A stretch of 64,000 nucleotides of DNA from Actinoallomurus iriomotensis (GTDB lineage: Bacteria > Actinomycetota > Actinomycetes > Streptosporangiales > Streptosporangiaceae): positions 132,649 through 196,648 of the forward strand of contig NZ_BSTJ01000015.1 in NCBI RefSeq assembly GCF_030269445.1, given 5' to 3'. This document shows, in pieces, positions 1 to 64,000 of this stretch. The notes below the pieces were generated by a model. That model was not told the DNA's origin. It was given only the letters and a program-made list of their open reading frames with translations, and ran no database searches. The translations under genes were made by a program, and so were the position numbers. Each line of letters opens with the position of its first letter. Positions within the stretch are counted from its first letter, which is position 1.

Positions 1-1713
1 CGAGGCGAGGTTGTTGTCGTAGGAGGAGGCCCCGCGTTTGCCCGGCGTGTGGTTCTCGCCGGTGTTGAGCTGCTGGGGGTCCTGGTAGACGCCGCGCGTG
101 GAGGTCTCCGAGGACGACTCGGACTCGAAGAAGAACTTGTCCGGATAGCGGGCGTGCAGCCCGTCGATCGAGGCCGCGGTGTTGTAGTTGAGGCCGATGC
201 CGTCGAGCATCCGCAGGATCTGGTCCTGGGCCGATCCGGGCGCCGGCACGCTGCGGTACTTGTCCGACCCCATGACGATCGGCCGGGTCGTGTCGACCGC
301 CCGGACGTCGGCGATGAGCCGCCGCGCGATCGGCACGCCGACCGTGACGGAGGTCGAGTCGGGGATCTCGTTGCCGATCGACCACATCACGACGGCCGGT
401 GAGTTCTTGGCCGCGTTCACCATCTCGGTGATGTCGGCGTCGCTGTTCGCGTCGAAGAACCGGCCGTAGTCGTACTTCACCTTCGGTGTGTGCCAGGTGT
501 CGAACGCCTCGACCATCATCACGATGCCGAGTTCCTCGCAGACCCGCACCATCGCCGGCGACGGCGGGTTGTGCGAGGTGCGGAAGGCGTTGACGCCCAT
601 GCTCTTCATGATCTTCATCTGCCGGTACAGGGCGTCCTCGGTGACGGCCGCGCCGAGCGCGCCTCCGTCGTGGTGCAGGTCGACGCCCTGCAGCTTCATC
701 CGCTGGCCGTTGAGGGAGAAACCGCCGTCCGGGCTGAAGGCGGACCAGCGGACGCCGAAGCGGGTCGTGGTCGTGTCCACGGTCCGGCCCGCCACGACGA
801 CGTCGGTGCGCAGCGTGTAGAGGTACGGGCGGGCGGTGGACCAGAGTTCGGGGTGATCGACGCGCAGGTCCGCCGCCGCGGTCCCCGCCGTCACGCCGGA
901 GGCTCCCCGGGCGACCGTACGGCCGCGGGCGTCCCGTACGGTCGCGACGACCTGCGTGTCCGCGGTCGCGCCGGCGACGTCCGTACGGGCGTGGACGTTC
1001 GCGTAGCCCGCCTTCACGGTGTTCGCCAGGTCCGGCGTGGTGACGAAGACGCCGTGCCGCTGGACGTGGACCGGCGCGGTGACGGTGAGGTGGACGTCAC
1101 GGTAGATGCCGCTGCCGGAGTACCAGCGGCTGCTGGGGAGCTGGTTGCGCACCTCGACCGCGAGCACGTTCGGCGTCGTCCCGTCGGTGTGCGCCAGGTC
1201 GGTCAGGTCCACGTCGAACCCGGTGTAGCCGTACGCGTGGGCGCCGACCTGCCGGCCGTTGAAGTAGATGACCGAGTCCATGTAGACGCCGTCGAACTCC
1301 GCGGAGATCCGCCGGCCGGCCATCGAGGAGGGCAGCGTGAAGGTCTTGCGGTACCAGCCGAGCCCGCCCTGCAGGAAGCCGGTGCCGGCGTTGGTGCCGC
1401 CGTCGGGCGTCGGGTCGCGCTCGATGCTCCAGTCGTGCGGGAGGTTCACCCGGCGCCACGAGGAGTCGTCGTAGCCCGGATCGGCGGCGTGCGCGTAGGC
1501 GCCGGTGGGGTCGGTGACGCCTTCCGGGTTGACGAGGGCGAACCGCCAGTCCTGGTCGAAGTCCACGCTCCGCCCGGTGCCGGCCACGTGTTCGGTGACG
1601 GCGGATCGCGGAGGTGGCGCGGCGGCCTGCGCCCTGGCGGGGAGGGCGGCGAGGACGAGCGACACGGCCACGAGCAGCCGGGTGGCGAAGGCGGCGCGGA
1701 AGGTTCCGGACAT
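1..1713 (-). CDS. Secreted glycoside hydrolase family 2 (beta-galactosidase/beta-mannosidase-like); 3' end runs off the left window edge
   Basis: Reverse-strand translation gives an N-terminal signal peptide (MSGTFRAAFATRLLVAVSLVLAALPARAQA). It is followed by GH2 motifs NAFRTSHNP and WSIGNE (acid/base Glu). The ORF track misses it because it is open at the window edge. Confidence 0.8.
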   Translation of the reverse strand, partial: MSGTFRAAFATRLLVAVSLVLAALPARAQAAAPPPRSAVTEHVAGTGRSVDFDQDWRFALVNPEGVTDPTGAYAHAADPGYDDSSWRRVNLPHDWSIERDPTPDGGTNAGTGFLQGGLGWYRKTFTLPSSMAGRRISAEFDGVYMDSVIYFNGRQVGAHAYGYTGFDVDLTDLAHTDGTTPNVLAVEVRNQLPSSRWYSGSGIYRDVHLTVTAPVHVQRHGVFVTTPDLANTVKAGYANVHARTDVAGATADTQVVATVRDARGRTVARGASGVTAGTAAADLRVDHPELWSTARPYLYTLRTDVVVAGRTVDTTTTRFGVRWSAFSPDGGFSLNGQRMKLQGVDLHHDGGALGAAVTEDALYRQMKIMKSMGVNAFRTSHNPPSPAMVRVCEELGIVMMVEAFDTWHTPKVKYDYGRFFDANSDADITEMVNAAKNSPAVVMWSIGNEIPDSTSVTVGVPIARRLIADVRAVDTTRPIVMGSDKYRSVPAPGSAQDQILRMLDGIGLNYNTAASIDGLHARYPDKFFFESESSSETSTRGVYQDPQQLNTGENHTPGKRGASSYDNNLAS

Positions 1714-1830
1714 CGGTGCCCTTCGGGTGCAGAAGGCGACCTTTGTTCGATATTCCGAACAAAGACTCGCATTACGGACACCCGACGATCCGTCAGGTCA
1801 GGGCGATCAGTCAAGAGCCCAAATTGGGCA

Positions 1831-2271
1831 TTACGATCGGGCCATCTGCTCCCGAATCCCCGCCGGGCGCTTCGTGCGACGGAACAGCTCACGCGGCGAC
1901 CGGCCGCCGCCGAAGCACCACAGGGCGATGACCGGGTCGCAGATCGCGCAGCCCAGCGACGAGTCATGGGCGAACGGCAGGATGGGGTGGCCGTTGAGAT
2001 GATGGACGACGTCCCAGGCGGTGTGCAGCAGCCAGCCGATGCCGACGAACGTCCACGACTCAAGGCCGCGATAGGCGACATAGACGAGCAGCGCGCCGAA
2101 CGCGAGCTCCCAGGCGCCCAGACCGCCGCCGCTGAAATAGGTCGCGCCGGCTCCGGCGATCATGAGCGCGTTGACGCGCAGCCGGTGCGGTTCGCGGATG
2201 AGGGACATCAGCAGGGCGTACGCGACGCCGATGCCGACCGGCGCGATGAACCGCAGGTAGTCCAATGTCAT
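1831..2271 (-). CDS. Small integral membrane protein, function unknown
   Basis: ORF 1831..2340 trimmed to MTLDYLRFIAPVGIGVAYALLM..., which has GGAAAA just before the ATG. It has 4-5 hydrophobic helices and non-random composition. Confidence 0.5.
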   Translation of the reverse strand: MTLDYLRFIAPVGIGVAYALLMSLIREPHRLRVNALMIAGAGATYFSGGGLGAWELAFGALLVYVAYRGLESWTFVGIGWLLHTAWDVVHHLNGHPILPFAHDSSLGCAICDPVIALWCFGGGRSPRELFRRTKRPAGIREQMARS

Positions 2272-2424
2272 TTTCCAATGCCGTGAGAATTCAGCGCGGA
2301 ACCGGTGCGCGGAGGGCACCTCCGCGCACCGGAAACCCAAGCTACGCAGGCCGCAGGACCGCCTCCAGCGGCGTGAGTGACACGTCCCAACGGAAAATCG
2401 CCAACGGCGGGTTGCGCTCGGGGT

Positions 2425-5064
2425 TCAGTCGAGGATCTCGACGTATCCGTCGGTGCCGTGAACGCGGATCCGCTGCCCGTCCCGGATCAGCCGGGTGGCC
2501 TGCTCCACGCCCACCACGGCCGGCAGGCCGTACTCCCGCGCGATCACCGCCCCGTGCGTCATCAGGCCGCCCACCTCCGTCACCAGCCCGGCGACGGCGA
2601 CGAACAGAGGACTCCAGCTGGGATCGGTGTACGCGGTGACGAGGATGTCGCCCTCCTCAAGGTCGGCCTGCGCCATGTCCAGGATGACTCGGGCACGGCC
2701 CTCGACGGTCCCGGCCGAGACCGGGAGGCCGGCCAGCGCGCCGGGCGGGGCGTCGTCACGCCGATACCGGCCGGCGATGACCTCGCCGTCCGACGTGATG
2801 ACCCGGGGCGGTGTGAGCGCCTCGTACGACCGGAACGCCTCCCGCCTCTCCCGGATGAGTCCGGCGTCCGCGTCGCCCGTTCGCGCGACTTCCCGCAACT
2901 CCTGGAACCGGAGGAAGAAGATGTCCTCTCTCTCCCGCAGGACGCCGGACCGGACGAGGCGATCGGCCTCCCGCAGCAACGCCTGCTTGTAGATGAAGTA
3001 GCGGCTGACCATGTCGTACTTGGGGTACTCCCGGTATCCGGCGAAGGTGCGGACACGGTCGATCATCCGCTTGGTCTCCTCGGCCTTCTCGTCCCCGTCG
3101 GGCAGTGCGCGCAACCGCGTCAGCAGTTCCTGTTCTTTCTGTCGCGCCTCTTGGAGTCCTTGTTCGAAGCGTCGCCTGCCGGCGCCCGGCTCGAAGTTCT
3201 TGGCGTTGCCGAGAATGGTGGGGACGAGCGTGGCGGGATGCTCGCTCCAGCGCGTCCTGGTGATGTCGATCTCGCCCGCGCAGCGCATGCCGTACTCGTC
3301 GAGGTAGCCCCGGATGGCGTCACGCGCCTCCCGTCCGCCGGGCAACCCGGCCAGTTCGTCCAGGAAGCCGTCGCCCTCCCGGCCTTCGTCCACCACACGC
3401 TGCAGGAACGCCATGACGTCCGGGTGCGGCCGGACCGTGTCCGCGACGTCGAGGAGCGCCAGCCCCATCTCCGACGTGACGTTGTGGGGGACGGACTGCG
3501 TGAGCACGTCGGCCGCGTTCTTCTCGCCCAGCCACGTCTCCAGGTGGTCATTGAGCCACCAGCTCGCCTCCATCCCCGCCATGATCGCCGGGAGGCTCTG
3601 TGGATCGGACCGGACGCGCTTCAGCTCCGCGATGTCGGCCAGGATGAAGTCGAACAGCGCCGGCCCGGACAGATCCTCGATCTCGCGCCGCAGGGTGGCG
3701 ACGGACTCCTGACTCTGCCGGATCAGGCGGGTGACGATGGCCGGATCGGTCTCGATCGGGGCGGGTGGGTCACCGGCGGGTGCGGCGCCGGAATCCTCGT
3801 CCTCCGGAAGCGTGCGGACGAAGCCGCGGTCGACGACGGTTCGCAGCGCGTCCCGGATCAACGGGTCGGACCTCCCCAGAGTGTCGATGAGGCGTACGCG
3901 ACCCGCGTTCGTCGCCAGCACGGGGGCCACGTCGACGAACAACCGGCCGCCCGCCTCGGGCATCGGATGTGGGGTCGTCAGCTGCCACACGGAGAGTCCC
4001 AGCGGCTTCATCGCGTCGGTCATCATCTGCTGGTGACCGACGGAGACGTAGACGTGGTTCTCCTGGTCCTCGGTCGTCGGGATGGGGAACAGGGTGGTGA
4101 TCGGCCGGCTCTGGACGATGTGGAAGTCGTCGCCTGCCCGGCACCATTCGATGTCCTGGGGGCGGCCGAAGTGCGCTTCGATGCGCCGGCCCAGCCGCAC
4201 CAGGCGCACGACCTGCGCGTCCGTGAGAGCCGGCTGCGTCTGCCTCCGCGGTTCGATCGGCGTGTCCTGAACACCGCCTCCGGGCGACGCCTGGACGGAC
4301 CGCTCCTTGGTGGCGACCGTCGTGGTGACGACCTGGTCGTCACGCACCGTGTAGACGTCCCCGGCGACCAGACCGGAGACCAGCGCCTCCCCGAGCCCCC
4401 ACCCGGCCTCGACGGTGGCGGTCTTCCGGTCCGAGGTCACGGGATCCGCGGTGAACAGCATCCCGGCCGCGTCCGGGAACACCATCTGCTGCACGACCAC
4501 GGCCATCCGCACTTTCCGGTGATCGAAGCCATTACGGCACCGGTAGGTCACGGCCCGCTCGGTGAACAGCGAGGCCCAGCACCGCCGGACGTGGCGAAGG
4601 ATCTCCGTCAGGCCCACGATGTTCAGGTAGGAGTCCTGCTGGCCGGCGAAGGAGGCGGTCGGCAGGTCCTCGGCCGTCGCGCTGGAACGCACCGCGTAGG
4701 AGGCGTGCTCCCCGAGCCGGGTGAGCGACTCGCTGATCGCCGCCACGAGATCGTCGGGCATCGCGACGTCTTCGACGACGCGGCGTATCTCGGCGCTCAG
4801 GGTGCGGATCGCCTCGCGGTCGTCCGGTTCCACGCGCGCCAGAAGGTCGAGCTGAGCGTCGATCGACGGCGCCTCGGCCATGATCCGCTGGAAGGCGTCC
4901 GTCGTGACGCAGAAGCCGTCCGGCACGCGGACGCCATCGATTCGCGAGAGCTCGCCGAGGTGTGCCCCCTTTCCGCCGACGTCCGCGACATTCGTCGCGT
5001 CGATCTTCTCGAAGCCCATCACGTAGGCCAATTCCGTTGCTCCTTGCGTCGATTCGGTTCGCAA
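2425..5064 (-). CDS. rph: PEP-utilising phosphotransferase with rifampicin-phosphotransferase (RPH) architecture
   Basis: 879 aa. The N-terminus is a PPDK_N-like ATP-grasp domain (GGKGAHLGEL, FCVTTDAF). The swivelling phospho-His domain sits at the extreme C-terminus (GGLMTHGAVIAREYGLPAVVG) with no following TIM-barrel domain, which is the RPH layout rather than PpsA. An alternative start lies at M16. Confidence 0.65.
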   Translation of the reverse strand: MRTESTQGATELAYVMGFEKIDATNVADVGGKGAHLGELSRIDGVRVPDGFCVTTDAFQRIMAEAPSIDAQLDLLARVEPDDREAIRTLSAEIRRVVEDVAMPDDLVAAISESLTRLGEHASYAVRSSATAEDLPTASFAGQQDSYLNIVGLTEILRHVRRCWASLFTERAVTYRCRNGFDHRKVRMAVVVQQMVFPDAAGMLFTADPVTSDRKTATVEAGWGLGEALVSGLVAGDVYTVRDDQVVTTTVATKERSVQASPGGGVQDTPIEPRRQTQPALTDAQVVRLVRLGRRIEAHFGRPQDIEWCRAGDDFHIVQSRPITTLFPIPTTEDQENHVYVSVGHQQMMTDAMKPLGLSVWQLTTPHPMPEAGGRLFVDVAPVLATNAGRVRLIDTLGRSDPLIRDALRTVVDRGFVRTLPEDEDSGAAPAGDPPAPIETDPAIVTRLIRQSQESVATLRREIEDLSGPALFDFILADIAELKRVRSDPQSLPAIMAGMEASWWLNDHLETWLGEKNAADVLTQSVPHNVTSEMGLALLDVADTVRPHPDVMAFLQRVVDEGREGDGFLDELAGLPGGREARDAIRGYLDEYGMRCAGEIDITRTRWSEHPATLVPTILGNAKNFEPGAGRRRFEQGLQEARQKEQELLTRLRALPDGDEKAEETKRMIDRVRTFAGYREYPKYDMVSRYFIYKQALLREADRLVRSGVLREREDIFFLRFQELREVARTGDADAGLIRERREAFRSYEALTPPRVITSDGEVIAGRYRRDDAPPGALAGLPVSAGTVEGRARVILDMAQADLEEGDILVTAYTDPSWSPLFVAVAGLVTEVGGLMTHGAVIAREYGLPAVVGVEQATRLIRDGQRIRVHGTDGYVEILD

Positions 5065-5087
5065 CGGCGGCAGTATGGAGCAATTTT

Positions 5088-5106
5088 TGGCGCCTCATGA
5101 GGCGCA
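5088..5106. promoter_or_regulatory. 16-bp perfect palindrome GCGCCTCATGAGGCGC between the GT4 stop and the rph start
   Basis: Read directly: ttGGCGCCTCATGAGGCGCactt, with the AT-rich ctgctataaagtgaaact nearby. It could be an operator or a terminator stem. Confidence 0.3.
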
Positions 5107-5147
5107 CTTATCTGCTATAAAGTGAAACTGGGGGGAGCGGCCGAGAT

Positions 5148-6269
5148 TCAGCCGGTCCGGCCGTCCACGAGCGCGAAGGCCCGTTCCCAGCGGTCGACGA
5201 TCGTGTCGGGGGCATACCTGCGGACCGAGACGCGCGCCGCGTCTCCCAGCGTGTCACGGAGTCGCCGATCGTCCATCAGCCGCTCCAGGGCGGCGGCGAA
5301 CTCCATCACGTTCCCCGGCGTCACGACCAGCCCGTCCCGCCCGTCGGTGAGCAGTTCCCGCACGCCCGGCGCGCAGTCGAAGGCGACCGTGGGCAGCCCG
5401 TACGCCATCGCCTCGATGATCGACATGGGGAAGCCCTCCTCCCGTGAGGAGAGCGCGAAGATCGAGGCGCCGGTCAGCGCGCTCTCCAGGTCGGAGGTCG
5501 AGCCGGGGAACTCCACACTGGCGTCCAGGCCGAGCGCGGCCGCGCCGCGCCGCAGCGCGTCCTCCTCGGGGCCCGTCCCGTACAGGCGCAACCGCCAGGA
5601 CGGGTGGCGCGCGGCCACCTCCGCCCAGGCCTCGAGCAGCATGTCCTGCCCCTTCTCGAAGGACAGCCGCCCGAGCCGTACGACCACCGGCTCGGTGCGC
5701 GGGGACGGCGACGCCGGTTCGACGTGGAGCGGGTTGGGCATGGCGGCGGCCCCCGACATGTCGTCGAACGCCCAGGCGTCCGCGTCGGCGCGGGTGAGCG
5801 CGAGGAACAGGTCCGCCCCGGCGAAGTGGCGTTTCACCCGCCGGTACCGCGACGACCGCCGCGTCGCCGCGTACGACTCATGGCTCATGCCGATGACCGG
5901 CATCCCCGCGGTGTCGGCACGCGCGACCCATTCCATCGCCCAGACCTGCGCCGCGATGACGACGCCGCCCGGCCGGGCGGTGCGCAGCAGCGCGCTCAGA
6001 CGCGCGGCGCCCTGGCGGACCGTGGCCCGGTGGGCGAGCCGGGACACCGGCCCGCGGCGCGGCCCCGGCCGGCGTTCGTGCAGGACGGTGACGGCGTACC
6101 GCGGGTCCCGGCCGTAGTCGTGGGACCGCTCCGCGTGCGTCACGCCGACGAGGTGGACGCGGTGGCCGCGGTCGGCGAACAGGTGGGCGATGTGGTGCGC
6201 CCACCGCTGGAGGCCGCCGAGCTCCTCGACGTTGTTGCAGACGATGAAGATGTCGCGGGACTCAGTCAC
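5148..6269 (-). CDS. Glycosyltransferase family 4 (GT-B, retaining)
   Basis: EX7E-type region (SSREEGFPMSIIEAMAYGLPTVAFD), 373 aa. Its start overlaps the stop of the upstream GT2-TagF gene by 8 bp. Confidence 0.8.
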   Translation of the reverse strand: MTESRDIFIVCNNVEELGGLQRWAHHIAHLFADRGHRVHLVGVTHAERSHDYGRDPRYAVTVLHERRPGPRRGPVSRLAHRATVRQGAARLSALLRTARPGGVVIAAQVWAMEWVARADTAGMPVIGMSHESYAATRRSSRYRRVKRHFAGADLFLALTRADADAWAFDDMSGAAAMPNPLHVEPASPSPRTEPVVVRLGRLSFEKGQDMLLEAWAEVAARHPSWRLRLYGTGPEEDALRRGAAALGLDASVEFPGSTSDLESALTGASIFALSSREEGFPMSIIEAMAYGLPTVAFDCAPGVRELLTDGRDGLVVTPGNVMEFAAALERLMDDRRLRDTLGDAARVSVRRYAPDTIVDRWERAFALVDGRTG

Positions 6270-9117
6270 GGCCGCCTCCGGTGAAGAAACGCTCGACGAT
6301 GGCCTTGGCCGCGGTGCCGGTGTCGTACTCGCCGAAGCGCTCGGTGAACAGCCGGCGCCGGTCGGCGTGGTCCCGGTGCACGCGGTCGAGGTCGGCCAGC
6401 GCGGCGAACAGCCCGTCCTCGTCGGCGACGATCGGCCCCGGTGCGTGAGCGGCCAGGTCGAAGTACGCGCCGCGCCGCAGGGCGTAGTCGTCGCCGTCGG
6501 GCGTGTAGAAGATCATCGGGCGGTCGCGGAGCGCGTAGTCGAACATGACCGACGAATAGTCGGTGACCAGCGCGTCGGCGAGCAGCAGCAACGGCGTGAC
6601 GTCGTGGACTCCGCCGACGTCGACGACGGTGCCGCGCAGGCCGGGCGGCACCACCGCCGTGCTCAGGTAGTGCGCGCGGATGAGGAGCACGTGCGAGTCG
6701 CCGAGTTCGCGCGCGAAGCGTTCGAGGTCGAACGGCGCCTCGAACCGTGCGACCGGCCGCCCCTCCTCGTCGGCACGGAACGTCGGCGCGTACAGCACGA
6801 CCGTACGGGCGTCACCGTCGAGCCCCAGGCGGCGGCGCAGCTCGGCCAGTTCCTCCGGGTCGCCGCCGCTCACGAGCGGATCGTTGCGCGGGTACCCGGC
6901 CCGCAGGGGCGGTGCGGTCACGCCGAGGCCTCCGGCCAGCGTCCGCACGTCGTGCTCGGACCGTACGACGAAGTGGTCGAACCGGCCGGCCATGGTGCGC
7001 CGCCGTACGTGCTCGGCTCTGGTGCCCTGCTTGACGGACGGCTCGTCGAAGCCCATGCGTTTGTACGCCGAGCCGTGCCAGGTCTGGATGTAGGTGGTCT
7101 GACGGCGCTTGGTGAGCCCGGCGGGGAAACCCTGGTTGTCGACCCAGAACTCGGCGCGGGCCAGCGCGCGGTAGTACGCCCACGACCCGCGCTTGACCAG
7201 GACGGCGTCCTTGGGGAAGCCCCGCCTGCTCTGGTCGTAGGACCAGATCGCACGGTATGACGTACCGCGCCGGCGCAGTTCGAGGTGAACGTACTTCGGG
7301 TTGTCGGAGTACTGGGCTCCGAGGTGGCTCTCGAAGACGACGGTGCCCTTCCTGACCGGCAGCCGCACGAGCACGCGGTTGAACACGGCGATCTTCGTCG
7401 CGCGGCCGGTGAGCCGCCTGCGCAGCGCCTTCTCGGCGCGTATGAGGCTCCGCCAGAACCGCACTCCCAGTCCGGTGCGGGCGACGTCACGGATCAGCGG
7501 CAGGACGGCGCGGGCGGGAAGGCTGCGTCCGACGATGCGGAACGCCAGCTCTCCGGAGTCGGCGACGTACGCCTCCAGGCGGTCACCGACGATCCGGGTC
7601 AGCCGGGGCCGTACCGGCACCTCGACGCCCTTGTGGGCGGTGCCGGTCGAGGTCAGGCGGACCACGACGGTCTCCTCACCGACGTCGACGCACAGCCAGA
7701 GCCCCCAGGTCTGGTCCACCAGCCCGATCGGCCGGATCCGGCGGACCGGCGCGAACCTCGCCTGCCAGCCGATCCGGTCGCCCTCGTGGCGCAACGTCAC
7801 CGGAACGCGGAACGCTCGGCCCTTCCTGCGGCGGTCCCGGATCTCCAGCCTGCCGGTGAGCTCCGTGGCGGCGCCGATCCGCCCCAGAGGATTGATGAAG
7901 TCGCCCGTGAGGGACAGCTCGTGCCCCTCCGTCCTCATGGCCGTCAGCCGGCCGCCGAGCCGGAGGTGCTCGAGCGGCACGGAGTGGATGCCCAGGTCGG
8001 TGACGTCGAGGATGCGACGGCCCGGCGCGGTGTCGAGGAAGGCCTCGGACCAGTAGATCAGACCGTCGCGTTCGACCGGCGCGATCGACAGCGTCGGGGG
8101 CACATCCCTCCTCGGCGCGCGGTCCGCGGCGGCGATCGCCCCGTCCAGGTCACCCTGCCCGACGAGGAAGCCGGCGATCGCGGCCATCGGGTTGCACTCC
8201 TCGAACACCGCGGTGTCCATCGTCGCCAGGTATCCCTGGGCGAGTTCGAGGAAGGCCTCGCGGTAGTCCGGGTCGCGGCTGCGGAGCTCGCGCAGGTAGA
8301 GCAGCAGGTCGTGGTTGACGAACTTGACGTTCTTGTGCTTCGCGAGCTCCTCGGCGCCACGGATCCGGAAGGTGGCGTCGATCCGCCGGTGGATCTCCAG
8401 CCGGTCGGCGAAGTTGCGCAGTTCGGCGCGGCGGTGCGTGATCGACAGCGTCTCTCCGCGCGGGACGATGAGCCAGTTGTAGACCCGGTGCGGAATGATC
8501 GCGATCTTTCGCGCGCTGACGTAGGCCTGCGCGCTGAACAGCAGGTCCTCGTAGTGCAGGCGGTCGACGAACAGCAGCCCCTCGCGTTCGAGGAAGTCGC
8601 GCCGGTAGCACTTGTTGGTCGAGAGGGTGTCGTACAGCAGGTCGGGCTCGTCCAGGATGTTCGTCACGACGCGCGACTCGCGGTAGAGCGACGGGTACCA
8701 GTTCTGCTCGCGCTCCGGCAGCACCCGGACGCAGCGGCCGGAGACCAGTTCGGCCCCGGTCTCCTCGGCGGTGCTCACGAGGTTCCGGCACGCGTGCGGA
8801 TCGAGGGTGTCGTCGCTGTCGAGGAACATCACGTAGCGGCCGCGCGCCTGCTCCATCCCGGCGTTGCGGGGGCGTCCGCACCCGCCGGAGTTCTCGGGCA
8901 GAGTGATCACGCGGACGCGGTCCGGCCGCCCGGCGGCGAGCCGCGCCGCCACTCGTGGGGTCGCGTCCGTGCTGGCGTCGTCGACGATGACGACCTCCAC
9001 GCCCGCCAGCGACTGCGCCAGCACCGAGCGGACCGCGCGGGCCAGGCGCCCCGCGTCGTTATAGACGATCACGATGACCGTGACGTCGGGTTCTCTTACC
9101 GGAAGGCTCACACTCAT
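6262..9117 (-). CDS. Bifunctional GT2 glycosyltransferase / CDP-glycerol glycerophosphotransferase (TagF/TagB-like) fusion
   Basis: The N-terminus is a GT-A fold (VTVIVIVYNDAGRLARAV, VVIVDDASTD, DSDD). The C-terminal approximately 370 aa resemble the TagF family (YIQTWHG, YAPTFR, VTDYSSVMFDY). 951 aa. Confidence 0.8.
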   Translation of the reverse strand: MSVSLPVREPDVTVIVIVYNDAGRLARAVRSVLAQSLAGVEVVIVDDASTDATPRVAARLAAGRPDRVRVITLPENSGGCGRPRNAGMEQARGRYVMFLDSDDTLDPHACRNLVSTAEETGAELVSGRCVRVLPEREQNWYPSLYRESRVVTNILDEPDLLYDTLSTNKCYRRDFLEREGLLFVDRLHYEDLLFSAQAYVSARKIAIIPHRVYNWLIVPRGETLSITHRRAELRNFADRLEIHRRIDATFRIRGAEELAKHKNVKFVNHDLLLYLRELRSRDPDYREAFLELAQGYLATMDTAVFEECNPMAAIAGFLVGQGDLDGAIAAADRAPRRDVPPTLSIAPVERDGLIYWSEAFLDTAPGRRILDVTDLGIHSVPLEHLRLGGRLTAMRTEGHELSLTGDFINPLGRIGAATELTGRLEIRDRRRKGRAFRVPVTLRHEGDRIGWQARFAPVRRIRPIGLVDQTWGLWLCVDVGEETVVVRLTSTGTAHKGVEVPVRPRLTRIVGDRLEAYVADSGELAFRIVGRSLPARAVLPLIRDVARTGLGVRFWRSLIRAEKALRRRLTGRATKIAVFNRVLVRLPVRKGTVVFESHLGAQYSDNPKYVHLELRRRGTSYRAIWSYDQSRRGFPKDAVLVKRGSWAYYRALARAEFWVDNQGFPAGLTKRRQTTYIQTWHGSAYKRMGFDEPSVKQGTRAEHVRRRTMAGRFDHFVVRSEHDVRTLAGGLGVTAPPLRAGYPRNDPLVSGGDPEELAELRRRLGLDGDARTVVLYAPTFRADEEGRPVARFEAPFDLERFARELGDSHVLLIRAHYLSTAVVPPGLRGTVVDVGGVHDVTPLLLLADALVTDYSSVMFDYALRDRPMIFYTPDGDDYALRRGAYFDLAAHAPGPIVADEDGLFAALADLDRVHRDHADRRRLFTERFGEYDTGTAAKAIVERFFTGGGRD

Positions 9118-9140
9118 CGCCCTGACCGTGAGGAGATATC

Positions 9141-9172
9141 TACTATTTCGGTAGTACGACCGCGACAGTAGG
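9141..9172. promoter_or_regulatory. Candidate BlaI-type operator O1, upstream of the GT2-TagF gene
   Basis: TACTATTTCGGTAGTACGACCGCGACAGTAGG contains the core GTAC-G-ACCGCGA-C-AGTA. The same core occurs at 9741 and 11011. TACTA-N6-TAGTA is an inverted repeat. Confidence 0.55.
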
Positions 9173-9311
9173 AGGGCGTGGGTTACCGGAAGGCAAAGGT
9201 GTGCTTACCTATGCGGGAGCACGCGTCGGCGCGACGACGATGAGGGATACGCGCACACACCGGACCCGCCCGGCGGCGAACCGGGCGTCGATCAGGCCGA
9301 GGGGCCGCCCC

Positions 9312-9725
9312 TCAGGCGTCCTCGCCGCCGCGCAGCAGCCGCTGCAGAAGCGCCTCGTCCTCCGGGCTCAGCGACGACACGAACCTCGCCAGCACTCCCG
9401 CGTGGTCGTGGCGGCGACTCAGCAGATCGGTCATCGCCCGCGCGGTGTGGGAGGCCTCGTCGACGGTGGGGAGGTAGGAGTACCCCTTCTTCACCGGGCG
9501 GCGAGACACCAGCCCTTTTCGGTGCATACGCGCCAGAGTGGACATCACCGTCGTGTAGGCGAGCCGGTCGTCCAGCCGGTCCCGCACCTCGGCGGGCGTC
9601 ATCGCCCGCCCGGCCGTCCAGAGCACGGCCAGCACCTCGTCCTCGAGCATCCCGGGCTGACGCCTGGCGCCACCGCCGGAGGACCGCCCGACGGAGGGCT
9701 CGCGCGCAGGGGACTCGGCACTCAT
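9312..9725 (-). CDS. BlaI/MecI/CopY-family transcriptional repressor (penicillinase-repressor fold)
   Basis: Winged helix LEDEVLAVLWTAGRAMTPAEVRDRL..AYTTVMSTLARMHRKGLVSRR...GYSYLP is followed by a C-terminal dimerisation helix. 137 aa. Confidence 0.85.
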   Translation of the reverse strand: MSAESPAREPSVGRSSGGGARRQPGMLEDEVLAVLWTAGRAMTPAEVRDRLDDRLAYTTVMSTLARMHRKGLVSRRPVKKGYSYLPTVDEASHTARAMTDLLSRRHDHAGVLARFVSSLSPEDEALLQRLLRGGEDA

Positions 9726-9740
9726 TCCGCCGAGCGTACT

Positions 9741-9767
9741 CTCCGGTAGTACTACCGCGATAGTGAA
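9741..9767. promoter_or_regulatory. Candidate BlaI-type operator O2, about 16 bp upstream of the blaI-like start (autoregulation)
   Basis: CTCCGGTAGTACTACCGCGATAGTGAA contains the 12-bp perfect palindrome GGTAGTACTACC and the core GTAC-T-ACCGCGA-T-AGTG. Confidence 0.6.
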
Positions 9768-9934
9768 CCCGCTCGCCGCAGCTCAGCGCCGCATTCGCCA
9801 TATTCGCCGCACCGTCCGACCACCACGATGACGCGGCGCAGGCGACGCCGCACAGGTGGGGCCGATACATCTGACTGAAGGACGAGGACATCGACCGCGC
9901 GCTCCGGGTCGAAGCCCCCGGACGGATCACGGCA

Positions 9935-10984
9935 TCAGATGACGCGGCGGCGCAGCAGCACGGCGAAGGTGCACGCGGCGGGTGGCAGCGGCAGCCAGAC
10001 CGTGATCATCCGATAGCCGAGGACGGTCGCGACGGCGGCCGTCGAGGAGACGCCCGCGGCGACGAGTCCCGCGACCAGGGCCACGTCCAGGCCTCCGATG
10101 GCGCCGGGCGACGGGACCACCGCCGTCAGCGAGGACATGCCGAGGTAGACGACCAGCACCGTCCCGGCGCCGATCGATGCCTGGAGGCCGCGCAGCAGCG
10201 AGAACAGGATGAACGCGTGGAAGAGCGGCAGAGTCAGCGAGCCGAGCCAGAGCGCGGCGGCCCGGCCCGGATGGCGCAGGACCTCGCCCAGCTCGCGCAT
10301 CTCCCGTACGAGCCGCCGCGCCGCCGAGGCCACCCGTCGAGCGCGTCGCCGCAGCCGCCGCCTCGATCCGCGCAGCGCGACCAGGGCCCCGGCCGACAGC
10401 ACGGCCGCTCCGACGGCCGCGAACGCGACCGGCCCATGTGACGACGGCGGGACGATGGTCCGTACGTCCGGCCGCGGCAGGTGGACGCCCACGCGGACCA
10501 GCGTCGACGGGGCGACCGCGACGGCGGCCGCCAGCAGCACGACGTGGGTGATCCCGGTGGCCAGGGAGTTCAGTCCCACCGCGCCCACGGCGGCGCCGCG
10601 GCTGATCCCCTGTCGCTGCAGGAAACGCACGTTGACCGCCATCGCCCCCGAGCCGGCGGGCAGCAGGTGGTTGGCGAAGGACGCCGCGAACTGGACGGCG
10701 AGCACCCGCCCGAGCGGCGGGCGCACCGGGATGGTGCCGAGCAGCGACACCGCGCCGGCGAGCCACATCGCCACGGTGGCGAGCACCGCGAGTACGAGCC
10801 ACTCCCCGTCCGCCCCGGCCAGGCTGTCCCCGCCGGCGTCGACGGCCGTACGATGCGCGACGCCCAGCACGACCACCGCCAGTGCGGCGCCGGCGCCCAG
10901 CAGCACTTTCACGGCGGGCCGCCGGAGAGGCTCCCCGGCCCACACGCCATCGGGATCCGCGGACCGCCGGGACCGTCGCCTCAC
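9935..10984 (-). CDS. Flippase-like / lysylphosphatidylglycerol-synthase-TM-family (UPF0104) integral membrane protein
   Basis: 349 aa, about 8 TM helices, Gly/Ala-rich helices typical of the LPG_synthase_TM family. The family is often partnered with GT2 enzymes. Confidence 0.65.
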   Translation of the reverse strand: MRRRSRRSADPDGVWAGEPLRRPAVKVLLGAGAALAVVVLGVAHRTAVDAGGDSLAGADGEWLVLAVLATVAMWLAGAVSLLGTIPVRPPLGRVLAVQFAASFANHLLPAGSGAMAVNVRFLQRQGISRGAAVGAVGLNSLATGITHVVLLAAAVAVAPSTLVRVGVHLPRPDVRTIVPPSSHGPVAFAAVGAAVLSAGALVALRGSRRRLRRRARRVASAARRLVREMRELGEVLRHPGRAAALWLGSLTLPLFHAFILFSLLRGLQASIGAGTVLVVYLGMSSLTAVVPSPGAIGGLDVALVAGLVAAGVSSTAAVATVLGYRMITVWLPLPPAACTFAVLLRRRVI

Positions 10985-11010
10985 ACCAGCCCCAATCCGC
11001 TCGAACCGAT

Positions 11011-11039
11011 CAACTACCGCGATAGTACTTGCAGTCCGG
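11011..11039. promoter_or_regulatory. Candidate BlaI-type operator O3, in the 70-bp gap upstream of the flippase-like gene
   Basis: CAACTACCGCGATAGTACTTGCAGTCCGG carries the same ACTACCGCGATAGTAC core. It is nearly identical to O2. Confidence 0.55.
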
Positions 11040-11053
11040 CAGGAGGTTCGTGC

Positions 11054-12316
11054 TCAGCCGAGGTTCCGCGGTACGCCGTAGCGGTGCCGGCCGGCGGCGG
11101 CCGGGGTGAAACGTACGGGCAGCGCGGTCAGGGCGCGGTGGAACGGGCCGGGCCGCCAGGTCGCCTCGCCGCCCGGGAACGCCAGCCTCAGACCGGGCAG
11201 GCCGTCGAGCAGCTTCTCGATGGCGACCGTCGCGATGAGGAGCGCCGGCCGCTTCGCCGGGCAGCCGTGCGGGCCCGCACCCCAGGCGAGGTGCGCCCGG
11301 TTGCCGACGCGTGATCCCGACGTGGTGTACGGGTCGGTGTTCGCGGCGGAGTAACCGATCACCACCGGCTGGTGCGCGGGCAGGATCGTCCCGCGGAACT
11401 CCACGTCGTGCCGGGGATAGGTGAAGCCGAAGTTCGCGATCGGCGGGTCGGTCCACAGCAGTTCGTCCAGCGCGTCCTCGATGAGCAGGTTGCCGCCCCA
11501 GACGTCGCCGGCCACCTCCTCGCTGGCCAGCAGCAGGTGGACGCCGTTGGCGATGAGGTTCTGCTGCGGTTCGGCCCCGGCGCCCATGAGGAGGAGCACC
11601 TGGTGCAGCGCCTCCTCGTCGGACAGCCCCGCCGGGTCCGCCAGGATCTGGGAGGTCAGATCCTGGCCCGGCCGGCGCCGTTTCAGCGCGATCAGCTCGG
11701 CGACGCCCCGGCTGAGCTCGGCGTTGGCCTTCTCCGCGTCGACGCCGTCGAAGATGCCCTTGTACCCGCGGGCCAGCCGCTCGCTGAGGGCGGGCGGACA
11801 GCCGAGGAGCCGGTTGAAGAGCAGCAGCGGCAGGGGCCGGGCGAACTGGGCCAGCAGGTCGGCCTCACCCGCGGCGGCGAACCCGGCGATGAGCTCCTCG
11901 GCGATGTCGCCCACCTGCTCACGCAGCGAGGACGGGTCGATGAGATCCAGCGCGTGGGTGACCGCCTGCCGCAGCCGCGTGTGCACCGGGTCGTCCGTGT
12001 ACATGCAGTTCGGCCGGTACATCATCAGCGGCAGCACCGGGCAGTCCGGCGGGATGTGCCGCTGCCACTGGCGCGGGTCCTTGGGGAAGGTCACCGGATC
12101 GCGCAGCACCTCGAGTGCGGCCTCGTAACCGATGATGAGGGTCGCCGGCACGCCGGGCGCCAGTTCGACCGGCACGGCCTCGCCGTACTCCCGCATCCGC
12201 GCGTAGGCCCACGCGGGGTCCGAGGCGAAGGCCTGGTCGTACAGCCGTACCCGCTCGAGCTGCTCGGCGGGCGCGGGCGGCGGAGCATGGCCGGCTCGGC
12301 GGGGCGCGGTGTCCAT
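11054..12316 (-). CDS. Cytochrome P450
   Basis: Heme loop HLAWGAGPHGCPA (FxxGxHxCxG), an ExxR-like region, 420 aa. Confidence 0.9.
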   Translation of the reverse strand: MDTAPRRAGHAPPPAPAEQLERVRLYDQAFASDPAWAYARMREYGEAVPVELAPGVPATLIIGYEAALEVLRDPVTFPKDPRQWQRHIPPDCPVLPLMMYRPNCMYTDDPVHTRLRQAVTHALDLIDPSSLREQVGDIAEELIAGFAAAGEADLLAQFARPLPLLLFNRLLGCPPALSERLARGYKGIFDGVDAEKANAELSRGVAELIALKRRRPGQDLTSQILADPAGLSDEEALHQVLLLMGAGAEPQQNLIANGVHLLLASEEVAGDVWGGNLLIEDALDELLWTDPPIANFGFTYPRHDVEFRGTILPAHQPVVIGYSAANTDPYTTSGSRVGNRAHLAWGAGPHGCPAKRPALLIATVAIEKLLDGLPGLRLAFPGGEATWRPGPFHRALTALPVRFTPAAAGRHRYGVPRNLG

Positions 12317-12344
12317 GGTGGTTCCTTCGATCTGATCGGCGAGG

Positions 12345-13733
12345 TCAGTGTGCGGCCGGGGTCCGCGCCCGGGTGGCGCGTACGGCGCGGAGCAGCAGAC
12401 CGGGCCGGATGAGGGTGTTCGGGTGCGCCCGCATGTGCGTGACCTGGAGGAAGCGGTGGTTGATGTCCGCGTCGGTCACCGAGGCCCTCAGGATCAGGTC
12501 GCTGATGCGGTGCGCGACCCGGAAGCCGCGCGGGTACGGGCCGTCGACGTGCGGCAGCCCGAGGTCGTTGGTCGTCGAGGTCTGCCAGGCGGCGTCGACG
12601 ACGATCCGCACCAGGTCGAAGTAGCCACGTGCCGGCGCCGAGATCGTGGGTCCCGACCGCAGGTAGGCCGACAGGCAGGAGGCGTGCAGCGCGGCCGAGG
12701 ACATGCCCTGGCCGTACACGGGGTTGAACGAGGCGACCGCGTCGCCCACGGCCACGAGCCCGGCCGGCAGCCGCCGCGACGCGTGGAAGTCGCGGCGCCG
12801 GGAGTCGGCCTGCCGGTAGGTCGCGACCGGACCGATCATCGGGCATCTCTCGGCCACGCTCGAGAAGATCTCCGGGAGCCGCCGGCAGCGCGCGCGGAAG
12901 TCCTCCGGGTCCCGTGTCGGGTGGTCGTCGGCGAATCCGGACAGCAGCATCGACCAGCGGCCGTCCTCCACCGCGGTCAGCACGCTGACTCCCGGGCGCT
13001 GCCCTGAGCCCGGCAGGACGACCGCCTGGACGGTGGAGGCGCCGGGCCGGGCGTCGTCGCGCCGGAACTGCGCGGTGGCGTAGCCGAGGTCGATGCCGAC
13101 CCGCTGCATCGGCGGCCGGGACCAGCCGGCCTGTTCCAGCCAGTCGCCGAGCCGGCTGGAGCGGCCCATCGCGTCGACGACGAGGTCGGCCGGCAGGTCC
13201 GTGACCCGGTCGGCCGGATCGCCATCGGCGGTGTACCGCACGCCGGTGACCCGGTCCCCGCTGAATGTCAGCCCACGGGCCCGTGCCGGGACGAGCCGGA
13301 CGTTGCGGAGGGCGAGGGCACGGGCGCGTACGCGGCTCTCCAGGAACGGCCGGCCGGCGCTGAGGATGTCGCCGTCCGCCGGCACCTTGAGGTTGCCGTC
13401 GACGTACATGCGGATGGCGTCGCTCTTCGACAGCACCGCGCCGTCGGCGAGCATGCTGTGGGAGAACCCGGGGAACCAGCGGTCCAGCTGCACCCGCCCG
13501 CCGTCCAGCAGGACGTGCACCTGCGTGCTCTGCGGCACCCCGGGCCTGGTCCGGCCCGGGTCCTGGTCGTCGCGTTCCAGGATGATCACTTCGGCGGCGT
13601 GGTCGCTGAGGACGCGTGCCGCGAGCAGCCCGGCGATGCTGCCGCCCAGCACGACGGCGCGTCGCAGCAGGACCCTGGTGTCGGCCGGCGGCCGTGCGGC
13701 TCCCAGTTCGCGGAAACGGCGGACCGGTCTCAT
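12345..13733 (-). CDS. FAD-dependent oxidoreductase / monooxygenase
   Basis: ORF 12345..14018 trimmed to MRPVRRF..., which has GGAGAA upstream. Rossmann GGSIAGLLAARVL follows the start. The 95 aa upstream of that start are Arg-rich junk. Confidence 0.75.
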   Translation of the reverse strand: MRPVRRFRELGAARPPADTRVLLRRAVVLGGSIAGLLAARVLSDHAAEVIILERDDQDPGRTRPGVPQSTQVHVLLDGGRVQLDRWFPGFSHSMLADGAVLSKSDAIRMYVDGNLKVPADGDILSAGRPFLESRVRARALALRNVRLVPARARGLTFSGDRVTGVRYTADGDPADRVTDLPADLVVDAMGRSSRLGDWLEQAGWSRPPMQRVGIDLGYATAQFRRDDARPGASTVQAVVLPGSGQRPGVSVLTAVEDGRWSMLLSGFADDHPTRDPEDFRARCRRLPEIFSSVAERCPMIGPVATYRQADSRRRDFHASRRLPAGLVAVGDAVASFNPVYGQGMSSAALHASCLSAYLRSGPTISAPARGYFDLVRIVVDAAWQTSTTNDLGLPHVDGPYPRGFRVAHRISDLILRASVTDADINHRFLQVTHMRAHPNTLIRPGLLLRAVRATRARTPAAH

Positions 13734-13774
13734 AGGCGTTCGTTCTCCGATGTGTGGCTGGTCGTGGTGCGAGG

Positions 13775-14626
13775 TCAGGCTGAGGGGGCGTCCGGCTTGC
13801 GGGCGACACCGCCGAGCTGCCAGACGCGTTCGGCCACCCGGTGCGGCACGGCGAGGTCCGGCCGCCAGGACGGCAGCCAGGTCAGACCGGGTTCGGCGAG
13901 GGAGAAGTCGCCGAAGAAGCCGGTGATGCGCTCGCGCTCGCGCGCCGTGGCCGAGGACACGATGGACCGGTAGACGTCCATGACGCGTCCGACCTGCCCC
14001 GGGCGCGTCTCCGGGCACGCGTGGGAGATGACGAGGTGGCTGCCGGGGGCCAGTGCGTCACGGATCGTCCGCACGATCTCCTCCGGGCGGTCGGCGTCGG
14101 AGAGGAACTGCAGGACCGGGGTGAGCAGCACCGCGACCGGCTCGTCCAGATCGATGAGCCGGGTGAACTCCGGGTGGCCCAGGATCCCGGCCGGGTCGCG
14201 CAGATCGGCGCCCACGACCCGGACGCGGTCGTTCTCGGCGAGCATCGCCTGACCGTGGGCCACGACGATCGGATCGTTGTCCACATAGAGCACGCGGGCG
14301 CCCGCGTCGTCGCGCTGGGCGATGTGGTGGGCGTTCTCGGCGGCCGGCAGGCCGAACCCGATGTCGACGAACTGGGTGACGCCGCACTCACGGACCAGGT
14401 ACTGGACGGCCCGGCGGGCGAACCGGCGGTTCTCGACGATGACCTGCCGGATCCGCGGGTCGGCGGCGAGCGCCGCCGCCGCTCGTTCGCGGTCGACGCG
14501 GAAGTTGTCCTTGCCGCCCAGCAGGCAGTCCACGACGCGGGCGATCGATGGGGCCGCCCACGTCACCGTGGGCCGGGGGGCGCGGATCGGCCCGTCGGCA
14601 CGCCGGAGCGGTGTCTCACCGCTCAT
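13775..14626 (-). CDS. SAM-dependent methyltransferase (actinomycete DUF574-like)
   Basis: Trimmed to MSGETPLRRADGP...; it contains LLGGKDNF, GFGLP and YVDNDP motifs. Confidence 0.6.
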   Translation of the reverse strand: MSGETPLRRADGPIRAPRPTVTWAAPSIARVVDCLLGGKDNFRVDRERAAAALAADPRIRQVIVENRRFARRAVQYLVRECGVTQFVDIGFGLPAAENAHHIAQRDDAGARVLYVDNDPIVVAHGQAMLAENDRVRVVGADLRDPAGILGHPEFTRLIDLDEPVAVLLTPVLQFLSDADRPEEIVRTIRDALAPGSHLVISHACPETRPGQVGRVMDVYRSIVSSATARERERITGFFGDFSLAEPGLTWLPSWRPDLAVPHRVAERVWQLGGVARKPDAPSA

Positions 14627-14871
14627 GGGCGGCAGGTGGTCGCGGACGGTGCCGCCGGAACGTGATGCACCCGGGAATGGTGTCGCCGCACGGGTCCACG
14701 GGGCATCCGTCGATGTACGGAGTCCGGTACGTAATCCCCCATACCGGGGTCTCCCGCCGACGGTGAAACGGATTGCCGACTCGGCCACGGGACGGCGGCG
14801 GAATCACTACCATTCAGGTGATCATGTGACGTACGCACACCCGCGGCGGGGCGCGAAGACGGGCGGATCGA

Positions 14872-17292
14872 GTGACGGAACGCACGGCGGACGGCTGGCG
14901 CGACGGCTACGTCCCGGCCGAGCTCAACGGCTTCGTCGGCCGCCGGGAGCTGCTCTCCTCGGCGAAGGCGCGCCTGTCCGACCCGCGCGTCCGGCTGCTG
15001 TCCCTGACCGGCGCCGGCGGTACGGGCAAGACCCGGCTCGCGATGCGGCTGGCGAACGACGCCCGCCGCGCCCACCCCGACGGCGTGTGGTGGGTCGACC
15101 TCGCCTCCCACACCGACCCGGCCTCGGTCGGACGGGTCATGCTGGACGCGCTGCCCGTCGACGACGTGTCGGCCCGGGAGCCCGGAGACGTCCTGGTCGC
15201 GGCGCTGAGCAGACGGGCGGCCCTGCTCGTGCTCGACAACTGCGAGCACCTCATCGGGACCCTTGCGCCCCTCGTCGTCCGCCTCCTGCGCGGCTGCCCC
15301 GACCTGCGGATCATCGCGACCAGCAGGGTGCCGCTCCGCTGCGAGGGCGAGCATCTGGTCGACGTGCCGCCGCTGAGCGTTCCGGCCGACCCCGACCGCG
15401 CGGTGGTGACCGAGTACGAGGCCGTACGGCTGTTCGAGACGCGGGCCTCCGCCGCGCGCGCGGACTTCGCGATCACGCCGCGGAGCGCGGCCGACGTCGC
15501 GCGCCTGGTGCGGATGCTGGACGGCATCCCGCTCGCCATCGAGCTCGCGGCGCCGCTGGTGCGCGTGATGTCCGTCGCGGAGATCGTGTCGATGCTGTCG
15601 GTGTTCCGGCTGCGCACGCTGTCGGAGGGCGTGAACGCCCCGACCCGCCACCGGACCCTCTGGGACAGCTTCGAGTGGAGCTACCAGCTGTGCTCGCCGG
15701 CCGAACGGCTGCTGTGGGTCCGGCTGGCGGTGTTCGCGGGCGGCTTCACGATGGACGCCGCGGTGGCCGTCGCCGCCGGCGGCGAGCTGGAGGCGGGGCA
15801 GGTGCCGATGGTCCTCGGCGAGCTGGCCGCCAAGAGCATCATCGTCGCCGACACCGACTCCATCCCGACCCGGTACGCCATGCTCGCGACCGTGCGCGAG
15901 TACGGCCTGACACGCCTCGGCTCGCGCACCGGGGACCTGCCGGAGCCGGAGAGCCGGCCCGCGCCGCCGTCCGACGACGAGATCGAGGCGCACCGCCGGC
16001 TCAGCGCGCACTTCCTCGATCGCGCCGAATGGTGCAGCCGGCACTGGTACGGACCGGACGAGGCCCGGTACCTGTCGGAGGCGCGCCAGGACCTGCCGAA
16101 CCACCGGGCCGTTCTCGACCGGTGCGCCGCCGCGACGACGCGGGAGGACGCCGAGGTCGGCGCGCGGCTCGCCGTCGCGCTGACCGAGATGCGGCTGTGG
16201 TTCTTCGGCGGAACGCTCGGCGAGGGGATGCGCGCCCTGACGCGGGCCGAGGAGGCCCTGGCCGCCAACGCGGCGGCCGCCCCCCTCCGGCTGACCGCGC
16301 TCTCGCACGCGGGCTGGATCGCGCTGTGCCTGGGCGACGAAATCAGCACCGAGTCCCTGCTGCGCCGCTGCCGGGCGCTGGCATCGGAGGTGTCCGGAGC
16401 AGACGAGGCGGCGTTCGCGCTCGCCGTCCACCGCTACTTCATCGCATCGACGGCCCTGATCCTCCACGGCGACTCGACGGCGCTCCCGCTGTGGGCCGGC
16501 GTACGCGACGAGCTGGCCGCGATGAACGACACACGTGTGCTGCCCATGGCCGAGATGTTCCACGCCATCGCCGCCGCGTTCACCGCGCCCGCGCCGGACG
16601 CCTTCGCCGTCACCGAGCGGCACCTCGCCGACGCGCGCGCCCACGGCGCGCCCTGTGCGACCGCCTGGGCCGAGTGGGCCCGCGCCCTGGCCGAGCTCCG
16701 TCACGGCGACGCGGGGTCCGCCGTCGCGCTGTTCCGGTCCGCGCTGCGCTCCCAGTGGGACATCGGGGAACGCTGGGGCGCGGTCTGGTCCATGGAGTCG
16801 CTCGCGTGGTGCGCGATGGCCCGCGGCCACCACGAGGAGGCGGCCCTGCTCCTGGGCGCCGCGCGGAACATGCAGGAGACGCTCGGCGTGGCCATCCACC
16901 GGCTGCGGCCCTGGGCCGAGGCGCACTCCGCCTGCGCCGAACAGGCCCGGCTGGCGCTCGGCGAGGCGTACGACGTCACCGAGAGCTACGGCGCGGAGAT
17001 GGAGCTCGGTGCCGCGGTCGACCTGGCGCTGGGCCAGCCGTCCACGCCCCGGTCCGACGCTCCGGCCCGGCGGCGGTCGGTGAACCGGCTGCTCAGCGAC
17101 AAACAGCGCGCCGTGGCCGAGCTGATCGCCGAGGGGAAGACGGACAAGCAGATCGCCTCGGTGCTGTTCCTCAGCCCCCGTACCGTCCAGTCCCACGTGA
17201 GCGCCATCCTCCGCAAGCTGGGGTTCACCAGCCGGGCCGAGATCGCGGCGTGGGTGGTCGAGCAGCAGAGCGGCGCGGCTCCGCGCTCCTGA
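14872..17292 (+). CDS. LAL-type regulator (large ATP-binding LuxR family): NB-ARC-like ATPase + helical repeats + C-terminal LuxR HTH
   Basis: Walker A LTGAGGTGKTRLA, Walker B LLVLDNCEH, C-terminal KQRAVAELIAEGKTDKQIASVLFLSPRTVQSHVSAILRKLG. 806 aa. Confidence 0.85.
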   Translation: MTERTADGWRDGYVPAELNGFVGRRELLSSAKARLSDPRVRLLSLTGAGGTGKTRLAMRLANDARRAHPDGVWWVDLASHTDPASVGRVMLDALPVDDVSAREPGDVLVAALSRRAALLVLDNCEHLIGTLAPLVVRLLRGCPDLRIIATSRVPLRCEGEHLVDVPPLSVPADPDRAVVTEYEAVRLFETRASAARADFAITPRSAADVARLVRMLDGIPLAIELAAPLVRVMSVAEIVSMLSVFRLRTLSEGVNAPTRHRTLWDSFEWSYQLCSPAERLLWVRLAVFAGGFTMDAAVAVAAGGELEAGQVPMVLGELAAKSIIVADTDSIPTRYAMLATVREYGLTRLGSRTGDLPEPESRPAPPSDDEIEAHRRLSAHFLDRAEWCSRHWYGPDEARYLSEARQDLPNHRAVLDRCAAATTREDAEVGARLAVALTEMRLWFFGGTLGEGMRALTRAEEALAANAAAAPLRLTALSHAGWIALCLGDEISTESLLRRCRALASEVSGADEAAFALAVHRYFIASTALILHGDSTALPLWAGVRDELAAMNDTRVLPMAEMFHAIAAAFTAPAPDAFAVTERHLADARAHGAPCATAWAEWARALAELRHGDAGSAVALFRSALRSQWDIGERWGAVWSMESLAWCAMARGHHEEAALLLGAARNMQETLGVAIHRLRPWAEAHSACAEQARLALGEAYDVTESYGAEMELGAAVDLALGQPSTPRSDAPARRRSVNRLLSDKQRAVAELIAEGKTDKQIASVLFLSPRTVQSHVSAILRKLGFTSRAEIAAWVVEQQSGAAPRS

Positions 17293-17391
17293 CGACGACC
17301 GGGCGCACTTCGTTAAGGATCGGGGCACGGCCGTGAAGGATCCGTTCGCGCCCGTACCCCTCCGGATCGGACGCGCCTAGCGTCGCCCGTC

Positions 17392-17751
17392 ATGGACGAT
17401 CCTCGTACGGCCCGCCCCGAGGTCACGCTGGTCACGGTGACCGGGACGATCGATATCTTCACCGCGCCGCGGCTGCGCGAGTCCGTGCTCGCGCGGATCG
17501 ACGTGGGCGCGGTCCATCTCCTGGTGGACCTGGAGAGGGCCGTGTTCGCCGACCCCACGGCCGCGGCCCTCCTCATCGGGTTCTGGTGGCGTGTGCGGGC
17601 CCGTGGCGGCCGGCTGTCGCTCGCCGGCGCGCCGGCGGCGATCCGGGACGTCTTCCAGGCCGGCCGCATCTCCCCTGGCGTCACGTTCCACACGTCGGTG
17701 GAAGAAGCCCTCCGTGAGTACCGTCCGGTCGGCGTGGGCGCCGCGTCGTGA
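17392..17751 (+). CDS. STAS-domain protein (anti-sigma-factor antagonist-like)
   Basis: 119 aa. Its stop overlaps the GTG of the next gene (GTGA). Confidence 0.7.
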   Translation: MDDPRTARPEVTLVTVTGTIDIFTAPRLRESVLARIDVGAVHLLVDLERAVFADPTAAALLIGFWWRVRARGGRLSLAGAPAAIRDVFQAGRISPGVTFHTSVEEALREYRPVGVGAAS

Positions 17752-18395
17752 CCGTGCCGGGCCGTCGTCCCCCTCGGAGGGTGTGGACGCCGAGGCCGGC
17801 CCGGGCCCGCGCGTTCTGGCGCCCGGCGGCGCGGCGGCTCGGGCTGGACCGCAACCCGATGCGGCGGCCCGCCGACCGGGCCGACACGGCGGCCGCGGTC
17901 GGGTTGGCGACGGTGTTCCTCCTCCTCGTCCCGCTGGTCGTCATGGGAGTCGGTCACCACCTGGAGACCTCCTGGCGGTGGGCGGAGCGGACGGAGACGG
18001 CCCGCCATCGCGTCACCGCGACGCTCCTGCGCGACGCGGAGCCACCGGTCGGGCGGCTCGGCACGGCCGTTCCGAAGGTGCCGGTCCCGGCCCGCTGGGC
18101 GGCGCCGGACGGTTCGGCGCGGTTCGGCGACCTTCGGGTGCCCTCGGGGGAGAAGGCCGGTGGCACCGCCGCCGTCTGGATCGACGGCGAGGGCCGGTCC
18201 GTCGATCCGCCGCTGCGGCGGTCGCAGCTCGCCGGGCAGAAGGCCATCGTCTCGGGGTTCGCGCTCGCCGCGCTGTCGTTCGCCCTCATCGGCGCCCGGC
18301 AGGCGGTACGGCACGTCCTGGACCGGCGGCGGATGGCCTGCTGGGAGGAGGAGTGGTCGGCCGTCGAACCTCGCTGGACGAGGCGGCGCCGCTGA
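17748..18395 (+). CDS. Two-TM membrane protein, Rv1733c-like family (tentative)
   Basis: NPMRRPADRAD motif, then a TM helix, a periplasmic segment and a second TM helix. Translationally coupled to the STAS gene. Confidence 0.5.
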   Translation: MTVPGRRPPRRVWTPRPARARAFWRPAARRLGLDRNPMRRPADRADTAAAVGLATVFLLLVPLVVMGVGHHLETSWRWAERTETARHRVTATLLRDAEPPVGRLGTAVPKVPVPARWAAPDGSARFGDLRVPSGEKAGGTAAVWIDGEGRSVDPPLRRSQLAGQKAIVSGFALAALSFALIGARQAVRHVLDRRRMACWEEEWSAVEPRWTRRRR

Positions 18396-18409
18396 GGGTC
18401 CGGTCCGTC

Positions 18410-19618
18410 CTACCGCACGGCGAGCGGGCGGTAGTCGGGCAGCGTGATGTTCCCCGCCTTGGCGAACTGCGCGGCGATCAGCGAGCGCATCGGCCACCGG
18501 GTCATCGAGCGCATCGACGCGGCCCGCATGCGGATGGCCAGAGCGCTGGACGGCGCGAACCCCGAGGCGCCGCCCGGGGGCAGCTTCTGCGCCTCGGTGA
18601 CGTACGGGCGCATGATCTCGTCGTAGCGCGCGAACGCGGCACGGTGGTCGCCGGTCGTGGCGAGCTCGCCGGCCAGCACGTACGCGCCGACCAGGGCAAG
18701 GCTGGTGCCCAGCCCGGTGAGCGGCGTCGGGCAGTGGCCGGCGTCGCCGATGAGCGCCACCCGCCCGCGCGACCAGCCGTCCAGGTGCACCTGCCCCATC
18801 GACTCGAAGAAGAAGTCGGACGCGGTCTCCATCCCCCGCAGCAGGCGCGGCACCTCCCAGCCCGTGACGCCGGCGAAGCGGCTCGCCACCAGGGCCCGCT
18901 GGGCGCCGAGGTCGCTCCGGTCGTACACGAGCGGCGGGGACCGGAAGGCGAGGGCGGCCTTGACCTCGCCGGGGAGCCGTCCCGGGCGCGCCGACGCGAC
19001 GAGCCCGCCCGGCGCGTTGAACATCTTGTACCAGCCGCCGAGCTCCATGGCGTCGGTCGTCGTGAACCAGGCGTTGTAGACGTCCAGCGGGCGGACGCAG
19101 TCCGACTCGGGGGCGAAGGCCAGCGCGCGCACCACGGAGTGCGTACCGTCCGCACCGACGACCAGGCCGAACCGGCGCGAGTGCGCCTTCTCGAACGTCA
19201 CGGTGACGCCGTCGTCGTCCTGGTCGAGGCCGATGATCGTGTCATCGAAGACGTACTCGGTGTCCGGCAGCGTCGCCTCGTACAGCACGCGCGCCAGGTC
19301 GCCGCGCAGGATCTCGATCTCGGAGATGATCCCCTCACCGCCGAAGGCGTCGACCGGCATGGTCGCCTTGACCCGGCCCTTCGCGTCGACGAGGGCCATG
19401 CCCTCCTGGTCGACGGCCACCGCGCGCGCCTGGTCCATCAGTCCCATGCGGGCGACCACCTCACGGCCCGCGCCGCGCAGGTCCACGGTCTGCCCTCCCG
19501 GGCGCGGGCCCGGGGCGCGCTCCACGACCGTGACCGTGAAGCCCGCGGCGCGTAGCCAGTACGCCAGCGCCGCTCCGGCGATACCGCCGCCGGAAACGAG
19601 TATCTCGGTGTTTCGCAT
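18410..19618 (-). CDS. Class A FAD-dependent monooxygenase (TetX / Rox-like antibiotic-modifying type)
   Basis: Trimmed to MRNTEILVSGGGIAGAALAYWL. DG motif VVGADGTHSVVR, GDAGH motif IGDAGHCPTPLTGLGTSLA. Confidence 0.8.
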   Translation of the reverse strand: MRNTEILVSGGGIAGAALAYWLRAAGFTVTVVERAPGPRPGGQTVDLRGAGREVVARMGLMDQARAVAVDQEGMALVDAKGRVKATMPVDAFGGEGIISEIEILRGDLARVLYEATLPDTEYVFDDTIIGLDQDDDGVTVTFEKAHSRRFGLVVGADGTHSVVRALAFAPESDCVRPLDVYNAWFTTTDAMELGGWYKMFNAPGGLVASARPGRLPGEVKAALAFRSPPLVYDRSDLGAQRALVASRFAGVTGWEVPRLLRGMETASDFFFESMGQVHLDGWSRGRVALIGDAGHCPTPLTGLGTSLALVGAYVLAGELATTGDHRAAFARYDEIMRPYVTEAQKLPPGGASGFAPSSALAIRMRAASMRSMTRWPMRSLIAAQFAKAGNITLPDYRPLAVR

Positions 19619-19675
19619 GACTGGAATGTACGGTGTACATATCGCGCCTTGCAAGGCTGTGACCAGTGAACTTTC

Positions 19676-19708
19676 AAGTAGTGCACTAGTGCTCTAGGAG
19701 CACTCGCC
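19676..19708. promoter_or_regulatory. Palindromic operator candidate A (TAGTGCACTAGTGC plus AGTGCTC-TAG-GAGCACT) in the divergent promoter
   Basis: AAGTAGTGCACTAGTGCTCTAGGAGCACTCG. TAGTGCACTA and GCACTAGTGC are both perfect 10-bp palindromes. The motif is repeated about 80 bp downstream. Confidence 0.5.
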
Positions 19709-19756
19709 GCTCGCGGAGCGGCGCGGTCACGGGTGTCGGCGCAGCGTGGCGGCTAG

Positions 19757-19778
19757 GGTGAGTGCACTAGTGCGGAGG
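19757..19778. promoter_or_regulatory. Palindromic operator candidate B (GAGTGCACTAGTGCGGAGG) overlapping the RBS of the GntR-TetR regulator
   Basis: It has the same GTGCACTAGTGC core as 19680-19693, directly abutting the GGAGG RBS. Confidence 0.5.
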
Positions 19779-20734
19779 TGGTTCCGGTGGAACGGGGAAC
19801 GTCGCGTTCGGGCCAGATCGTGGCCGAGCTGCGGCACCGGATCGTGACGGGCGAGCTGGCGCCGGGCGATCGCGTGCCCTCCACCCGGGAGATCACCCGG
19901 CGGTGGGGCGTCGCGATGGCGACCGCCACGAAGGCGCTCACGCAGCTCCGCCACGAGGGCCTGGTCCGCGCGGTGCCCGGCGTCGGCACGGTCGTGGCGA
20001 CCGGCACGGGTTCCGCGCCGCGGCCCGCCGCCGCGCGGCCGGGCGGGCCGCGCCCGCGCCAGAGGCGCGGGGACGAGCAGGCGGCGTCCACGCGGATCGT
20101 CGCGGCCGCGATCGCCGTCGCCGACGCGGAGGGGCTCACCTCGGTCTCGATGCGCCGCGTCGCCGCCGAACTCGGCATGGCGACGATGTCGCTGTACCGG
20201 TACGTCACCGACAAGGACGACCTGCTGGCGCAGATGATGGACGCGGCCTTCGCCGAGCAGCCCCTTCCCGACGAACCGCCGGAGGGCTGGCGCGACCGGC
20301 TGGAGCTCGCCGCCCGGACGCTGTGGGCGATGTTCCGCCGTCACCCCTGGCTCGCGCCCGCCCTCTCGGTGACCCGGCCGCAGCCGTTGCCCAACGCCCT
20401 CCCGTTCACCGAGTGGATGCTGGGCTCCCTGGCGGACCGGCTCGACGTGCAGACGATCCTGACCATCCACCTCACCCTGTTCAACTGGGTGCGGGCCACC
20501 GCGATCAGCATGGAGGCCGAAGCGGAGGCCGAGGCTCTCAGCGGCCTGGACGCCGAAGAGTGGATGGACGGCCAGGAACCGGCGCTGCGGGAGATCTTCG
20601 CCACCGGCCGGTTCCCGCTGTTCGAACGGCTCAACACGGAGGGGTACGACTTCGACCTCGACGGCCTCTTCGAGTTCGGCCTGCAACGGCTCCTGGACGG
20701 CCTCGCCGTCTTCGTCGGCGAGGCGCCGCGCTGA
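19778..20734 (+). CDS. Fused GntR-type wHTH + TetR-family regulator
   Basis: N-terminal GntR HTH (RVPSTREITRRWGVAMATATKALTQLRHEGLV), then a TetR HTH (LTSVSMRRVAAELGMATMSLYRYVTDKDDLL) and a ligand domain. An alternative GTG start at 19787 gives better RBS spacing. Confidence 0.8.
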   Translation: MVPVERGTSRSGQIVAELRHRIVTGELAPGDRVPSTREITRRWGVAMATATKALTQLRHEGLVRAVPGVGTVVATGTGSAPRPAAARPGGPRPRQRRGDEQAASTRIVAAAIAVADAEGLTSVSMRRVAAELGMATMSLYRYVTDKDDLLAQMMDAAFAEQPLPDEPPEGWRDRLELAARTLWAMFRRHPWLAPALSVTRPQPLPNALPFTEWMLGSLADRLDVQTILTIHLTLFNWVRATAISMEAEAEAEALSGLDAEEWMDGQEPALREIFATGRFPLFERLNTEGYDFDLDGLFEFGLQRLLDGLAVFVGEAPR

Positions 20735-20746
20735 CGTCGGACGCGG

Positions 20747-20992
20747 TCAGCGGCGCAACTCGATGACCTCGACGAGGCTCTCGACGTCGACGTGGGCGAG
20801 CGCTGCCTCCGCCGACCGGTAGTACCCCTGCCCGAGGCCCGGAGTCCCGGGGCCGAGCAGCACCCGGCGCCACGAGACGCGGATCCACTGCTGCGGGCCA
20901 TGACCACGATCGAGACGGATCACCTCGACACGCCGCCCGTACCGATCGACCATGACACTCACCGGGACAGCGTACGTGACCTGCGCGAACAC
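20747..20992 (-). CDS. Small hypothetical protein (81 aa)
   Basis: Non-Arg-rich composition, convergent with the regulator gene. No recognisable domain. Confidence 0.35.
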   Translation of the reverse strand: MFAQVTYAVPVSVMVDRYGRRVEVIRLDRGHGPQQWIRVSWRRVLLGPGTPGLGQGYYRSAEAALAHVDVESLVEVIELRR

Positions 20993-21117
20993 CGGTGACG
21001 GGCGGCTCGGGCACGGCGCCGCCCCGGGCGGGGCCGGCCAAGCGCGTAGCAGTCATACCGCCACACGGTGGACAATGGGCGTTCCCCACGCGCACCAACC
21101 GTTCACCGGAGGCGACC

Positions 21118-23910
<2,793 letters not shown>

Positions 23911-24024
23911 CCTGCCCGGCGGTTTACCCGCGGGTTCGCTGGTCGCGCTCGCCTCCTCACTCACTCCACGGACGGCTCGTACCTCACCGGCCGCTCCGCT
24001 CGCTCGTCGGCTCGCCGCTCCGGG

Positions 24025-24510
24025 TCAGTCGTCGTCCTTTTCGCGGTCCGCCGCGGCGAGTTCGTCGACGGCGACGGCCACGGCGAGGACCAGGGGTACG
24101 TCCGGGTGGCCGATCTCGATGCCGTAGGTGTCCCGGATCCGGAACCACTTGCGCGAGGTCGTGGCGACGGTGCCCTCGTCGCTCTCGATCTCGTAGTTCT
24201 TCTCGATGAGGTCGCCGGTCGCCGTCCACTCCTGCCCGTCCGCGAGCTCGATCTCCATCGAGTGCCGGAGCGGGCTGAACAGCTTCTTGCGAACCTTGGC
24301 CACCGTCTCGCCCTCGCGTTCGACGACCATCGTGTCGCGGATGCTGACCATCTTCTTGCGGATGACGGCCAGGACCTCACCGTCCGGCCCCTTGAGCTCG
24401 AAGGTCTGGCGGAGCCGCAGCGCCTTGCCGTCGACCAGGAAAACCCGCTGTCCCGCCTCGTCCTCGACCCAGAAGTCGTCGCCGATGCTGAAGACGCGTT
24501 CGCGCATCAT
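24025..24510 (-). CDS. LURP-one-related / DUF567 (tubby C-terminal-like) protein
   Basis: Trimmed to MMRERVFSIGDDFWVEDEAGQRVFLVDGKALRLRQTFELKGPDGEVL..., which fits the LOR/scramblase-like fold family. Confidence 0.55.
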   Translation of the reverse strand: MMRERVFSIGDDFWVEDEAGQRVFLVDGKALRLRQTFELKGPDGEVLAVIRKKMVSIRDTMVVEREGETVAKVRKKLFSPLRHSMEIELADGQEWTATGDLIEKNYEIESDEGTVATTSRKWFRIRDTYGIEIGHPDVPLVLAVAVAVDELAAADREKDDD

Positions 24511-24708
24511 GAACTTCACGCCGCCTGCATCCCCGGAATGAAGTCGGGCAAACCGGCGACCACGCCGGGGCATGGGAAACCGGCGCATTCGTCACGTACG
24601 CGATCGGCCCGGGACATCGAACGATCATCTGACGTTCGGCGCACTGGCCGAGCATTCAGGGGCTTATGCCGCGTTACGTGCGGTTTGACCGACTTAATGA
24701 GGACCACC

Positions 24709-26328
24709 ATGTGCCTTGACGGAGCTTGTGAGCACGACGCGGCCGCCCGGCCCGCGACCGGTGACCGCGACGGCGGCGGCGCGCTCGACCGGCGGCGGCT
24801 GCTGGTGGCGGCCGCGACCGGAGCCGCGCTCACCCTCGCCCCGGTCTCCTTCATCCAGGGGCGCGCCGCCGCCGGCACGCCGAAGGGCACGCCCGACGGT
24901 GGCGACGTCACGCGTACCGTCACCGGGCACCTCGACACCGGCGCCGCCGACTTCGTCTACCTGCCGGTCCAGGTGCCGAAGGGCGTGCGGAAGATCGCCG
25001 TCGAGTACTCCTACGACAAGCCGTCCGTACCGGCCGGCACGCCCGGCAACTCCTGCGACATCGGCGTCTTCGACCAGCGCGGCACCAAGCTCGGCGGCAA
25101 GGGCTTCCGCGGCTGGTCCGGCGGCGCCCGCACCGCGTTCGAGATCAGCGCCACGGAGGCCACGCCCGGCTACCTGCCCGGCCCGGTCGAGGCCGGTACG
25201 TGGAACATCGTGCTCGGGCCGTACCAGGTCGCACCCCAGGGCATGAACTACCAGGTCAAGATCACTCTCACGTACGGCGCGGACGGCGCGCCCTTCACGC
25301 CGAACCACCCGCCGACGAAGGCCAAGGGCCGCGGCCGCGCCTGGTACCGGGGCGACGGCCACCTGCACACCGTGCATTCCGACGGCAAGCGTCTCCCCGC
25401 CGAGGTGGCCGCCGGGGCGCGGCAGGCCGGGCTGGACTTCATGGTCTCCACCGACCACAACACCTCCTCCGCGCACGCGGTCTGGGGCGAGTACGCGGGC
25501 CAGGACCTGCTCATCATCACCGGCGAGGAGGTCACCACCCGGAACGGCCACTGGCTGGCGCTCGGCCTGCCCGCCGGCGAGTGGATCGACTGGCGTTACC
25601 GCTCGCGCGACGACGCCTTCGGCCGGTTCGCCCGCCAGGTGCACCGCTCCGGCGGCCTCGTGGTGCCCGCGCACCCGTACTGCCCGTACATCGCCTCCCA
25701 GTGGAAGTTCGGCTACGCCGACGCCGACGCGGTCGAGGTGTGGAACGGCCCGTGGACCTACGACGACGAGTCCGCGGTGGACACCTGGGACGCCGGGCTC
25801 GCCGAGGCGGTGCGCACGGGCGGTCGCTGGCTGCCCGCGATGGGCAACAGCGACGCCCACAGCGAGCCGCAGGTCATCGGGCTGCCGCACAACGTCGTGT
25901 ACGCCGACGACCTGACCACGGACGCGATCGTCAGCGGGATCCGCGCCGGCCGTAACTGGATCGCCGAGTCGTCGTCGGTGAGCCTGACGTTCACCGCGTC
26001 CGGCGCCGGCCGGGAGGCGGGCATCGCCGAGACGCTGACCGCCCGCGCCGACGCGCCGGTGGACGTACGGCTGGAGGTGGCCGGCGTGCCGAACGGCACC
26101 GTACGGTTCATCACCGATGAGGGCCAGATGCACCAGGAGTCCCTGCCGGCCTCCGGCACCGGCACCGTGGTGTGGCGCACCACGACGTCGCTCGCGGCGT
26201 ACGTGCGGGCCGAGGTACGCCACCCGATGGCCGACGGCAGCCCCGGCAAGGGCAACACGATGGGACCCGCCCTGGTCTGGGGCCCGATGGCCGCGCTCAC
26301 GAACCCGATCTTCCTCAAGCGGGCCTGA
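24709..26328 (+). CDS. Tat-secreted PHP-domain metal-dependent phosphoesterase (CehA/McbA-like)
   Basis: Twin-arginine RRRLLVAAATGAALTLAP. PHP motifs WYRGDGHLHTVHSDG, VSTDHNT and MGNSDAHS. GAGGA RBS 5 nt before the ATG. Confidence 0.75.
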   Translation: MCLDGACEHDAAARPATGDRDGGGALDRRRLLVAAATGAALTLAPVSFIQGRAAAGTPKGTPDGGDVTRTVTGHLDTGAADFVYLPVQVPKGVRKIAVEYSYDKPSVPAGTPGNSCDIGVFDQRGTKLGGKGFRGWSGGARTAFEISATEATPGYLPGPVEAGTWNIVLGPYQVAPQGMNYQVKITLTYGADGAPFTPNHPPTKAKGRGRAWYRGDGHLHTVHSDGKRLPAEVAAGARQAGLDFMVSTDHNTSSAHAVWGEYAGQDLLIITGEEVTTRNGHWLALGLPAGEWIDWRYRSRDDAFGRFARQVHRSGGLVVPAHPYCPYIASQWKFGYADADAVEVWNGPWTYDDESAVDTWDAGLAEAVRTGGRWLPAMGNSDAHSEPQVIGLPHNVVYADDLTTDAIVSGIRAGRNWIAESSSVSLTFTASGAGREAGIAETLTARADAPVDVRLEVAGVPNGTVRFITDEGQMHQESLPASGTGTVVWRTTTSLAAYVRAEVRHPMADGSPGKGNTMGPALVWGPMAALTNPIFLKRA

Positions 26329-26837
26329 CGCCCTCGCCGGCCGCCTGCTCGTCGCAGGCGGCCGGCGGCGGAGGATGACCTCCGCCGAGACGGTGATGTC
26401 CTCGGGTGATGTCCTCGGTCGTCGTCGAGGCGTCGCGGACGCCGATGCGCATGGCGCGCTCGCCGTGCCGTACGGCGCCGCCCGCCCGGCACGGCGCGGT
26501 CGGCCTGAACGGCGGCGATGACCGCGTCGGCGGTCCGGTCGTCGCCGAACGTACGCGGACCTGGTCCCACCACGGCCGCCGATCTGGACTAGGCGCTACC
26601 GGCGGACCCCACCTGCGGGTCCGACTGCCGGCTCGCCACCGCCATCTTCGCCGAGCGCACCGCCGCGACGGAGTGACCGTCGCGGCCGGCAGCGCGTTCG
26701 CCGTCACGCCCGGCACCGTGGCCGACCGGATCCGGGTCCCGCTCCACGTGTCACGCCGGCCCACGAAGCCGGACGAAGACGCCACTCCGTACGACGACCG
26801 CGCGTGAGCGGGCGAGCACACGACCAGGTCCTTTTGC

Positions 26838-26870
26838 CTCTACTTTACCGGCCCTTTACCCATTCACGGG
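26838..26870. promoter_or_regulatory. PHO-box-like direct repeats (CTTTACC x2 at 11-bp spacing, then CATTCAC) upstream of phoA-like gene
   Basis: tactttaccggccctttacccattcacggg. The 11-nt periodicity is typical of PhoP direct-repeat units, but the match to the GTTCACC consensus is imperfect. Confidence 0.3.
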
Positions 26871-26934
26871 CTGGCGGCCATCGGGCACTGATGACGTTCT
26901 CGCAACATCCGTTCCCCGCAGAGGAGAACTCTTC

Positions 26935-28293
26935 ATGACCGCATCGTCGAGGCTGATCCGCCGAGGCGCCGTCGCCGCCGTCGCCCTCGGGGCACTGACG
27001 GCGGCGGCACTCCCGACGTTCGCCTCCGATGGCGACAAGACCACCGCGGTCCGCGCCGCGGTCAAGGGCGGGAAGGCCCGCAACGTCATCCTGTTGATCG
27101 GCGACGGCATGGGTGACTCGGAGATCACGATCGCCCGCAACTACGCCAAGGGCGCGGCCGGCCGACTGGCGATGGACACGCTCCCGCTGACGGGTGCGTA
27201 CACCACGTACTCGGTGAACAAGACCGACCCGAGCAAGCCGGACTACGTCACCGACTCGGCCGCCAGCGGCAGCGGATGGTCGACCGGCCACAAGACCTAC
27301 AACGGCGCGATCTCCGTCACCCCGGACGGCAAGGCGCAGCCGACCGTACTGGAGCTCGCCAAGAAGGCCGGTTTCCGCACCGGCGACGTCACGACGGCCG
27401 AGCTCGGCGACGCGACTCCGGCCGTCCAGGCCGCGCACGTCGAGGACCGGTCCTGCGAGGGGCCGGCCGACATGGCCAAGTGCCCGAAGCAGGACAAGGT
27501 CAACGGTGGTCCCGGCTCGATCTCCGAACAGCAGGTGCAGACCGGAGCCGACATCTACCTCGGCGGTGGCCGGTCCCGGTTCGCCCAGACGGTCAAGGCG
27601 GGGCCGTACCAGGGGAAGACCGTCATCGACCAGGCGAAGGCCACCGGCTACAACGTCGTCACCGACAGCGCGGGACTGTCCGCCGCGAAGCCGGACCGCA
27701 AGCTCCTGGGCCTGTTCGCCGACGGCAACCTGCCGCTGGAGCAGACCGGTCCCCTGGCCAAGGTCGGCGGCACCGAGCCGTCCCGCTGCGCGCCGAACGG
27801 TGAGTTCACCGGCCCGCACCTGACCGCCATGGCGGACAAGGCGCTCCAGCTCCTCGACGCCCAGACCAGGCACGCCAAGAAGGGCTTCTTCCTGCAGATC
27901 GAGGGCGCGTCGATCGACAAGCAGGACCACGCCGCCAACCCGTGCGGTCAGATCGGCGAGCACGTGGAGTTCGACAACGCGGTGAAGTCCGCGCTCGACT
28001 ACGCGCGCCACCACGCCGACACGCTGGTCGTGGTCACCGCCGACCACGGTCACACCAGCCAGATCATCCCGCTGGAGGCCGACAGCCCGGGCCAGACCGC
28101 CACGCTGATCACCGCCGACGGCGCCCCAATGAAGATCAACTACGCGACCACGAAGCCGGGCGTCTCCCAGGAGCACACCGGCACCGAGGTGCGCATCGCC
28201 GCTCAGGGCCCGCAGGCGGCCAACGTGGTCGGTGTCACCGACCAGACCGACCTGTTCCACACGCTGAGCCGCGCCCTCGGCGTCGGCCGCTGA
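26935..28293 (+). CDS. phoA: Secreted alkaline phosphatase (PhoA family)
   Basis: Signal peptide. LLIGDGMGDSE, active-site VTDSAASGSGWSTG, TADHGHTSQ. 452 aa. Confidence 0.9.
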   Translation: MTASSRLIRRGAVAAVALGALTAAALPTFASDGDKTTAVRAAVKGGKARNVILLIGDGMGDSEITIARNYAKGAAGRLAMDTLPLTGAYTTYSVNKTDPSKPDYVTDSAASGSGWSTGHKTYNGAISVTPDGKAQPTVLELAKKAGFRTGDVTTAELGDATPAVQAAHVEDRSCEGPADMAKCPKQDKVNGGPGSISEQQVQTGADIYLGGGRSRFAQTVKAGPYQGKTVIDQAKATGYNVVTDSAGLSAAKPDRKLLGLFADGNLPLEQTGPLAKVGGTEPSRCAPNGEFTGPHLTAMADKALQLLDAQTRHAKKGFFLQIEGASIDKQDHAANPCGQIGEHVEFDNAVKSALDYARHHADTLVVVTADHGHTSQIIPLEADSPGQTATLITADGAPMKINYATTKPGVSQEHTGTEVRIAAQGPQAANVVGVTDQTDLFHTLSRALGVGR

Positions 28294-28296
28294 CCT

Positions 28297-28336
28297 CGGC
28301 CGGGCCGGTCATCCAGCGGGAAGGCCGGCCCGGCCG
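28297..28336. terminator. GC hairpin (12-bp stem cggccgggccgg / ccggcccggccg) between convergent phoA and merR-like genes
   Basis: Read from the sequence. It overlaps the last codons of the MerR gene. No U-tract, which is usual in high-GC actinomycetes. Confidence 0.35.
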
Positions 28337-28686
28337 GACGCCGTCTCGATGACCTCGTCCAGCACCTCACGGGAGCGGACGAGGTCGCCGATCATCCGGT
28401 CGATGCGGTCGCGCTCGGCGGTCAGGTCGGCGACGAGACGGGGCGTCGCGAGCGCGGACGGCCCGCCGTCGGCGTCGCGCATGCAGGGCAGCAACTCGGC
28501 GATCTTGGTGCTGTGCAGGCCCGCGGCGAACAGCTCCTGGATGAGGACGACCCGGTCGACCGCGTGGTCCGGGTAGTCGCGGTGGCCGCCGGGGGTACGT
28601 CCGGCCACGAGCAGCCCCTGCTCCTCGTAGTAGCGCAGCGAACGCTCGCTCACACCGGTACGCCCGGCGAGTTCCCCGATCCGCAT
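28309..28686 (-). CDS. MerR-family transcriptional regulator
   Basis: Trimmed to MRIGELAGRTGVSERSLRYYEEQGLL (canonical MerR HTH), 125 aa. The Arg-rich ORF extension was rejected. Confidence 0.8.
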   Translation of the reverse strand: MRIGELAGRTGVSERSLRYYEEQGLLVAGRTPGGHRDYPDHAVDRVVLIQELFAAGLHSTKIAELLPCMRDADGGPSALATPRLVADLTAERDRIDRMIGDLVRSREVLDEVIETASGRAGLPAG

Positions 28687-28751
28687 GTGCACCTCGCGGG
28701 TTCCAGCTGACGCGTTGATGGCGGGTTCCACCGTATCCGCCCGCCGCCCGG

Positions 28752-30245
28752 TCAGCCGCGCGGTGACCGCCCCCGCGGTCGGCGCAGGCCGGACAGGTCG
28801 TGTCTCACGACGGTGTTGCGGTCGGCGACCGTGTTGCCGAAGGCGAACTGGGGCCAGTAGCCCAGGATCTCCTGTCGGCTGCGCTCGCTCCACGCTCGGG
28901 CCTGCTCGCCGCGCGACTTGTGGAAGTTCAGCGCGTACCCCTCGGTGTGCAGGCGCAGCAGGGAGAACCCGCCCGGATACTCCTTGACCGCGGCGACCTC
29001 CTGCAGCGTCACCCCCGGGGCGGCAGGGCTGACCGTCCGGTGGTTGCGGTGCGTGTGGCCCGCATGGTGGAGGAAGACGCCCGGAGTACGCGCGTAGGTG
29101 TCGAGGATGGAGGCCGCCTGGTCCGCGTCGAGCGCGTTGCTCGGGCTGGTCGGGAACGCCGACTCCTCCACGACGAGCGGGTGGTGCCCGAACACCAGCG
29201 TCGGCTGGTCCCGGTGCGCGGCGAGGTCGGCGCGGAACCACGACAGCTGCTCCGCCGACAGCGCCCCGGCGTCGCCCCCGCCGCCCGGCTTGTCGTAGGT
29301 GTCCAGCCCGATGACGTGCAGGCCCGACAGGTCGGCGGAGAAGTACGTCGGCTCGTCACCGGGGAAGTAGGCGTCGTGGAAGCAGTCGTTGCCCTGCCAC
29401 TGCCCGGCACGGCACGCGGCGTACGGGTCTCCGGTGTGCGCCCGGTCGTGGTTGCCGCGCACGACGAACCAGTCCTCGCGGTACCGGCCGAACCGGCGCA
29501 GGAAGTGCCCGGCCCGGCCGAGGTCGGCCGGCACCGCCTCGGCGGAGATGTCACCGGCCGCCAGCAGGTACGCCGGGCCGAGCCGCGCGACGTCCTCGAT
29601 CAGCGACTCGATCATGATCTCCGGGTACGGCGGCAGCCCCGGCAGCTGCGAGATGCCGGGGTACTGTGGCTGGCCACCGACCAGACCGGCCACGGTCTCG
29701 CCCAGGTGCAGGTCGTTGCACAGCACGATGGAGAACAGGAACCGGCCGGGCGGCGGCTGCGGCGTGGTGAAGGAGAAGGGACCGTTCGTGCCGAGGCCGT
29801 AGTCCGAGGTGCCGACGGCGTTGCCCGCGATGAGGGTGAACGGTGTCGGCGCGGCGCGCCGGCCGTTCGACCGCGCCTCATAGTAGTACGTGCGGCCCGG
29901 CTCCAGGCCGGTCAGCTCGACGTGGTGGTACGGCGTGTGGGACGAGATCCCGCCCGCGACGTGGTTCAGCCGGGAGGGGTGGGTGCCGTACCGGACCTCT
30001 CCGTCGGCGGGCGCGGGCACCATGCGGCCCAGGCCGTCGTCGGTGCCGGCCTCCCCGGTGTACCAGGTGATCACCGCCCGGTCCTCGGTGAGCGTGACGA
30101 GCTCCAGATCGACCGGGACCGCCGTGGCCCTGCCGGTCGCCCGGGTCTCGGCGCGGGCGAGGCCGGTCGCCGCCAGCGGCGACGCGGCGGCGGCGATCGC
30201 GGACCAGCGGAGCAGGTCGCGGCGGGTGAAGTCACAGCCAGGCAT
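28752..30245 (-). CDS. Tat-secreted calcineurin-like metallophosphoesterase (purple-acid/PhoD-like phosphatase)
   Basis: Tat motif TRRDLLRWSAIAAAASPLAATGLARA. Metallophosphoesterase motifs GDISAE, GNHD, GHHP and GHTHRNH. Confidence 0.75.
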   Translation of the reverse strand: MPGCDFTRRDLLRWSAIAAAASPLAATGLARAETRATGRATAVPVDLELVTLTEDRAVITWYTGEAGTDDGLGRMVPAPADGEVRYGTHPSRLNHVAGGISSHTPYHHVELTGLEPGRTYYYEARSNGRRAAPTPFTLIAGNAVGTSDYGLGTNGPFSFTTPQPPPGRFLFSIVLCNDLHLGETVAGLVGGQPQYPGISQLPGLPPYPEIMIESLIEDVARLGPAYLLAAGDISAEAVPADLGRAGHFLRRFGRYREDWFVVRGNHDRAHTGDPYAACRAGQWQGNDCFHDAYFPGDEPTYFSADLSGLHVIGLDTYDKPGGGGDAGALSAEQLSWFRADLAAHRDQPTLVFGHHPLVVEESAFPTSPSNALDADQAASILDTYARTPGVFLHHAGHTHRNHRTVSPAAPGVTLQEVAAVKEYPGGFSLLRLHTEGYALNFHKSRGEQARAWSERSRQEILGYWPQFAFGNTVADRNTVVRHDLSGLRRPRGRSPRG

Positions 30246-30813
30246 GAGCCGGACGGTACGCCGCCACGGTGCCGAAGTCTCCGGCATGACCTGGCGCGCG
30301 GGTATCCGTCCGGTAAAGGGTGGACGTCACGGCAGCCCAGGCCGGACGCCGGTGTCCGCACCCGGCCACGGCGCCCGGGGCGGTGGTGCGCCCCGTCACG
30401 CCGTCCGGTCGATCGGCCCCCGTGCCACCGAGCCGTCCGGAGCGAAGCCGAACCTCTCCAGCAGGTCCGCCTCGTGGCCCTGCCCGTCGGCCCGGAGCCG
30501 CTCGATGAGTCACCGCGCCGCGGACGGCTCGCCGGAGTGCACCAGCGCCCGCAGCCGCTCCGTGTCGCCGGCCTCGGCCGGCAGGTCGACCGGCTTGCGC
30601 GACGCGGCCTCCTGTCTCCCCGCCGCCAGCAGTAGTCCTCCGGCCCACTGCCGGACGAGCCGGTCTCCGCCGGGGAGAAACGGCGTCAGGTGATCCAGCG
30701 CTTCTTCCACCCTGCCCGCCCCGGTCAGCAGCAATGCGTACCGGCGCGCGGCGGGATGATCGCCGTCGTCGCAACGACGCCGACGATCGCAGGGGCGGAT
30801 GAGCGTCGCCGAG

Positions 30814-32586
30814 TCATTGAGGGGAGTCCGTGCCCCTCCAGCGGCGGCGCAGGGCGAAGGCCGCGGACTTCGGGCGGCGGTCGCGAGTGAAGACGCCCTT
30901 CTTGTTGCCGTCCACCCGGTTCACGCCGTATCCGGTGGCGAAGTCGGCGAAGTTCCAGACGTGCTCGCCGACGACCGAGTCGATCCGGTCGAACACCCGG
31001 TGGAAGGTCTCCAGGAGTTCCACCTGGTAGTCCTCGGTCCAGGTGCCCGCCGTGACCGAGCGCACGCCGGCGACGGCGTCCGCGCCGTACTCGGTGACGA
31101 TGATCGGCTTGCCGTGCCGCCGTACCCACTCCCGGAGCTCGGCCTCCAGCTCGCGCTCGGCGGTGGCCAGGTCGCCCGTGTCGACGTACCAGCCGTTGTA
31201 GCGGTTGAGGCAGATGACGTCGAACAGGTCGCTGATGACGTCCCGGTCCGGGGGCAGCTGGACCTGGGCGAAGCAGACCGGCCGGCTCGGGTCGGCGGCG
31301 CGCGCCGCCGCGACGAGCGGCTCGAAGTACGGACGTGCCTCGGGCCGGGCGGAGTCCGGTTCGTTGGCGATGCTCCACATGACCACGCTGGGGTGGTTCT
31401 TGTCGCGGGCCACGAGTTCGCGGATCGCGTGCAGGTGCGCCGCCCGCGTGGTGTCGTCGACGGCGGCGAAGATGTGCTCCGGGTCGCCCGGCACCAGCGT
31501 GTGGGCGATCTCGAAGTTGAGCCCGACGGCCGGCGTCTCGTCGATGATCACCACGCCGTGCCGGTCGGCGTACTCCAGCACCTCCTCGGCGTACGGGTAG
31601 TGGGAGGTGCGGAAGGAGTTCGCGCCGATCCACCTCAGCAGCGCGAAGTCGTGCACCATGAGCACGTCGTCGTGGCCCTTGCCGCGCACCGCGCCGTCCT
31701 CGTGCTTGCCGAAGCCGCGGAAGCGGAACGGCTCCCCGTTGATCAGGAACCGGTCGCCGTCCACCCGTACGTCGCGCAGGCCCACCGGCAGGACGTACTC
31801 GTCGGGGTCGGCGCCGGCCGTACGGACCTCCAGGTGGTGCAGGTGGCCGTGGCCGGGCCGCCACAGCTTCGCGTCCGCGACCTCCAGCGTGCCCTCGGCG
31901 GCCGCGGCCCGCGCGCGCTCGGTGCCGTCGGCGTCGCGCAGCACCACCTCGGCCACCCGTCCGCCGGCGACGTCGACGCGGTAGCGCACCTGGGCGTCGG
32001 CGCCGGTCACCTCCGTGGTGACGGTGATGTCCTCGACGTACTCGGGGGGCGTCGTGTACAGCCAGACCGTACGGTGCAGGCCCGCGTAGTTGAAGAAGTC
32101 GTGGAAGTACCGCTGGCGGCGGCGTCCGTCCGGCAGGACGTCGACGATGCCGGGCGGGATGGAGGTCAGGTGCAGCCGGTTGTCGACCACGACGGTGACC
32201 CGTGCGGTCTCGCCGGACCGTACGTGCGCGGTGACGTCGCACTCGAACGGCGTGTAGCCGCCCTCGTGCCGCCCGACCTCGACGTCGTTCCACCAGACGA
32301 CGGCGCGGTGGGCGGCCGCGTCGAAGCGCAGCACGACGCGGCGCCCGTCCCACCGGGCCGGCACGCGTACGTGCCGCTGGTACCAGACGTCGCCGACGTG
32401 GTCGTGGGCCTCGCGGGTGGCGGGCACGTCGTTGTAGCTGGCGGGCACGGGCATCTCCACCGCGCCGGGCAGGTCACCGCGCCACCACTCCTCGGCGCGC
32501 CCCCGGTCGGCGGGGTCGAAGGCGAAGGCCCAGAGCCCGTCGAGGCGGACGCGTTCGCGGCTGGAGGTGTCCTGGGGACGGAGCAC
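30814..32586 (-). CDS. Cytoplasmic GH2 beta-glucuronidase (GusA/UidA-like)
   Basis: NSFRTSHYPY, WSIANEP, TEYGAD, 590 aa, no signal peptide. Confidence 0.85.
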   Translation of the reverse strand: MLRPQDTSSRERVRLDGLWAFAFDPADRGRAEEWWRGDLPGAVEMPVPASYNDVPATREAHDHVGDVWYQRHVRVPARWDGRRVVLRFDAAAHRAVVWWNDVEVGRHEGGYTPFECDVTAHVRSGETARVTVVVDNRLHLTSIPPGIVDVLPDGRRRQRYFHDFFNYAGLHRTVWLYTTPPEYVEDITVTTEVTGADAQVRYRVDVAGGRVAEVVLRDADGTERARAAAAEGTLEVADAKLWRPGHGHLHHLEVRTAGADPDEYVLPVGLRDVRVDGDRFLINGEPFRFRGFGKHEDGAVRGKGHDDVLMVHDFALLRWIGANSFRTSHYPYAEEVLEYADRHGVVIIDETPAVGLNFEIAHTLVPGDPEHIFAAVDDTTRAAHLHAIRELVARDKNHPSVVMWSIANEPDSARPEARPYFEPLVAAARAADPSRPVCFAQVQLPPDRDVISDLFDVICLNRYNGWYVDTGDLATAERELEAELREWVRRHGKPIIVTEYGADAVAGVRSVTAGTWTEDYQVELLETFHRVFDRIDSVVGEHVWNFADFATGYGVNRVDGNKKGVFTRDRRPKSAAFALRRRWRGTDSPQ

Positions 32587-32629
32587 GGGTGCCTCCGGGC
32601 ATGGTTCGGGCCGGGTCCGGCACCCGAAT

Positions 32630-33913
32630 CTAACCCACGGGCTCCTCCACGCTCGGCGTCGCGCGGCGCGTCCGCGTGCCGGTGGTGGCGAACGGCGAGT
32701 AGTGCGGCACCCAGCGCAGCAGGGCGATCGCGGCCAGGACGCCGACCACGCCCATCGTCTCGATCCCGGCGGCGAGACTGCCGAGCCCGGCGGCGGCCGA
32801 GACGACCAGCGGCCCGGCGGCCGTACCGGAGTCCGAGCACAGCCGCCACACGCCGAGGAACTGCGAGCGGGTCCGCGGCGGCGCGACGTCGGCGCCGAGG
32901 GTCATCAGGAGCCCGCTGCCGATGCCGTTGCCGAACCCCATGAGCATGGCGACCACCGCCAGCGTCACCAGTCCGTGGGTGAGCGGCAGCACGGCCTGGG
33001 TCGCCCCGAGGACCAGCATCGACGGGATCGCGATCCACAGGCGGCCCGCGCTGTCCATCACCTTGCCCGACGGGTAGAAGGTCATGGTGTCCACGAGCCC
33101 GGCCAGCCCGAAGACGACGCTCGTCGTGGACGGGCTCAGGCCGAGGTGGTCGGCCCACAGCGGCAGGACCGTCTGCCGGGTGGCGCGCACGGAGGCCACG
33201 AGCAGCACGGCCAGCCCGAGCGTCAGGAAGACCCGCCGGTGCCGCACCACGACCGAGCGTACGGACACCGGGTCGCGCCGCGGCCCGTGCGCCGTCGCGG
33301 GGCCGGCCACGTCGGGCACGAGGAGCACGACGAGCCCGGCCGCGATCGCGCAGGCCAGCGCCAGCCAGTAGATGTCGCGCACCGGACGGCCGTGCACCAC
33401 CGCGGCGCCGATGAACGGCCCGGCGAACGCGCCGACGCGCGTCATGCCGCCCAGCGTGGACAGCGCCCGCGCGCGCAGTCGCTCGGGTACGACCTCGGTG
33501 AGGTACGCCTGCCGGGCGAGGATGAAGACGGCGTTGGTGGCCCCGGTGGCGGCGACGCCGACCGCCAGTTGCCAGAGCGTGTCGGCCAGGGCGCAGCCGA
33601 GCAGGGTGACGATGGCGACCCCGGCGGCGATGAGCATCGCCCGGCGGTCGCCCACGCGGGCGGCGAGCGCCCCGGCGGGCACGTCCCCCAGGATCTGGCC
33701 CACGCCCAGCAGCGCGAGCACCAGCCCGGCCATCCCCACGGAGGCGCCGAGACCCCGCCCGCTCAACGCGATCATCGGGATGAGCGCGCCCATGCCGATC
33801 TCGAAGATGAGCGTCGGGAGGAACACCGCCGGTGCGACCCTGAGCAGGGAGACCGGTCGGGAACTCACCTGGCGGGGCCTCGCTTCTCTCTCACCGGTCG
33901 GGCGGCACGGCAC
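32630..33913 (-). CDS. MFS transporter (12 TM)
   Basis: Hydropathy pattern and MFS loop motifs. It is adjacent to the glucuronidase, which suggests glycoside or glucuronide uptake. The start is uncertain. Confidence 0.75.
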   Translation of the reverse strand: MPCRPTGEREARPRQVSSRPVSLLRVAPAVFLPTLIFEIGMGALIPMIALSGRGLGASVGMAGLVLALLGVGQILGDVPAGALAARVGDRRAMLIAAGVAIVTLLGCALADTLWQLAVGVAATGATNAVFILARQAYLTEVVPERLRARALSTLGGMTRVGAFAGPFIGAAVVHGRPVRDIYWLALACAIAAGLVVLLVPDVAGPATAHGPRRDPVSVRSVVVRHRRVFLTLGLAVLLVASVRATRQTVLPLWADHLGLSPSTTSVVFGLAGLVDTMTFYPSGKVMDSAGRLWIAIPSMLVLGATQAVLPLTHGLVTLAVVAMLMGFGNGIGSGLLMTLGADVAPPRTRSQFLGVWRLCSDSGTAAGPLVVSAAAGLGSLAAGIETMGVVGVLAAIALLRWVPHYSPFATTGTRTRRATPSVEEPVG

Positions 33914-34032
33914 TGCCCTGACATGCTATTACGCGGCTCCTGACCAGATGCGGACGGTCCCGGTCAGGACGGCATCGGTCCACGCGCGTGATGATCGGCG
34001 TGCGAGACGACCATCCTCGATAATCGACGACC

Positions 34033-34836
34033 GTGGATGCCGATCATGCGGCCGCGGACGAACTGCGGCGCCTGCGCGGCGGGTTCGACGCGGCGGCCGA
34101 GGACTACCAGCGCACCCGGCCGGTCTGCCCGCCTCGGCTGTTCGACGACCTGGTCGAGCAGGCCGGGCTCGAACCGGGAGACCGGGTCGTCGAGATCGGC
34201 TGCGGCACGGGGCAGGCGACCGTGCCGCTCGCCCGGCGCGGACTGGCCGTCACCGCCGTCGAGCCGGGCACCGAACTGGCGGCCGTCGCCCGGCGGCGCC
34301 TGGCCGGGTTCCCCGCCACCGAAGTGGTGACCTCCTCGTTCGAGGACTGGCGGCCGGGAGGCGCCCCGGTCGACGCGGTCGTGGCCGTCAACTCCCTGCA
34401 CTGGGTCGACCCGGCACTTCGCTACGCCAAGCCCCACGACCTGCTGCGTCCAGGGGGCGCCCTGGCCGTCGCGGGCTGCCTGTGGGCACGGCCCACGGAC
34501 GCCGACCCCTTCTGGACGGAGGTGCAGGAGGACTACCAGGCCGTGGGTTTCGAGGGCGACCCGCCGCCGCCACCGGAGCGGATCGGCCCGCGCCACCTCC
34601 CGCCGGAGGCGGAGCGCCTCTTCGAAGAGGTGGCGAGCCTGCGCTACCCCTTCGAGGTCGTCTACCGCGCCGACGACTACGTCGCCAATCTCGCCACCCA
34701 GTCGGGCACGAACGCACTCGGCGAACCCCGCCGCACCGAGTTCCTGACCCGCGTACGGCACCGCCTGGAGTCGCTCGGCGATCCACATCTGACCGCGACG
34801 TTCGTCGGCCTGCTGACCGTCGGACGCCGGAGGTGA
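34033..34836 (+). CDS. Class I SAM-dependent methyltransferase
   Basis: Motif I VVEIGCGTGQAT, motif II/III. 267 aa. Confidence 0.8.
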   Translation: MDADHAAADELRRLRGGFDAAAEDYQRTRPVCPPRLFDDLVEQAGLEPGDRVVEIGCGTGQATVPLARRGLAVTAVEPGTELAAVARRRLAGFPATEVVTSSFEDWRPGGAPVDAVVAVNSLHWVDPALRYAKPHDLLRPGGALAVAGCLWARPTDADPFWTEVQEDYQAVGFEGDPPPPPERIGPRHLPPEAERLFEEVASLRYPFEVVYRADDYVANLATQSGTNALGEPRRTEFLTRVRHRLESLGDPHLTATFVGLLTVGRRR

Positions 34837-35008
34837 CCGGGGAGGCGCGGGCTAGGAGCGTGGGTCGGTAACGGACAAGCCGCCGAGCGGTCGTGATCGA
34901 CTGTCCGGCCGTTCGGGGTCTTGTGGTGGTGACGGGGCGGGTCCAGGGCGGCAGCGACAATGTCCGGTGTTGTCCCAGGGGCGGGTGGCAGTCCTGCCGC
35001 CGGGGCCG

Positions 35009-36499
35009 TCAGGCTCGGGCTGCGGGCAGCCCGGCGGTTCCGGCGTGCCGGAAGATCTTGCGGAGGTTGTGGCAGGCGGCCAGTAGCCGCCATTCGCCGC
35101 GGGCTCCGGCCTCGCCGCGCAGCAGGAGTTCCCGGCCGTCCTGGCAGGTCATGATCTGGCCGAATACGGGTTCGACGATGGCTTTTCGGCGGGCATAGGC
35201 GGCCCGTCCGGGTTTGGTCCGCAGCTTGCGGGCCATGCGCTCCTTCGGTGCCGCGTCGGTCGGGATGCGTCCGCGCGGTGCCGCCGGGACCTGCTGGTCG
35301 TGGGCGAGGCGGCCGGTGGCCATAAGGTGTCGGTGCCGTGCTCGGCCTTGCGCGCAGCGGCGGCTTGAAGGTTTGCCTCGGAGCAGTACCCTGCGTCGAC
35401 CAGGGCCTGACGTGCATGGATGCCGGTGTTGGTGGCGGACTGGTCCAGCATCGTCGTGTAGTTCAGCGCGTCCGACGGGTTCGTGGTGACGTCGGCGGCG
35501 GTGATGATCTGGTGGGCGTCGTCCACGACGGCTTGGGCGTTGTAGGCCTGGATGTAGGCGCCGTCGCCATTTTCATGATCCGCGACTGCGGGTCGGTGAA
35601 GTTGGCCTGGGCCTTGTCCTTCGGGCGGGCCGTAGCCTGCGCCTGGCGGCCGGCGGCCTCGACAGCCCCAGGGTCGTCGTCGCCGGACCGGTCCTGACGG
35701 CGGCGTTCTTTGTCCTCGGCGTGTTTGCGCGCCTTGGCGGCGGCCTCGGCCTCGATCTGCGCGCGAGCGGCCTGCAACCTGGCCAGGCGCTTCTCCCGCC
35801 GGTCCAGCTCGGCCGACAGGTCGGCGTCCTTGCCGTTCACGCCGAAGCGCTCGTCCTCGGCGGCGTCGACGGCTGCGGCGTCGGCCAGCAGCGCAGCGGC
35901 GGCGGCTTCGAGCTGGGCGATCTCGGCTTCGACGCGTTCCTCCTTGTCCACCAACCGGACGTAGCTCATCGCCTTGTGCTTGGAGGCGGCCGCTTCCAAC
36001 TTGGTGCCGTCCAGCGCGGCCCGGCCCATCTTCACCATGCCCAGCTTCTGCGCCAGGTGCAGCGACTGGGTGAAGATCCCGGCCAGGACTCCAGATGCCG
36101 GGCGCGGAACCGGGATATCGACGGGTAGTCCGGGTCGGCCCCAGCGGCCAGGTAGCGGAACGCCACGTCGTCTATGCACTTGCGCTCTATCGCCCGCGAC
36201 GAGCGCACCCCGGTGGTGTAGCCGTAGATCAGCAGCCGTACCATCAGCCGCGGGTCATACGGCGGGAATCCGCGCTTCTCGGTGTAGGCCGCCAGGACCG
36301 GACCGAGGTTCAGGACCTCGTCGACCAGCTCGGCCACGAACCGGGCCAGATGCCCTTCGGGCAGCCATTCATCAAGCGACGGCGGCAGCAACAGCATCTG
36401 ATCCGGTGCAAGCGCCCGGAACGTCTTCTTCACCGGCGGCGCGGCCCTCGGCTCCACTCCCGCCGGATCCACCTCGAACAGGCCATCCCCGCCAGACAT
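35009..36499 (-). mobile_element. Decayed IS1182-family (DDE Tnp_1 superfamily) transposase gene with at least 3 frameshifts; no intact transposase
   Basis: The transposase is split over four ORFs. 36032..36499 carries RGFPPYDPRLMVRLLIYGYTTGVRSSRAIERKCIDDVAFRYL. 35463..36179 carries NFTDPQSRIMK and the coiled region. 35149..35526 carries the DDE ...YCSEANL. 35009..35323 carries RKAIVEPVFGQIM...GEWRLLAACHNLRKI. Total about 497 aa, the IS1182 size class. Confidence 0.7.
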
Positions 36500-36622
36500 A
36501 ACAAGATCTTCTTATGCAAAAGATCGCACGAACGGCTGGTGGGGTTGGCGTGCCGACCAACGCTCGTAGCTTCCTAGGCGCCCGATCTACGACAGCAATC
36601 GGCGACCGTGAAAAGGTAGGTT

Positions 36623-37414
36623 GTGCCCGCTGACGCCTGTGCGAGGCTTGCCCGCGTGACGACCTACTACTGGGACTCGGTTTCCCTCGACGCGTCGGAG
36701 TTGGAGGCCGCCCGCGCGGAGTTGGTGAAGTCCTCCAGCGGCGCCGCGTTCGTCGACGCCTTCCTCAAGCTCCTGCGAAGCGGGCAGCGGGTGCCCGTCA
36801 GCGTCGCCCTCGCGCGGTTCCAGTATGCGGAGGCTGAAAGCAGGTGGGGCGGCGGCAATCCATGCGAGCCGTACGAAGCGGAGATCCTGGAGCGGGCCCG
36901 CTGGGTCCTGCGGCAGCCTCCGCTGACGGCCGCGGAAAGCGGCGCCGGGAGAGACGGGGCCGATCACGCCAGTGCGCTGCTGGCCATGACGAATCTGGCG
37001 CAGCCGGAGGACGCCGAGCTCATCGCCGACGTGATGGAACGGACAACCGACCCCGAGGTGCTGTCGAACGCGAGCGGCGCGGCGACGAAGCCGCTCGAAC
37101 AGGCCGACACGCCGAACCCCAGGCTGATCCAAGTCATCGGCCGCATCGCCATGGACGACTCGCGGGACGTCCGAACCCGGGCCGAAGTGATGGAGACGCT
37201 GAGGTTCGCGCAATGTGCCGAAGGCGCCGAGATCGTCATGCGGCTCACCGAGTCCGACGATATCCAGCTTCAAGTCAGCGCCGCATCGGTCCTCGCCGCG
37301 GCCCATCTGGCGACCCACCGTGAGGTGGTGGAACGCCTCATGGCTGCGTGGCCGCAGGACACGCCTGGCGCATACTACCCGCGCATGTTGCTGGATGAAG
37401 CCGACGAGGAGTAG
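36623..37414 (+). CDS. Hypothetical alpha-helical protein (possible HEAT-like repeats)
   Basis: GTG start preceded by AAGGTAGG. Non-biased composition. No recognisable domain. Confidence 0.45.
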   Translation: MPADACARLARVTTYYWDSVSLDASELEAARAELVKSSSGAAFVDAFLKLLRSGQRVPVSVALARFQYAEAESRWGGGNPCEPYEAEILERARWVLRQPPLTAAESGAGRDGADHASALLAMTNLAQPEDAELIADVMERTTDPEVLSNASGAATKPLEQADTPNPRLIQVIGRIAMDDSRDVRTRAEVMETLRFAQCAEGAEIVMRLTESDDIQLQVSAASVLAAAHLATHREVVERLMAAWPQDTPGAYYPRMLLDEADEE

Positions 37415-37492
37415 GGCCGGGCAGGGTACGACCCCGGAGCCATGGACCGCCAAGCCACTCTTCAGCGGGGTCGGCATTACTGACCCACGCTC

Positions 37493-38659
37493 CTAGGCGG
37501 CGGACTCCGTGGCGGCGAGGGTCAGCGCTCCGATCAGGCCCGCTCGGGGGCCCAGCGAGGAGGTGCGGACCTGGACGCGGTCGCTGATCGCGGGCTGGGC
37601 GAAGCGGCGCAGGGACTCGCGGATCCCTTCCAGGAGAGCGTCGCCCGCGGTGGCGAGTTCGCCGCCGATGATGAGCATCGCGGGGTCCAGGGCGTTGCAC
37701 AGGTCGGACAGGACCCGTCCGATCCGGCGTCCCGCATCGGTGATGATCCGGGCCGCGACCGGGTTGCCGGCCAGGGCGGCCAGGGAGAGGTCGTCGGGCC
37801 ATTCGGTTCGTTCGGGAAGCGGCAGGCCCGCCGCGACGAGTTGCCGCCACACCTCGCCGATCGACACCACCGACTCGAGGCAGCCGCGCTGCCCGCACCG
37901 GCACTGCGCACCGCCCTCCTGGATCAGCGTGTGCCCGATCTCCCCCGACGCGCCGTACGCTCCGGTGTAGCGCCGGCCCGCGAGGATCAGCCCGGCCCCG
38001 ATGCCGTGGGAGGCCTTGACGTAGATCAGGTCGGACGCGTTCCGCCCGGTCCCGTGGGTGTGCTCGGCCAGCGCGGCGAGCTCGGCGTCGTTGGCGATCA
38101 GCACCTCGCCGCCGAGGCGGGCGGTCAGCTCCTGCCGGGGACGGACTCCGGTCCAGCCCGCGAGGATCGTGGCCGACTGGATCCGGCCGGTCGCCTGGTT
38201 GACCGGTCCCGGGATCCCCGCCGCCGTCCGCAGCACCGAGCCGGCCGGGACTCCCGTCCGGTCCAGGAGGTCGGCGACCAGGACCGCCGCCTGGTCGAGC
38301 GCGTTGCCGGCCGAGGCCTCCACGTCGAGGCGCATCCTGGCCTCGGCGACGATCTCCTGCGTGGTCGTGGCGAGCGCCGCCGCGATGTGCGTGTGCCCGA
38401 AGTCGATCCCGACGAGGTGTCCCGGCGGGCGGCGGGGGGACAGCCGCGACGACGGCCGGCCGCGTCCCGTCTGGCCGTCGGCCGCGTGTTCCCGCACCAG
38501 CCCTTCGGCCAGCAGCCCCCGGACGATCCCCGCGACCGTGCTCGGCGCGAGCCCGGTCCGGCGGCTCAGCTCCTGCCGGGTCGCGGGGAAGGACTGGTTC
38601 AGCGCGTCGAGGATCGTGCGCCTGCTGCGTTCGATCCGCTGGTTCGGTGGGGTGGCCAC
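37493..38659 (-). CDS. ROK-family transcriptional regulator (NagC/XylR type)
   Basis: N-terminal wHTH, sugar-kinase-like fold and Zn motif CRCGQRGCLE. The start was moved to the GTG (VATPPNQRIERSRRTILDAL) because the ORF-track N-terminus MLSIVIRY is encoded by the AT-rich palindromic operator. Confidence 0.8.
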   Translation of the reverse strand: MATPPNQRIERSRRTILDALNQSFPATRQELSRRTGLAPSTVAGIVRGLLAEGLVREHAADGQTGRGRPSSRLSPRRPPGHLVGIDFGHTHIAAALATTTQEIVAEARMRLDVEASAGNALDQAAVLVADLLDRTGVPAGSVLRTAAGIPGPVNQATGRIQSATILAGWTGVRPRQELTARLGGEVLIANDAELAALAEHTHGTGRNASDLIYVKASHGIGAGLILAGRRYTGAYGASGEIGHTLIQEGGAQCRCGQRGCLESVVSIGEVWRQLVAAGLPLPERTEWPDDLSLAALAGNPVAARIITDAGRRIGRVLSDLCNALDPAMLIIGGELATAGDALLEGIRESLRRFAQPAISDRVQVRTSSLGPRAGLIGALTLAATESAA

Positions 38660-38670
38660 GGGCCGAGCGT

Positions 38671-38703
38671 ACCTAATTACGATGCTTAGCACCCTAATTA
38701 GGT
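38671..38703. promoter_or_regulatory. Perfect 9-bp inverted repeat ACCTAATTA-N15-TAATTAGGT in the divergent ROK / GH97 promoter
   Basis: ACCTAATTACGATGCTTAGCACCCTAATTAGGT, which is AT-rich in a 70% GC background. It is followed by the AT-rich gtattaagaatattgacc. Confidence 0.45.
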
Positions 38704-38806
38704 TGTATTAAGAATATTGACCAGAGTCTTTCCGTGTATCTACGATCACGAAGCTTGTCGTGGAGTGTTCTCCGCCACTCCACCCCCTCCACACGAAGAG
38801 GCATGT

Positions 38807-41800
38807 ATGAAGCGTGATGGCACGGAGTGGCGAAGAAGACGGGTGGGACTGCTCGCGATGACGGCGGCCCTCCTGGTCTCAGGAGGAGTCGTGGCGCCTC
38901 AGGTGCAGGCCCAGACCCGGGCCGAGAAGCCCGCCGCGCCCAGCGGTCTCGTCGAGGTCGCCGGGAAGGGCGCTCAGGTCGTCGACTCGCCGGACGGCGA
39001 CCTGCGGGTCGCGGTCACCTCCGACGGCGGACGTCTCACGTACAGCGTGAGGAAGCGCGACAGGGTCCTCGTCGGCGCCTCCGGACTCGGCGTGGATCTG
39101 GCGGGACGCCCCAGCCTCACCCAGGGCATGTCGATCAAGTCCGTCGAACGACACACGATCGACGAGACGTGGAAGCCCGTATGGGGAACCTCCAGCACGG
39201 TCCGGAACCACGCGCGCGAGCTCACCGTCCACGCGGTCCAGGCCGGCACCGGGTTCGAGCTCGACCTGGTGTTCCGGGTCTTCGACGACGGGGTCGGCTT
39301 CCGTTACCACTTCCCCGGCCAGCCCGGGTTGGGCGCCTACACCGTCACCGCCGAGCAGACCGAGTTCGCTCTGGATCCCGGCGCGAGGAGCTGGTCGATC
39401 GCCGCGGGCACGACCTGGAGCGCCGACGAGCAGCACTATCGCGACCTGCCCCTGTCCGCTGTCGCCACGGCCCAGACGCCCATCACCGCCTCACCCGCCG
39501 CCGACGCCTATGTGGTGGTGCACGAGGCCGACCTGACCGACTACCCCAGCATGACGCTGAAAGCGGTGCCGGGGCAGCCCGGCCGGTTCTCCAGCGACCT
39601 GATCTCCCTCCCCGACGGCACCAAGGCCAAGCTGAACGGCGAGTTCGCCACGCCCTGGCGCACCCTGACCGTGGGCGACCGACCCGGCGACCTGGGTGAG
39701 TCCCATCTGACCGAGAACCTCAACGACCCGTGCGCGATCTGCGACGACACGTCCTGGATCAAGCCCGCGACGTACACGGGCGTCTGGTGGGAACTCCAGC
39801 GGCGGGAGACCACCTGGAACGCCGGGCCCAAGCACGGCGCGACCACCGCGCGGGTCAAGCAGTACATCGACCTGGCCAAGCAGGCGGGTGCCAAATTCGT
39901 CCTCGCCGAGGGCTGGAACACCAACTCCGGCGGAGCCTGGACGGGCCAGGACTTCCTGACCCCGCAGGCCGACTTCGACCTTCCCGAGGTGCTCCGGTAC
40001 GCCAAGGCCAACGGCGTGGGGTTCATCGCGCACAACGAGACCCGGGGCGATGTCGACTACTACGACCAGAACATGGAGAAGATCTTCTCCCGGTACGAGG
40101 AACTCGGCATTCACGGGATCAAGACCGGCTACGCCACCAAGTTCGTGCTCGGCGGGGTCAACCGCAGCCACTACGACCAGGAGGCCGTCCGCCACTTCCA
40201 GCGGGTGATCGACACGGCGGCCCGGCACCACATCATGGTCGACGCCCATGAGGCGATCAAACCCACCGGCCTGGCGCGCACCTACCCGAACATGATGACG
40301 GGTGAAGGCGTCGCGGGCATGGAGCAGCAGAACTACATGGGCGTCAACGGCAACCCGCCCGCGCAGGCCACGATTCTCCCATTCACCCGGTACATGGGAG
40401 GGCCCGCCGACTACACGCCCGGCGTCCTGAACGTCACCTGGGACCCGGCCCACCTCGGGACCCGCGTCCAGACCACCTCGGCCGCGCAGCTCGCGCTGTA
40501 CCCGACGTTCTTCAGCCCCCTGCAGATGCTCGCCGACACCCCCGAGAACTACGCCGCCCACCCCGGCTTCGCCTTCCTCAAGGACATGCCCACCACCTGG
40601 GACGAGACCCGCGTCCTGGACAGCGCCATCGGGGACTACACGACGACGGCCCGGCGGAAGGGCGACACCTGGTACCTCGGCGCGATCACCGACGAGAACG
40701 ACCGGACCCTCCAGGTGCCGCTGTCCTTCCTCTCGCACGGCACCTTCGTGGCGGAGATCTACGCCGATGCCCAGGAGACCACCTGGAAGGGCGACCCGCT
40801 GCCCGTCGAGATCCGCAGGACGCTGGTCAAACCGTCCACCCGGTTGTCCATGTCGCTGGTCGCCGCCGGCGGCCAGGCGGTCAAGCTCAGGCCCGCGACC
40901 GCCGCGGATCTGGCGGACCTGCCCTGGTACGCCGCGCCGCGTGCCGGTTACGGCACCACCCAGGCCGTACTGGACCCGGCCACCCAGCAGCTGACCGTGA
41001 AGGTCCCGCTCACCAACGGCGGCAGCACCGTGGCCGCGTTCGAGGCCCAGGTGTTCCTCGACGGCCGCCCCGCCGGCGAGGCGCGGCGCGTCCGCGTCGC
41101 GGGCGGCGGAACCCGGACCGTCGAGTGGACGCTCCCCGCCGCGGAGGTGCCGGACCGGGACTTCCGGGTCGCGGTGGGCGCGCCCGGCGGCGAACACGGC
41201 AAGCCGGTGCCGGTGGAACAGACCCGTTCGGTGCTCGACCTCGTCCGGGAACTGCACAAGTCCGGCGAAGTGACGTCGTCCGCGCTGGCGCGCCTTCAGC
41301 CCGCGATCAACAGGGCCGAGACCACGCTCCGCCAGGGCGACCCGACGGGCCGTCTCCTGGCCCTCCAGGACGTACGGCTCGCCCTCTACGACCTGCCCCT
41401 CACCGACGTGACCGCGCCGGCCCGTACCGCCATCGACTACCGGCTCGCCCCTCGGCTCGGCGCACCGCAGGGGCTCTTCTCTCTCGCGTTGAAGGTGCGG
41501 CAGGCCACCGACACGGGGGCCGTCGACTCCGCGCTGTCCGGCAGGCTCGCCTCCGAGGTCAAGGCCGCCGTCGCGGCGGCGGTCGCGAAGAACCCCGGGG
41601 ACATGCGGGAGGCCCTGGGCCGGTTCACGACCCTGGTCGAGGCCGGACCGGTCACCCCGGACGCCGCGGCCGACCTGCTGGCCGCCGGCCGGATGCTCGC
41701 CACCGCGCCCCGTACGATCGAGGCGGAGTCCGCCCAGCTCCTCGGCGCGGCGTGCCGGCGCACCGACCACACCGGCTACACCGGTACGGGCTTCGTGGCC

Positions 41801-42109
41801 TGCCTGAAGACCAAGGACAGCGGCGTACGGTTCACCGCCCCGGTCCCCGCCGACGGCGTCTACACCGTCCGCCTCCGCTACGCCAATGCCATGGGCGCGA
41901 CCCAGACCATGTCCCTCACCAGCGGCACGCGAACCGTCCAACTCGGGCTGCCGAACCTGGCCACCTGGGACGTCTGGTCGGACCACCAGGTCAGCCTCCC
42001 CCTGAGCCAGGCCGCCCCGCTGAACTTCGTGTTCGGCCCGAACGACGACGGCAACGTCAACCTCGACTCCATCACCCTCGAACCCGACCCAGGCGTCATC
42101 CGCCGGTAG
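38807..42109 (+). CDS. Secreted GH97-family glycosidase with long C-terminal extension ending in a CBM6/CBM35-like beta-sandwich
   Basis: Signal peptide MKRDGTEWRRRRVGLLAMTAALLVSGGVVAPQVQAQ. GH97-type HEAIKPTGLARTYPNMMTGEGVAGMEQQ. The C-terminal about 130 aa is CBM-like (YTGTGFVACLKT...YTVRLRYANAMG...NVNLDSITLEP). The GH97 family assignment is from memory of the motifs. Confidence 0.75.
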   Translation: MKRDGTEWRRRRVGLLAMTAALLVSGGVVAPQVQAQTRAEKPAAPSGLVEVAGKGAQVVDSPDGDLRVAVTSDGGRLTYSVRKRDRVLVGASGLGVDLAGRPSLTQGMSIKSVERHTIDETWKPVWGTSSTVRNHARELTVHAVQAGTGFELDLVFRVFDDGVGFRYHFPGQPGLGAYTVTAEQTEFALDPGARSWSIAAGTTWSADEQHYRDLPLSAVATAQTPITASPAADAYVVVHEADLTDYPSMTLKAVPGQPGRFSSDLISLPDGTKAKLNGEFATPWRTLTVGDRPGDLGESHLTENLNDPCAICDDTSWIKPATYTGVWWELQRRETTWNAGPKHGATTARVKQYIDLAKQAGAKFVLAEGWNTNSGGAWTGQDFLTPQADFDLPEVLRYAKANGVGFIAHNETRGDVDYYDQNMEKIFSRYEELGIHGIKTGYATKFVLGGVNRSHYDQEAVRHFQRVIDTAARHHIMVDAHEAIKPTGLARTYPNMMTGEGVAGMEQQNYMGVNGNPPAQATILPFTRYMGGPADYTPGVLNVTWDPAHLGTRVQTTSAAQLALYPTFFSPLQMLADTPENYAAHPGFAFLKDMPTTWDETRVLDSAIGDYTTTARRKGDTWYLGAITDENDRTLQVPLSFLSHGTFVAEIYADAQETTWKGDPLPVEIRRTLVKPSTRLSMSLVAAGGQAVKLRPATAADLADLPWYAAPRAGYGTTQAVLDPATQQLTVKVPLTNGGSTVAAFEAQVFLDGRPAGEARRVRVAGGGTRTVEWTLPAAEVPDRDFRVAVGAPGGEHGKPVPVEQTRSVLDLVRELHKSGEVTSSALARLQPAINRAETTLRQGDPTGRLLALQDVRLALYDLPLTDVTAPARTAIDYRLAPRLGAPQGLFSLALKVRQATDTGAVDSALSGRLASEVKAAVAAAVAKNPGDMREALGRFTTLVEAGPVTPDAAADLLAAGRMLATAPRTIEAESAQLLGAACRRTDHTGYTGTGFVACLKTKDSGVRFTAPVPADGVYTVRLRYANAMGATQTMSLTSGTRTVQLGLPNLATWDVWSDHQVSLPLSQAAPLNFVFGPNDDGNVNLDSITLEPDPGVIRR

Positions 42110-42139
42110 CCATGCCGGTCATGCGGTAGCGCCGCCGTC

Positions 42140-42180
42140 CCGGGTGCCGGTAGATCTCCACGAGATCTACCGGCACCCGG
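42140..42180. terminator. Perfect 19-bp-stem hairpin (CCGGGTGCCGGTAGATCTC-cac-GAGATCTACCGGCACCCGG) 30 bp after the GH97 stop
   Basis: Read directly. It is very stable and has no U-tract. Probable terminator and left boundary of the lower-GC block. Confidence 0.6.
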
Positions 42181-42479
42181 CTTCGTGGTCAGGCGCCGAG
42201 GTGCCGCGCGGCGGAGTGGATCCTCATGGCGGGCGCCGGACGCCCAGCGCACGCCATTCCCACCCTCATTAAGGACATGCCGAAATCGACATTTAATTAC
42301 ACGCGGCGAGTCCGGTCCTCATGAGCTCCATGCGTCCAACCGAGGGACGCCCGCCTATTGCGAATAGCGGCAGCGGCAAAACCCCGACCGGGGATCCGAT
42401 GGAGATTCCGTTAAGCTTCTTATCTCTCCGCTTCTTCGACGTTATCGTGGTTTGGGGTCGGCAAAGGGGGAGTCCTCAC

Positions 42480-43295
42480 ATGTTGCGGCAGACCAGGTGG
42501 TTGACGGTCGCCGCGCTGCTGGGAGCCGCGGTCTGCGGCCCGGCCGTCTCCCCCGCCCACGCCGATCCCGCCGGAGACGCCCAGACGCTTTACTGCGCGA
42601 AACCGGGAAACAAGCGTCCGCTTGTGGACACCGCGGTGGCGCTGGGCCTGGCCGGCCGGGGAACTCATGACAAGCCGCTTAAGGTCAACGGCCGCGATTA
42701 CGCGGTCAAGGACTGGCGGCAGGCCTTCCCCCTCGATTTCGGCCGTGCCTGTGCCGCGCTCGTCGCGGTCCGGAAATTGCCGGAGACCTCGAGCGGCTGG
42801 ACCGGCGAGCTGGTCAAGACGGTGATCGGGCTGATCCCCGTCGGGGTCGGCGCGCTGCTCGCGCTCGGCTCCGGCATGCTGACCACACGGAAGGCGAGCG
42901 CGGAGAGGGCGGCGGGAGAGCTGCACGCCGCGGCGACGGCCTACGAGCGGGCCTGCCGCGACTGCCTGATCGGCTGGCGCCGAGGCCAGGGGCGGTCGCT
43001 CGAAGCGGCCATGGACGCACCGCTCAGCGGGCTGCTGGCCGACCTCCAGCGCCGCAAGAGCCGTCATCCCCGATGGAGACTCGAACGGCTGATCACGGCG
43101 ATCAGAATCCTCGACCGGGACATCCGCGAGGCCGACTGGCCGACCGAGCCCGCGCGGCTGAGACAGGACGCGCAGCGGCTCCTGGACCGGCTGGAGGCAC
43201 GGCACGCCGACGCCATGGAGGTCGTCTCCCGGCTGGACCGCCCCTGGCGGTGGTACGGCCCGGTGCGGACCGAGCACGACGAGACACCGCCATGA
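42480..43295 (+). CDS. Signal-peptide + single-TM protein with a small Cys-containing extracytoplasmic domain and a helical cytoplasmic tail; first gene of the three-gene NTPase module
   Basis: AAAGGGGGAG RBS. Signal peptide MLRQTRWLTVAALLGAAVCGPAVSPAHA. TM helix TVIGLIPVGVGALLALGSGMLTT. The stop overlaps the next ATG (ATGA). Confidence 0.55.
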   Translation: MLRQTRWLTVAALLGAAVCGPAVSPAHADPAGDAQTLYCAKPGNKRPLVDTAVALGLAGRGTHDKPLKVNGRDYAVKDWRQAFPLDFGRACAALVAVRKLPETSSGWTGELVKTVIGLIPVGVGALLALGSGMLTTRKASAERAAGELHAAATAYERACRDCLIGWRRGQGRSLEAAMDAPLSGLLADLQRRKSRHPRWRLERLITAIRILDRDIREADWPTEPARLRQDAQRLLDRLEARHADAMEVVSRLDRPWRWYGPVRTEHDETPP

Positions 43296-44212
43296 GCCAC
43301 CCCGACGAGCGCGTCAATCCCTTCTGCCGGGACGAGGGGCACACCATGCCCAACCCGCCGCTGAAGTGCCTCCATCCCGAGAGCTGCACGTGCCACGTCG
43401 ACGTCGACCATGCCGGCGAGAGCTACGAGCTCTTCCGGACCGCGCTGAACGGCGTCGGGACGCTCCAGCAGACCGGCCTTTTCGTCGCGGTGGGCGGCCC
43501 CACCGGCTGCGGCAAGACCTCGCTGGTCAACCGGTGCGCCGTCTGGGCCCAGCGACACCTGGAGGACAAGGGCGTCAAGACCCTTCCGCTCAACTTCAGC
43601 GGCCTCGAACGCGACGGGCAGACCATCGACCGGCGCGTCCGCAAGGTGGGCACCAGGATGTACCGGGCGGTCTCGCGCAACCAGCAGCTCGTCGAGGGCG
43701 ACCTCCCGCAGATCGACTGGACGGCCGACCTGGAGGAGCTCACGTTCACGCTGAGCACGACCATGAAGCCCGAGACCGCTCTGATCGTCGTCGCCCCACC
43801 GGCCGAGCGGTCCTCCGAGGTCGCCGAATACTGGGCGGCGACGCAGCGGAAGATGCTGGTGTTCTCCGAATCGGCCGACGAAAGCCTCCAGCGACGCAAG
43901 AACGAATGGAAGATCAATGAAGTGGCGCAGCCGATCTACTTGAGGACCGGACCGCTACGACCAGGCGACGGCGCCGTCTTCCGCAATGCCAGAATCAATG
44001 TTCCGGGCCTGAAGAAAACCTTTCCCGATCTGGCACCCGACGCCATTGACGCACTCACTGGAGGTCAAGAGTTGTCCATCGGATTTGTGCAGACGTTGCT
44101 ATGGAAGATCTACGAACATTATAAGAGTAATCCGTGGCCGACCGGAGATATAGTAACACTGGATGACTTGACGAGCTTCATAGCGGGCGAGCTGGAGGGG
44201 CGGGCGGGATAG
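43292..44212 (+). CDS. P-loop NTPase with Cys/His-rich N-terminus (306 aa), Walker B apparently degenerate
   Basis: CRDEGHTMPNPPLKCLHPESCTCHVDVDH is a possible Zn ligand set. Walker A VAVGGPTGCGKTSLVN. No clean hhhhDE motif (MLVFSESADE). The 3' half is only about 50% GC. Confidence 0.6.
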   Translation: MSHPDERVNPFCRDEGHTMPNPPLKCLHPESCTCHVDVDHAGESYELFRTALNGVGTLQQTGLFVAVGGPTGCGKTSLVNRCAVWAQRHLEDKGVKTLPLNFSGLERDGQTIDRRVRKVGTRMYRAVSRNQQLVEGDLPQIDWTADLEELTFTLSTTMKPETALIVVAPPAERSSEVAEYWAATQRKMLVFSESADESLQRRKNEWKINEVAQPIYLRTGPLRPGDGAVFRNARINVPGLKKTFPDLAPDAIDALTGGQELSIGFVQTLLWKIYEHYKSNPWPTGDIVTLDDLTSFIAGELEGRAG

Positions 44213-44214
44213 TT

Positions 44215-46464
44215 GTGATGAATGCCCCTAATGCGCGCCAAGAACAGCTAATTGACGACAATCCCTTCCCTCGACCCTCAGCCGATCCCTGGGCGCTCGG
44301 CGTCGACGTGGTCAGCGTGCCGACGCCGGCGATCGACGAGGCGATGCGGCTGCTCGACGCCCACCTCGCCGAAGACGGCACCGAGGGTGTCGTGCTGGCG
44401 GTCTCCGGCGACTACGGCACCGGAAAGACCCACCTGGCGACCCAGTTACTCCGCAAGGTGCGCTCATCGCACGGCGACGACGCACGCTACGCCTATGTGG
44501 GCGCGCAGGAGGGCGGGTTTCACACTCTTTATCGCGGCAACTATCTTGCAACTTTCAATCGCGACGACGTGATCCGCCATATCCGCGAATATTACGCCCA
44601 CATCGTGGCCGACTCGCTGGAGAATACCGGATTCCCTCCTGAGGTCACTCGTCGCCTGCGCGAGCTGGAGATCGATCCACAGCATTTCGTCACGCAGTTC
44701 AATCTGGCCGAGAGCACCTTCCTGCAACGACTCAACGCGGATCTGGCGAAGGTCACCCGGAATGAGGAGTACGGCACCGCCCTCATGCTCCTGCTCCGCA
44801 ACGACCTGGCCGATCAGGTCTGGGAGTGGCTGCGAGGAGAGGAGCCCGATCCCCTGCTCCGCGAGCGGGGCATCACCAGCCGGATCGACGACGAGCCACG
44901 TGCGCTCGAGGCGATGGGCGTGCTGGCGCTCCTCTACCGCGGCCGCTCGCGCCACTTCGTCCTCGTCTTCGACGAACTGGAGAAGGTGCTTCCGAGTTCG
45001 AGCCGTCCCCCCGCGGAGACCATCGCGGCGTTCCGCGCGCTGACCGACCTCGCGACGCGCCAGGGGATCTTCCTCGTGCTCTGCGGCCTGCCGGAGTTCC
45101 TGGAGGCGATCGGCCAGAACAACGCCGAACACGCCATCACGGCGACGATCTCCACCGACGACGGCCTGTCGGCGGAACAGGTGCTCGACTACATCGACAA
45201 GAGCATGGCCGCCACGCGCTACGGGCCGGGGCTGGGTCCCTTCAGCGCGGAGATCATCCAGTTCATCTACCTGCTCACCGGGGGCAACGCTCGCCGGATC
45301 ATCCAGATCTGCCAGTCGTGCTACCGCATGTCGCTCGACACCGGCCGGGTCGACCGATTGATGGTCCGCCGGGCGGCGAAAGGCAAGTCCGAGGTCGTCG
45401 ACGAACGTACGGTCCGCAAGCAGATCGCCACCGAGCTGCAGAAACAGGCTCGCGAGTACCACACCGACCACCCGGTCGGCGGCGAGGACGGCCCCCGCGC
45501 CCCCTACTGGGTCCCCGTCTACGACACGGGGTGCGCGATCTTCCTCACCGACTCGGTCCTGGACGAGGCCGACGCCCAGCGGTTGATCGCCAACGCCAGG
45601 GCGGTCCGTACGACGGCTCCCCGCAGCAGGACCGCGCTCATCGTCAACGGCTTCCTGGCCGACCCGGTGCGCCGGGACCTGGAGGAGAGTTTCTCCGAGC
45701 CGCCTCTCATCTTCGCCAGGGAGCGGTTCTCCGAAGACTTCGAGTCGCTCCTGCGCCGGTTGACCGGGCCGCTGGAGGCCGCCGAGGGCGAGACGGCCGT
45801 GATCCGGGCCAACATCAGCCGGCTCGCGGCGGCGCAGACCAACGCGCAGCGCTATCTGGAGGAGCTCGCGCTCCAGGTCGAGTCGATGCGCGACACCACC
45901 GAACGCCAGTACGCCGCCCTGGCCCGCGATCTGCAGGACCTCGATCCGCGCCGCCGCCACCGGCCGCTGCCCGAGCACGTTGAAGTGATCTTCACGGAGG
46001 TGGTCACCGAACTGAAGGCGCTGACCGGCCTGGACGCCGCCCTCGGCGAGCTGTTCGGCGCCGAGTCGCCGGGGAGCGTGAGCGGCGTCCTGCTGCGGCT
46101 GCACAGCAGCGAGGCCGTGCGCACGGTCGGCGTCGCGAAGCTCACCGAGGCGTTGATCGCGGCCTTCCGTACCGCGGTCGAGGACTGGTACGGGCAGCTG
46201 GACGGTGCGACGCCCAGCGCGCGGCAGCTCGAACGGCTGGCCGTCTTCTGCCGCGCCTTCGACACGGTGCTGGAGGAGCTGCCGGTCTACCAGCTGAACA
46301 CGCTCAACGACCTGCTCGCGCGACCCTCATCGCGGACCGCGGTCATCGAGCAACGCACCCGGTCTCGTCGGCAGGCCGACATGTACGTGCTGCTCAGCGA
46401 GCTCGGGCACCGCGTCCGGCAGGCCTTCTCGGCCACCGGCCCCGGCGGGCTCCACGGCCGCTGA
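44215..46464 (+). CDS. AAA+ / Orc1-Cdc6-like P-loop ATPase, 749 aa, C-terminal 400 aa without recognisable domain
   Basis: Walker A AVSGDYGTGKTHLATQL. Walker B HFVLVFDELEK. Sensor-2-like TGGNARRIIQICQ. The start follows the previous stop by 2 nt. The 5' region is AT-rich (aat/caa/att codons). Confidence 0.7.
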   Translation: MMNAPNARQEQLIDDNPFPRPSADPWALGVDVVSVPTPAIDEAMRLLDAHLAEDGTEGVVLAVSGDYGTGKTHLATQLLRKVRSSHGDDARYAYVGAQEGGFHTLYRGNYLATFNRDDVIRHIREYYAHIVADSLENTGFPPEVTRRLRELEIDPQHFVTQFNLAESTFLQRLNADLAKVTRNEEYGTALMLLLRNDLADQVWEWLRGEEPDPLLRERGITSRIDDEPRALEAMGVLALLYRGRSRHFVLVFDELEKVLPSSSRPPAETIAAFRALTDLATRQGIFLVLCGLPEFLEAIGQNNAEHAITATISTDDGLSAEQVLDYIDKSMAATRYGPGLGPFSAEIIQFIYLLTGGNARRIIQICQSCYRMSLDTGRVDRLMVRRAAKGKSEVVDERTVRKQIATELQKQAREYHTDHPVGGEDGPRAPYWVPVYDTGCAIFLTDSVLDEADAQRLIANARAVRTTAPRSRTALIVNGFLADPVRRDLEESFSEPPLIFARERFSEDFESLLRRLTGPLEAAEGETAVIRANISRLAAAQTNAQRYLEELALQVESMRDTTERQYAALARDLQDLDPRRRHRPLPEHVEVIFTEVVTELKALTGLDAALGELFGAESPGSVSGVLLRLHSSEAVRTVGVAKLTEALIAAFRTAVEDWYGQLDGATPSARQLERLAVFCRAFDTVLEELPVYQLNTLNDLLARPSSRTAVIEQRTRSRRQADMYVLLSELGHRVRQAFSATGPGGLHGR

Positions 46465-47517
46465 GGGGACGAGCCGGGCGTACGCCGTGTTGCTCACGAG
46501 ATAGAGCAGGTTGATGACCAGGATGGCGGGGGCGACCACGGCCACCGTCCCGGCGAACGCGGGTTCGAGGAGCAACGCCAGCACGATCGCCGTGATGCCG
46601 TTCTGCTGCGCCAGTGCCAGGTACACCATGTCGCCGCTGCTCTGCGAACGTGTCAGCGGAAGGCTGACGACCGCCTGGGCGCCGAACGCCGCGAGCCCCA
46701 GGACGAGCCCGGCTCCGGGCGAGATCCCGAGCGAGAGGATCAGGCCGAGCAGACCCGTGGCCAGGACGAAGGCGAGATCGACGGCCCGGTCCAGCAGCCG
46801 GCCGACGGCGCGCGGCCGGCCGGGGATGACCGGCCGCACCGCCAGGCCGACGAGGGCCACGGCCAGCACCCACACCTGCCAGATCGCGACGGCGACCGTG
46901 CCGGCGAGCAGGAGACAGGTGACCGCCAGCCGGGGCCACGGACGGAACCGCCGGACCCACCGGTAGGCCAGGAACACCGCGCCGGCCAGCAGCACGTTGC
47001 CCAGAAGGTCGAGGGCGAAGGACCCGGGTCCGCCGAGGTTCAGCGCGGCGGCCGACCCGCCGTGCCGCGCCGACAGCGCCAGCGCCCCGACATAGATCGT
47101 GAGGAGCGTCGTGACGGGGTCGTCGAAGGACGCCCACGCGAGGAGCAGGCCACGTCCGCGCGCGGAGAGCCGGGAGGAGCCGCCGAGGGCCACCACCGAC
47201 AGCGGGTCGATCTGCGCCACGGCGATGCCGAGCACCAGCGAGCCGGGCCTGGGGAAGAACGCGAGCATGACGGCGCTGATCAACGCGGCTTTCAACAGGA
47301 CGCCCACCGTGACGGCGAGCACGACCGTACGCAGGTCGCCGCGCAGGTGCTCGAGGTCGATGGCGTGCGTGCTGCCGTAGAGGCCCAGCGCGAGAAGCCC
47401 CGTCACCACCGCCGGGTAGTAACCGCTGTTGAGCAGCGCCCCGACATGTCCGAAGTATCCGCCTGCGAGAGCGCCTAATCCGACTATTACGAGCATTAAC
47501 GCAAATCGCTTCGCCAT
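46327..47517 (-). CDS. Cation:proton antiporter (CPA/Na+-H+ exchanger family)
   Basis: 11-12 TM, Gly/Ala-rich helices. The start was moved to ATG MAKRFALMLVIV. Its 3' end overlaps the convergent ATPase gene by about 138 bp. Confidence 0.7.
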   Translation of the reverse strand: MAKRFALMLVIVGLGALAGGYFGHVGALLNSGYYPAVVTGLLALGLYGSTHAIDLEHLRGDLRTVVLAVTVGVLLKAALISAVMLAFFPRPGSLVLGIAVAQIDPLSVVALGGSSRLSARGRGLLLAWASFDDPVTTLLTIYVGALALSARHGGSAAALNLGGPGSFALDLLGNVLLAGAVFLAYRWVRRFRPWPRLAVTCLLLAGTVAVAIWQVWVLAVALVGLAVRPVIPGRPRAVGRLLDRAVDLAFVLATGLLGLILSLGISPGAGLVLGLAAFGAQAVVSLPLTRSQSSGDMVYLALAQQNGITAIVLALLLEPAFAGTVAVVAPAILVINLLYLVSNTAYARLVPSAAVEPAGAGGREGLPDAVPELAEQHVHVGLPTRPGALLDDRGPR

Positions 47518-47606
47518 GGCGCCGGACACTTCCCGCGAGCAGGGGACAAAGACAATGACGACGCTGTCGTTTCGAGTGTAGAATATTGTCAGACCGACGG
47601 CAATTG

Positions 47607-48686
47607 TTACTGTCCGAAACTCGCCCCGGCGCCGACAAGGCCGGCCACGAGTTCGCCCATTCTCCGGTCGGCCTGACTCACGCGCTTCTGGTTGACGGTC
47701 ACCCCGACGAGGTAGTCGCGGGGGCCGAGGCGGTAGTAGTAGACGGCGCCCTGTTCGACGTCCAGCACGATGCGCAGCATCCGGCCGCGAACCGCCTGCC
47801 GGGCGAGTTGGCTCAGCTGCCGGGTGAACGTGACGAACCCCTCGGCCGTGCGCCGGTAGAGCGTCCGCATCGCCGGAGGCGGCAGATGCGCCGGCCGCAG
47901 CGCGACGACCTGCTCGTGGTCGAGGAGGTCCGCCTCCGCGACGATGTCTCCCGACCGGCAGTGCGCGAGGTAGACGAGTTCGTCCGGTCTGAGCAGGTCG
48001 GGCAGCCGGCCACCCAGCGTGGACAGCGGCGAGCTCCGTCGCTGGACCGCGGATCGGAAGGTCTCGTCGTTCGCCGGTTCGTCCGCCGACGGCGCGTTCG
48101 CCGCCGGCATGGTGCTCTTCCAGCCGCCGGGGTTCTGGGACGGGATCCCGAGCCGGTCGCGGAGCCCGTCGACGATGCCGCTGACGAACACATCGGCGTC
48201 GCGGACGAGACCGACCTGCGGCAACACCCGGGCCGTCCGGCCCTTCACGGCGGCGGCGGCTCCGAAGACGATCGCCAGGACGTAGTTCTTCGGCGTGACC
48301 GACATGCAGAACATGGCCCCGCGCTCCGCGTGCAGCACCATGCGGATCAGCCGGCCCGTCTCGAGGTCGTTCAGCTGCTGGTCCAGGGCGGTCATCATGA
48401 AGGCGAGCTGCTGCCCGGCCGCCTGGTAGAAGTGGCGCCGGTCCGGCGACGCGTCGGAGCCGGCCGAGAAGAGCTCCCCGTCGTCGAGCACGTCCACGGC
48501 GAACTCATAGACGCCGTGGTCGTACTTGGCCAGGTAGTGCGGACCTCCCTGCCGGCATACGTAGTCGTGAAAAGTGCTGACCGTAACCTGCTCGATGCTG
48601 CGGCTGCCCGTCCATTCATGGACACTCGCACGAGTTGTGCGAAGCTCCCCCATTGCCGCCTCCTTCGAAAACCCGCTTTTCCCCAT
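47607..48686 (-). CDS. Tandem roadblock/LC7 (MglB-like) domain protein
   Basis: Two repeats of the roadblock pattern (RLIRMVLHAERGAMFCMSV..NYVLAIVF and RMLRIVLDVEQGAVYYYRL..DYLVGVTV) with a Pro/Ala linker. Its ATG shares one nucleotide with the STAND gene stop (TGATG). Confidence 0.5.
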   Translation of the reverse strand: MGKSGFSKEAAMGELRTTRASVHEWTGSRSIEQVTVSTFHDYVCRQGGPHYLAKYDHGVYEFAVDVLDDGELFSAGSDASPDRRHFYQAAGQQLAFMMTALDQQLNDLETGRLIRMVLHAERGAMFCMSVTPKNYVLAIVFGAAAAVKGRTARVLPQVGLVRDADVFVSGIVDGLRDRLGIPSQNPGGWKSTMPAANAPSADEPANDETFRSAVQRRSSPLSTLGGRLPDLLRPDELVYLAHCRSGDIVAEADLLDHEQVVALRPAHLPPPAMRTLYRRTAEGFVTFTRQLSQLARQAVRGRMLRIVLDVEQGAVYYYRLGPRDYLVGVTVNQKRVSQADRRMGELVAGLVGAGASFGQ

Positions 48687-51600
48687 CAGATGATTGGAAT
48701 GTCCACATAAATGGCGGAAGTAATGCTCGCTTCGGTCAGGCCCTCAGCCGTCTCGAGCGCCGCGGCGGCGACCTCGGTATAGGGGTGTTCGTCCCCCAGA
48801 TAGTCGAGCAGGTCCGCGGCGGTCGCCTCGTGCAGTCGCAGCGCCTCGTCGGCCCGGCCGAGACCCGTCAGCGCCCGTGCCTCGTGCAGCGCGGCCACCA
48901 TCGCCCACGGATGCTGCTCGCCGAGCGCGGCGACGAGCCGCTGTCTCGCCTCCCGCACCGTCGCGAGGGTGTTCTCGGGCGCCTCCATCGTGCCCTCGAA
49001 CAGGCCGAGGTCGAGCCGGCACAGCTGGACGAAGGGATGGCCGGGGCCGTACACGCCGACGAGGTCGTCGAGGAGCCGCCGGCCCAGCCGCGAGGCCCCC
49101 AGGTGATCGCCGGCCTCGTCGAGCTCGATCGCCAGGCTCAGCTCGGCGGCCAGGGTGCTGGGATGGCCGGCGCCCAGGACCGCGCGGAACCCGCGCACGG
49201 CCCTCCGGATCTTCTCGTCCGCGGCGTCCACCCCCCGCTGCCGGTCGACGATCGCGAGGCTCCTCAGCAGGTCCATCTCGCTGAGCCGGTCGGGCGTCTT
49301 CTGGTCACGCGCCTGGCCGAGGCTCATGACGAGCAGGCGCCGCGCCTCGTCCTTGCGCCCGTTCGCGAACTTGTAATCGCCGACCCGGCGGGCGATGCGC
49401 AACGCGATCGGGTCGGTCTCCCCGAACTCGGCCACCTGCTGCCGCCACGCGCGTACGGCCGTGTCCTCGGCGAGCTGGTGCTGTCCGGTGAGGAAGGCGG
49501 CCTCGGCGAGGTTGTTACGGGCGATGGTCGTGTCGCGGTGGCCGTCGCCGAGGAGCAGGCGGGTCTCCTCGTACACGCCCTCGATCTCGCCCAGCGCCTG
49601 GCCGAACTGTCCCAGGCCGCGCCGGTCTCCGGTGCGGCCGCGGCCCGCGGTCAGTGCCCAGTAGCGGCCCGCCGCGTCCGCTCCGCGCAGGATCGTCAGC
49701 GCCTGCTCGCTCGCCCGCAGGGCGTCGTCGAACCGGCCGAGGTCACGGCGGAGGTTGGCGACCTGGACGAGCAGGCGCCCCTTGAGCAGGTCGTCCGGCC
49801 AGGCCGGCAGCAGCTCCTCGACCATCGGGAGCATGAGGCTCCAGCTCCCCCGGTCGCCGGTGACGTACTGGAATCGCACCTGCTCGACGAGCCAGCGGCG
49901 AGCGTGGGCGTCGAGGCTCTCGGCGGCCCCGGACGGGCCCAGATGCCGGTGGAGCTCGGAGAACACCTCCCCGTGGAGGCTCACCGGGCCGTCGGCCTCG
50001 ACGGGCACGATGTCCGCGAGGGCGCCGATCGTCTGCCCCTGCCGCTCGGCCGCCTGCTCCGGGGAGAGGCGGTCCCGGATGAGCTCCTGCACCCTCCGGT
50101 GCAGCAGGATCCGCGGGTCGCGGCTCCACTGGACGTCGGCCAGGCCGAAGCGCACGCAGAGCCGCAGCAGCTGGTCCAGCACCATGCTGTCGGCGGCGAC
50201 GAGCTCGCCGGCCTCCGGACCGGCCGCGACGGCGAGCCGGTCGAGGAACGGCGCCGACGCCAAGAGCCGGTGGCTCGCGCCCTCGGGCGCGAGCCAGGCG
50301 CAGAGTTCGAGCAGCCGGGCCGCGAGGCACCCGAGCGGGCCGTCCTCCATCGACTCGAACGTCACGTCCAGGCAGGCCGCGGTCGGCTCCGTCCCGGGCG
50401 TCCTCATCCGCTGGGCGACGCGTGCCTTGAACTCCGCCACCGCCCACGCCGTCGCGCCGTCGGTGTCGAGCGCCCTGATGGCCAGCAGGTAGTCGACCGC
50501 CTCGCGGATCCACGCCGCCGCCAGCCTCAGCGCGAGCGGCAGGCCCTCGACGATGCCGACGACGGTCTCGGCGTGCTCGTCCGACAGCCCGTCGATCCGC
50601 TCGCGCAGGAAACGCCGTCCCGGGCCGGTGTCGACCGGCCCGAGGCGGTCGGCGGCGTCCCCGGCCGTACGGCTGGTGATGAGCACGTGGCCGGGACCGC
50701 CGGACGGGATGAGGTCCTCCAGCGCGGCCAGGTCGTCGGCGTCGTCGTAGACGAGCAGCCAGTTGTCCTGCCCGGAGGAGCGCAGCGCGGTGACGACGGC
50801 CGCCGCGGGGTCGCCCTCCGGGGCCACCCGCAGCCGCGCGGCCAGGGCGTTCAGGTCGAGCCGTGCGAGCTCCGGCGTGCGCGCCGAGACCCACCAGATG
50901 ATCCCGTAGTCCTCGCCGAAGGCCCGGATGTAGTGCTCGACCATGGCGGTCTTGCCGATGCCCGGCGGGCCGCCGAGGACGTGCGGCTCGCAGCCGTCGA
51001 CGTCGCGCATCAGCCGGTCGCGCAGCGCGGCCAGGTCTCCGTCGCGCCCGACGAACGGGCCGTCGTCGGGCAGGACGTGGTTGGCGACCGCGCCGTCCGG
51101 GGGCGGGTCGAGCGGATACGCGGGGACGAAGCCGACGGGCGGCGAGGGCAGGCCGCCGGCGACGAGGCCGAGCCGGCCTTGTAAGAGCCGGATCGCCTCG
51201 CGTTGCTCCCGGCCGGCGAGGTTCAGCGTGAGCGGCGTGTCCGGGAGCCGCTCGGCGACGTCGTCGGACACGCAGAGCACGAGGGCGGGGTCCGTGCCGT
51301 GCCGCGCGTCGGCGAGCGCCGGCAGCAGGTGGGCCGAGGCGATCACGACGACCCGGCCCGTGACCGGCTCGCCCTCCGCGGCCAGCGTGACGTCGGCGCC
51401 GAGGCCGCGCAGCTGCGCCTGGACCCAGTCGGCCCAGCGGCGGTCGGCCCGGTCGTGGACGACCGTGAACCGCTCGGTCTCGCGGGCTTCGTCCAGGCCG
51501 ACGGCGATGCGGTAGTTCGCCCGCAGCGCGGCCGGCAGCTCGGCGTGACCGGTGACGACGCCGCCGGAGAGCCGCTCGGTCAGCCGGCCGTACGCCCGCA

Positions 51601-52369
51601 CCACCTCGCTGTCCGGCTCCTCCGCCAGGGTCGCGAGGATGGAGCGGCCGGCCTGCCGGGACAGGAACGGGACGGTGAGGACCTCTTTGCCGGTGCCGGG
51701 CGGTGCCTCGAACAGCTGGGTGAGGAGGTCCGCGTCGACCTGGGCGATCTCCGGCCCGGTGGTGCGGGGACCGGCCCGCAGTGGCAGCAGGTCGATCCCG
51801 GCCGCGGCCTGCGCCTGGATCGCCTCGGCGAGGTTCGCCGCCTGAAGGGCGGCCAGGCGGCCCGGCCCGAAGGCCACGACGGCGACGTCGCTGCCCCGGG
51901 CGATGACGTCGATGATGTCGGCGTTCGGCTCGGTGGGCGCGTCGACGAGGATGTAGCCGTAGGGCAGGTCCTCCATCGCGTCGCGCAGCCGCTGGACGAT
52001 GACGTCGATCGGTTCCGCCCAGGGCAGCCCCGGCAGCGACTCACCTCGCCCGGGGCCGAGGGGCGTGACCAGGTCGACCGGGCCGGCGTCTCCGGGAGGC
52101 TGGAACCGTTCGGGCCGCCACGTGCCGGGGTCCTGTCCGGTCAGCCGGTCGAGGAGCGCGCCGAGCGCGGCGACCTCGGGCGGCTCACCGACGCTGAAGG
52201 GCTTGAAGTAGCCGCGATCGGTGGGGCGCTCGCCGCTCCAGTCGACGACGAGGACGCGCTCACGCGCTCCGGCCAGGATCATGGCGGTGTTCGCGACGGC
52301 CGCGGTGCGGCCGAGCCCCCGCGCCGCCGAGGTGAACGTCACGCACCGGGTCGAGCGACGGCCGGTCAC
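48686..52369 (-). CDS. STAND NTPase: degenerate ParA/MinD-like N-domain, TIR-like domain, NB-ARC, C-terminal TPR array (1227 aa)
   Basis: Deviant P-loop FTSAARGLGRT. TIR-like ERFTVVHDRADRRWADWVQAQLRGLGADVTLAAEG...VVVIASAHLL. NB-ARC: GGPPGIGKT, LLVYDDADD, HVLITSR, GLPLAL. More than 10 TPR-like repeats. GTG start overlapping the upstream small ORF (GTGA). Confidence 0.85.
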   Translation of the reverse strand: MTGRRSTRCVTFTSAARGLGRTAAVANTAMILAGARERVLVVDWSGERPTDRGYFKPFSVGEPPEVAALGALLDRLTGQDPGTWRPERFQPPGDAGPVDLVTPLGPGRGESLPGLPWAEPIDVIVQRLRDAMEDLPYGYILVDAPTEPNADIIDVIARGSDVAVVAFGPGRLAALQAANLAEAIQAQAAAGIDLLPLRAGPRTTGPEIAQVDADLLTQLFEAPPGTGKEVLTVPFLSRQAGRSILATLAEEPDSEVVRAYGRLTERLSGGVVTGHAELPAALRANYRIAVGLDEARETERFTVVHDRADRRWADWVQAQLRGLGADVTLAAEGEPVTGRVVVIASAHLLPALADARHGTDPALVLCVSDDVAERLPDTPLTLNLAGREQREAIRLLQGRLGLVAGGLPSPPVGFVPAYPLDPPPDGAVANHVLPDDGPFVGRDGDLAALRDRLMRDVDGCEPHVLGGPPGIGKTAMVEHYIRAFGEDYGIIWWVSARTPELARLDLNALAARLRVAPEGDPAAAVVTALRSSGQDNWLLVYDDADDLAALEDLIPSGGPGHVLITSRTAGDAADRLGPVDTGPGRRFLRERIDGLSDEHAETVVGIVEGLPLALRLAAAWIREAVDYLLAIRALDTDGATAWAVAEFKARVAQRMRTPGTEPTAACLDVTFESMEDGPLGCLAARLLELCAWLAPEGASHRLLASAPFLDRLAVAAGPEAGELVAADSMVLDQLLRLCVRFGLADVQWSRDPRILLHRRVQELIRDRLSPEQAAERQGQTIGALADIVPVEADGPVSLHGEVFSELHRHLGPSGAAESLDAHARRWLVEQVRFQYVTGDRGSWSLMLPMVEELLPAWPDDLLKGRLLVQVANLRRDLGRFDDALRASEQALTILRGADAAGRYWALTAGRGRTGDRRGLGQFGQALGEIEGVYEETRLLLGDGHRDTTIARNNLAEAAFLTGQHQLAEDTAVRAWRQQVAEFGETDPIALRIARRVGDYKFANGRKDEARRLLVMSLGQARDQKTPDRLSEMDLLRSLAIVDRQRGVDAADEKIRRAVRGFRAVLGAGHPSTLAAELSLAIELDEAGDHLGASRLGRRLLDDLVGVYGPGHPFVQLCRLDLGLFEGTMEAPENTLATVREARQRLVAALGEQHPWAMVAALHEARALTGLGRADEALRLHEATAADLLDYLGDEHPYTEVAAAALETAEGLTEASITSAIYVDIPII

Positions 52370-52584
52370 GCCGTGCCGCCTGCCCTCGTGCCGCGCTCCG
52401 TCCGGCGCGAGCCTTCGAGGACCGTGTCATTGATGAAACTGGCGTATCCCGGCGTGCCCTCGTCGCCCTCGCGGCGTCTCCGGGTCAGCGCCCAGCCCAT
52501 GACCGACTCGTCCTGTTGTAGGTCCGGAGCCTCCAGATCGACCCCCGAGAGGTCCACCAGAGCCGGCTGCCCGTTTCCCCGCAT
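52366..52584 (-). CDS. Candidate small peptide (72 aa); possible RiPP precursor of the adjacent rSAM/SPASM enzyme
   Basis: GGTGGAGG RBS. Acidic, Leu-rich leader-like N-terminus ALVDLSGVDLEAPDLQQDESV. GYASFINDT aromatic-x-Asn motif. In-frame TAG 10 codons upstream of the ATG. Sits between the STAND gene and the divergent rSAM gene. Confidence 0.35.
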   Translation of the reverse strand: MRGNGQPALVDLSGVDLEAPDLQQDESVMGWALTRRRREGDEGTPGYASFINDTVLEGSRRTERGTRAGGTA

Positions 52585-52615
52585 GCCTCCACCGCCCGCG
52601 CCCAGAACCGACTTC

Positions 52616-52666
52616 TATAATAGACACCGCTTTTTACATGGTCCCCCACTAAAGTGGTTTGTAAAG
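52616..52666. promoter_or_regulatory. Divergent promoter with consensus -10 TATAAT and nested inverted repeats TTTACA..CCACT-aa-AGTGG..TGTAAA
   Basis: acttcTATAATagacaccgcttTTTACAtggtcccCCACTaaAGTGGttTGTAAAg. This AT-rich island lies between the peptide/STAND operon and the rSAM gene. Confidence 0.4.
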
Positions 52667-52714
52667 CGTCACTCGACACTATCGACCCCCTAGACCCGGC
52701 GTAGGCTCCGGTTC

Positions 52715-53905
52715 ATGATCAACGGACTTATTGGCCGCAATCGGCCGATCAAGAAGCCGACCCCCTTCCGTCAGTTCATTCTCAAGGTGCACAGTCGGTG
52801 CAATCTCGCCTGCACCTACTGCTATCTGTACACGATGGCCGATCAGCGCTGGCGGCATCGGCCACCCGTCATGTCCGCCCGAATCGCGGACTTAGCCGCG
52901 GCCCGGATCGCCGAGCACGTGCGGTCGCACGACCTGACCGACATCGCGGTCGTCCTGCACGGCGGAGAACCGCTCCTGGCCGGCCCCGATCGGCTTCGCC
53001 ACGTCGTGACGGCCGTGCGCGGCGCGGTGGGCGACGCCGCGACGGTCGACTTCTCCCTCCAGAGCAACGGGACCCTGCTCGACCGCCGCTTCCTGACCCT
53101 GTTCGACGAGCTGGGGATCCGCGTCGGAGTCAGCCTGGACGGCGACGCGGCCGCCCACGACCGCGCCCGGCGCAGGCCGCGAGGCGGCAGTCACGCCCAG
53201 GTCACGCGAGGGCTGGACGCGCTGACGGGCCCGGAGTTCGGTCACCTGTTCTCCGGGCTGCTGTGCGTCATCGACCTGGCCAACGACCCGATCGCGACCT
53301 ACGAGGCGCTGCTGGCCTTCTCGCCGCCCGCGATCGACCTGCTGCTGCCGCACGCCAACTGGAGCAACCCGCCGGCCGGACCGGCGGGCGCGTACGCGGC
53401 CTGGCTGATCCCCATCTTCGACCGCTGGTTCCACGCACCGGTGCGCGAGACGCGGATCCGGCTGTTCGAGGAGATCATCAATGTGCTTCTCGGCGGCGCG
53501 TCGGCCGTCGAGGGGATCGGGACGAGCCCCGCCGCGATGATCGTCGTGGAGACCGACGGGCAGATCGAGCAGTCGGATATCCTCGCCGCGGCTTTCGACG
53601 GCGCCGCGTACCTCGGCCTGGACGTCGGCGATGACGATTTCGATGCCGCGCTCCGACATCCTGCCACCATCGCCCGCCAATTAGGCATGACCGGAATACC
53701 CGGGGAGTGCCGCGAGTGCCGCTGGGCGGCCGTATGCGCGGGCGGACATTATTCCCATCGTTATCAGGACCAAAAAGGGTTCGACCATCGTTCGGTTTAC
53801 TGTGCCGACCTTTTCGCGTTGTTCGACCACATCCGTACGGCACTGGTCGCCGCACTCGCGGCGCGCGCCGCCGCCTCCCCTCCGGCGCTGACCGTCATCC
53901 CGTAG
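52715..53905 (+). CDS. Radical SAM / SPASM-domain enzyme (FxsB-like peptide maturase)
   Basis: CNLACTYCY (CxxxCxxC) and a C-terminal SPASM Cys cluster (GECRECRWAAVCAGGHY...VYCAD). 396 aa. Confidence 0.85.
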   Translation: MINGLIGRNRPIKKPTPFRQFILKVHSRCNLACTYCYLYTMADQRWRHRPPVMSARIADLAAARIAEHVRSHDLTDIAVVLHGGEPLLAGPDRLRHVVTAVRGAVGDAATVDFSLQSNGTLLDRRFLTLFDELGIRVGVSLDGDAAAHDRARRRPRGGSHAQVTRGLDALTGPEFGHLFSGLLCVIDLANDPIATYEALLAFSPPAIDLLLPHANWSNPPAGPAGAYAAWLIPIFDRWFHAPVRETRIRLFEEIINVLLGGASAVEGIGTSPAAMIVVETDGQIEQSDILAAAFDGAAYLGLDVGDDDFDAALRHPATIARQLGMTGIPGECRECRWAAVCAGGHYSHRYQDQKGFDHRSVYCADLFALFDHIRTALVAALAARAAASPPALTVIP

Positions 53906-56900
53906 GCGGACGGTCGGACCGGCCGGTGCGGGCGATGGCGGTCTCCACTCCGGCGATCCGGTCGGCGAGCAGGCCGAGGGCGCCGACCGCCCGGCTCATC
54001 GGGTCGTCCTCCTCGCCGCCCAGCGCCCGGGCCCGTACGAACGCCGCCTTCACCTCCGCCCAGCGCTCGCTCTGCTCGGCGGTCAGCGTGCCGCGCAGCT
54101 CGCCGAGTTTCAGCAGGTTCGCCTCGGCTCCGGAGGCCAGCGTCTGCGCCTCGCCGAGGTAGTGGTCGTCGACGACCGCCTCCAGCTCCGCGTCGTTCAT
54201 CGCCGGCACGATGCGTTCGGCCAGCTTGTTCATGTTCCGGTAGGAGCCCTGCAGCTGGAACGGCGGCTCGGTCCGCGACGCGTCGTTCTGCGCCGCCGAG
54301 GCGATGTAGGCCCGGTTGCACGCGAGCACCACCCGCTGCACCCTCAGCAGCTTGCGCAGCACGGCGGTGATCTGCTCGACCTCGGTCGCGGAGTACGGGT
54401 GGACGAGCCGGTCGGGCATCGCCGTGGAGTCGCCGCGCGCGAGGCGTACGAACAGCTCGACGTCGGCGCGGTCGCGGGTGGACAGCGGGGCGAGCACGGG
54501 GTTGGAGGTCAGGGCGTTCTCCACGTAGCTGAGCGCGAACAGCTCCTCGCGCCCGGACAGCACGTCGCCGAGGTTCCACACGTCGGCGCGGTTGGCCAGC
54601 ATGTCCGGGACGCGGAACCGCCGGCCCGACTCGGTGAACGGGTTGCCCGCCATGCACACCGCGAACCGCTTGCCGCGCAGGTCGTACGTGCGGGTGCGGC
54701 CCTCCCAGACGCCCTCGATGCGGCGCTGGGCGTCGCACAGCGAGATGAACCGCTGCAGCAGCTCCGGCGACGTGTGCTGGATGTCGTCGAGGTAGAGCAG
54801 CACGTTGTTGCCCATCTCCAGCGCGAAGGAGATCTTCTCGACCTCCTGGCGCGCGGTGGCGTTCGGCGCCTCGGCCGGGTCCAGCGAGGTGACCGACTGG
54901 CCGAGCGCCGGCCCGTTGATCTTGACGAACATCAGGCCGAGCCGCCCCGCGACGTACTCCATCAGCGTCGTCTTGCCGTACCCGGGCGGTGAGATGAGCA
55001 TCAGCAGGCCCATCTGGTCGGTGCGCTTGGCGTCGCCCGCCGCGCCGAGCTGCTTGGCCAGGTTGTCGCCGATCAGCGGCAGGTAGACCTCGTCCAGCAG
55101 GGCGTTGCGCACGAACCCGCTCATCACCTTCGGCCGGTACTCCTCCAACCGCAGCCGCGACCGCTCGGCCGCGACCAGCTCCCCGCGTCGCTTCTGGTAC
55201 GCCCGGTAGGCGGGCACGCGTTCGGCGCGGAACCGGCGGGTACGGGTCAGCACCTCATCGAGGCGGAGTTCCAGCCGCCGGCCGGTGACGCGCGGGTGCG
55301 TGCCGAGCAGGCCCTCGACGGTCGCGGTCAGCGGCGCGGAGGACTCATAGCGCGGCAGCGGCCCGCACAGCTCGATCGCCACCGCCTCGGCCAGATCGCC
55401 GGCGGGCGAGGCGTCCGACGCCACGTACGCGCTCAGCCAGGCCTCGACGAGCTGCCGCCGTGCCGCCAGGTCGTCGCCCAGATCGCGCAGGTCGGCCTCG
55501 AACCCCGGATCGCCGCCGAGCGCCCGCCGGAACCCGTCCAGGAGGGCGCGGGCGCCCGCGCCGGTGACGAAGCCCTCCGGCGCGGCGGCCAGCTCCTCGA
55601 ACAGGTACTCCCCCGCGAGGTCGTGCGGCCCGGCGTCGAGGGCGGAGGCCGCGATGGCCGCGGTCAGTTCGGCGCGCAGCCCCGCGACCGCCGCCGCGTC
55701 GCCGAACGCGGCACGCGCGCGGGCGAGGGACCGGGCCCGCGCGGCCCAGGACGTACGGTCCTCCTTCGCGGCGCCGTGCGCCCAGAACAGCTGGGCGGCC
55801 GCACGCGCGGCCGGTGGGTAGCGCAGCAGCCCGGCGTCGTCGTGCAGCCGCAGCAGCGCCGCCACGATCAGAGCGGCGTCGCGGTCGTGGACGCCGCGTT
55901 CGTAGCCCTCGTCGTACCGGGTCTCGGCGGCGCGCCGCACCTCGGCGAACAGGCCGTCGGCGGACTCGGCCGCGCGCCGCAGCGCGCCGAGCGAGGGGCC
56001 GGTGAGCAGGTCCGCGGCGAGGTACTCGGCGCGGTAGACCTCAGGCGTCTCGGAGACCAGCGACTGGTCCCAGTACGGCCGGGTCGCCGCGAAGTCCGGG
56101 TCGCGCACCGGCTGCCGGTAGTCGGTCGCGGTCACCGCGTACGCCAGGCCGCCCTCGTACGGCACGAGGGTCAGGTCGAGGGGCTGGGTGTTGACCGCGA
56201 ACCGGTGCCGGCCGAGGCGGATCGCCTGCCCGCCGCCCTCGTACAGGTCGACGCGGTCGCGCAGGACCCGGCCGGCGTCCTGCCGGGCGGCCTTGAGCCG
56301 TCCGGCGAGTTCCTCCGCGCGCACCGCGTCGCCGAGGTCCCGCAGTTGATCGGCGACGCCGCGGACCTTGGCCACCATCGGGTCGGCGGCGAAGTAGGTG
56401 TTGATCTCGTCGAGGGAGTCCAGTTCGGCGACGCGCCGCTGGATCCCGGTCAGGACGCGTTCGGCCGACTCGGCGAGCCGGTCCGCCCGCCGTACCTGCT
56501 CGTCGACGAGTGCCTGCTTGCGCGTGGAGAACGCCTCGTAGACCTCCTCGCGCCGGGCGGACAGCCGCGCGACGAAGTCGTCGAACTCGGCGAACCGCGA
56601 CTCCAGGTTCTCCAGCTGGAGCATCATGCGGCCGAGCTGGTCGTCGCAGTGCGCGGGAGAGTCGGCCATCGCCAGGGCCGCGGTCACGGCCTGGCCGAGC
56701 AGCGCGAACTCCGCCGCGAACGCGGCCCGGCCCTCAGCGTCGAGCAGTTCGCGGCGGCGGGCGGTCAGGCTCGCCTGAGCCTGGTTGATCTCGGCGAGCG
56801 CCTCGCCGATCCGCTCCAGGATGGAGGTGCGGACGCGGGCGTCGGCGACGTCGAGCGATCCGACGACCTCGGTGAGCGTCTCCAGGCCGTGGGTCTGCTC

Positions 56901-58781
56901 GGCGAGCCGTTCCCGTACGGGATCGGCCTCGGCCGCGGTCGCGATCGCCTCGGCGTCGGCGGCGATCCGGCCGATCCGCTCGTGGTAGCCGGTGAAGGCG
57001 TCCGGCCCCTGGAGGAACGCCACGGCGCGACCGCCCGTCGCGGTGAGTTCGTCGCCGAGCCGCCCGGCCAGCGCGTCGATCCCCGCCGTGTCCGCGTACC
57101 GCATCTCGCGCAGCGTCTCGAGCCGCCCCTGCGAGCGGCGCAGCTCGGCGAGCCGGCTCACCCACGCGTCGGCGGTGGCCGGCGACTCGCCTCTCGTCTG
57201 CCGGATCAGGGTGGTGATCCGCTCCTCGGCCTCGGCGAGCGCGCCGGACGCCTGCGCGGTGAGCCGCTGGACGTTCTCGTACTCCTCCAGGACCTGCTCG
57301 GCGGCGGCGCGCACACCGTCGAGCGGCTCGCGCAGGCCCTGCTCGCCGAACCAGAAGTAGCGGTCCGCGGCCCGGTCACAGGCCGCGATCAACGCCTCGA
57401 GCACCGCCTCCGACGGCTCGCTCTCGGCCACCGTACGGGCGATCGAGAGGGCGTCGGAGATGCCGCGGACCAGGTCGGCGTTGCCGACGCGCTCCAGCGG
57501 CCCGGTGCCGACCGGCTGCGCCGCCGCGTACGTGTCCGACACGTAGGGGGTCTGCCACACCTGCATCTGGTGCACCCGGGTGGGCTCGGCCGAGTCGGCG
57601 CGGAACGAGACCAGCGTGCCGTCGTCGAACAGCGAGTAGCCGTGGCACGTGATCGGGGTGGCGACCTCCTTGCGGATCACGTTGTACGGCAGCAGGAGGT
57701 ACCGGCCGGCCTCGCGGGCGTGGAAGACGTAGAGCGCGTCCTCGCCGTTCGGGGACCGGATGACGCGCTCGTACTCCAGCCGGTCGGTCTCGGTGTCGAA
57801 GGTCTTGGCCGTCCCGGTGACCAGGTAGTAGCCGCCGGGGAAGATGATCCCCTGGTCCTCCGGGAGCCGGCGGCACGCCTGGCCGATGCCGTCGAGCCGT
57901 ACGACGGACCGGGTGCGGGTGTTGAAGACCAGGTGCCGCCGGTCCTCCTCCTTGTACGGCCGCACGCGCAGCAGGATCAGCGCGCCGACGCGGGCGTACT
58001 CCACCTCGGCGTCGGCGAGGCTCTGCAGCGGCTCGGCGACCGGCTCGCGGTAGACGCCCTCCCCGGTCTCGGTGTTGTTCTCCAGCTTGACGGTCAGGTC
58101 GCCCCCGACGGTCTCGACGAAGATCTCGTCCTCGATCGAGATGTGGGGGTGCCGGCCCAGGACGTGGTCGTCGCGGGTCGTCTCGGTCCAGGTGAAGTCG
58201 TGCGACGGCGGGAAGACGTGGTCCGGCTCGCCCAGGTTGTCCTGGTAGACGACGGTGCCGTCCGTCCCGGTCTTCCATCGGAGCACGCGGGTGTCGTGCT
58301 CGGCCTCCAGGCCGGTCTGGAAGACGGCCAGGAGCTTGCCCTCGACGTGGCGGAGCTGGAGCAGCCGGCTGTCGCGGTAGTAGCGGTACAGCTCCGTGAA
58401 GTCGCGTTCGAACTGCGGGTCGCGCAGCAGGTCCGACTCGGCGGCCTCGAACCGGAACTTCTCGCCGTCCCGGACGAACCGGTGCACCGCGAACACGTCG
58501 TCCACCGACGTCTCCGGGCGGAGCCCGATGAACACGTTGTACCCGAACAGCAGCAGCTCGCCGACGGCGGCGATGTCGCGGGGCACGCAGTTGTTCTCGG
58601 TGCGGATCCGCTCGGCGCCGACGAGCCGCAGCTCGGCGCCGCCGAAGGTCTCCACGCGCCGGGCGTTCAGCGTCTCGGCCCGGCCCGCCAGCGCTTCGGC
58701 CTGCTCGCCGAGCCGGGCGCGGAGCACCTCGTAGGTGCCCGCGTCCAGCTTCGGCTCAGGCTTCTCCTCTCCTACCGTCAC
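53895..58781 (-). CDS. Giant 1628-aa protein: N-terminal beta-rich region, approximately 700-aa coiled-coil/helical middle, C-terminal MoxR/dynein-like AAA+ domain
   Basis: Start set to the GTG (VTVGEEKPE) that overlaps the flotillin stop (GTGA); the 72-aa Arg-rich ORF extension was rejected. AAA domain: LISPPGYGKTTLMEYV, Walker B VLLYLDDIQH, MoxR-like AGNPFTESGRRFRVPDMLANRAD. Confidence 0.7.
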   Translation of the reverse strand: MTVGEEKPEPKLDAGTYEVLRARLGEQAEALAGRAETLNARRVETFGGAELRLVGAERIRTENNCVPRDIAAVGELLLFGYNVFIGLRPETSVDDVFAVHRFVRDGEKFRFEAAESDLLRDPQFERDFTELYRYYRDSRLLQLRHVEGKLLAVFQTGLEAEHDTRVLRWKTGTDGTVVYQDNLGEPDHVFPPSHDFTWTETTRDDHVLGRHPHISIEDEIFVETVGGDLTVKLENNTETGEGVYREPVAEPLQSLADAEVEYARVGALILLRVRPYKEEDRRHLVFNTRTRSVVRLDGIGQACRRLPEDQGIIFPGGYYLVTGTAKTFDTETDRLEYERVIRSPNGEDALYVFHAREAGRYLLLPYNVIRKEVATPITCHGYSLFDDGTLVSFRADSAEPTRVHQMQVWQTPYVSDTYAAAQPVGTGPLERVGNADLVRGISDALSIARTVAESEPSEAVLEALIAACDRAADRYFWFGEQGLREPLDGVRAAAEQVLEEYENVQRLTAQASGALAEAEERITTLIRQTRGESPATADAWVSRLAELRRSQGRLETLREMRYADTAGIDALAGRLGDELTATGGRAVAFLQGPDAFTGYHERIGRIAADAEAIATAAEADPVRERLAEQTHGLETLTEVVGSLDVADARVRTSILERIGEALAEINQAQASLTARRRELLDAEGRAAFAAEFALLGQAVTAALAMADSPAHCDDQLGRMMLQLENLESRFAEFDDFVARLSARREEVYEAFSTRKQALVDEQVRRADRLAESAERVLTGIQRRVAELDSLDEINTYFAADPMVAKVRGVADQLRDLGDAVRAEELAGRLKAARQDAGRVLRDRVDLYEGGGQAIRLGRHRFAVNTQPLDLTLVPYEGGLAYAVTATDYRQPVRDPDFAATRPYWDQSLVSETPEVYRAEYLAADLLTGPSLGALRRAAESADGLFAEVRRAAETRYDEGYERGVHDRDAALIVAALLRLHDDAGLLRYPPAARAAAQLFWAHGAAKEDRTSWAARARSLARARAAFGDAAAVAGLRAELTAAIAASALDAGPHDLAGEYLFEELAAAPEGFVTGAGARALLDGFRRALGGDPGFEADLRDLGDDLAARRQLVEAWLSAYVASDASPAGDLAEAVAIELCGPLPRYESSAPLTATVEGLLGTHPRVTGRRLELRLDEVLTRTRRFRAERVPAYRAYQKRRGELVAAERSRLRLEEYRPKVMSGFVRNALLDEVYLPLIGDNLAKQLGAAGDAKRTDQMGLLMLISPPGYGKTTLMEYVAGRLGLMFVKINGPALGQSVTSLDPAEAPNATARQEVEKISFALEMGNNVLLYLDDIQHTSPELLQRFISLCDAQRRIEGVWEGRTRTYDLRGKRFAVCMAGNPFTESGRRFRVPDMLANRADVWNLGDVLSGREELFALSYVENALTSNPVLAPLSTRDRADVELFVRLARGDSTAMPDRLVHPYSATEVEQITAVLRKLLRVQRVVLACNRAYIASAAQNDASRTEPPFQLQGSYRNMNKLAERIVPAMNDAELEAVVDDHYLGEAQTLASGAEANLLKLGELRGTLTAEQSERWAEVKAAFVRARALGGEEDDPMSRAVGALGLLADRIAGVETAIARTGRSDRPPTG

Positions 58782-60784
58782 TGGTCGATGACGGCGACGG
58801 AGGAGACGGCGGCGTCGGCGACACCGAGGCGTTCGGCGTGGTCGAGCAGTTCCTGCGCCTTGGCGCCGTCCGACCCGCCGCCCCGGATCCGCTGCATGAG
58901 CAGGGCGGACAGGGTGAGGTTCTTCACGTCGTCCGTGCTGACCGAGCCGAGCAGCCGGGTGAGGTCCTCGGGGAAGCTGCGGTCGCCGTTCAGCCACGGC
59001 CCGGCGAGGCCGCGCGCCACGCCGGAGTGCTCGACGAACCCGTCCATGCTCTTGCCGACGCCGATCGCGCCGACGACCTTGTCGAAGAACGTGCTCTCGC
59101 CGCCGACGATGTCGATGTCGGCCTTCTCCAACGCGGACGCCAGTACCGTCGCCTGCTCGCCGGCGACCTCCCGCTGGACGTCCAGGCCGGCCAGGCGGAT
59201 CTCCTTCTCCGCCTCCAGCCGCAGGCGGTACTCCTCGTGCCCCCGCGTCGCGTCGTCCATCGCGGCCATGCCGGCGGCCTTGTCGGTGAGGCCCTCCGCC
59301 TCGGCCTTGAGCTTCTCGCGGATGCCGTCGGCGGCGGCGAGGGCCTTCTGCCGGTCGACGGCGGCCTCGGCGTTGCCGACCTTCTCGATGGCCTCGGCGT
59401 CCCGCTCGCGCACCTGCACCTCGGCCAGGCCCTCCGCCGCGGCCTCGGCCTGGACGCCCTCGGCCAGCCGGATCTTGGCCTGCGCGTCGAGCTCGGCGGT
59501 CTTCTGCCGCGCCTCGGCGAGCAGCAGCTCCTGGCGGGCCTGGAACTTGGCCGCCTCCTCGGCGGCCTCGGCCGCCTTGATGCCCTTGACGAGGTTCTCC
59601 TGCGCCTCCGCCTCGGCCTGGATGACCAGGGCCTGGCGCGTGCGCTCGGCCTCCTCGACGACGCGGAGCTTCTTGATGTTCTCCTCCTGCTCGGCGACCG
59701 TCTTCTCCACCGCGATGCGCTCGCGGATGACGTCGGCGATCTCCCGCTTCTCCGCCTCGACCTCCTTGTCCTTGGCGATCCGGGACAGCTCGGTCTCGCG
59801 CTCGCGGGCGATCACCTCGAGCAGGCGGTCCTTCTCGATGCGCTCGCTCTCCACCGCGATGACGCGTTCGCGGTTCTTCTCCGCGACGGCGATCTCCCGG
59901 TTGCGGTTCTCCTGCTGGATGCCGAGCTGCTCGTCGGTACGGATGTGCGCGCTCTGGGAGGTCAGCCGCTCCTCGGCCTGCACCTTGGCGATCTCGGCCT
60001 CCTCGCGGGCCCGGACCGTCTCGATCTCGCGCTTCTTCTTGACCTCGGCCTCGGCCTGCCGGCGTTCGAGCTCGAGGATCGCCTCACGCGCGTCGACGTT
60101 CTGCCGCGTGATCTCCTTCTGCTCGTTGCGCTGGTACTCGTTGGTGCGCACGTGCTCGATCGCGGTCAGCTCGGTGATCTTGCGGATGCCCTGCGCGTCG
60201 AGGATGTTCGTCGGGTTGAGGCTGTCCAGCGGCGTCTGCTCGAGGTGGTCGATGGCCGCGTCCTCGAGGTGGTAGCCGTTCAGGTCGGTGCCGATGATCT
60301 GCACGATCTGGTCGCGGAACTCGTGCCGGTGGGTGTACAGGTCGACGAAGTCCATCTGCTTGCCGACGGTCTTCAGCGCCTCGGAGAACTTGGCGTTGAA
60401 CAGCGTCTGGAGCGTCTCCTCGTGGCTGGCGCGCGCCGTGCCGATGGCCTGGGCGACCTGGATGACGTCCTCGACGGTCTTGTTGACCCGGACGAAGAAC
60501 GTGATGCGGATGTCGGCGCGGATGTTGTCCCGGCAGATCAGGCCCTCGGCGCCCGAACGCTCGATCTCGATGGTCTTCACCGAGATGTCCATCACCTCGG
60601 CCTTGTGCAGGATCGGCAGCACGATCGCGCCGGTGAACGTGACGTGCACCTTCTTGATCTTCGAAACGATCAGCACGCGCCCCTGCTCCACCTTGCGGAA
60701 CAGCCGGAGCATCACGATGACACCGGCGAGCACGAGCAGAATCGCGGCGACCAGCACGCCGAGCCCGACGAACAGCGAATCCAT
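58778..60784 (-). CDS. Flotillin (SPFH/band-7 domain + long Ala/Glu-rich coiled coil), YqiK/FloT-like
   Basis: N-terminal TM helix, SPFH domain (RVLIVSKIKKVHVTFTGAIVLPI...), approximately 300-aa EA-rich coiled coil, 668 aa. Confidence 0.9.
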   Translation of the reverse strand: MDSLFVGLGVLVAAILLVLAGVIVMLRLFRKVEQGRVLIVSKIKKVHVTFTGAIVLPILHKAEVMDISVKTIEIERSGAEGLICRDNIRADIRITFFVRVNKTVEDVIQVAQAIGTARASHEETLQTLFNAKFSEALKTVGKQMDFVDLYTHRHEFRDQIVQIIGTDLNGYHLEDAAIDHLEQTPLDSLNPTNILDAQGIRKITELTAIEHVRTNEYQRNEQKEITRQNVDAREAILELERRQAEAEVKKKREIETVRAREEAEIAKVQAEERLTSQSAHIRTDEQLGIQQENRNREIAVAEKNRERVIAVESERIEKDRLLEVIARERETELSRIAKDKEVEAEKREIADVIRERIAVEKTVAEQEENIKKLRVVEEAERTRQALVIQAEAEAQENLVKGIKAAEAAEEAAKFQARQELLLAEARQKTAELDAQAKIRLAEGVQAEAAAEGLAEVQVRERDAEAIEKVGNAEAAVDRQKALAAADGIREKLKAEAEGLTDKAAGMAAMDDATRGHEEYRLRLEAEKEIRLAGLDVQREVAGEQATVLASALEKADIDIVGGESTFFDKVVGAIGVGKSMDGFVEHSGVARGLAGPWLNGDRSFPEDLTRLLGSVSTDDVKNLTLSALLMQRIRGGGSDGAKAQELLDHAERLGVADAAVSSVAVIDQ

Positions 60785-60817
60785 CAGTGGTCCTTCATCG
60801 CGGGAGTGAGAATTGAA

Positions 60818-61396
60818 TCAGCGAGGTGAACGGTGGGGGTCGAGCTCCGCGTCATACGGCATCACCCAGAAGAACTCGCCCTCGGCGTCGTAGTCGAAGA
60901 TCAGTGCGGTACTACCTGCTTTGAGGGCGGGTTCGTCGTCCCGGTTCCGCTGTTGCCGCACCTGAATGACGGCGGCCGAGCCGTCGGCGGCGCGCACGAC
61001 GGCCTGACCGAAACGGAGATCCACCCGGCCGGTGCTGATCACGCACATCCGGCCGACGAAGTCACGCCGGGTGGGCACCGCCTCTTCGGCGATCATGCGC
61101 CGCAGCGGTCGCATCAGCAGGCGGGTGAGCAGGGCGGACAGCAGCACGGAGCCGACCAGCACGCCGGTGGACGGCAACACGCCCGACACGTCGCCCCGGC
61201 GCAGCAGCACGGCTCCGGCCAGGCACGCGAACCAGGCGACCGCCACGAACAACGACACCAGAACGGCTACGGCGGCGCCGGCCAGCGCGTCCAGCGCCCC
61301 GCACGCGACCAGCGCCCAGTAGGCGAGCACCACGAGGAGGAAAAGGCCCGGAACGACCGCCGGAAAATCCAATGCCACCCGTAGGAATTCCGTCAT
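60818..61396 (-). CDS. NfeD-like membrane protein (short form, YuaF/YqiJ type) partnering the flotillin
   Basis: Trimmed to MTEFLRV, which has GGGGGAGG 10 nt upstream. Three TM helices, then a C-terminal OB-fold-like domain. Confidence 0.75.
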   Translation of the reverse strand: MTEFLRVALDFPAVVPGLFLLVVLAYWALVACGALDALAGAAVAVLVSLFVAVAWFACLAGAVLLRRGDVSGVLPSTGVLVGSVLLSALLTRLLMRPLRRMIAEEAVPTRRDFVGRMCVISTGRVDLRFGQAVVRAADGSAAVIQVRQQRNRDDEPALKAGSTALIFDYDAEGEFFWVMPYDAELDPHRSPR

Positions 61397-61546
61397 CTCT
61401 CGCGCCTCCCCCGGCATGCCTGTCGTTGTTGCCGACCAGGCTTCCCGGCGCTCCGAAGCGGAACTCTACGCCTTAAAAAGGCCGTGGAAATGTGATCTAT
61501 GCAACATGGGACGAGCGGAACCGGATCTTCGGAAAGACTCGGGTCG

Positions 61547-62035
61547 TCAGGCGTCCCAGGGGACCGAGGCGCTGGTCCAATGGGTGAGGCCGGCGAGGTC
61601 CGCCTCGGTGGTGACGTGGCGCGGCGGGGTGGCGAACGTCGCGTACGGGCGCAGGCGCAGCACGACCCGTTCCTCCCGCCGGGCCATCTCCTCGACCTCG
61701 GCGCGGGAGTCCTCGCTCAGCGGACGGCCCGCCATGACGCCCATGATCTTGAAGAACAGGTCGGCGCCGGCCTGCGGGTCGTCGTCCACGACCGCGTCGC
61801 AGTAGACGTTGAGGTAGGTCGGCGGCCACTTCTCGTCCAGGACGCACAGCGAGACCTTCGGGTCGCGGCGCACCGCCGCGGCCTTCGCCCGCGCCCGCAT
61901 GGTGGAGACGAGGATCTCGTCGCCCTCCACGACGTAGTACAGCGCCGACATCGCGGGTCCGTCGTTCTTGCGGGAGTAGCCGAAGATCGCCGTACGGTGG
62001 TCACGGACGAACCTGCGTCGCTCTTCCGGTGTCAT
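61547..62035 (-). CDS. PPOX-class (pyridoxamine-5'-phosphate-oxidase-like) probable F420-dependent enzyme
   Basis: Trimmed to MTPEERRRFVRDHRTAIFGYSRKNDGPAMSALYYVVEGDEILVS, a split-barrel fold signature. Confidence 0.7.
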   Translation of the reverse strand: MTPEERRRFVRDHRTAIFGYSRKNDGPAMSALYYVVEGDEILVSTMRARAKAAAVRRDPKVSLCVLDEKWPPTYLNVYCDAVVDDDPQAGADLFFKIMGVMAGRPLSEDSRAEVEEMARREERVVLRLRPYATFATPPRHVTTEADLAGLTHWTSASVPWDA

Positions 62036-62164
62036 GTCCTCCAGTCTGCGCCACCTGCTCCAGGCGTCCCAGGGCATCGCGTACTCCGCGGAATGCGTTG
62101 AGCGACGCGACGGCACGCCGTACGCTCATTGATCACCGGCTAATCCGGCAGTGGGGAAACCACC

Positions 62165-63226
62165 ATGGGACTGACGGTCTCCGATGTGATCACGTCCGCG
62201 CCGAGCACGTGGGGTGCCGCGAACGCGGCGAGTGCCGCCATCGTCTACCCGCTCGCCGCCTTCGTCGCGGTGCCGCTCGCCACGGTCGTGTCGGATCCCG
62301 CGCAGATGTGGCACGCGGGCCAGCGGTACGGCGAGGTCGCCGACCGCCTCCGGACGGCGAGTTCGGAGGTCTCGCAGGCCGTGGAACGGCACGCCTCCGC
62401 GGACCACTGGAAGGAGAAGGGCAAGGACGCCTTCATCGCCAACCGGGTCAAGCCCTACCAGGACACCCTCGGCGCGGCCGCGGACATGTACGACAACGTA
62501 CGGGACACGCTCTGGGGCTGCGCGGTCGGCTACACGGTGGCGGGCATGGCGTCGGCGGTCATCGGGTCCGCGCTCCTCAACTTCGTGGCGGCCAAGCTCG
62601 CCGCCGCGGTCGTGCCCGCGGTGGACGTCGCCGCGGAGTACGTGGCGAACAGGTTGATGGTCCAGGCCGCTCAGACGGTCCGGGTGCTGATCAAGGGCCT
62701 GGCCGCGATCAATGGCGTGGCCATTAAGATCATCGGCGACGTCTCCAGCGTGAAGCTGCTCCTCGCGACCGGGGCCGGCTCGCTGATGAGCGGCACCTAC
62801 ATCGGCGCCGCGGCGGCGCCGAGTTTCGAGAGCACCCAGACCACGCTCACCTGGCCCCGGCGGCTGGCGTCCGGCGAGGCCGTGCCCGCCGGCTACCACG
62901 CCCCCAGCGCGGCCGACGAGAACGCGATCAGGAACATCGAGCCCGCGTCGCTCACCGCGCTGAGCAAGGATCTGGACCGCAACGCCGCCAAGACGCTCGC
63001 CGGCGCGTACGACCACGCGCAGGGGAACGACGTGGGCTACCCCGGCTTCGGCCTGGTCGGTCTCCACCTGGCGCACGCGCACAGCGTCATGCGCGAGCAC
63101 GCCGCACAGCAGCTCGCGGCCTGCCGCGACGAACCGGGAACGTGGCTGCCGGGGCTGCGGTCGAACTCCGGCGTCTGGGTCTGCGCCGACCAGGCGAGCG
63201 CGGACGCCGCCAAGCACGTCAAGTGA
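62165..63226 (+). CDS. Hypothetical protein with a hydrophobic/helical N-terminal half, function unknown
   Basis: 353 aa, balanced composition, several amphipathic or TM-like segments. No motif recognised. Confidence 0.45.
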   Translation: MGLTVSDVITSAPSTWGAANAASAAIVYPLAAFVAVPLATVVSDPAQMWHAGQRYGEVADRLRTASSEVSQAVERHASADHWKEKGKDAFIANRVKPYQDTLGAAADMYDNVRDTLWGCAVGYTVAGMASAVIGSALLNFVAAKLAAAVVPAVDVAAEYVANRLMVQAAQTVRVLIKGLAAINGVAIKIIGDVSSVKLLLATGAGSLMSGTYIGAAAAPSFESTQTTLTWPRRLASGEAVPAGYHAPSAADENAIRNIEPASLTALSKDLDRNAAKTLAGAYDHAQGNDVGYPGFGLVGLHLAHAHSVMREHAAQQLAACRDEPGTWLPGLRSNSGVWVCADQASADAAKHVK

Positions 63227-63534
63227 CGCGGCCGGTGTGACGGGGGTCAGAACAGCGGGTAAGGACCCGGTCGGCGGACGCCCTTATGTATCGCGCCGGT
63301 TTTCCGCCTCTTCGTGCCGTCGACGGGGCGCGCACCGGGCCTGCTACCTGGTCATATTCTAGATTCGCGGCAGAACCATTAGTTGGCGTAACTGTTGATG
63401 CCGCGACGCTTTTTTGCGGGATATAGCGGACCGCAATTCTCGGCCTTGGATTGAATATTCGTTGGGCTTGCCATTCCGTCGCGCGCGGGTATGGAGCGAT
63501 TGGTCAGTACGGACCACATCGTCAGGGGGGATCC

Positions 63535-63864
63535 ATGAAAGCGACTCGCTCCACTGTGGCGGGCCTTCTCGTCGGGCCGGCCGTCGTCGTGGGGGCGCTG
63601 GCGGGCGCCGCGCAGGCGGCGACTCCCGCGGGCCACGCCTCCGCCGCACCGGCGGCCCACGCCGGGATGCCGGGCTGGGACCACGACCACGGCTGGGACC
63701 ACGAGCACGGCCAGGACCGCTGGGGCCACAACCGCGACCCGCGCTGGGACCCGCGCAACGGCAACCACTACGACCCCCGCTGGGGCTACTACCGGCACGA
63801 CCCGCGCTGGGGCTACTACCGCTACGACCCGAGAGTCGGCCGGTACCACTGGGACCACCGCTGA
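63535..63864 (+). CDS. Small secreted His/Trp/Asp/Arg-rich repeat protein (109 aa)
   Basis: AGGGGGG RBS 4 nt before the ATG. Signal peptide MKATRSTVAGLLVGPAVVVGALAGAAQA. Mature part built from DHxHGWDHEHG and repeated DPRWGYYR(H/Y) units. Confidence 0.5.
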   Translation: MKATRSTVAGLLVGPAVVVGALAGAAQAATPAGHASAAPAAHAGMPGWDHDHGWDHEHGQDRWGHNRDPRWDPRNGNHYDPRWGYYRHDPRWGYYRYDPRVGRYHWDHR

Positions 63865-64000
63865 GTGACGCGGTGACGCGGTGACGCGGTGACGCGGTGA
63901 CGCGGTGACGCGGTGACGCGGTGACGCGGTGACGCGGTGACGCGGTGACGCGGTGACGCGGTGACGCGGTGACGCGGTGACGCGGTGACGCGGTGACGCG
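63865..64000. repeat. Perfect tandem repeat (GTGACGCG)n, 17 or more copies, running off the right window edge
   Basis: Read directly. It begins immediately after the TGA of the His/Trp-rich gene. The unit length of 8 is not a multiple of 3. Confidence 0.95.

What the first reader, a model, noticed from the sequence alone, without database searches (positions are those of the whole stretch)
52366..53905. FxsB-like radical-SAM/SPASM maturase divergent from a 72-aa leader-like peptide that sits directly in front of the NB-ARC/TPR protein - possible Fxs-type (cyclophane RiPP) locus with an atypical precursor
As I recall, actinomycete FxSxx-COOH systems combine a short precursor ending in F-x-S-x-x, an rSAM/SPASM enzyme (FxsB) and a large NB-ARC/TPR protein (FxsT). 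Here the rSAM/SPASM and the NB-ARC/TPR protein are both present. The small ORF between them has a plausible leader (VDLSGVDLEAPDL, acidic) and an aromatic-x-Asn/Ser-type site (GYASFINDT). It does not terminate there, however: it runs 19 residues further, to ...RTERGTRAGGTA. Its stop overlaps the GTG of the STAND gene. So it is either a divergent precursor class, a read-through variant, or not a precursor at all.
Basis: partly seen in the sequence, partly recalled or inferred. Interest (0 to 1): 0.75.

Follow-up and report, generated by a model that had tools for sequence, protein, structure and literature searches.

The report
Cyclophane peptide locus with tailed precursor
This is a genuine Fxs-type locus, in which a radical-SAM enzyme is predicted to cross-link a small peptide next to a large NLR-like ATPase, but here the peptide carries an extra, poorly conserved 18-residue tail that runs into the start codon of the ATPase gene.

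Summary
Gene 52715-53905(+) passes the curated FxsB model (433.6 bits, cutoff 370). The 1227-aa gene 48686-52369(-) passes the FxSxx-COOH-system TPR model (536 bits, cutoff 300). The 72-aa ORF 52366-52584(-) gets no hit from the curated FxsA model. A profile built only from bona fide FxsA peptides nevertheless picks it as the single significant hit in the window (E 5e-5). An ORF with the same leader and a GYASF-x-N core sits at the same position in 42 related loci.

The FxsA C-terminus falls into three classes that match FxsB clades. Pseudonocardiales peptides end at F-x-N/S-x-x. Micromonospora peptides carry four extra acidic residues. A single clade of eight loci, including this window, carries a variable tail of 11-21 residues. 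In all eight, the fxsA stop overlaps the fxsT start as RTGA. The tail evolves almost neutrally and its last codons spell the Shine-Dalgarno (SD) ribosome-binding site of fxsT.

So this is a read-through, translationally coupled variant of a known precursor, not a sequencing artefact. Database searches found about 40 further tailed FxsA-like peptides. The conserved cassette also includes a tandem-Roadblock protein and a membrane protein, and no peptidase. It is a new variant of a known kind, of moderate interest.

The parts
52715..53905 (+). fxsB: radical SAM/SPASM three-residue-cyclophane-forming maturase, 396 aa
   Evidence: TIGR04269 scores 433.6 bits (cutoff 370) over profile positions 1-362 of 363. 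Pfam Radical_SAM also hits. The CxxxCxxC motif (C29, C33, C36) and the five other family-conserved Cys (C184, C332, C335, C341, C363) are all present.
52585..52714 (.). Divergent intergenic region between fxsA and fxsB. It is AT-rich and nearly invariant among three Actinoallomurus species, and holds the palindrome GTGTC-N4-GACGC at 52666-52679.
   Evidence: Alignments. The palindrome lies at the same position in L001-L006. It is not significant on count alone in the window. The sigma-70 consensus scan found nothing.
52447..52584 (-). fxsA leader, residues 1-46 (ALVDLSGVDL...SVMGWALTRRRRE...)
   Evidence: Aligns to the leader of canonical FxsA peptides. Invariant columns are listed.
52423..52446 (-). 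fxsA core, Y47-A-S-F50-I-N52-D-T54. F50-I-N52 is the predicted cyclophane motif. Y47-A-S49 is a possible second motif.
   Evidence: GYASF[ILM]N is conserved across the tailed class. It aligns with the F-x-S/N of canonical FxsA. Cross-link chemistry is inferred from MscB, XncB and OscB (PMC11002830).
52369..52422 (-). fxsA C-terminal tail, residues 55-72 (VLEGSRRTERGTRAGGTA). It is poorly conserved and contains the SD-like purine run for fxsT.
   Evidence: dN is 0.20-0.29 in the tail against 0.04-0.08 in leader plus core. Length and sequence vary between genera. SD-like runs in the last codons are shown.
52366..52369 (-). GTGA overlap of the fxsT start codon (GTG) and the fxsA stop codon (TGA): a translational-coupling junction
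   Evidence: An RTGA overlap is present in 8 of 8 tailed loci and absent from the tail-0 and tail-4 loci.
48686..52369 (-). fxsT: STAND NTPase of 1227 aa. Domains: degenerate ParA/MinD-like (about residues 7-222), weak TIR-like (about 300-400), AAA_16/NB-ARC plus TPR (438-1209).
   Evidence: NF040586 scores 536.3 bits (cutoff 300). AAA_16 and TPR_12 hit in Pfam. The N-terminal profile hits Soj/ParA/MinD structures at E 1.7e-13, with Walker A reading SAARGLGRTA. TIR_2 is sub-threshold in 7 of 8 orthologues.
47607..48653 (-). Tandem Roadblock/LC7 (MglB-like) protein, 348 aa counted from the ATG preceded by AAGGAGG
   Evidence: Conserved directly downstream of fxsT in 38 loci. AF2 model has pLDDT 86 and pTM 0.88 with two repeated modules. 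Foldseek hits MglB and Roadblock structures at probability 1.0, E about 1e-3. No Pfam, NCBIfam or PDB sequence hit. The start codon was chosen.
46327..47517 (-). Polytopic membrane protein, about 396 aa with about 10 hydrophobic segments, of unknown family
   Evidence: Found on the same strand directly downstream of the Roadblock gene in 22 loci from 4 genera. No Pfam, NCBIfam or PDB hit. The single-sequence AF2 model is unusable at pLDDT 47.

Best explanation
**What it is.** This is an Fxs/Msc-type triceptide (three-residue cyclophane) locus from Actinoallomurus iriomotensis, of the 'standalone' cassette type. fxsB is transcribed divergently from an operon fxsA - fxsT - tandem-Roadblock gene, and a conserved membrane-protein gene follows. 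The 72-aa ORF is the FxsA precursor.

**Steps shown by the sequence.**
- Family membership of FxsB and FxsT.
- Homology and positional conservation of FxsA.
- A clade-specific loss of the stop codon after F-x-N-x-x, so that the ORF runs 18 more codons and ends in a GTGA overlap with the fxsT start.
- Near-neutral evolution of that tail, whose last codons carry the purine-rich ribosome-binding site of fxsT.

**Steps inferred.**
- FxsB binds the conserved leader (LVDLSxxDL...SVLxxALxRxRRE).
- By 5'-deoxyadenosyl-radical H-abstraction at Asn52 C-beta, it makes a C-C bond to the ring of Phe50, giving a para-cyclophane with a 2 Da mass loss. This follows what is reported for MscB (Phe-C4 to Ser-C-beta) and for XncB/OscB (Phe-C4 to Asn-C-beta).
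- The tail is mainly a by-product of translational coupling, which ties FxsT synthesis to FxsA synthesis. It is not a conserved functional peptide.
- The modified peptide then acts with, or on, the TPR sensor of the STAND ATPase FxsT.
- Any proteolytic trimming must use a protease encoded elsewhere.
For: - **Enzyme:** FxsB scores 433.6 bits (cutoff 370) and FxsT 536.3 bits (cutoff 300). All 8 family-conserved Cys are present in FxsB.
- **Homology of the small ORF:** a canonical-only FxsA profile hits it at E 5.2e-5, against 0.86 for the next segment. Canonical and +4 peptides from the same cassette type pass TIGR04268 at 33-49 bits. A tailed Actinomadura peptide reaches 25.8 bits against a cutoff of 28.
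- **Position:** the same ORF sits in the same place in 42 loci. The cassette fxsB | fxsA-fxsT-Roadblock is in 38 loci and the membrane gene in 22.
- **Coupling:** an RTGA overlap is found in 8 of 8 tailed loci. Tail-0 and tail-4 loci have no such overlap, with the fxsT start 64-110 nt downstream where it could be placed. SD-like runs such as GGAGGAGGAGGA encode the tail ends.
- **Single origin:** the tailed loci form one FxsB clade.
- **Tail evolution:** tail dN/dS is 0.57-1.6 against 0.38-0.40 for leader plus core, with no indels among three species.
- **Chemistry precedent:** PMC11002830 and PMC11499958.
- **System-level precedent:** PMC7159879, section 24, describes standalone actinobacterial peptide-processing systems coupled to an AP-ATPase with an inactive MinD/ParA-like domain.
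Against: - There is no biochemical evidence for this locus.
- The curated FxsA model gives no hit at all.
- The family's name-giving feature, the motif at the free C-terminus, is absent. If FxsB or FxsT needs a free x-[LIM]-COOH end, this peptide could be a poor substrate or would need unknown processing.
- No peptidase or recognisable exporter lies in the cassette.
- The dN/dS estimates rest on 18 codons and 3 species.
- An 18-codon open stretch is unremarkable by itself at 70% GC. My estimate from base composition, not a tool result, is about a 0.7 chance of no stop.
- The apparent SD of fxsA lies only 1-3 nt from its ATG.
- The role of FxsT as receptor is inference.
Confidence: 0.78

Rival explanations
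1. The tail is a selected, functional follower or extended core. It could be recognised by FxsB or FxsT, or carry extra cross-link sites. It would then not be a by-product of gene overlap.
For: - The tailed state has persisted across three genera and many database sequences.
- Tail length is exactly 18 residues in four Actinoallomurus sequences.
- In Actinomadura sp. OS1-43 (L003/P0076) the tail holds two extra F-T-[DE] motifs (GFTEEGAFTD), which are absent from its relative P0079.
- Followers exist in other triceptides, for example MicA (PMC12912966).
Against: - No residue after N52 is conserved between genera.
- Tail length varies from 10 to 30 residues.
- Tail dN/dS is near 1.
- The C-terminal residues track the SD sequence of fxsT.
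- The constant length within Actinoallomurus is also explained by the fixed position of the fxsT start.
Confidence: 0.15
2. The small ORF is only a regulatory upstream ORF that drives or tunes fxsT translation. It is no longer a substrate of FxsB, that is, a decayed precursor.
For: - RTGA coupling is present in all tailed loci.
- The curated FxsA model does not hit.
- The conserved x-[LIM]-COOH end is lost.
Against: - The leader and the GYASF-x-N core are under purifying selection and near-invariant in the class.
- FxsB is intact and co-diverges with the peptide class.
- No other FxsA-like ORF exists in the window.
Confidence: 0.07
3. The long C-terminus is a sequencing or assembly frameshift, or this copy is a pseudogene.
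For: None beyond the departure from the canonical FxSxx-COOH end.
Against: - An identical protein is present in an independent database record.
- The frame and length are the same in A. acaciae, A. oryzae and an unnamed Logan-assembly contig.
- The architecture is the same in Actinomadura and Acrocarpospora.
Confidence: 0.02
4. The rSAM enzyme is an anaerobic sulfatase-maturating enzyme or another non-Fxs SPASM enzyme, and lies next to the STAND gene by coincidence.
For: It shows sub-threshold similarity to TIGR03942, at 143.8 bits.
Against: - That score is far below the TIGR03942 cutoff of 349, while the enzyme is above the FxsB cutoff.
- Linkage with fxsA and fxsT is conserved in 38 loci.
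- No sulfatase gene was found among the neighbouring genes examined.
Confidence: 0.01

Closest known systems
MscA/MscB of Micromonospora: the characterised member of IPR026335/TIGR04269 (Nguyen et al. 2020, as summarised in PMC11002830)
   Same: - The rSAM/SPASM family is the same. The window FxsB is 51-55% identical to the Micromonospora FxsBs.
- The Micromonospora loci fetched here have the same cassette: a divergent fxsB, then fxsA-fxsT(ParA-like/NB-ARC/TPR)-Roadblock.
- The leader is homologous, and the core has the same YA-x-F-x-S/N form.
   Different: - The Micromonospora precursors read ...YAGF-E-S-AL-DGDD, with Ser at position 3 and a 4-residue acidic tail. A 40-110 nt gap precedes fxsT.
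- Here the motif is F-I-N, followed by an 18-residue non-acidic tail and a GTGA overlap with fxsT.
- I could not verify that the published MscB locus is one of the loci fetched.
FxSxx-COOH system as defined by NCBIfam/TIGRFAMs (TIGR04268 FxsA, TIGR04269 FxsB, NF040586 TPR protein)
   Same: FxsB and the TPR/STAND protein pass their curated cutoffs. The precursor is homologous and adjacent.
   Different: - The precursor fails TIGR04268.
- The motif is F-x-N rather than F-x-S, and it is internal rather than C-terminal.
- No HExxH-domain protein lies in the cassette.
Standalone actinobacterial peptide-processing systems coupled to an AP-ATPase with an inactive MinD/ParA-like domain (Kaur, Burroughs, Iyer and Aravind 2020, PMC7159879)
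   Same: - The STAND (AP-ATPase plus TPR) protein carries an N-terminal ParA/MinD-like domain with a degenerate Walker A.
- It has a weak TIR-like segment.
- An rSAM-SPASM gene and a small, rapidly diverging FxSxx-type peptide are present.
   Different: - That paper lists a zincin-like metallopeptidase as core to peptide-processing systems. None is present here.
- In the section I read, the paper does not mention C-terminal tails, fxsA-fxsT overlap, the tandem-Roadblock gene or the membrane-protein gene.
Other triceptides with followers, for example minviopeptin MicA/MicB (PMC12912966)
   Same: Both have an omega-X-X cyclophane motif followed by a C-terminal follower region that is not part of the final core.
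   Different: - The rSAM lineage is different (PasB-like).
- In MicA the follower is removed by a dedicated alpha-KG enzyme encoded in the cluster. No such enzyme is present here.

Membership tests
FxsB family cyclophane-forming rSAM/SPASM maturase (TIGR04269) | Score at or above the curated cutoff, over the full length of the model | tested here: met
   433.6 bits against a cutoff of 370, over profile positions 1-362 of 363
FxsB family cyclophane-forming rSAM/SPASM maturase (TIGR04269) | CxxxCxxC radical-SAM cluster motif, plus the auxiliary-cluster cysteines conserved in the family | tested here: met
   C29, C33, C36, C184, C332, C335, C341 and C363 are all present. The same eight columns are conserved in 12-15 of 15 aligned FxsBs.
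FxsB family cyclophane-forming rSAM/SPASM maturase (TIGR04269) | Forms an aromatic-to-C-beta cross-link on its precursor | not testable with these tools
   Needs co-expression with HR-MS/MS and NMR
FxSxx-COOH cyclophane-containing RiPP peptide (TIGR04268, FxsA) | Score at or above the curated cutoff of 28 bits | tested here: not met
   No hit even at E up to 10, for the full peptide or the peptide cut at T54. Controls from the same cassette type score 33-49 bits.
FxSxx-COOH cyclophane-containing RiPP peptide (TIGR04268, FxsA) | F-x-S-x-x motif at the extreme C-terminus | tested here: not met
   The motif is F50-I-N52-D-T54, followed by 18 more residues
FxSxx-COOH cyclophane-containing RiPP peptide (TIGR04268, FxsA) | Sequence homology to bona fide FxsA in leader and core | tested here: met
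   A profile of 14 canonical and +4 FxsA peptides scores it at 19.2 bits, E 5.2e-5 among 1106 window segments, aligned over residues 9-52
FxSxx-COOH cyclophane-containing RiPP peptide (TIGR04268, FxsA) | Encoded next to an FxsB gene | tested here: met
   Divergent from fxsB across a 130-bp gap. The position is the same in 40 of the 42 loci that carry the peptide; in L008 and L009 the ORF lies elsewhere on the other strand.
FxSxx-COOH system tetratricopeptide repeat protein (NF040586, FxsT) | Score at or above the curated cutoff | tested here: met
   536.3 bits against a cutoff of 300, over residues 438-1209
Triceptide (three-residue cyclophane RiPP) | Precursor with an aromatic-X-X motif whose third residue has a C-beta hydrogen, paired with a 3-CyFE rSAM enzyme | tested here: met
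   F50-I-N52 and Y47-A-S49 are present. The enzyme family is named cyclophane-forming. Phe-Asn and Phe-Ser precedents are in PMC11002830.
Standalone peptide-processing system with ParA-like AP-ATPase (PMC7159879) | AP-ATPase/TPR protein with an inactive MinD/ParA-like N-terminal domain | tested here: met
   The profile of residues 1-440 hits Soj/ParA/MinD structures at E 1.7e-13. Walker A reads SAARGLGRTA, lacking both lysines.
Standalone peptide-processing system with ParA-like AP-ATPase (PMC7159879) | TIR domain in the AP-ATPase | tested here: inconclusive
   TIR_2 hits are sub-threshold: E 0.0019 here, and 7 of 8 orthologues with a best E of 4.4e-5, over the first 30 model positions only. 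The profile found no TIR structure in the PDB.
Standalone peptide-processing system with ParA-like AP-ATPase (PMC7159879) | Zincin-like (HExxH) metallopeptidase gene | tested here: not met
   No HExxH or HxxEH motif in any cassette or neighbouring protein. No peptidase family hit.
Anaerobic sulfatase maturase (TIGR03942) | Score at or above the curated cutoff | tested here: not met
   143.8 bits against a cutoff of 349.45

The most novel reading that the evidence does not exclude
The cross-linked FxsA may not be an exported natural product. It could be an intracellular cognate ligand of the NLR-like STAND ATPase FxsT, acting as activator, inhibitor or guard. In this reading the RTGA overlap couples FxsT synthesis to precursor synthesis. 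The cyclophane, made or not made by the oxygen- and SAM-dependent FxsB, would be the signal read by the TPR sensor. The tandem-Roadblock and membrane proteins would act downstream. That would make it a RiPP-type modification used as the trigger of a bacterial STAND/TIR conflict system. The tailed clade would show that a free FxSxx carboxy-terminus is not needed for that recognition.
Probability: 0.25. Interest if true: 0.75.

Novelty: new variant of a known kind. Interest (0 to 1): 0.45.

Why it matters
The Fxs system is named and modelled on a motif at the free C-terminus. This locus and its relatives show that a whole FxsB clade, and many more peptides in the databases, carry internal F-x-N/S motifs followed by unconserved tails. 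The curated model misses them, and this one is annotated as a 'hypothetical protein'. Genome mining therefore under-counts these precursors.

The consistent 4-nt overlap with the STAND gene gives a concrete, testable link between precursor translation and production of an NLR-like ATPase. The biological role of these very common actinomycete loci is still unknown. The tailed and untailed classes form a natural experiment on two questions: whether the maturase and the TPR sensor need a free C-terminus, and whether an unlinked protease trims the product.

Tried and rejected
- **A canonical precursor elsewhere in the window.** I scanned all six frames for ORFs ending in [FWY]-x-[STN]-x-x. Only implausible hits inside other genes turned up.
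- **The two ORFs overlapping the small ORF** (52427-52627 and 52485-52679). They have no family hits and the wrong codon-position GC.
- **RNA and promoter scans.** Rfam found nothing on 52200-52900. The sigma-70 scan found no site and only one weak terminator-like hairpin.
- **PADLOC defence models.** Only generic rSAM (viperin) and trivial hits appeared.
- **PDB sequence searches.** The Roadblock-like and membrane proteins gave nothing.
- **Membrane protein structure.** The single-sequence AF2 model had pLDDT 47, so I did not use it for fold search.
- **TIR segment.** Its profile found nothing in the PDB.
- **DUF3686 ATPase and flotillin-like genes.** These lie next to fxsB only in Actinoallomurus, so I rejected them as parts of the system.
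- **Long repeat proteins in the representative search** (P0087, P0097 and similar). These are summed-repeat false positives.
- **Literature.** Phan and Morinaka 2022 (ACS Chem Biol 17:3284) and Nguyen et al. 2020 (Nat Chem 12:1042) are not held. I therefore cannot exclude that tailed precursors are already catalogued there. The searches on 'Fxs' and 'FxsA' returned only fragile-X and E. coli fxsA papers.
- **PF27839.** This accession is precomputed on several tailed peptides. It is not in the local Pfam copy and I could not identify it.

Full report
**Source and layout.** The 72-aa peptide is 100% identical to a 'hypothetical protein' of Actinoallomurus iriomotensis. The region holds five elements:
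- fxsB at 52715-53905(+).
- A 130-bp AT-rich gap.
- A 72-aa ORF at 52366-52584(-).
- A 1227-aa gene at 48686-52369(-), whose GTG start overlaps the small ORF's TGA stop (GTGA).
- A 348/359-aa gene at 47607-48653/48686(-) and a membrane-protein gene at 46327-47517(-).

**The two large proteins.**
- The rSAM enzyme passes the curated FxsB model (TIGR04269, 433.6 bits, cutoff 370). It is far below the sulfatase-maturase cutoff (143.8 against 349).
- It keeps the CxxxCxxC motif and the five other cysteines conserved across 15 FxsBs.
- The 1227-aa protein passes the 'FxSxx-COOH system tetratricopeptide repeat protein' model (NF040586, 536.3 bits, cutoff 300) over residues 438-1209, with AAA_16 and TPR Pfam hits.
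- A profile of its N-terminus hits Soj/ParA/MinD structures at E 1.7e-13. The Walker A reads SAARGLGRTA, with both lysines lost.
- A TIR-like segment is only weakly supported. TIR_2 is sub-threshold in 7 of 8 orthologues, and no TIR structure was found in the PDB.
- This architecture matches the 'standalone peptide-processing systems ... [quoted passage not shown] 2020 (PMC7159879).

**Is the small ORF a precursor?**
- The curated FxsA model (TIGR04268) gives no hit, even for the peptide cut at T54.
- I fetched 71 loci encoding FxsB relatives and searched their six-frame translations with a profile of the small ORFs found beside fxsB. Forty-two loci carry a homologous ORF. In 40 of them it is divergent from fxsB and directly upstream of fxsT; in L008 and L009 it lies elsewhere on the other strand.
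- The shared features are a leader, L-[IV]-D-L-[ST]-x-[IV]-D-L...[ST]-V-L-x-x-A-L-x-R-x-x-R-E, and a core, Y-A-x-F-x-[NS].
- Peptides from the same cassette type that end canonically, or have four extra residues, pass TIGR04268 at 33-49 bits. A tailed Actinomadura formosensis peptide reaches 25.8 bits, just under the cutoff of 28.
- A profile built only from 14 canonical and +4 peptides scores the window ORF at E 5.2e-5 among all 1106 six-frame segments. The next segment scores 0.86, and the alignment runs from L9 to N52.
- Codon-position GC (0.71/0.56/0.82) fits the frame.
- No other ORF in the window ends in an F-x-S-x-x-like motif in a plausible context.

The ORF is therefore an FxsA homologue that the curated model misses.

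**The C-terminal classes.** What follows F-x-[NS]-x-x falls into three classes.

| Class | Taxa | Example endings |
|---|---|---|
| No tail | Umezawaea, Saccharopolyspora, Actinokineospora, a Pseudonocardiaceae MAG; also Streptosporangium (L008/L009, outside this FxsB clade) | FQNRL, FQNTI, FQNAM, FTSSI |
| Four acidic residues | All Micromonospora loci | D-G-[DE]-D |
| 11-21 variable residues | Three Actinoallomurus (18 each), four Actinomadura, one Acrocarpospora | |

- On a neighbour-joining tree of FxsB, the three classes are three separate clades among the divergent-cassette loci. The tailed loci form one clade of eight.
- In all eight tailed loci the fxsA stop overlaps the fxsT start as GTGA (six loci) or ATGA (two loci). 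None of the tail-0 or tail-4 loci has such an overlap. Where the fxsT start could be placed (Umezawaea, Actinokineospora) it lies 64-110 nt downstream of the fxsA stop.
- The last codons of the tails are purine-rich SD-like runs. For example, GGAGGAGGAGGA encodes ...EEED, GGACGAGGA encodes ...RDED, and AAGGAG encodes ...KE. Part of the tail's composition is therefore dictated by the ribosome-binding site of fxsT.
- Among the three Actinoallomurus species there are no indels. Tail dN is 0.20-0.29 against 0.04-0.08 in leader plus core. Tail dN/dS is 0.57-1.6 against 0.38-0.40. The sample is small.
- Between genera, nothing after the Asn is conserved.

The best reading is that the stop codon was lost once in this clade. 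The ORF now reads through the former spacer to a coupling overlap with fxsT, and the tail sequence itself is largely unconstrained. A sequencing frameshift is excluded.

**How common are tails?**
- A word-indexed search with the eight tailed peptides found 13 more. All have G-Y-A-S-F-[ILM]-N or a close variant, followed by 10-22 variable residues. One is named 'FXSXX-COOH protein' by JGI. Several carry the Pfam accession PF27839, which I could not resolve.
- An exhaustive profile search of 1.84 billion representatives gave 48 hits at E up to 0.001, of which about 40 are small peptides.
- Of 50 small FxsA-like peptides pooled from both searches, 10 end at the motif, 4 have 1-4 extra residues, 8 have 5-10 and 28 have more than 10. 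The query was built from tailed peptides, so these proportions are biased.
- Tails also occur after otherwise canonical ends, such as FQNAI-TRTT... and FRSSI-AEED....

Tails are therefore recurrent. The variant is 'atypical' relative to the model, not rare.

**The rest of the cassette.**
- The gene after fxsT is conserved in 38 loci. It has no Pfam, NCBIfam or PDB sequence hit.
- Its AF2 model, built with 39 homologues, is confident (pLDDT 86, pTM 0.88) and shows two repeated modules. These match MglB and Roadblock/LC7 structures at Foldseek probability 1.0, though E is only about 1e-3.
- A polytopic membrane protein gene follows on the same strand in 22 loci from four genera. It has no family assignment.
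- No cassette or neighbouring protein contains HExxH or matches a peptidase family. The metallopeptidase that Kaur et al. list as core is absent.
- The DUF3686 ATPase and the flotillin-like gene are neighbours only in Actinoallomurus.

**Mechanism.**
- Shown: family membership, homology, gene order, the overlap and the tail's evolutionary pattern.
- Inferred from characterised relatives: MscB (IPR026335, the same family) links Phe-C4 to Ser-C-beta, and XncB/OscB link Phe-C4 to Asn-C-beta (PMC11002830). Phe motifs generally give para-cyclophanes (PMC11499958). I therefore predict a Phe50-Asn52 para-cyclophane with a 2 Da mass loss.
- Tyr47 is near-invariant. In Micromonospora it is followed by A-G, which cannot be cross-linked at C-beta, so it is more likely a recognition residue than a second cross-link site. 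In this class Y-A-S could in principle be cross-linked.
- The role of FxsT as sensor of the modified peptide, and the roles of the Roadblock and membrane proteins, are hypotheses in line with Kaur et al..

**Novelty and limits.**
- The locus type is known. The tailed, translationally coupled FxsA subclass is not covered by the curated model or by the accessible literature.
- I could not read Phan and Morinaka 2022 or Nguyen et al. 2020.
- I rate it a new variant of a known kind, of moderate interest.

Noticed in passing
window 52666-52679 (-); L001-L006 at about 5952-5967; L017, L021, L022, L024, L026, L036 and L046 at about 8287-9836: A palindrome GTGTC-N4-GAC(A/G)C, with a GTG-N8-CAC core like CRP/FNR-family sites, sits at the same place in the fxsA-fxsB intergenic region of the tailed clade. 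It lies about 35-40 nt upstream of a conserved TAnnnT -10-like element. It also appears roughly 150 nt upstream of fxsT in several Fxs loci of a different architecture. One match per 64 kb is expected by chance, so only the positional conservation is meaningful. Kaur et al. mention CRP-like regulators linked to such systems.
   Followed up: partly
window 43073-44212 (+) and 44215-46464 (+): A pair of P-loop proteins of 379 aa and 749 aa. The second has AAA_16/AAA_22 and weak BrxD similarity. The region has lower GC (0.656). Homologues of the C-terminal part of the 749-aa protein lie convergent to the cassette, next to the Roadblock gene, at the edge of 13 other loci. A full-length copy lies downstream of fxsB in Pilimelia (L062). 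It may be a further linked component.
   Followed up: partly
L003 5637-5861 (-) = P0076, compared with P0079: In Actinomadura sp. OS1-43 the FxsA tail reads VFPGFTEEGAFTDPPERDEDA. This gives three F-T-[DE] motifs in a row, whereas the close relative P0079 has only VFEPPERDEDA. The difference looks like an insertion or duplication of the putative cross-link motif inside the tail.
   Followed up: no
window 53895-58997 (-) and 58778-60784 (-): A 1700-aa DUF3686/DUF7902/AAA ATPase gene converges on fxsB, with the two ORFs overlapping by 11 nt (53895-53905). Upstream of it, on the same strand, is a 668-aa flotillin-like protein with a long Glu/Ala/Arg-rich coiled-coil region. The pair is conserved only in Actinoallomurus loci. 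The maximal ORF of the ATPase overlaps the 3' end of the flotillin-like gene by about 220 nt, so its true start is probably further downstream.
   Followed up: no
window 48653-48686 (-): The maximal ORF of the Roadblock-like gene starts at an ATG that overlaps the fxsT stop (TGATG). A second ATG 33 nt downstream is preceded by AAGGAGG, and it is the start implied by the 346-348-aa lengths of the closest database homologues. The coupling of this gene to fxsT is therefore uncertain.
   Followed up: partly
proteins P0002 and P0074-P0084 (database hits): Several tailed FxsA-like peptides carry a precomputed Pfam accession, PF27839.1. It is absent from the local Pfam copy, and the window peptide itself carries no such mark. 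Pfam may already hold a family covering part of this class.
   Followed up: no
proteins P0087, P0093, P0097, P0099, P0102 and P0106: Long repeat proteins score against the FxsA profile through many short matches to the leader-like D-L-x-x-x-D-L segment. On inspecting P0087 and P0097 these look like summed-repeat false positives, not relatives.
   Followed up: yes

Follow-up and report, generated by a model that had tools for sequence, protein, structure and literature searches.

The window analysed here, a stretch of 64,000 nucleotides from Actinoallomurus iriomotensis, contains three co-directional open reading frames on the minus strand, located where a preliminary description of this DNA had placed them. 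In reading order they encode a small membrane protein of the YqiJ/YuaF type (NfeD2, DUF1449; 192 aa, positions 60818-61396), a flotillin-family protein of the YqiK type (SPFH2; 668 aa, 58778-60784), and a giant cytoplasmic protein of 1628 aa (53895-58781) that combines the domains DUF3686 and DUF7902 with an AAA+ ATPase. The TGA stop codon of the flotillin gene and the GTG start codon of the giant share two bases, the overlap reading ccaGTGAcgg (58778-58781). Counted from this GTG, the 1628 codons form one uninterrupted frame, and a check for a frameshift splitting the gene was negative. GC3, at 0.96 in the giant gene and 0.98 in the flotillin gene, marks these frames as coding; a long opposite-strand ORF (55296-60275) was rejected as a high-GC shadow. 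The GTG can be fixed as the start of the giant, since residues G15, Y17, and E18 hardly vary from phylum to phylum in the alignments and an alternative start codon is absent between residues 1 and 15. All three products have exact matches at NCBI from the same species: GLY80668.1 (1628 aa, also identical to WP_285633906.1), GLY80669.1 (668 aa), and GLY80670.1 (192 aa, labelled "DUF1449 family protein" in UniRef); the flotillin is 100% identical to an A. iriomotensis "flotillin family protein". Together the three genes form a self-contained module of a YqiJ/NfeD2-type protein with three transmembrane segments, a membrane-anchored YqiK-type flotillin, and the 1628-aa protein.

Neither of the two membrane proteins matched Pfam with its own sequence, and their identities are therefore based on profile comparison. 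The flotillin family profile was aligned to E. coli YqiK by hhalign with a probability of 99.9% (E 7e-34, 393 columns, 29% identity); in addition, Band_7 matched four of 16 relatives (best 5e-9), and the NCBIfam model FloT gave 3.8e-5. For the small protein, the comparison with E. coli YqiJ yielded a probability of 75% (E 2.5e-5), and Pfam YqiJ_N and NfeD were found in two and one of 16 relatives, respectively. The NfeD-flotillin pairing recognized previously is thus upheld. The small protein has three predicted transmembrane helices (21-39, 48-66, and 79-97, counted along the 199-aa ORF) followed by a C-terminal soluble domain rich in beta structure. Its start is M8 of that ORF (ATG at 61396), with GGGGGAGG just before it, and the same methionine is conserved as the start in the alignment of relatives. 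In some Streptomyces the NfeD-like gene is shortened or missing. The flotillin consists of an N-terminal anchor (predicted transmembrane segment 8-26), an SPFH domain, a coiled coil whose reported enrichment in Glu and Ala is evident from the composition of region 220-520 (Glu 20%, Ala 19%), and a conserved C-terminal region. The same gene pair in the same order constitutes the SPFH2-NfeD2 operons yqiJ-yqiK of E. coli and yuaF-floT of B. subtilis (Hinderhofer et al. 2009, PMC2636767), and the YqiJ/DUF1449 family includes the small protein. However, the flotillin of the window is longer than E. coli YqiK by about 115 aa (668 versus 553 aa), and yqiK is followed by sibD/ibsD and by nothing resembling the giant.

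The three-part architecture proposed for the giant, which has no predicted transmembrane segment, is supported, whereas its N-terminal region, previously considered unassigned, is the Pfam domain DUF3686 (PF12458, E 1e-214; aa 31-476, 57354-58691). In the structure models, which cover the N-terminal part up to aa 499 (pLDDT 92) and aa 840-1628 (pLDDT 90.5), this domain is predicted to comprise an N-terminal helix and about 26 beta-strands arranged in roughly seven four-stranded blades, capped by a helical bundle extending to about aa 499; it is a beta-propeller-like head that has propeller-like fold matches, the global TM-scores for this assignment being low. The helical middle (aa 477-1240, 55062-57353), delineated by Pfam, model secondary structure, and conserved motifs in alignments, includes a stalk that is probably a coiled coil and contains DUF7902 (PF25472, E 4e-28; aa 594-678, 56748-57002). 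This stretch is followed by a small unit of beta structure, and an all-alpha domain (aa about 850-1200) then leads into the ATPase.

The AAA+ core (aa 1250-1405, 54567-55034) carries the Walker A motif SPPGYGKTT with K1270 (GYGKT begins at residue 1267), the Walker B motif LYLDD with D1332 and D1333 (LYLDDIQH begins at 1329), the sensor-1 residue N1380 in GNP (AGNPFTESGRRFRVPDMLANRAD at 1378), and a putative arginine finger, R1398, in ANRAD; in the model, a beta-hairpin (aa 1354-1367) precedes sensor 1. K1270, D1332, D1333, N1380, and R1398 are invariant in alignments of 18 and of 65 sequences, and three motifs noted at first reading, the P-loop, a DD Walker B, and NP...R, are intact and do not vary across the family of the giant. 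The Walker B is DD, whereas DE is canonical, so that hydrolysis may be slow or regulatory. The remaining C-terminal region (aa 1406-1628, 53898-54566) is modelled as an AAA+ lid with a conserved helical extension, which has the motif EPPFxLQGSYRNMNK and the invariant residues R1503, P1506, Q1511, G1512, S1513, Y1514, and R1515. The giant matches Pfam AAA_5 with 27.7 bits (cut-off 22; profile positions 2-125 of 139) and, partially, Pfam AAA with 30.3 bits. A Foldseek search with the AAA+ module retrieved NorQ (2.6e-5), RuvB (3.9e-5), and CbbQ2 (6.2e-5); these structural matches are weak, with a TM-score of about 0.55 normalized to the target, and sequence matches to solved structures are confined to the P-loop. 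It is a divergent AAA+ module whose fold comes closest to NorQ/CbbQ and RuvB.

Homologues of the giant number more than 6,488, forming 765 clusters at 50% identity, and retain 60-70% identity across actinomycete orders. Members of the family are often found in morphologically complex bacteria such as actinomycetes, myxobacteria, and planctomycetes, and also occur in simple rods, e.g. Gilliamella. The association with flotillin, first read from this operon, recurs wherever it could be assessed: the gene immediately upstream of the giant codes for a flotillin at 84 of 84 loci from Actinomycetota, Myxococcota, Bacteroidota, Planctomycetota, Gammaproteobacteria, and Verrucomicrobiota. These are 77 of 77 assessable genome loci, all with the flotillin on the same strand (the sample being the best-scoring 80 of at least 583, mostly actinomycetes), and all seven loci of a small distant sample (Gilliamella, Mangrovivirga, Stratiformator, Aliikangiella, Puniceicoccaceae, Hymenobacter, and a PilZ-fused variant). 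Conversely, the giant is found downstream in 61 of 67 flotillin loci; the other six flotillins, of the same subfamily and with the full C-terminal region, have no giant nearby, which indicates that the flotillin can work alone or that the gene for the giant lies elsewhere. Across at least six phyla, the part of the module that does not vary is the pairing of flotillin and ATPase. The flanking genes of the window are conserved at none of the related loci, and thus the module travels as a unit. Three of the genomes have a complete or nearly complete chromosome (two from Streptomyces, one from Actinokineospora), and in each the module lies mid-chromosome. SocA_Panacea and HNH genes occur near two loci (L081 and L083), and a YhcG nuclease is inserted in two others (L146 and L150). 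The four-nucleotide overlap, as GTGA, ATGA, or TTGA, recurs in 18 other non-Streptomyces actinomycete loci, but it is replaced by a gap of about 40-230 nt in Streptomyces and other phyla, so that the translational coupling proposed earlier would hold only as a lineage-specific feature.

The preliminary description knew of no characterised flotillin partner of this kind; however, the association is already described. A family of CesT/Tir-PspA-YqiJ/YuaF-flotillin-AAA+ operons, including a PspA-less "abbreviated" form, was identified computationally, and roles in sub-membrane assembly and remodelling were proposed for it (Ravi, Anantharaman, Aravind, Gennaro et al., mSystems 2024, PMC11237479). 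That account is one paragraph of context analysis, without structure, linkage statistics, DUF3686 assignment, or experiment; its Dokdonia donghaensis example has the same layout as our Mangrovivirga and Hymenobacter loci. In the window both the CesT-PspA dyad and the HTH-S24 regulator are missing, and hence it represents the abbreviated form. Elsewhere CesT-PspA precedes the module in some Bacteroidota and Gammaproteobacteria: PspA_IM30 and CesT/DUF2170 are directly upstream at three loci (L081, L082, and L088), and PspA is nearby at a fourth (L086). In two Bacteroidota the operon has a LexA-like HTH+Peptidase_S24 gene upstream of it in divergent orientation. A PspA gene adjoining the module was found neither in the window nor at the actinomycete loci, which is a weak test. 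We found no paper on DUF3686 or PF12458 and no experiment on any member of the family.

The most likely function of the giant, to which we give an even chance, is ATP-driven remodelling of the flotillin scaffold, or of its clients, in membrane stress or maintenance. To judge from other SPFH proteins, the flotillin and its NfeD-like partner would assemble into an oligomeric scaffold or cage on the cytoplasmic side of the membrane. The giant would oligomerize through its AAA+ ring, its stalk and propeller-like head may contact the scaffold or proteins held there, and ATP hydrolysis would drive assembly, disassembly, or remodelling; that is, we infer an ATPase activity, an oligomeric state, and a physical interaction with the flotillin. 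The module may belong to a response to membrane stress, or one that maintains the membrane, to which PspA is also recruited in some lineages, and in the lineage of the window the GTGA overlap may couple ATPase and flotillin translationally.

The nearest analogies for such a mode would be HflK/C-FtsH and ESCRT-III-Vps4. In the former, an SPFH cage surrounds an AAA+ machine, a hexameric ATPase at the cytoplasmic membrane, and this tie between an SPFH scaffold and an AAA+ ATPase is the best precedent for the mode of action proposed here. FtsH, however, is a membrane-anchored protease of the classical AAA clade, whereas the giant belongs to another AAA+ lineage, has no transmembrane or protease domain, and carries a propeller-like head and a long helical, probably coiled-coil, stalk. 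In the latter, a membrane-bound polymer is remodelled by an AAA+ ATPase, and the operons of some lineages also encode PspA, which is related to ESCRT-III; the giant differs in lacking an MIT domain and a Vps4-type AAA, the module of the window has no PspA, and the constant partner is flotillin rather than PspA.

A possible, if doubtful, alternative is that the giant is a client-directed chaperone that matures a specific membrane protein complex, inserts a cofactor into it, or extracts it, the flotillin microdomain only concentrating this client and being a platform and not the substrate. NorQ and CbbQ2, MoxR-class remodellers of specific enzyme clients, are among the best fold matches, the AAA_5 match is above threshold, and beta-propellers commonly serve as protein-binding platforms. 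The sensor-1 "NP" motif is similar, the pre-sensor-1 beta-hairpin is likewise in the giant model, and the pattern NP...E.G...P....NR resembles the sensor-1/Arg-finger region of MoxR. Against this, RuvB and spastin score about equally with NorQ in Foldseek, the Pfam MoxR family AAA_3 is unmatched, and the flanks hold no conserved client gene. Moreover, NorQ and CbbQ are stand-alone ATPases of about 260 aa with VWA partners (NorD and CbbO), whereas the giant has a 1240-aa N-terminal extension, a DD Walker B, and about 13% identity to them, and a VWA-domain partner, the usual MoxR co-factor, is absent from all annotated neighbourhoods. The original label "MoxR/dynein-like" therefore fits loosely, by a just-significant AAA_5 match and a NorQ/CbbQ similarity tied with RuvB, with neither an AAA_3 match nor a VWA partner.

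It is unlikely that the giant is mainly a structural tether, whose stalk and propeller join flotillin domains to some other structure of the cell (for example cytoskeleton, divisome, or polar organelles) with the AAA+ ring chiefly as an oligomerization hub or nucleotide switch and not a motor. The non-canonical Walker B, the very long helical region from head to ATPase, and the frequency in morphologically complex bacteria would agree with it, but the residues for ATP binding and hydrolysis are all invariant over the sampled phyla, which argues for catalysis, and simple rods have the family too. The proposal of a defence effector in an anti-phage or conflict system, in which flotillin/NfeD senses membrane perturbation in infection and the giant is the effector scaffold, we consider very improbable. 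Defence systems commonly include large STAND/AAA proteins with propellers, the three genes move together between unrelated flanks, and mobile or defence-like genes occur in some neighbourhoods (L081, L083, L146, and L150). However, PADLOC gave only sub-threshold noise (best match E 0.0026, the ZorA coiled coil), a nuclease, protease, TIR, or other effector domain is absent from the module, the very high conservation across orders and the mid-chromosome position are unlike patchy fast-evolving defence genes, and the link that recurs is to PspA membrane-stress genes. Finally, that the giant acts on DNA, its flotillin adjacency being incidental, is hardly credible: the names "DNA repair ATPase" (NCBI) and "ATPase involved in DNA repair" (PF12458), the rank of RuvB among fold matches, a weak RuvB_N similarity, and the LexA-like gene in two Bacteroidota stand against undetected DNA-binding, nuclease, and SMC/ABC head domains, a RuvB similarity confined to about 45 residues at the P-loop (19 bits versus family cut-offs of 282-299), and membrane-protein adjacency at every one of the 84 loci, and the NCBI name, for which no supporting paper was found, has no support in this analysis.

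The module of A. iriomotensis is an ordinary member of an operon family that is known but uncharacterised; the link between the giant and flotillin is already in print, and its synteny is very strong across several bacterial phyla.

The module is formed by three co-directional open reading frames delimited by ORF scan at 53895-61417 on the minus strand of the high-GC actinomycete DNA. The flotillin-like gene (58778..60784, minus strand; 668 aa) ends with a TGA stop codon, with which the GTG start of the gene for the giant protein (53895..58781, minus strand; 1628 aa) shares two bases (ccaGTGAcgg). The GTG was accepted as the start of the giant because residues G15, Y17, and E18 of the product are nearly invariant across phyla and residues 1-15 offer no other start codon; further upstream, the frame encodes Arg/Pro-rich out-of-frame noise over the 3' end of the flotillin gene. 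The start of the small NfeD-like protein is most likely the second methionine, ATG 61396, giving a predicted product of 192 aa; the sequence GGGGGAGG precedes this codon, and homologues share the same conserved start. The gap between the NfeD-like and flotillin genes is 33 nt in the window. GC at the third codon position is 0.96 in the giant gene and 0.98 in the flotillin gene. A 1659-aa ORF at 55296-60275 of the plus strand, antisense to both, was rejected as a high-GC shadow, with GC by codon position of 0.79/0.56/0.83 and with the homology evidence lying fully with the genes on the opposite strand; the remaining long ORFs that overlap the module genes were grouped with it. The exact three products are consecutive NCBI proteins of Actinoallomurus iriomotensis (order Streptosporangiales), namely GLY80668.1 ("DNA repair ATPase", the giant), GLY80669.1 ("flotillin family protein"), and GLY80670.1 (the small protein, "hypothetical protein" in NCBI and "DUF1449 family protein" in UniRef). 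The coordinates and gene models of the preliminary description thus agree with both the ORFs and the public records. A promoter and terminator scan of 53400-62200 yielded nothing exceeding the shuffled expectation.

The sequences of the flotillin and the small protein themselves match no Pfam family, and their identities rest on profile comparison; searches of PDB by sequence with the two family profiles found no solved structure. The flotillin profile, built from 16 family members, aligns with E. coli YqiK over 393 columns (hhalign probability 99.9%, E 7e-34, 29% identity). The SPFH (band-7) domain is detectable through this profile and through the relatives, four of 16 of which match Band_7 (PF01145; best 5e-9), and the NCBIfam FloT model gives a weak match (3.8e-5). 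An N-terminal anchor, a single hydrophobic segment at residues 8-26 (score 3.12), is followed by the E/A-rich centre expected of a coiled coil, with 20% Glu and 19% Ala in residues 220-520. The small protein combines three predicted transmembrane helices, in the manner of the multi-pass N-terminal domain of YqiJ, with a beta-rich C-terminal tail. Against E. coli YqiJ, the profile of its family scores a hhalign probability of 75% (E 2.5e-5), in an alignment that includes the region of the putative C-terminal OB-fold partner-binding domain. The Pfam YqiJ_N model is matched by two of 16 relatives (5e-5) and, weakly, by the homologue in the related locus L086, and Pfam NfeD (PF01957) by one of 16, also weakly (0.0066). 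This NfeD2 (YqiJ/YuaF)-type gene is located directly upstream of the flotillin gene in the window and in most related loci. By these profile similarities, the two proteins can be assigned to the type of pair, SPFH2 with NfeD2, described by Hinderhofer et al. 2009 (PMC2636767).

From aa 31 to 476, the giant protein matches DUF3686 (PF12458, titled "ATPase involved in DNA repair"; Pfam E 1e-214); DUF7902 (aa 594-678) and then AAA and AAA_5 matches around aa 1260-1383 follow, and no transmembrane segment was predicted in it. Residues 1-500 were modeled by AlphaFold from a 65-sequence alignment (pLDDT 92.3, pTM 0.90). In this model, a long helix at the N-terminus leads into about 26 strands, which by the secondary-structure strings alone make up roughly seven units of four strands each, and a helical bundle lies at the C-terminal end. 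The top Foldseek matches of this model in PDB are all beta-propellers (DCAF1, WDR5, CyRPA, sialidases, and PON1; E 4e-7 to 6e-5), but the TM-scores are low (0.25-0.38), and the predicted DUF3686 fold is therefore described here as propeller-like but non-canonical. Residues 500-839 are predicted from composition and DUF7902 to be helical and probably form a coiled coil. The model of residues 840-1628 (pLDDT 90.5, pTM 0.83) runs from a small beta unit through an all-alpha domain and a long connecting helix into the alpha/beta core of the AAA+ module, which is followed by a lid and then by a helical extension at the C-terminus.

All AAA+ motifs are invariant, both among 18 diverse sequences and among 65 sequences: Walker A (SPPGYGKTT), Walker B (LYLDD, where DD takes the place of the canonical DE), sensor-1 (N1380 in GNP), and a putative Arg finger (R1398 in ANRAD). 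The preliminary description had called this domain MoxR/dynein-like. Speaking for the label, AAA_5 alone among the specific Pfam models is covered almost from end to end, at a score slightly above threshold (24.8-27.7 bits versus a cut-off of 22, the generic AAA model scoring similarly), and the Foldseek matches of the ATPase include NorQ (2.6e-5) and CbbQ2 (6.2e-5). On the other hand, RuvB (3.9e-5) and spastin rank together with them, all at about 13-17% identity, and AAA_3, the MoxR family proper, is not matched in Pfam. With regard to the structural inserts of clade 7 (pre-sensor-1 beta-hairpin, helix-2 insert, and pre-sensor-2 insert), the secondary-structure string shows a beta-hairpin (aa 1354-1367) ahead of sensor 1 and only a loop at the place expected for a helix-2 insert. 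Sequence similarity between the giant and solved AAA+ proteins is limited to the P-loop: searches of PDB with the giant, the flotillin, and three family profiles produced P-loop matches or nothing, and no solved relative. The label is thus reasonable but unproven.

The family of the giant comprises more than 6,488 homologues, with about 70% identity between actinomycete orders. At 50% identity it falls into 765 clusters, of which nearly all are 1,600-1,900 aa long and carry an N-terminal DUF3686. A scan with one genome per species detected the family in at least 583 genomes, and the best 80 loci, mostly from actinomycetes, were retained. The flotillin gene lies directly upstream of the giant, on the same strand, in all 77 of these 80 loci that have enough upstream DNA, including those of Myxococcus, Corallococcus, and metagenome-assembled genomes labeled Deltaproteobacteria, Clostridia, and Proteobacteria. 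The same holds for a distant sample of seven loci with 30-40% identity (Gilliamella, Mangrovivirga, Stratiformator, Aliikangiella, a Puniceicoccaceae metagenome-assembled genome, Hymenobacter, and a PilZ-fused variant), where the flotillin was found upstream in 7/7 (HMM E 1e-162 to 1e-299) and the NfeD-like gene wherever the contig allows. The linkage put forward in the preliminary description therefore stands decisively: rather than occurring mostly without flotillin neighbors, the giant adjoins a flotillin in 84 of 84 assessable loci. In the reverse direction, 67 of the loci from a metagenome scan with the flotillin profile extend at least 600 nt downstream, and 61 of these contain the giant, in 59 cases starting within 800 nt and in two after an inserted YhcG-nuclease gene; in the other six, it is not found within 2.7-6 kb downstream. 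These six giant-less loci keep the extra C-terminal region of the flotillin, with alignments reaching residue 639-655 of 668, and the idea that this region serves as the docking site of the giant is unsupported.

The NfeD-like gene is a less constant partner. Some Streptomyces (related loci L031-L033, L035, and L044) retain only its transmembrane part, the C-terminal beta domain being gone. It is undetectable in 12 further Streptomyces loci (L038, L045, L047, L048, L054, L060, L062, L065, L067, L069, L070, and L078), for a short and divergent protein that tblastn and HMM searches detect imperfectly. In both groups, the flotillin and giant genes are still neighbors. The invariant core is flotillin plus ATPase, and not the classical pair of flotillin and NfeD. 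The 4-nt stop/start overlap, seen also in 18 non-Streptomyces actinomycete loci, is replaced by flotillin-giant gaps of 40-230 nt in Streptomyces and other phyla, so that translational coupling, as predicted from gene spacing, is a feature of the lineage rather than of the family.

Convergent with the giant, with 3' ends overlapping by 11 nt (53895-53905), is a gene for an FxsB-family cyclophane-forming radical SAM/SPASM peptide maturase (52715-53905, plus strand; TIGR04269, 433.6 bits versus a cut-off of 370). It is preceded by two large ORFs without a Pfam or NCBIfam family, at 48635-51184 (plus strand; 849 aa) and 51203-52693 (plus strand; 496 aa), with which it may form a RiPP cluster of the fxs type. 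Directly upstream of the module is a gene for an F420-dependent PPOX-class oxidoreductase (61547-62116, minus strand; Pfam PNPOx_N, and TIGR03618 with E 9e-21, just below the cut-off), an adjacency unconserved in other genomes. None of these flanking genes, nor the 363-aa ORF, is conserved in 83 related loci, other Actinoallomurus included; therefore the three genes constitute a self-contained unit, with no fourth partner in actinomycetes.

Elsewhere, the module has a wider context. In Gilliamella, Mangrovivirga, and Hymenobacter, genes for CesT/DUF2170 and PspA_IM30 proteins lie immediately upstream of it, and a PspA gene lies 3.5 kb from it in the Puniceicoccaceae locus. The layout with CesT-PspA has already been published, with Dokdonia donghaensis as a supplementary example, and PspA-less abbreviated operons were described as more widespread, possibly acting with PspA encoded elsewhere (Ravi et al. 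2024, PMC11237479). As in that operon family, the window holds co-directional genes for a YqiJ/YuaF transmembrane protein, a band-7/flotillin protein, and a protein with a propeller-like head, a probable coiled coil, and an AAA+ module. The CesT/Tir-PspA dyad that marks the full form directly upstream is absent, this place being taken by the PPOX-class oxidoreductase gene and then an ORF without a family, and the window copy is therefore assigned, by gene content, to the abbreviated form of Ravi et al. 2024. Searches by tblastn with PspA (two queries), CesT, and DUF2170 proteins of Gilliamella and Mangrovivirga gave no match in the window or the loci; these are distant queries, and PspA may be encoded elsewhere. 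Two Bacteroidota loci have a divergent HTH+Peptidase_S24 regulator gene (L082, 2976-3752, minus strand; L088, 1176-1979, minus strand), the same regulator as the "cHTH+protease" of the Dokdonia example (Ravi et al. 2024, PMC11237479). Its LexA-like HTH_3+Peptidase_S24 architecture, divergent to the CesT-PspA-YqiJ-flotillin-ATPase operon, suggests cleavage-controlled (SOS-like) regulation.

Several lineage-specific additions were observed. In a metagenomic clade, the flotillin and ATPase genes are separated by a further gene, whose Cys-rich product (about 176-187 aa) contains Zn_ribbon_TFIIB (PF13453, up to 33.8 bits); this gene was read directly in L124, L133, L136, L138, L142, L149, L146, and L150, and inferred from the same 690-780-nt spacing in L126, L129, L130, L140, and L160. 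Another explanation of this spacing, that the giant is extended at its N-terminus by PilZ, was rejected, because what fills the gap is a distinct gene encoding the zinc-ribbon protein (about 185 aa). Zinc-ribbon proteins also partner PspA/band-7 operons in Firmicutes (Ravi et al. 2024, PMC11237479). Two of these loci carry, after the zinc-ribbon gene and before that of the giant, a gene for a PDDEXK nuclease of the YhcG type (DUF1016_N + YhcG_C, E 1e-45; L146, 3912-4979; L150, 8777-9844), probably a selfish insertion. PilZ (PF07238, weak precomputed matches) is fused N-terminally to the DUF3686 head in the family members P0449, P0451, and P0457 (the last in L087), a hint that c-di-GMP may regulate the ATPase in lineages carrying the fusion. 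A rhomboid protease gene is found upstream of the module in Aliikangiella (L085, 4750-5286), and genes for bPH_4 and DUF3592 small membrane proteins are interleaved in the module in Hymenobacter (L088, 4635-5042 and 7578-7955).

What is observed is an ATPase of defined architecture with invariant catalytic residues and no transmembrane segment, obligately adjacent to a membrane-anchored flotillin and recurrently to PspA. By analogy with other SPFH proteins, the flotillin and the NfeD-like protein would form an oligomeric scaffold at the inner face of the membrane. The giant would assemble via its AAA+ ring, with stalk and propeller head engaging the scaffold or proteins held there, and ATP hydrolysis would drive assembly, disassembly, or remodeling in membrane stress or maintenance. 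The closest functional precedents are HflK/C-FtsH and ESCRT-III-Vps4. We infer this general mechanism, ATP-driven remodeling of the flotillin scaffold or of its clients, with middling confidence. Its narrower version, in which the flotillin itself is the substrate and the giant is a dedicated ATP-driven assembly/disassembly machine, a Vps4-like protein for flotillin present from actinomycetes to planctomycetes and coupled to PspA in some lineages, is put forward as a tentative possibility.

The main rival is a chaperone of the NorQ/CbbQ style, acting on a specific client merely concentrated by the flotillin. We consider it doubtful: no VWA-domain family, and thus no VWA partner, was found among the neighbors of seven annotated loci or in the module of the window, and no conserved client gene was seen. 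That the giant is mainly a structural tether is unlikely, though the DD Walker B favors it. A defense role appears quite improbable, since PADLOC returned no significant match (the best, E 0.0026, was to the coiled-coil region of ZorA, and the flotillin and NfeD-like protein gave nothing), there is no effector domain, the high conservation fits poorly, and the module is located mid-chromosome in those chromosomes of the set that are complete or nearly so, two from Streptomyces and one from Actinokineospora. Finally, a role in DNA repair, as the database label implies, is hardly credible, since similarity to RuvB spans only about 45 residues at the P-loop (19 bits versus cut-offs of 282-299) with no full-length match, DNA-binding, nuclease, and SMC-type ABC head domains are lacking, and the neighbors of the giant are always membrane proteins. 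The NCBI/Pfam name "DNA repair ATPase" for WP_285633906.1 and about 6,500 homologues thus appears unsupported, and probably spreads from the title of PF12458.

Literature searches on DUF3686, PF12458, and flotillin-ATPase links found no mention of this Pfam family and no experiment on the giant ATPase; the knock-out paper on Shewanella SO1377 (YqiK) deals with an operon of two genes that lacks the ATPase. The operon type itself is already published as a comparative-genomics prediction, and the window copy is an ordinary, intact member. Added here are the DUF3686 assignment, confident domain models, linkage figures in both directions, the recognition of flotillin plus ATPase as the invariant pair, the lineage variants (NfeD-like loss, zinc-ribbon insertion, and PilZ fusion), and grounds to doubt the database name.

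The function of bacterial flotillins is still debated, and to our knowledge no dedicated energy-consuming flotillin partner has been characterized. The giant is among the most conserved large actinomycete proteins of unknown function, and its family, which has tractable hosts in Streptomyces and Myxococcus, is a good experimental target. If the flotillin-dedicated machine proposed here is real, it would represent a previously uncharacterized energy-dependent cycle for membrane microdomains, and flotillin binding would fall to the DUF3686 head, a new type of propeller-like but non-canonical domain. Overall, if the giant remodels flotillin or PspA assemblies, it would provide a handle on how microdomains are built, turned over, and used in membrane repair.
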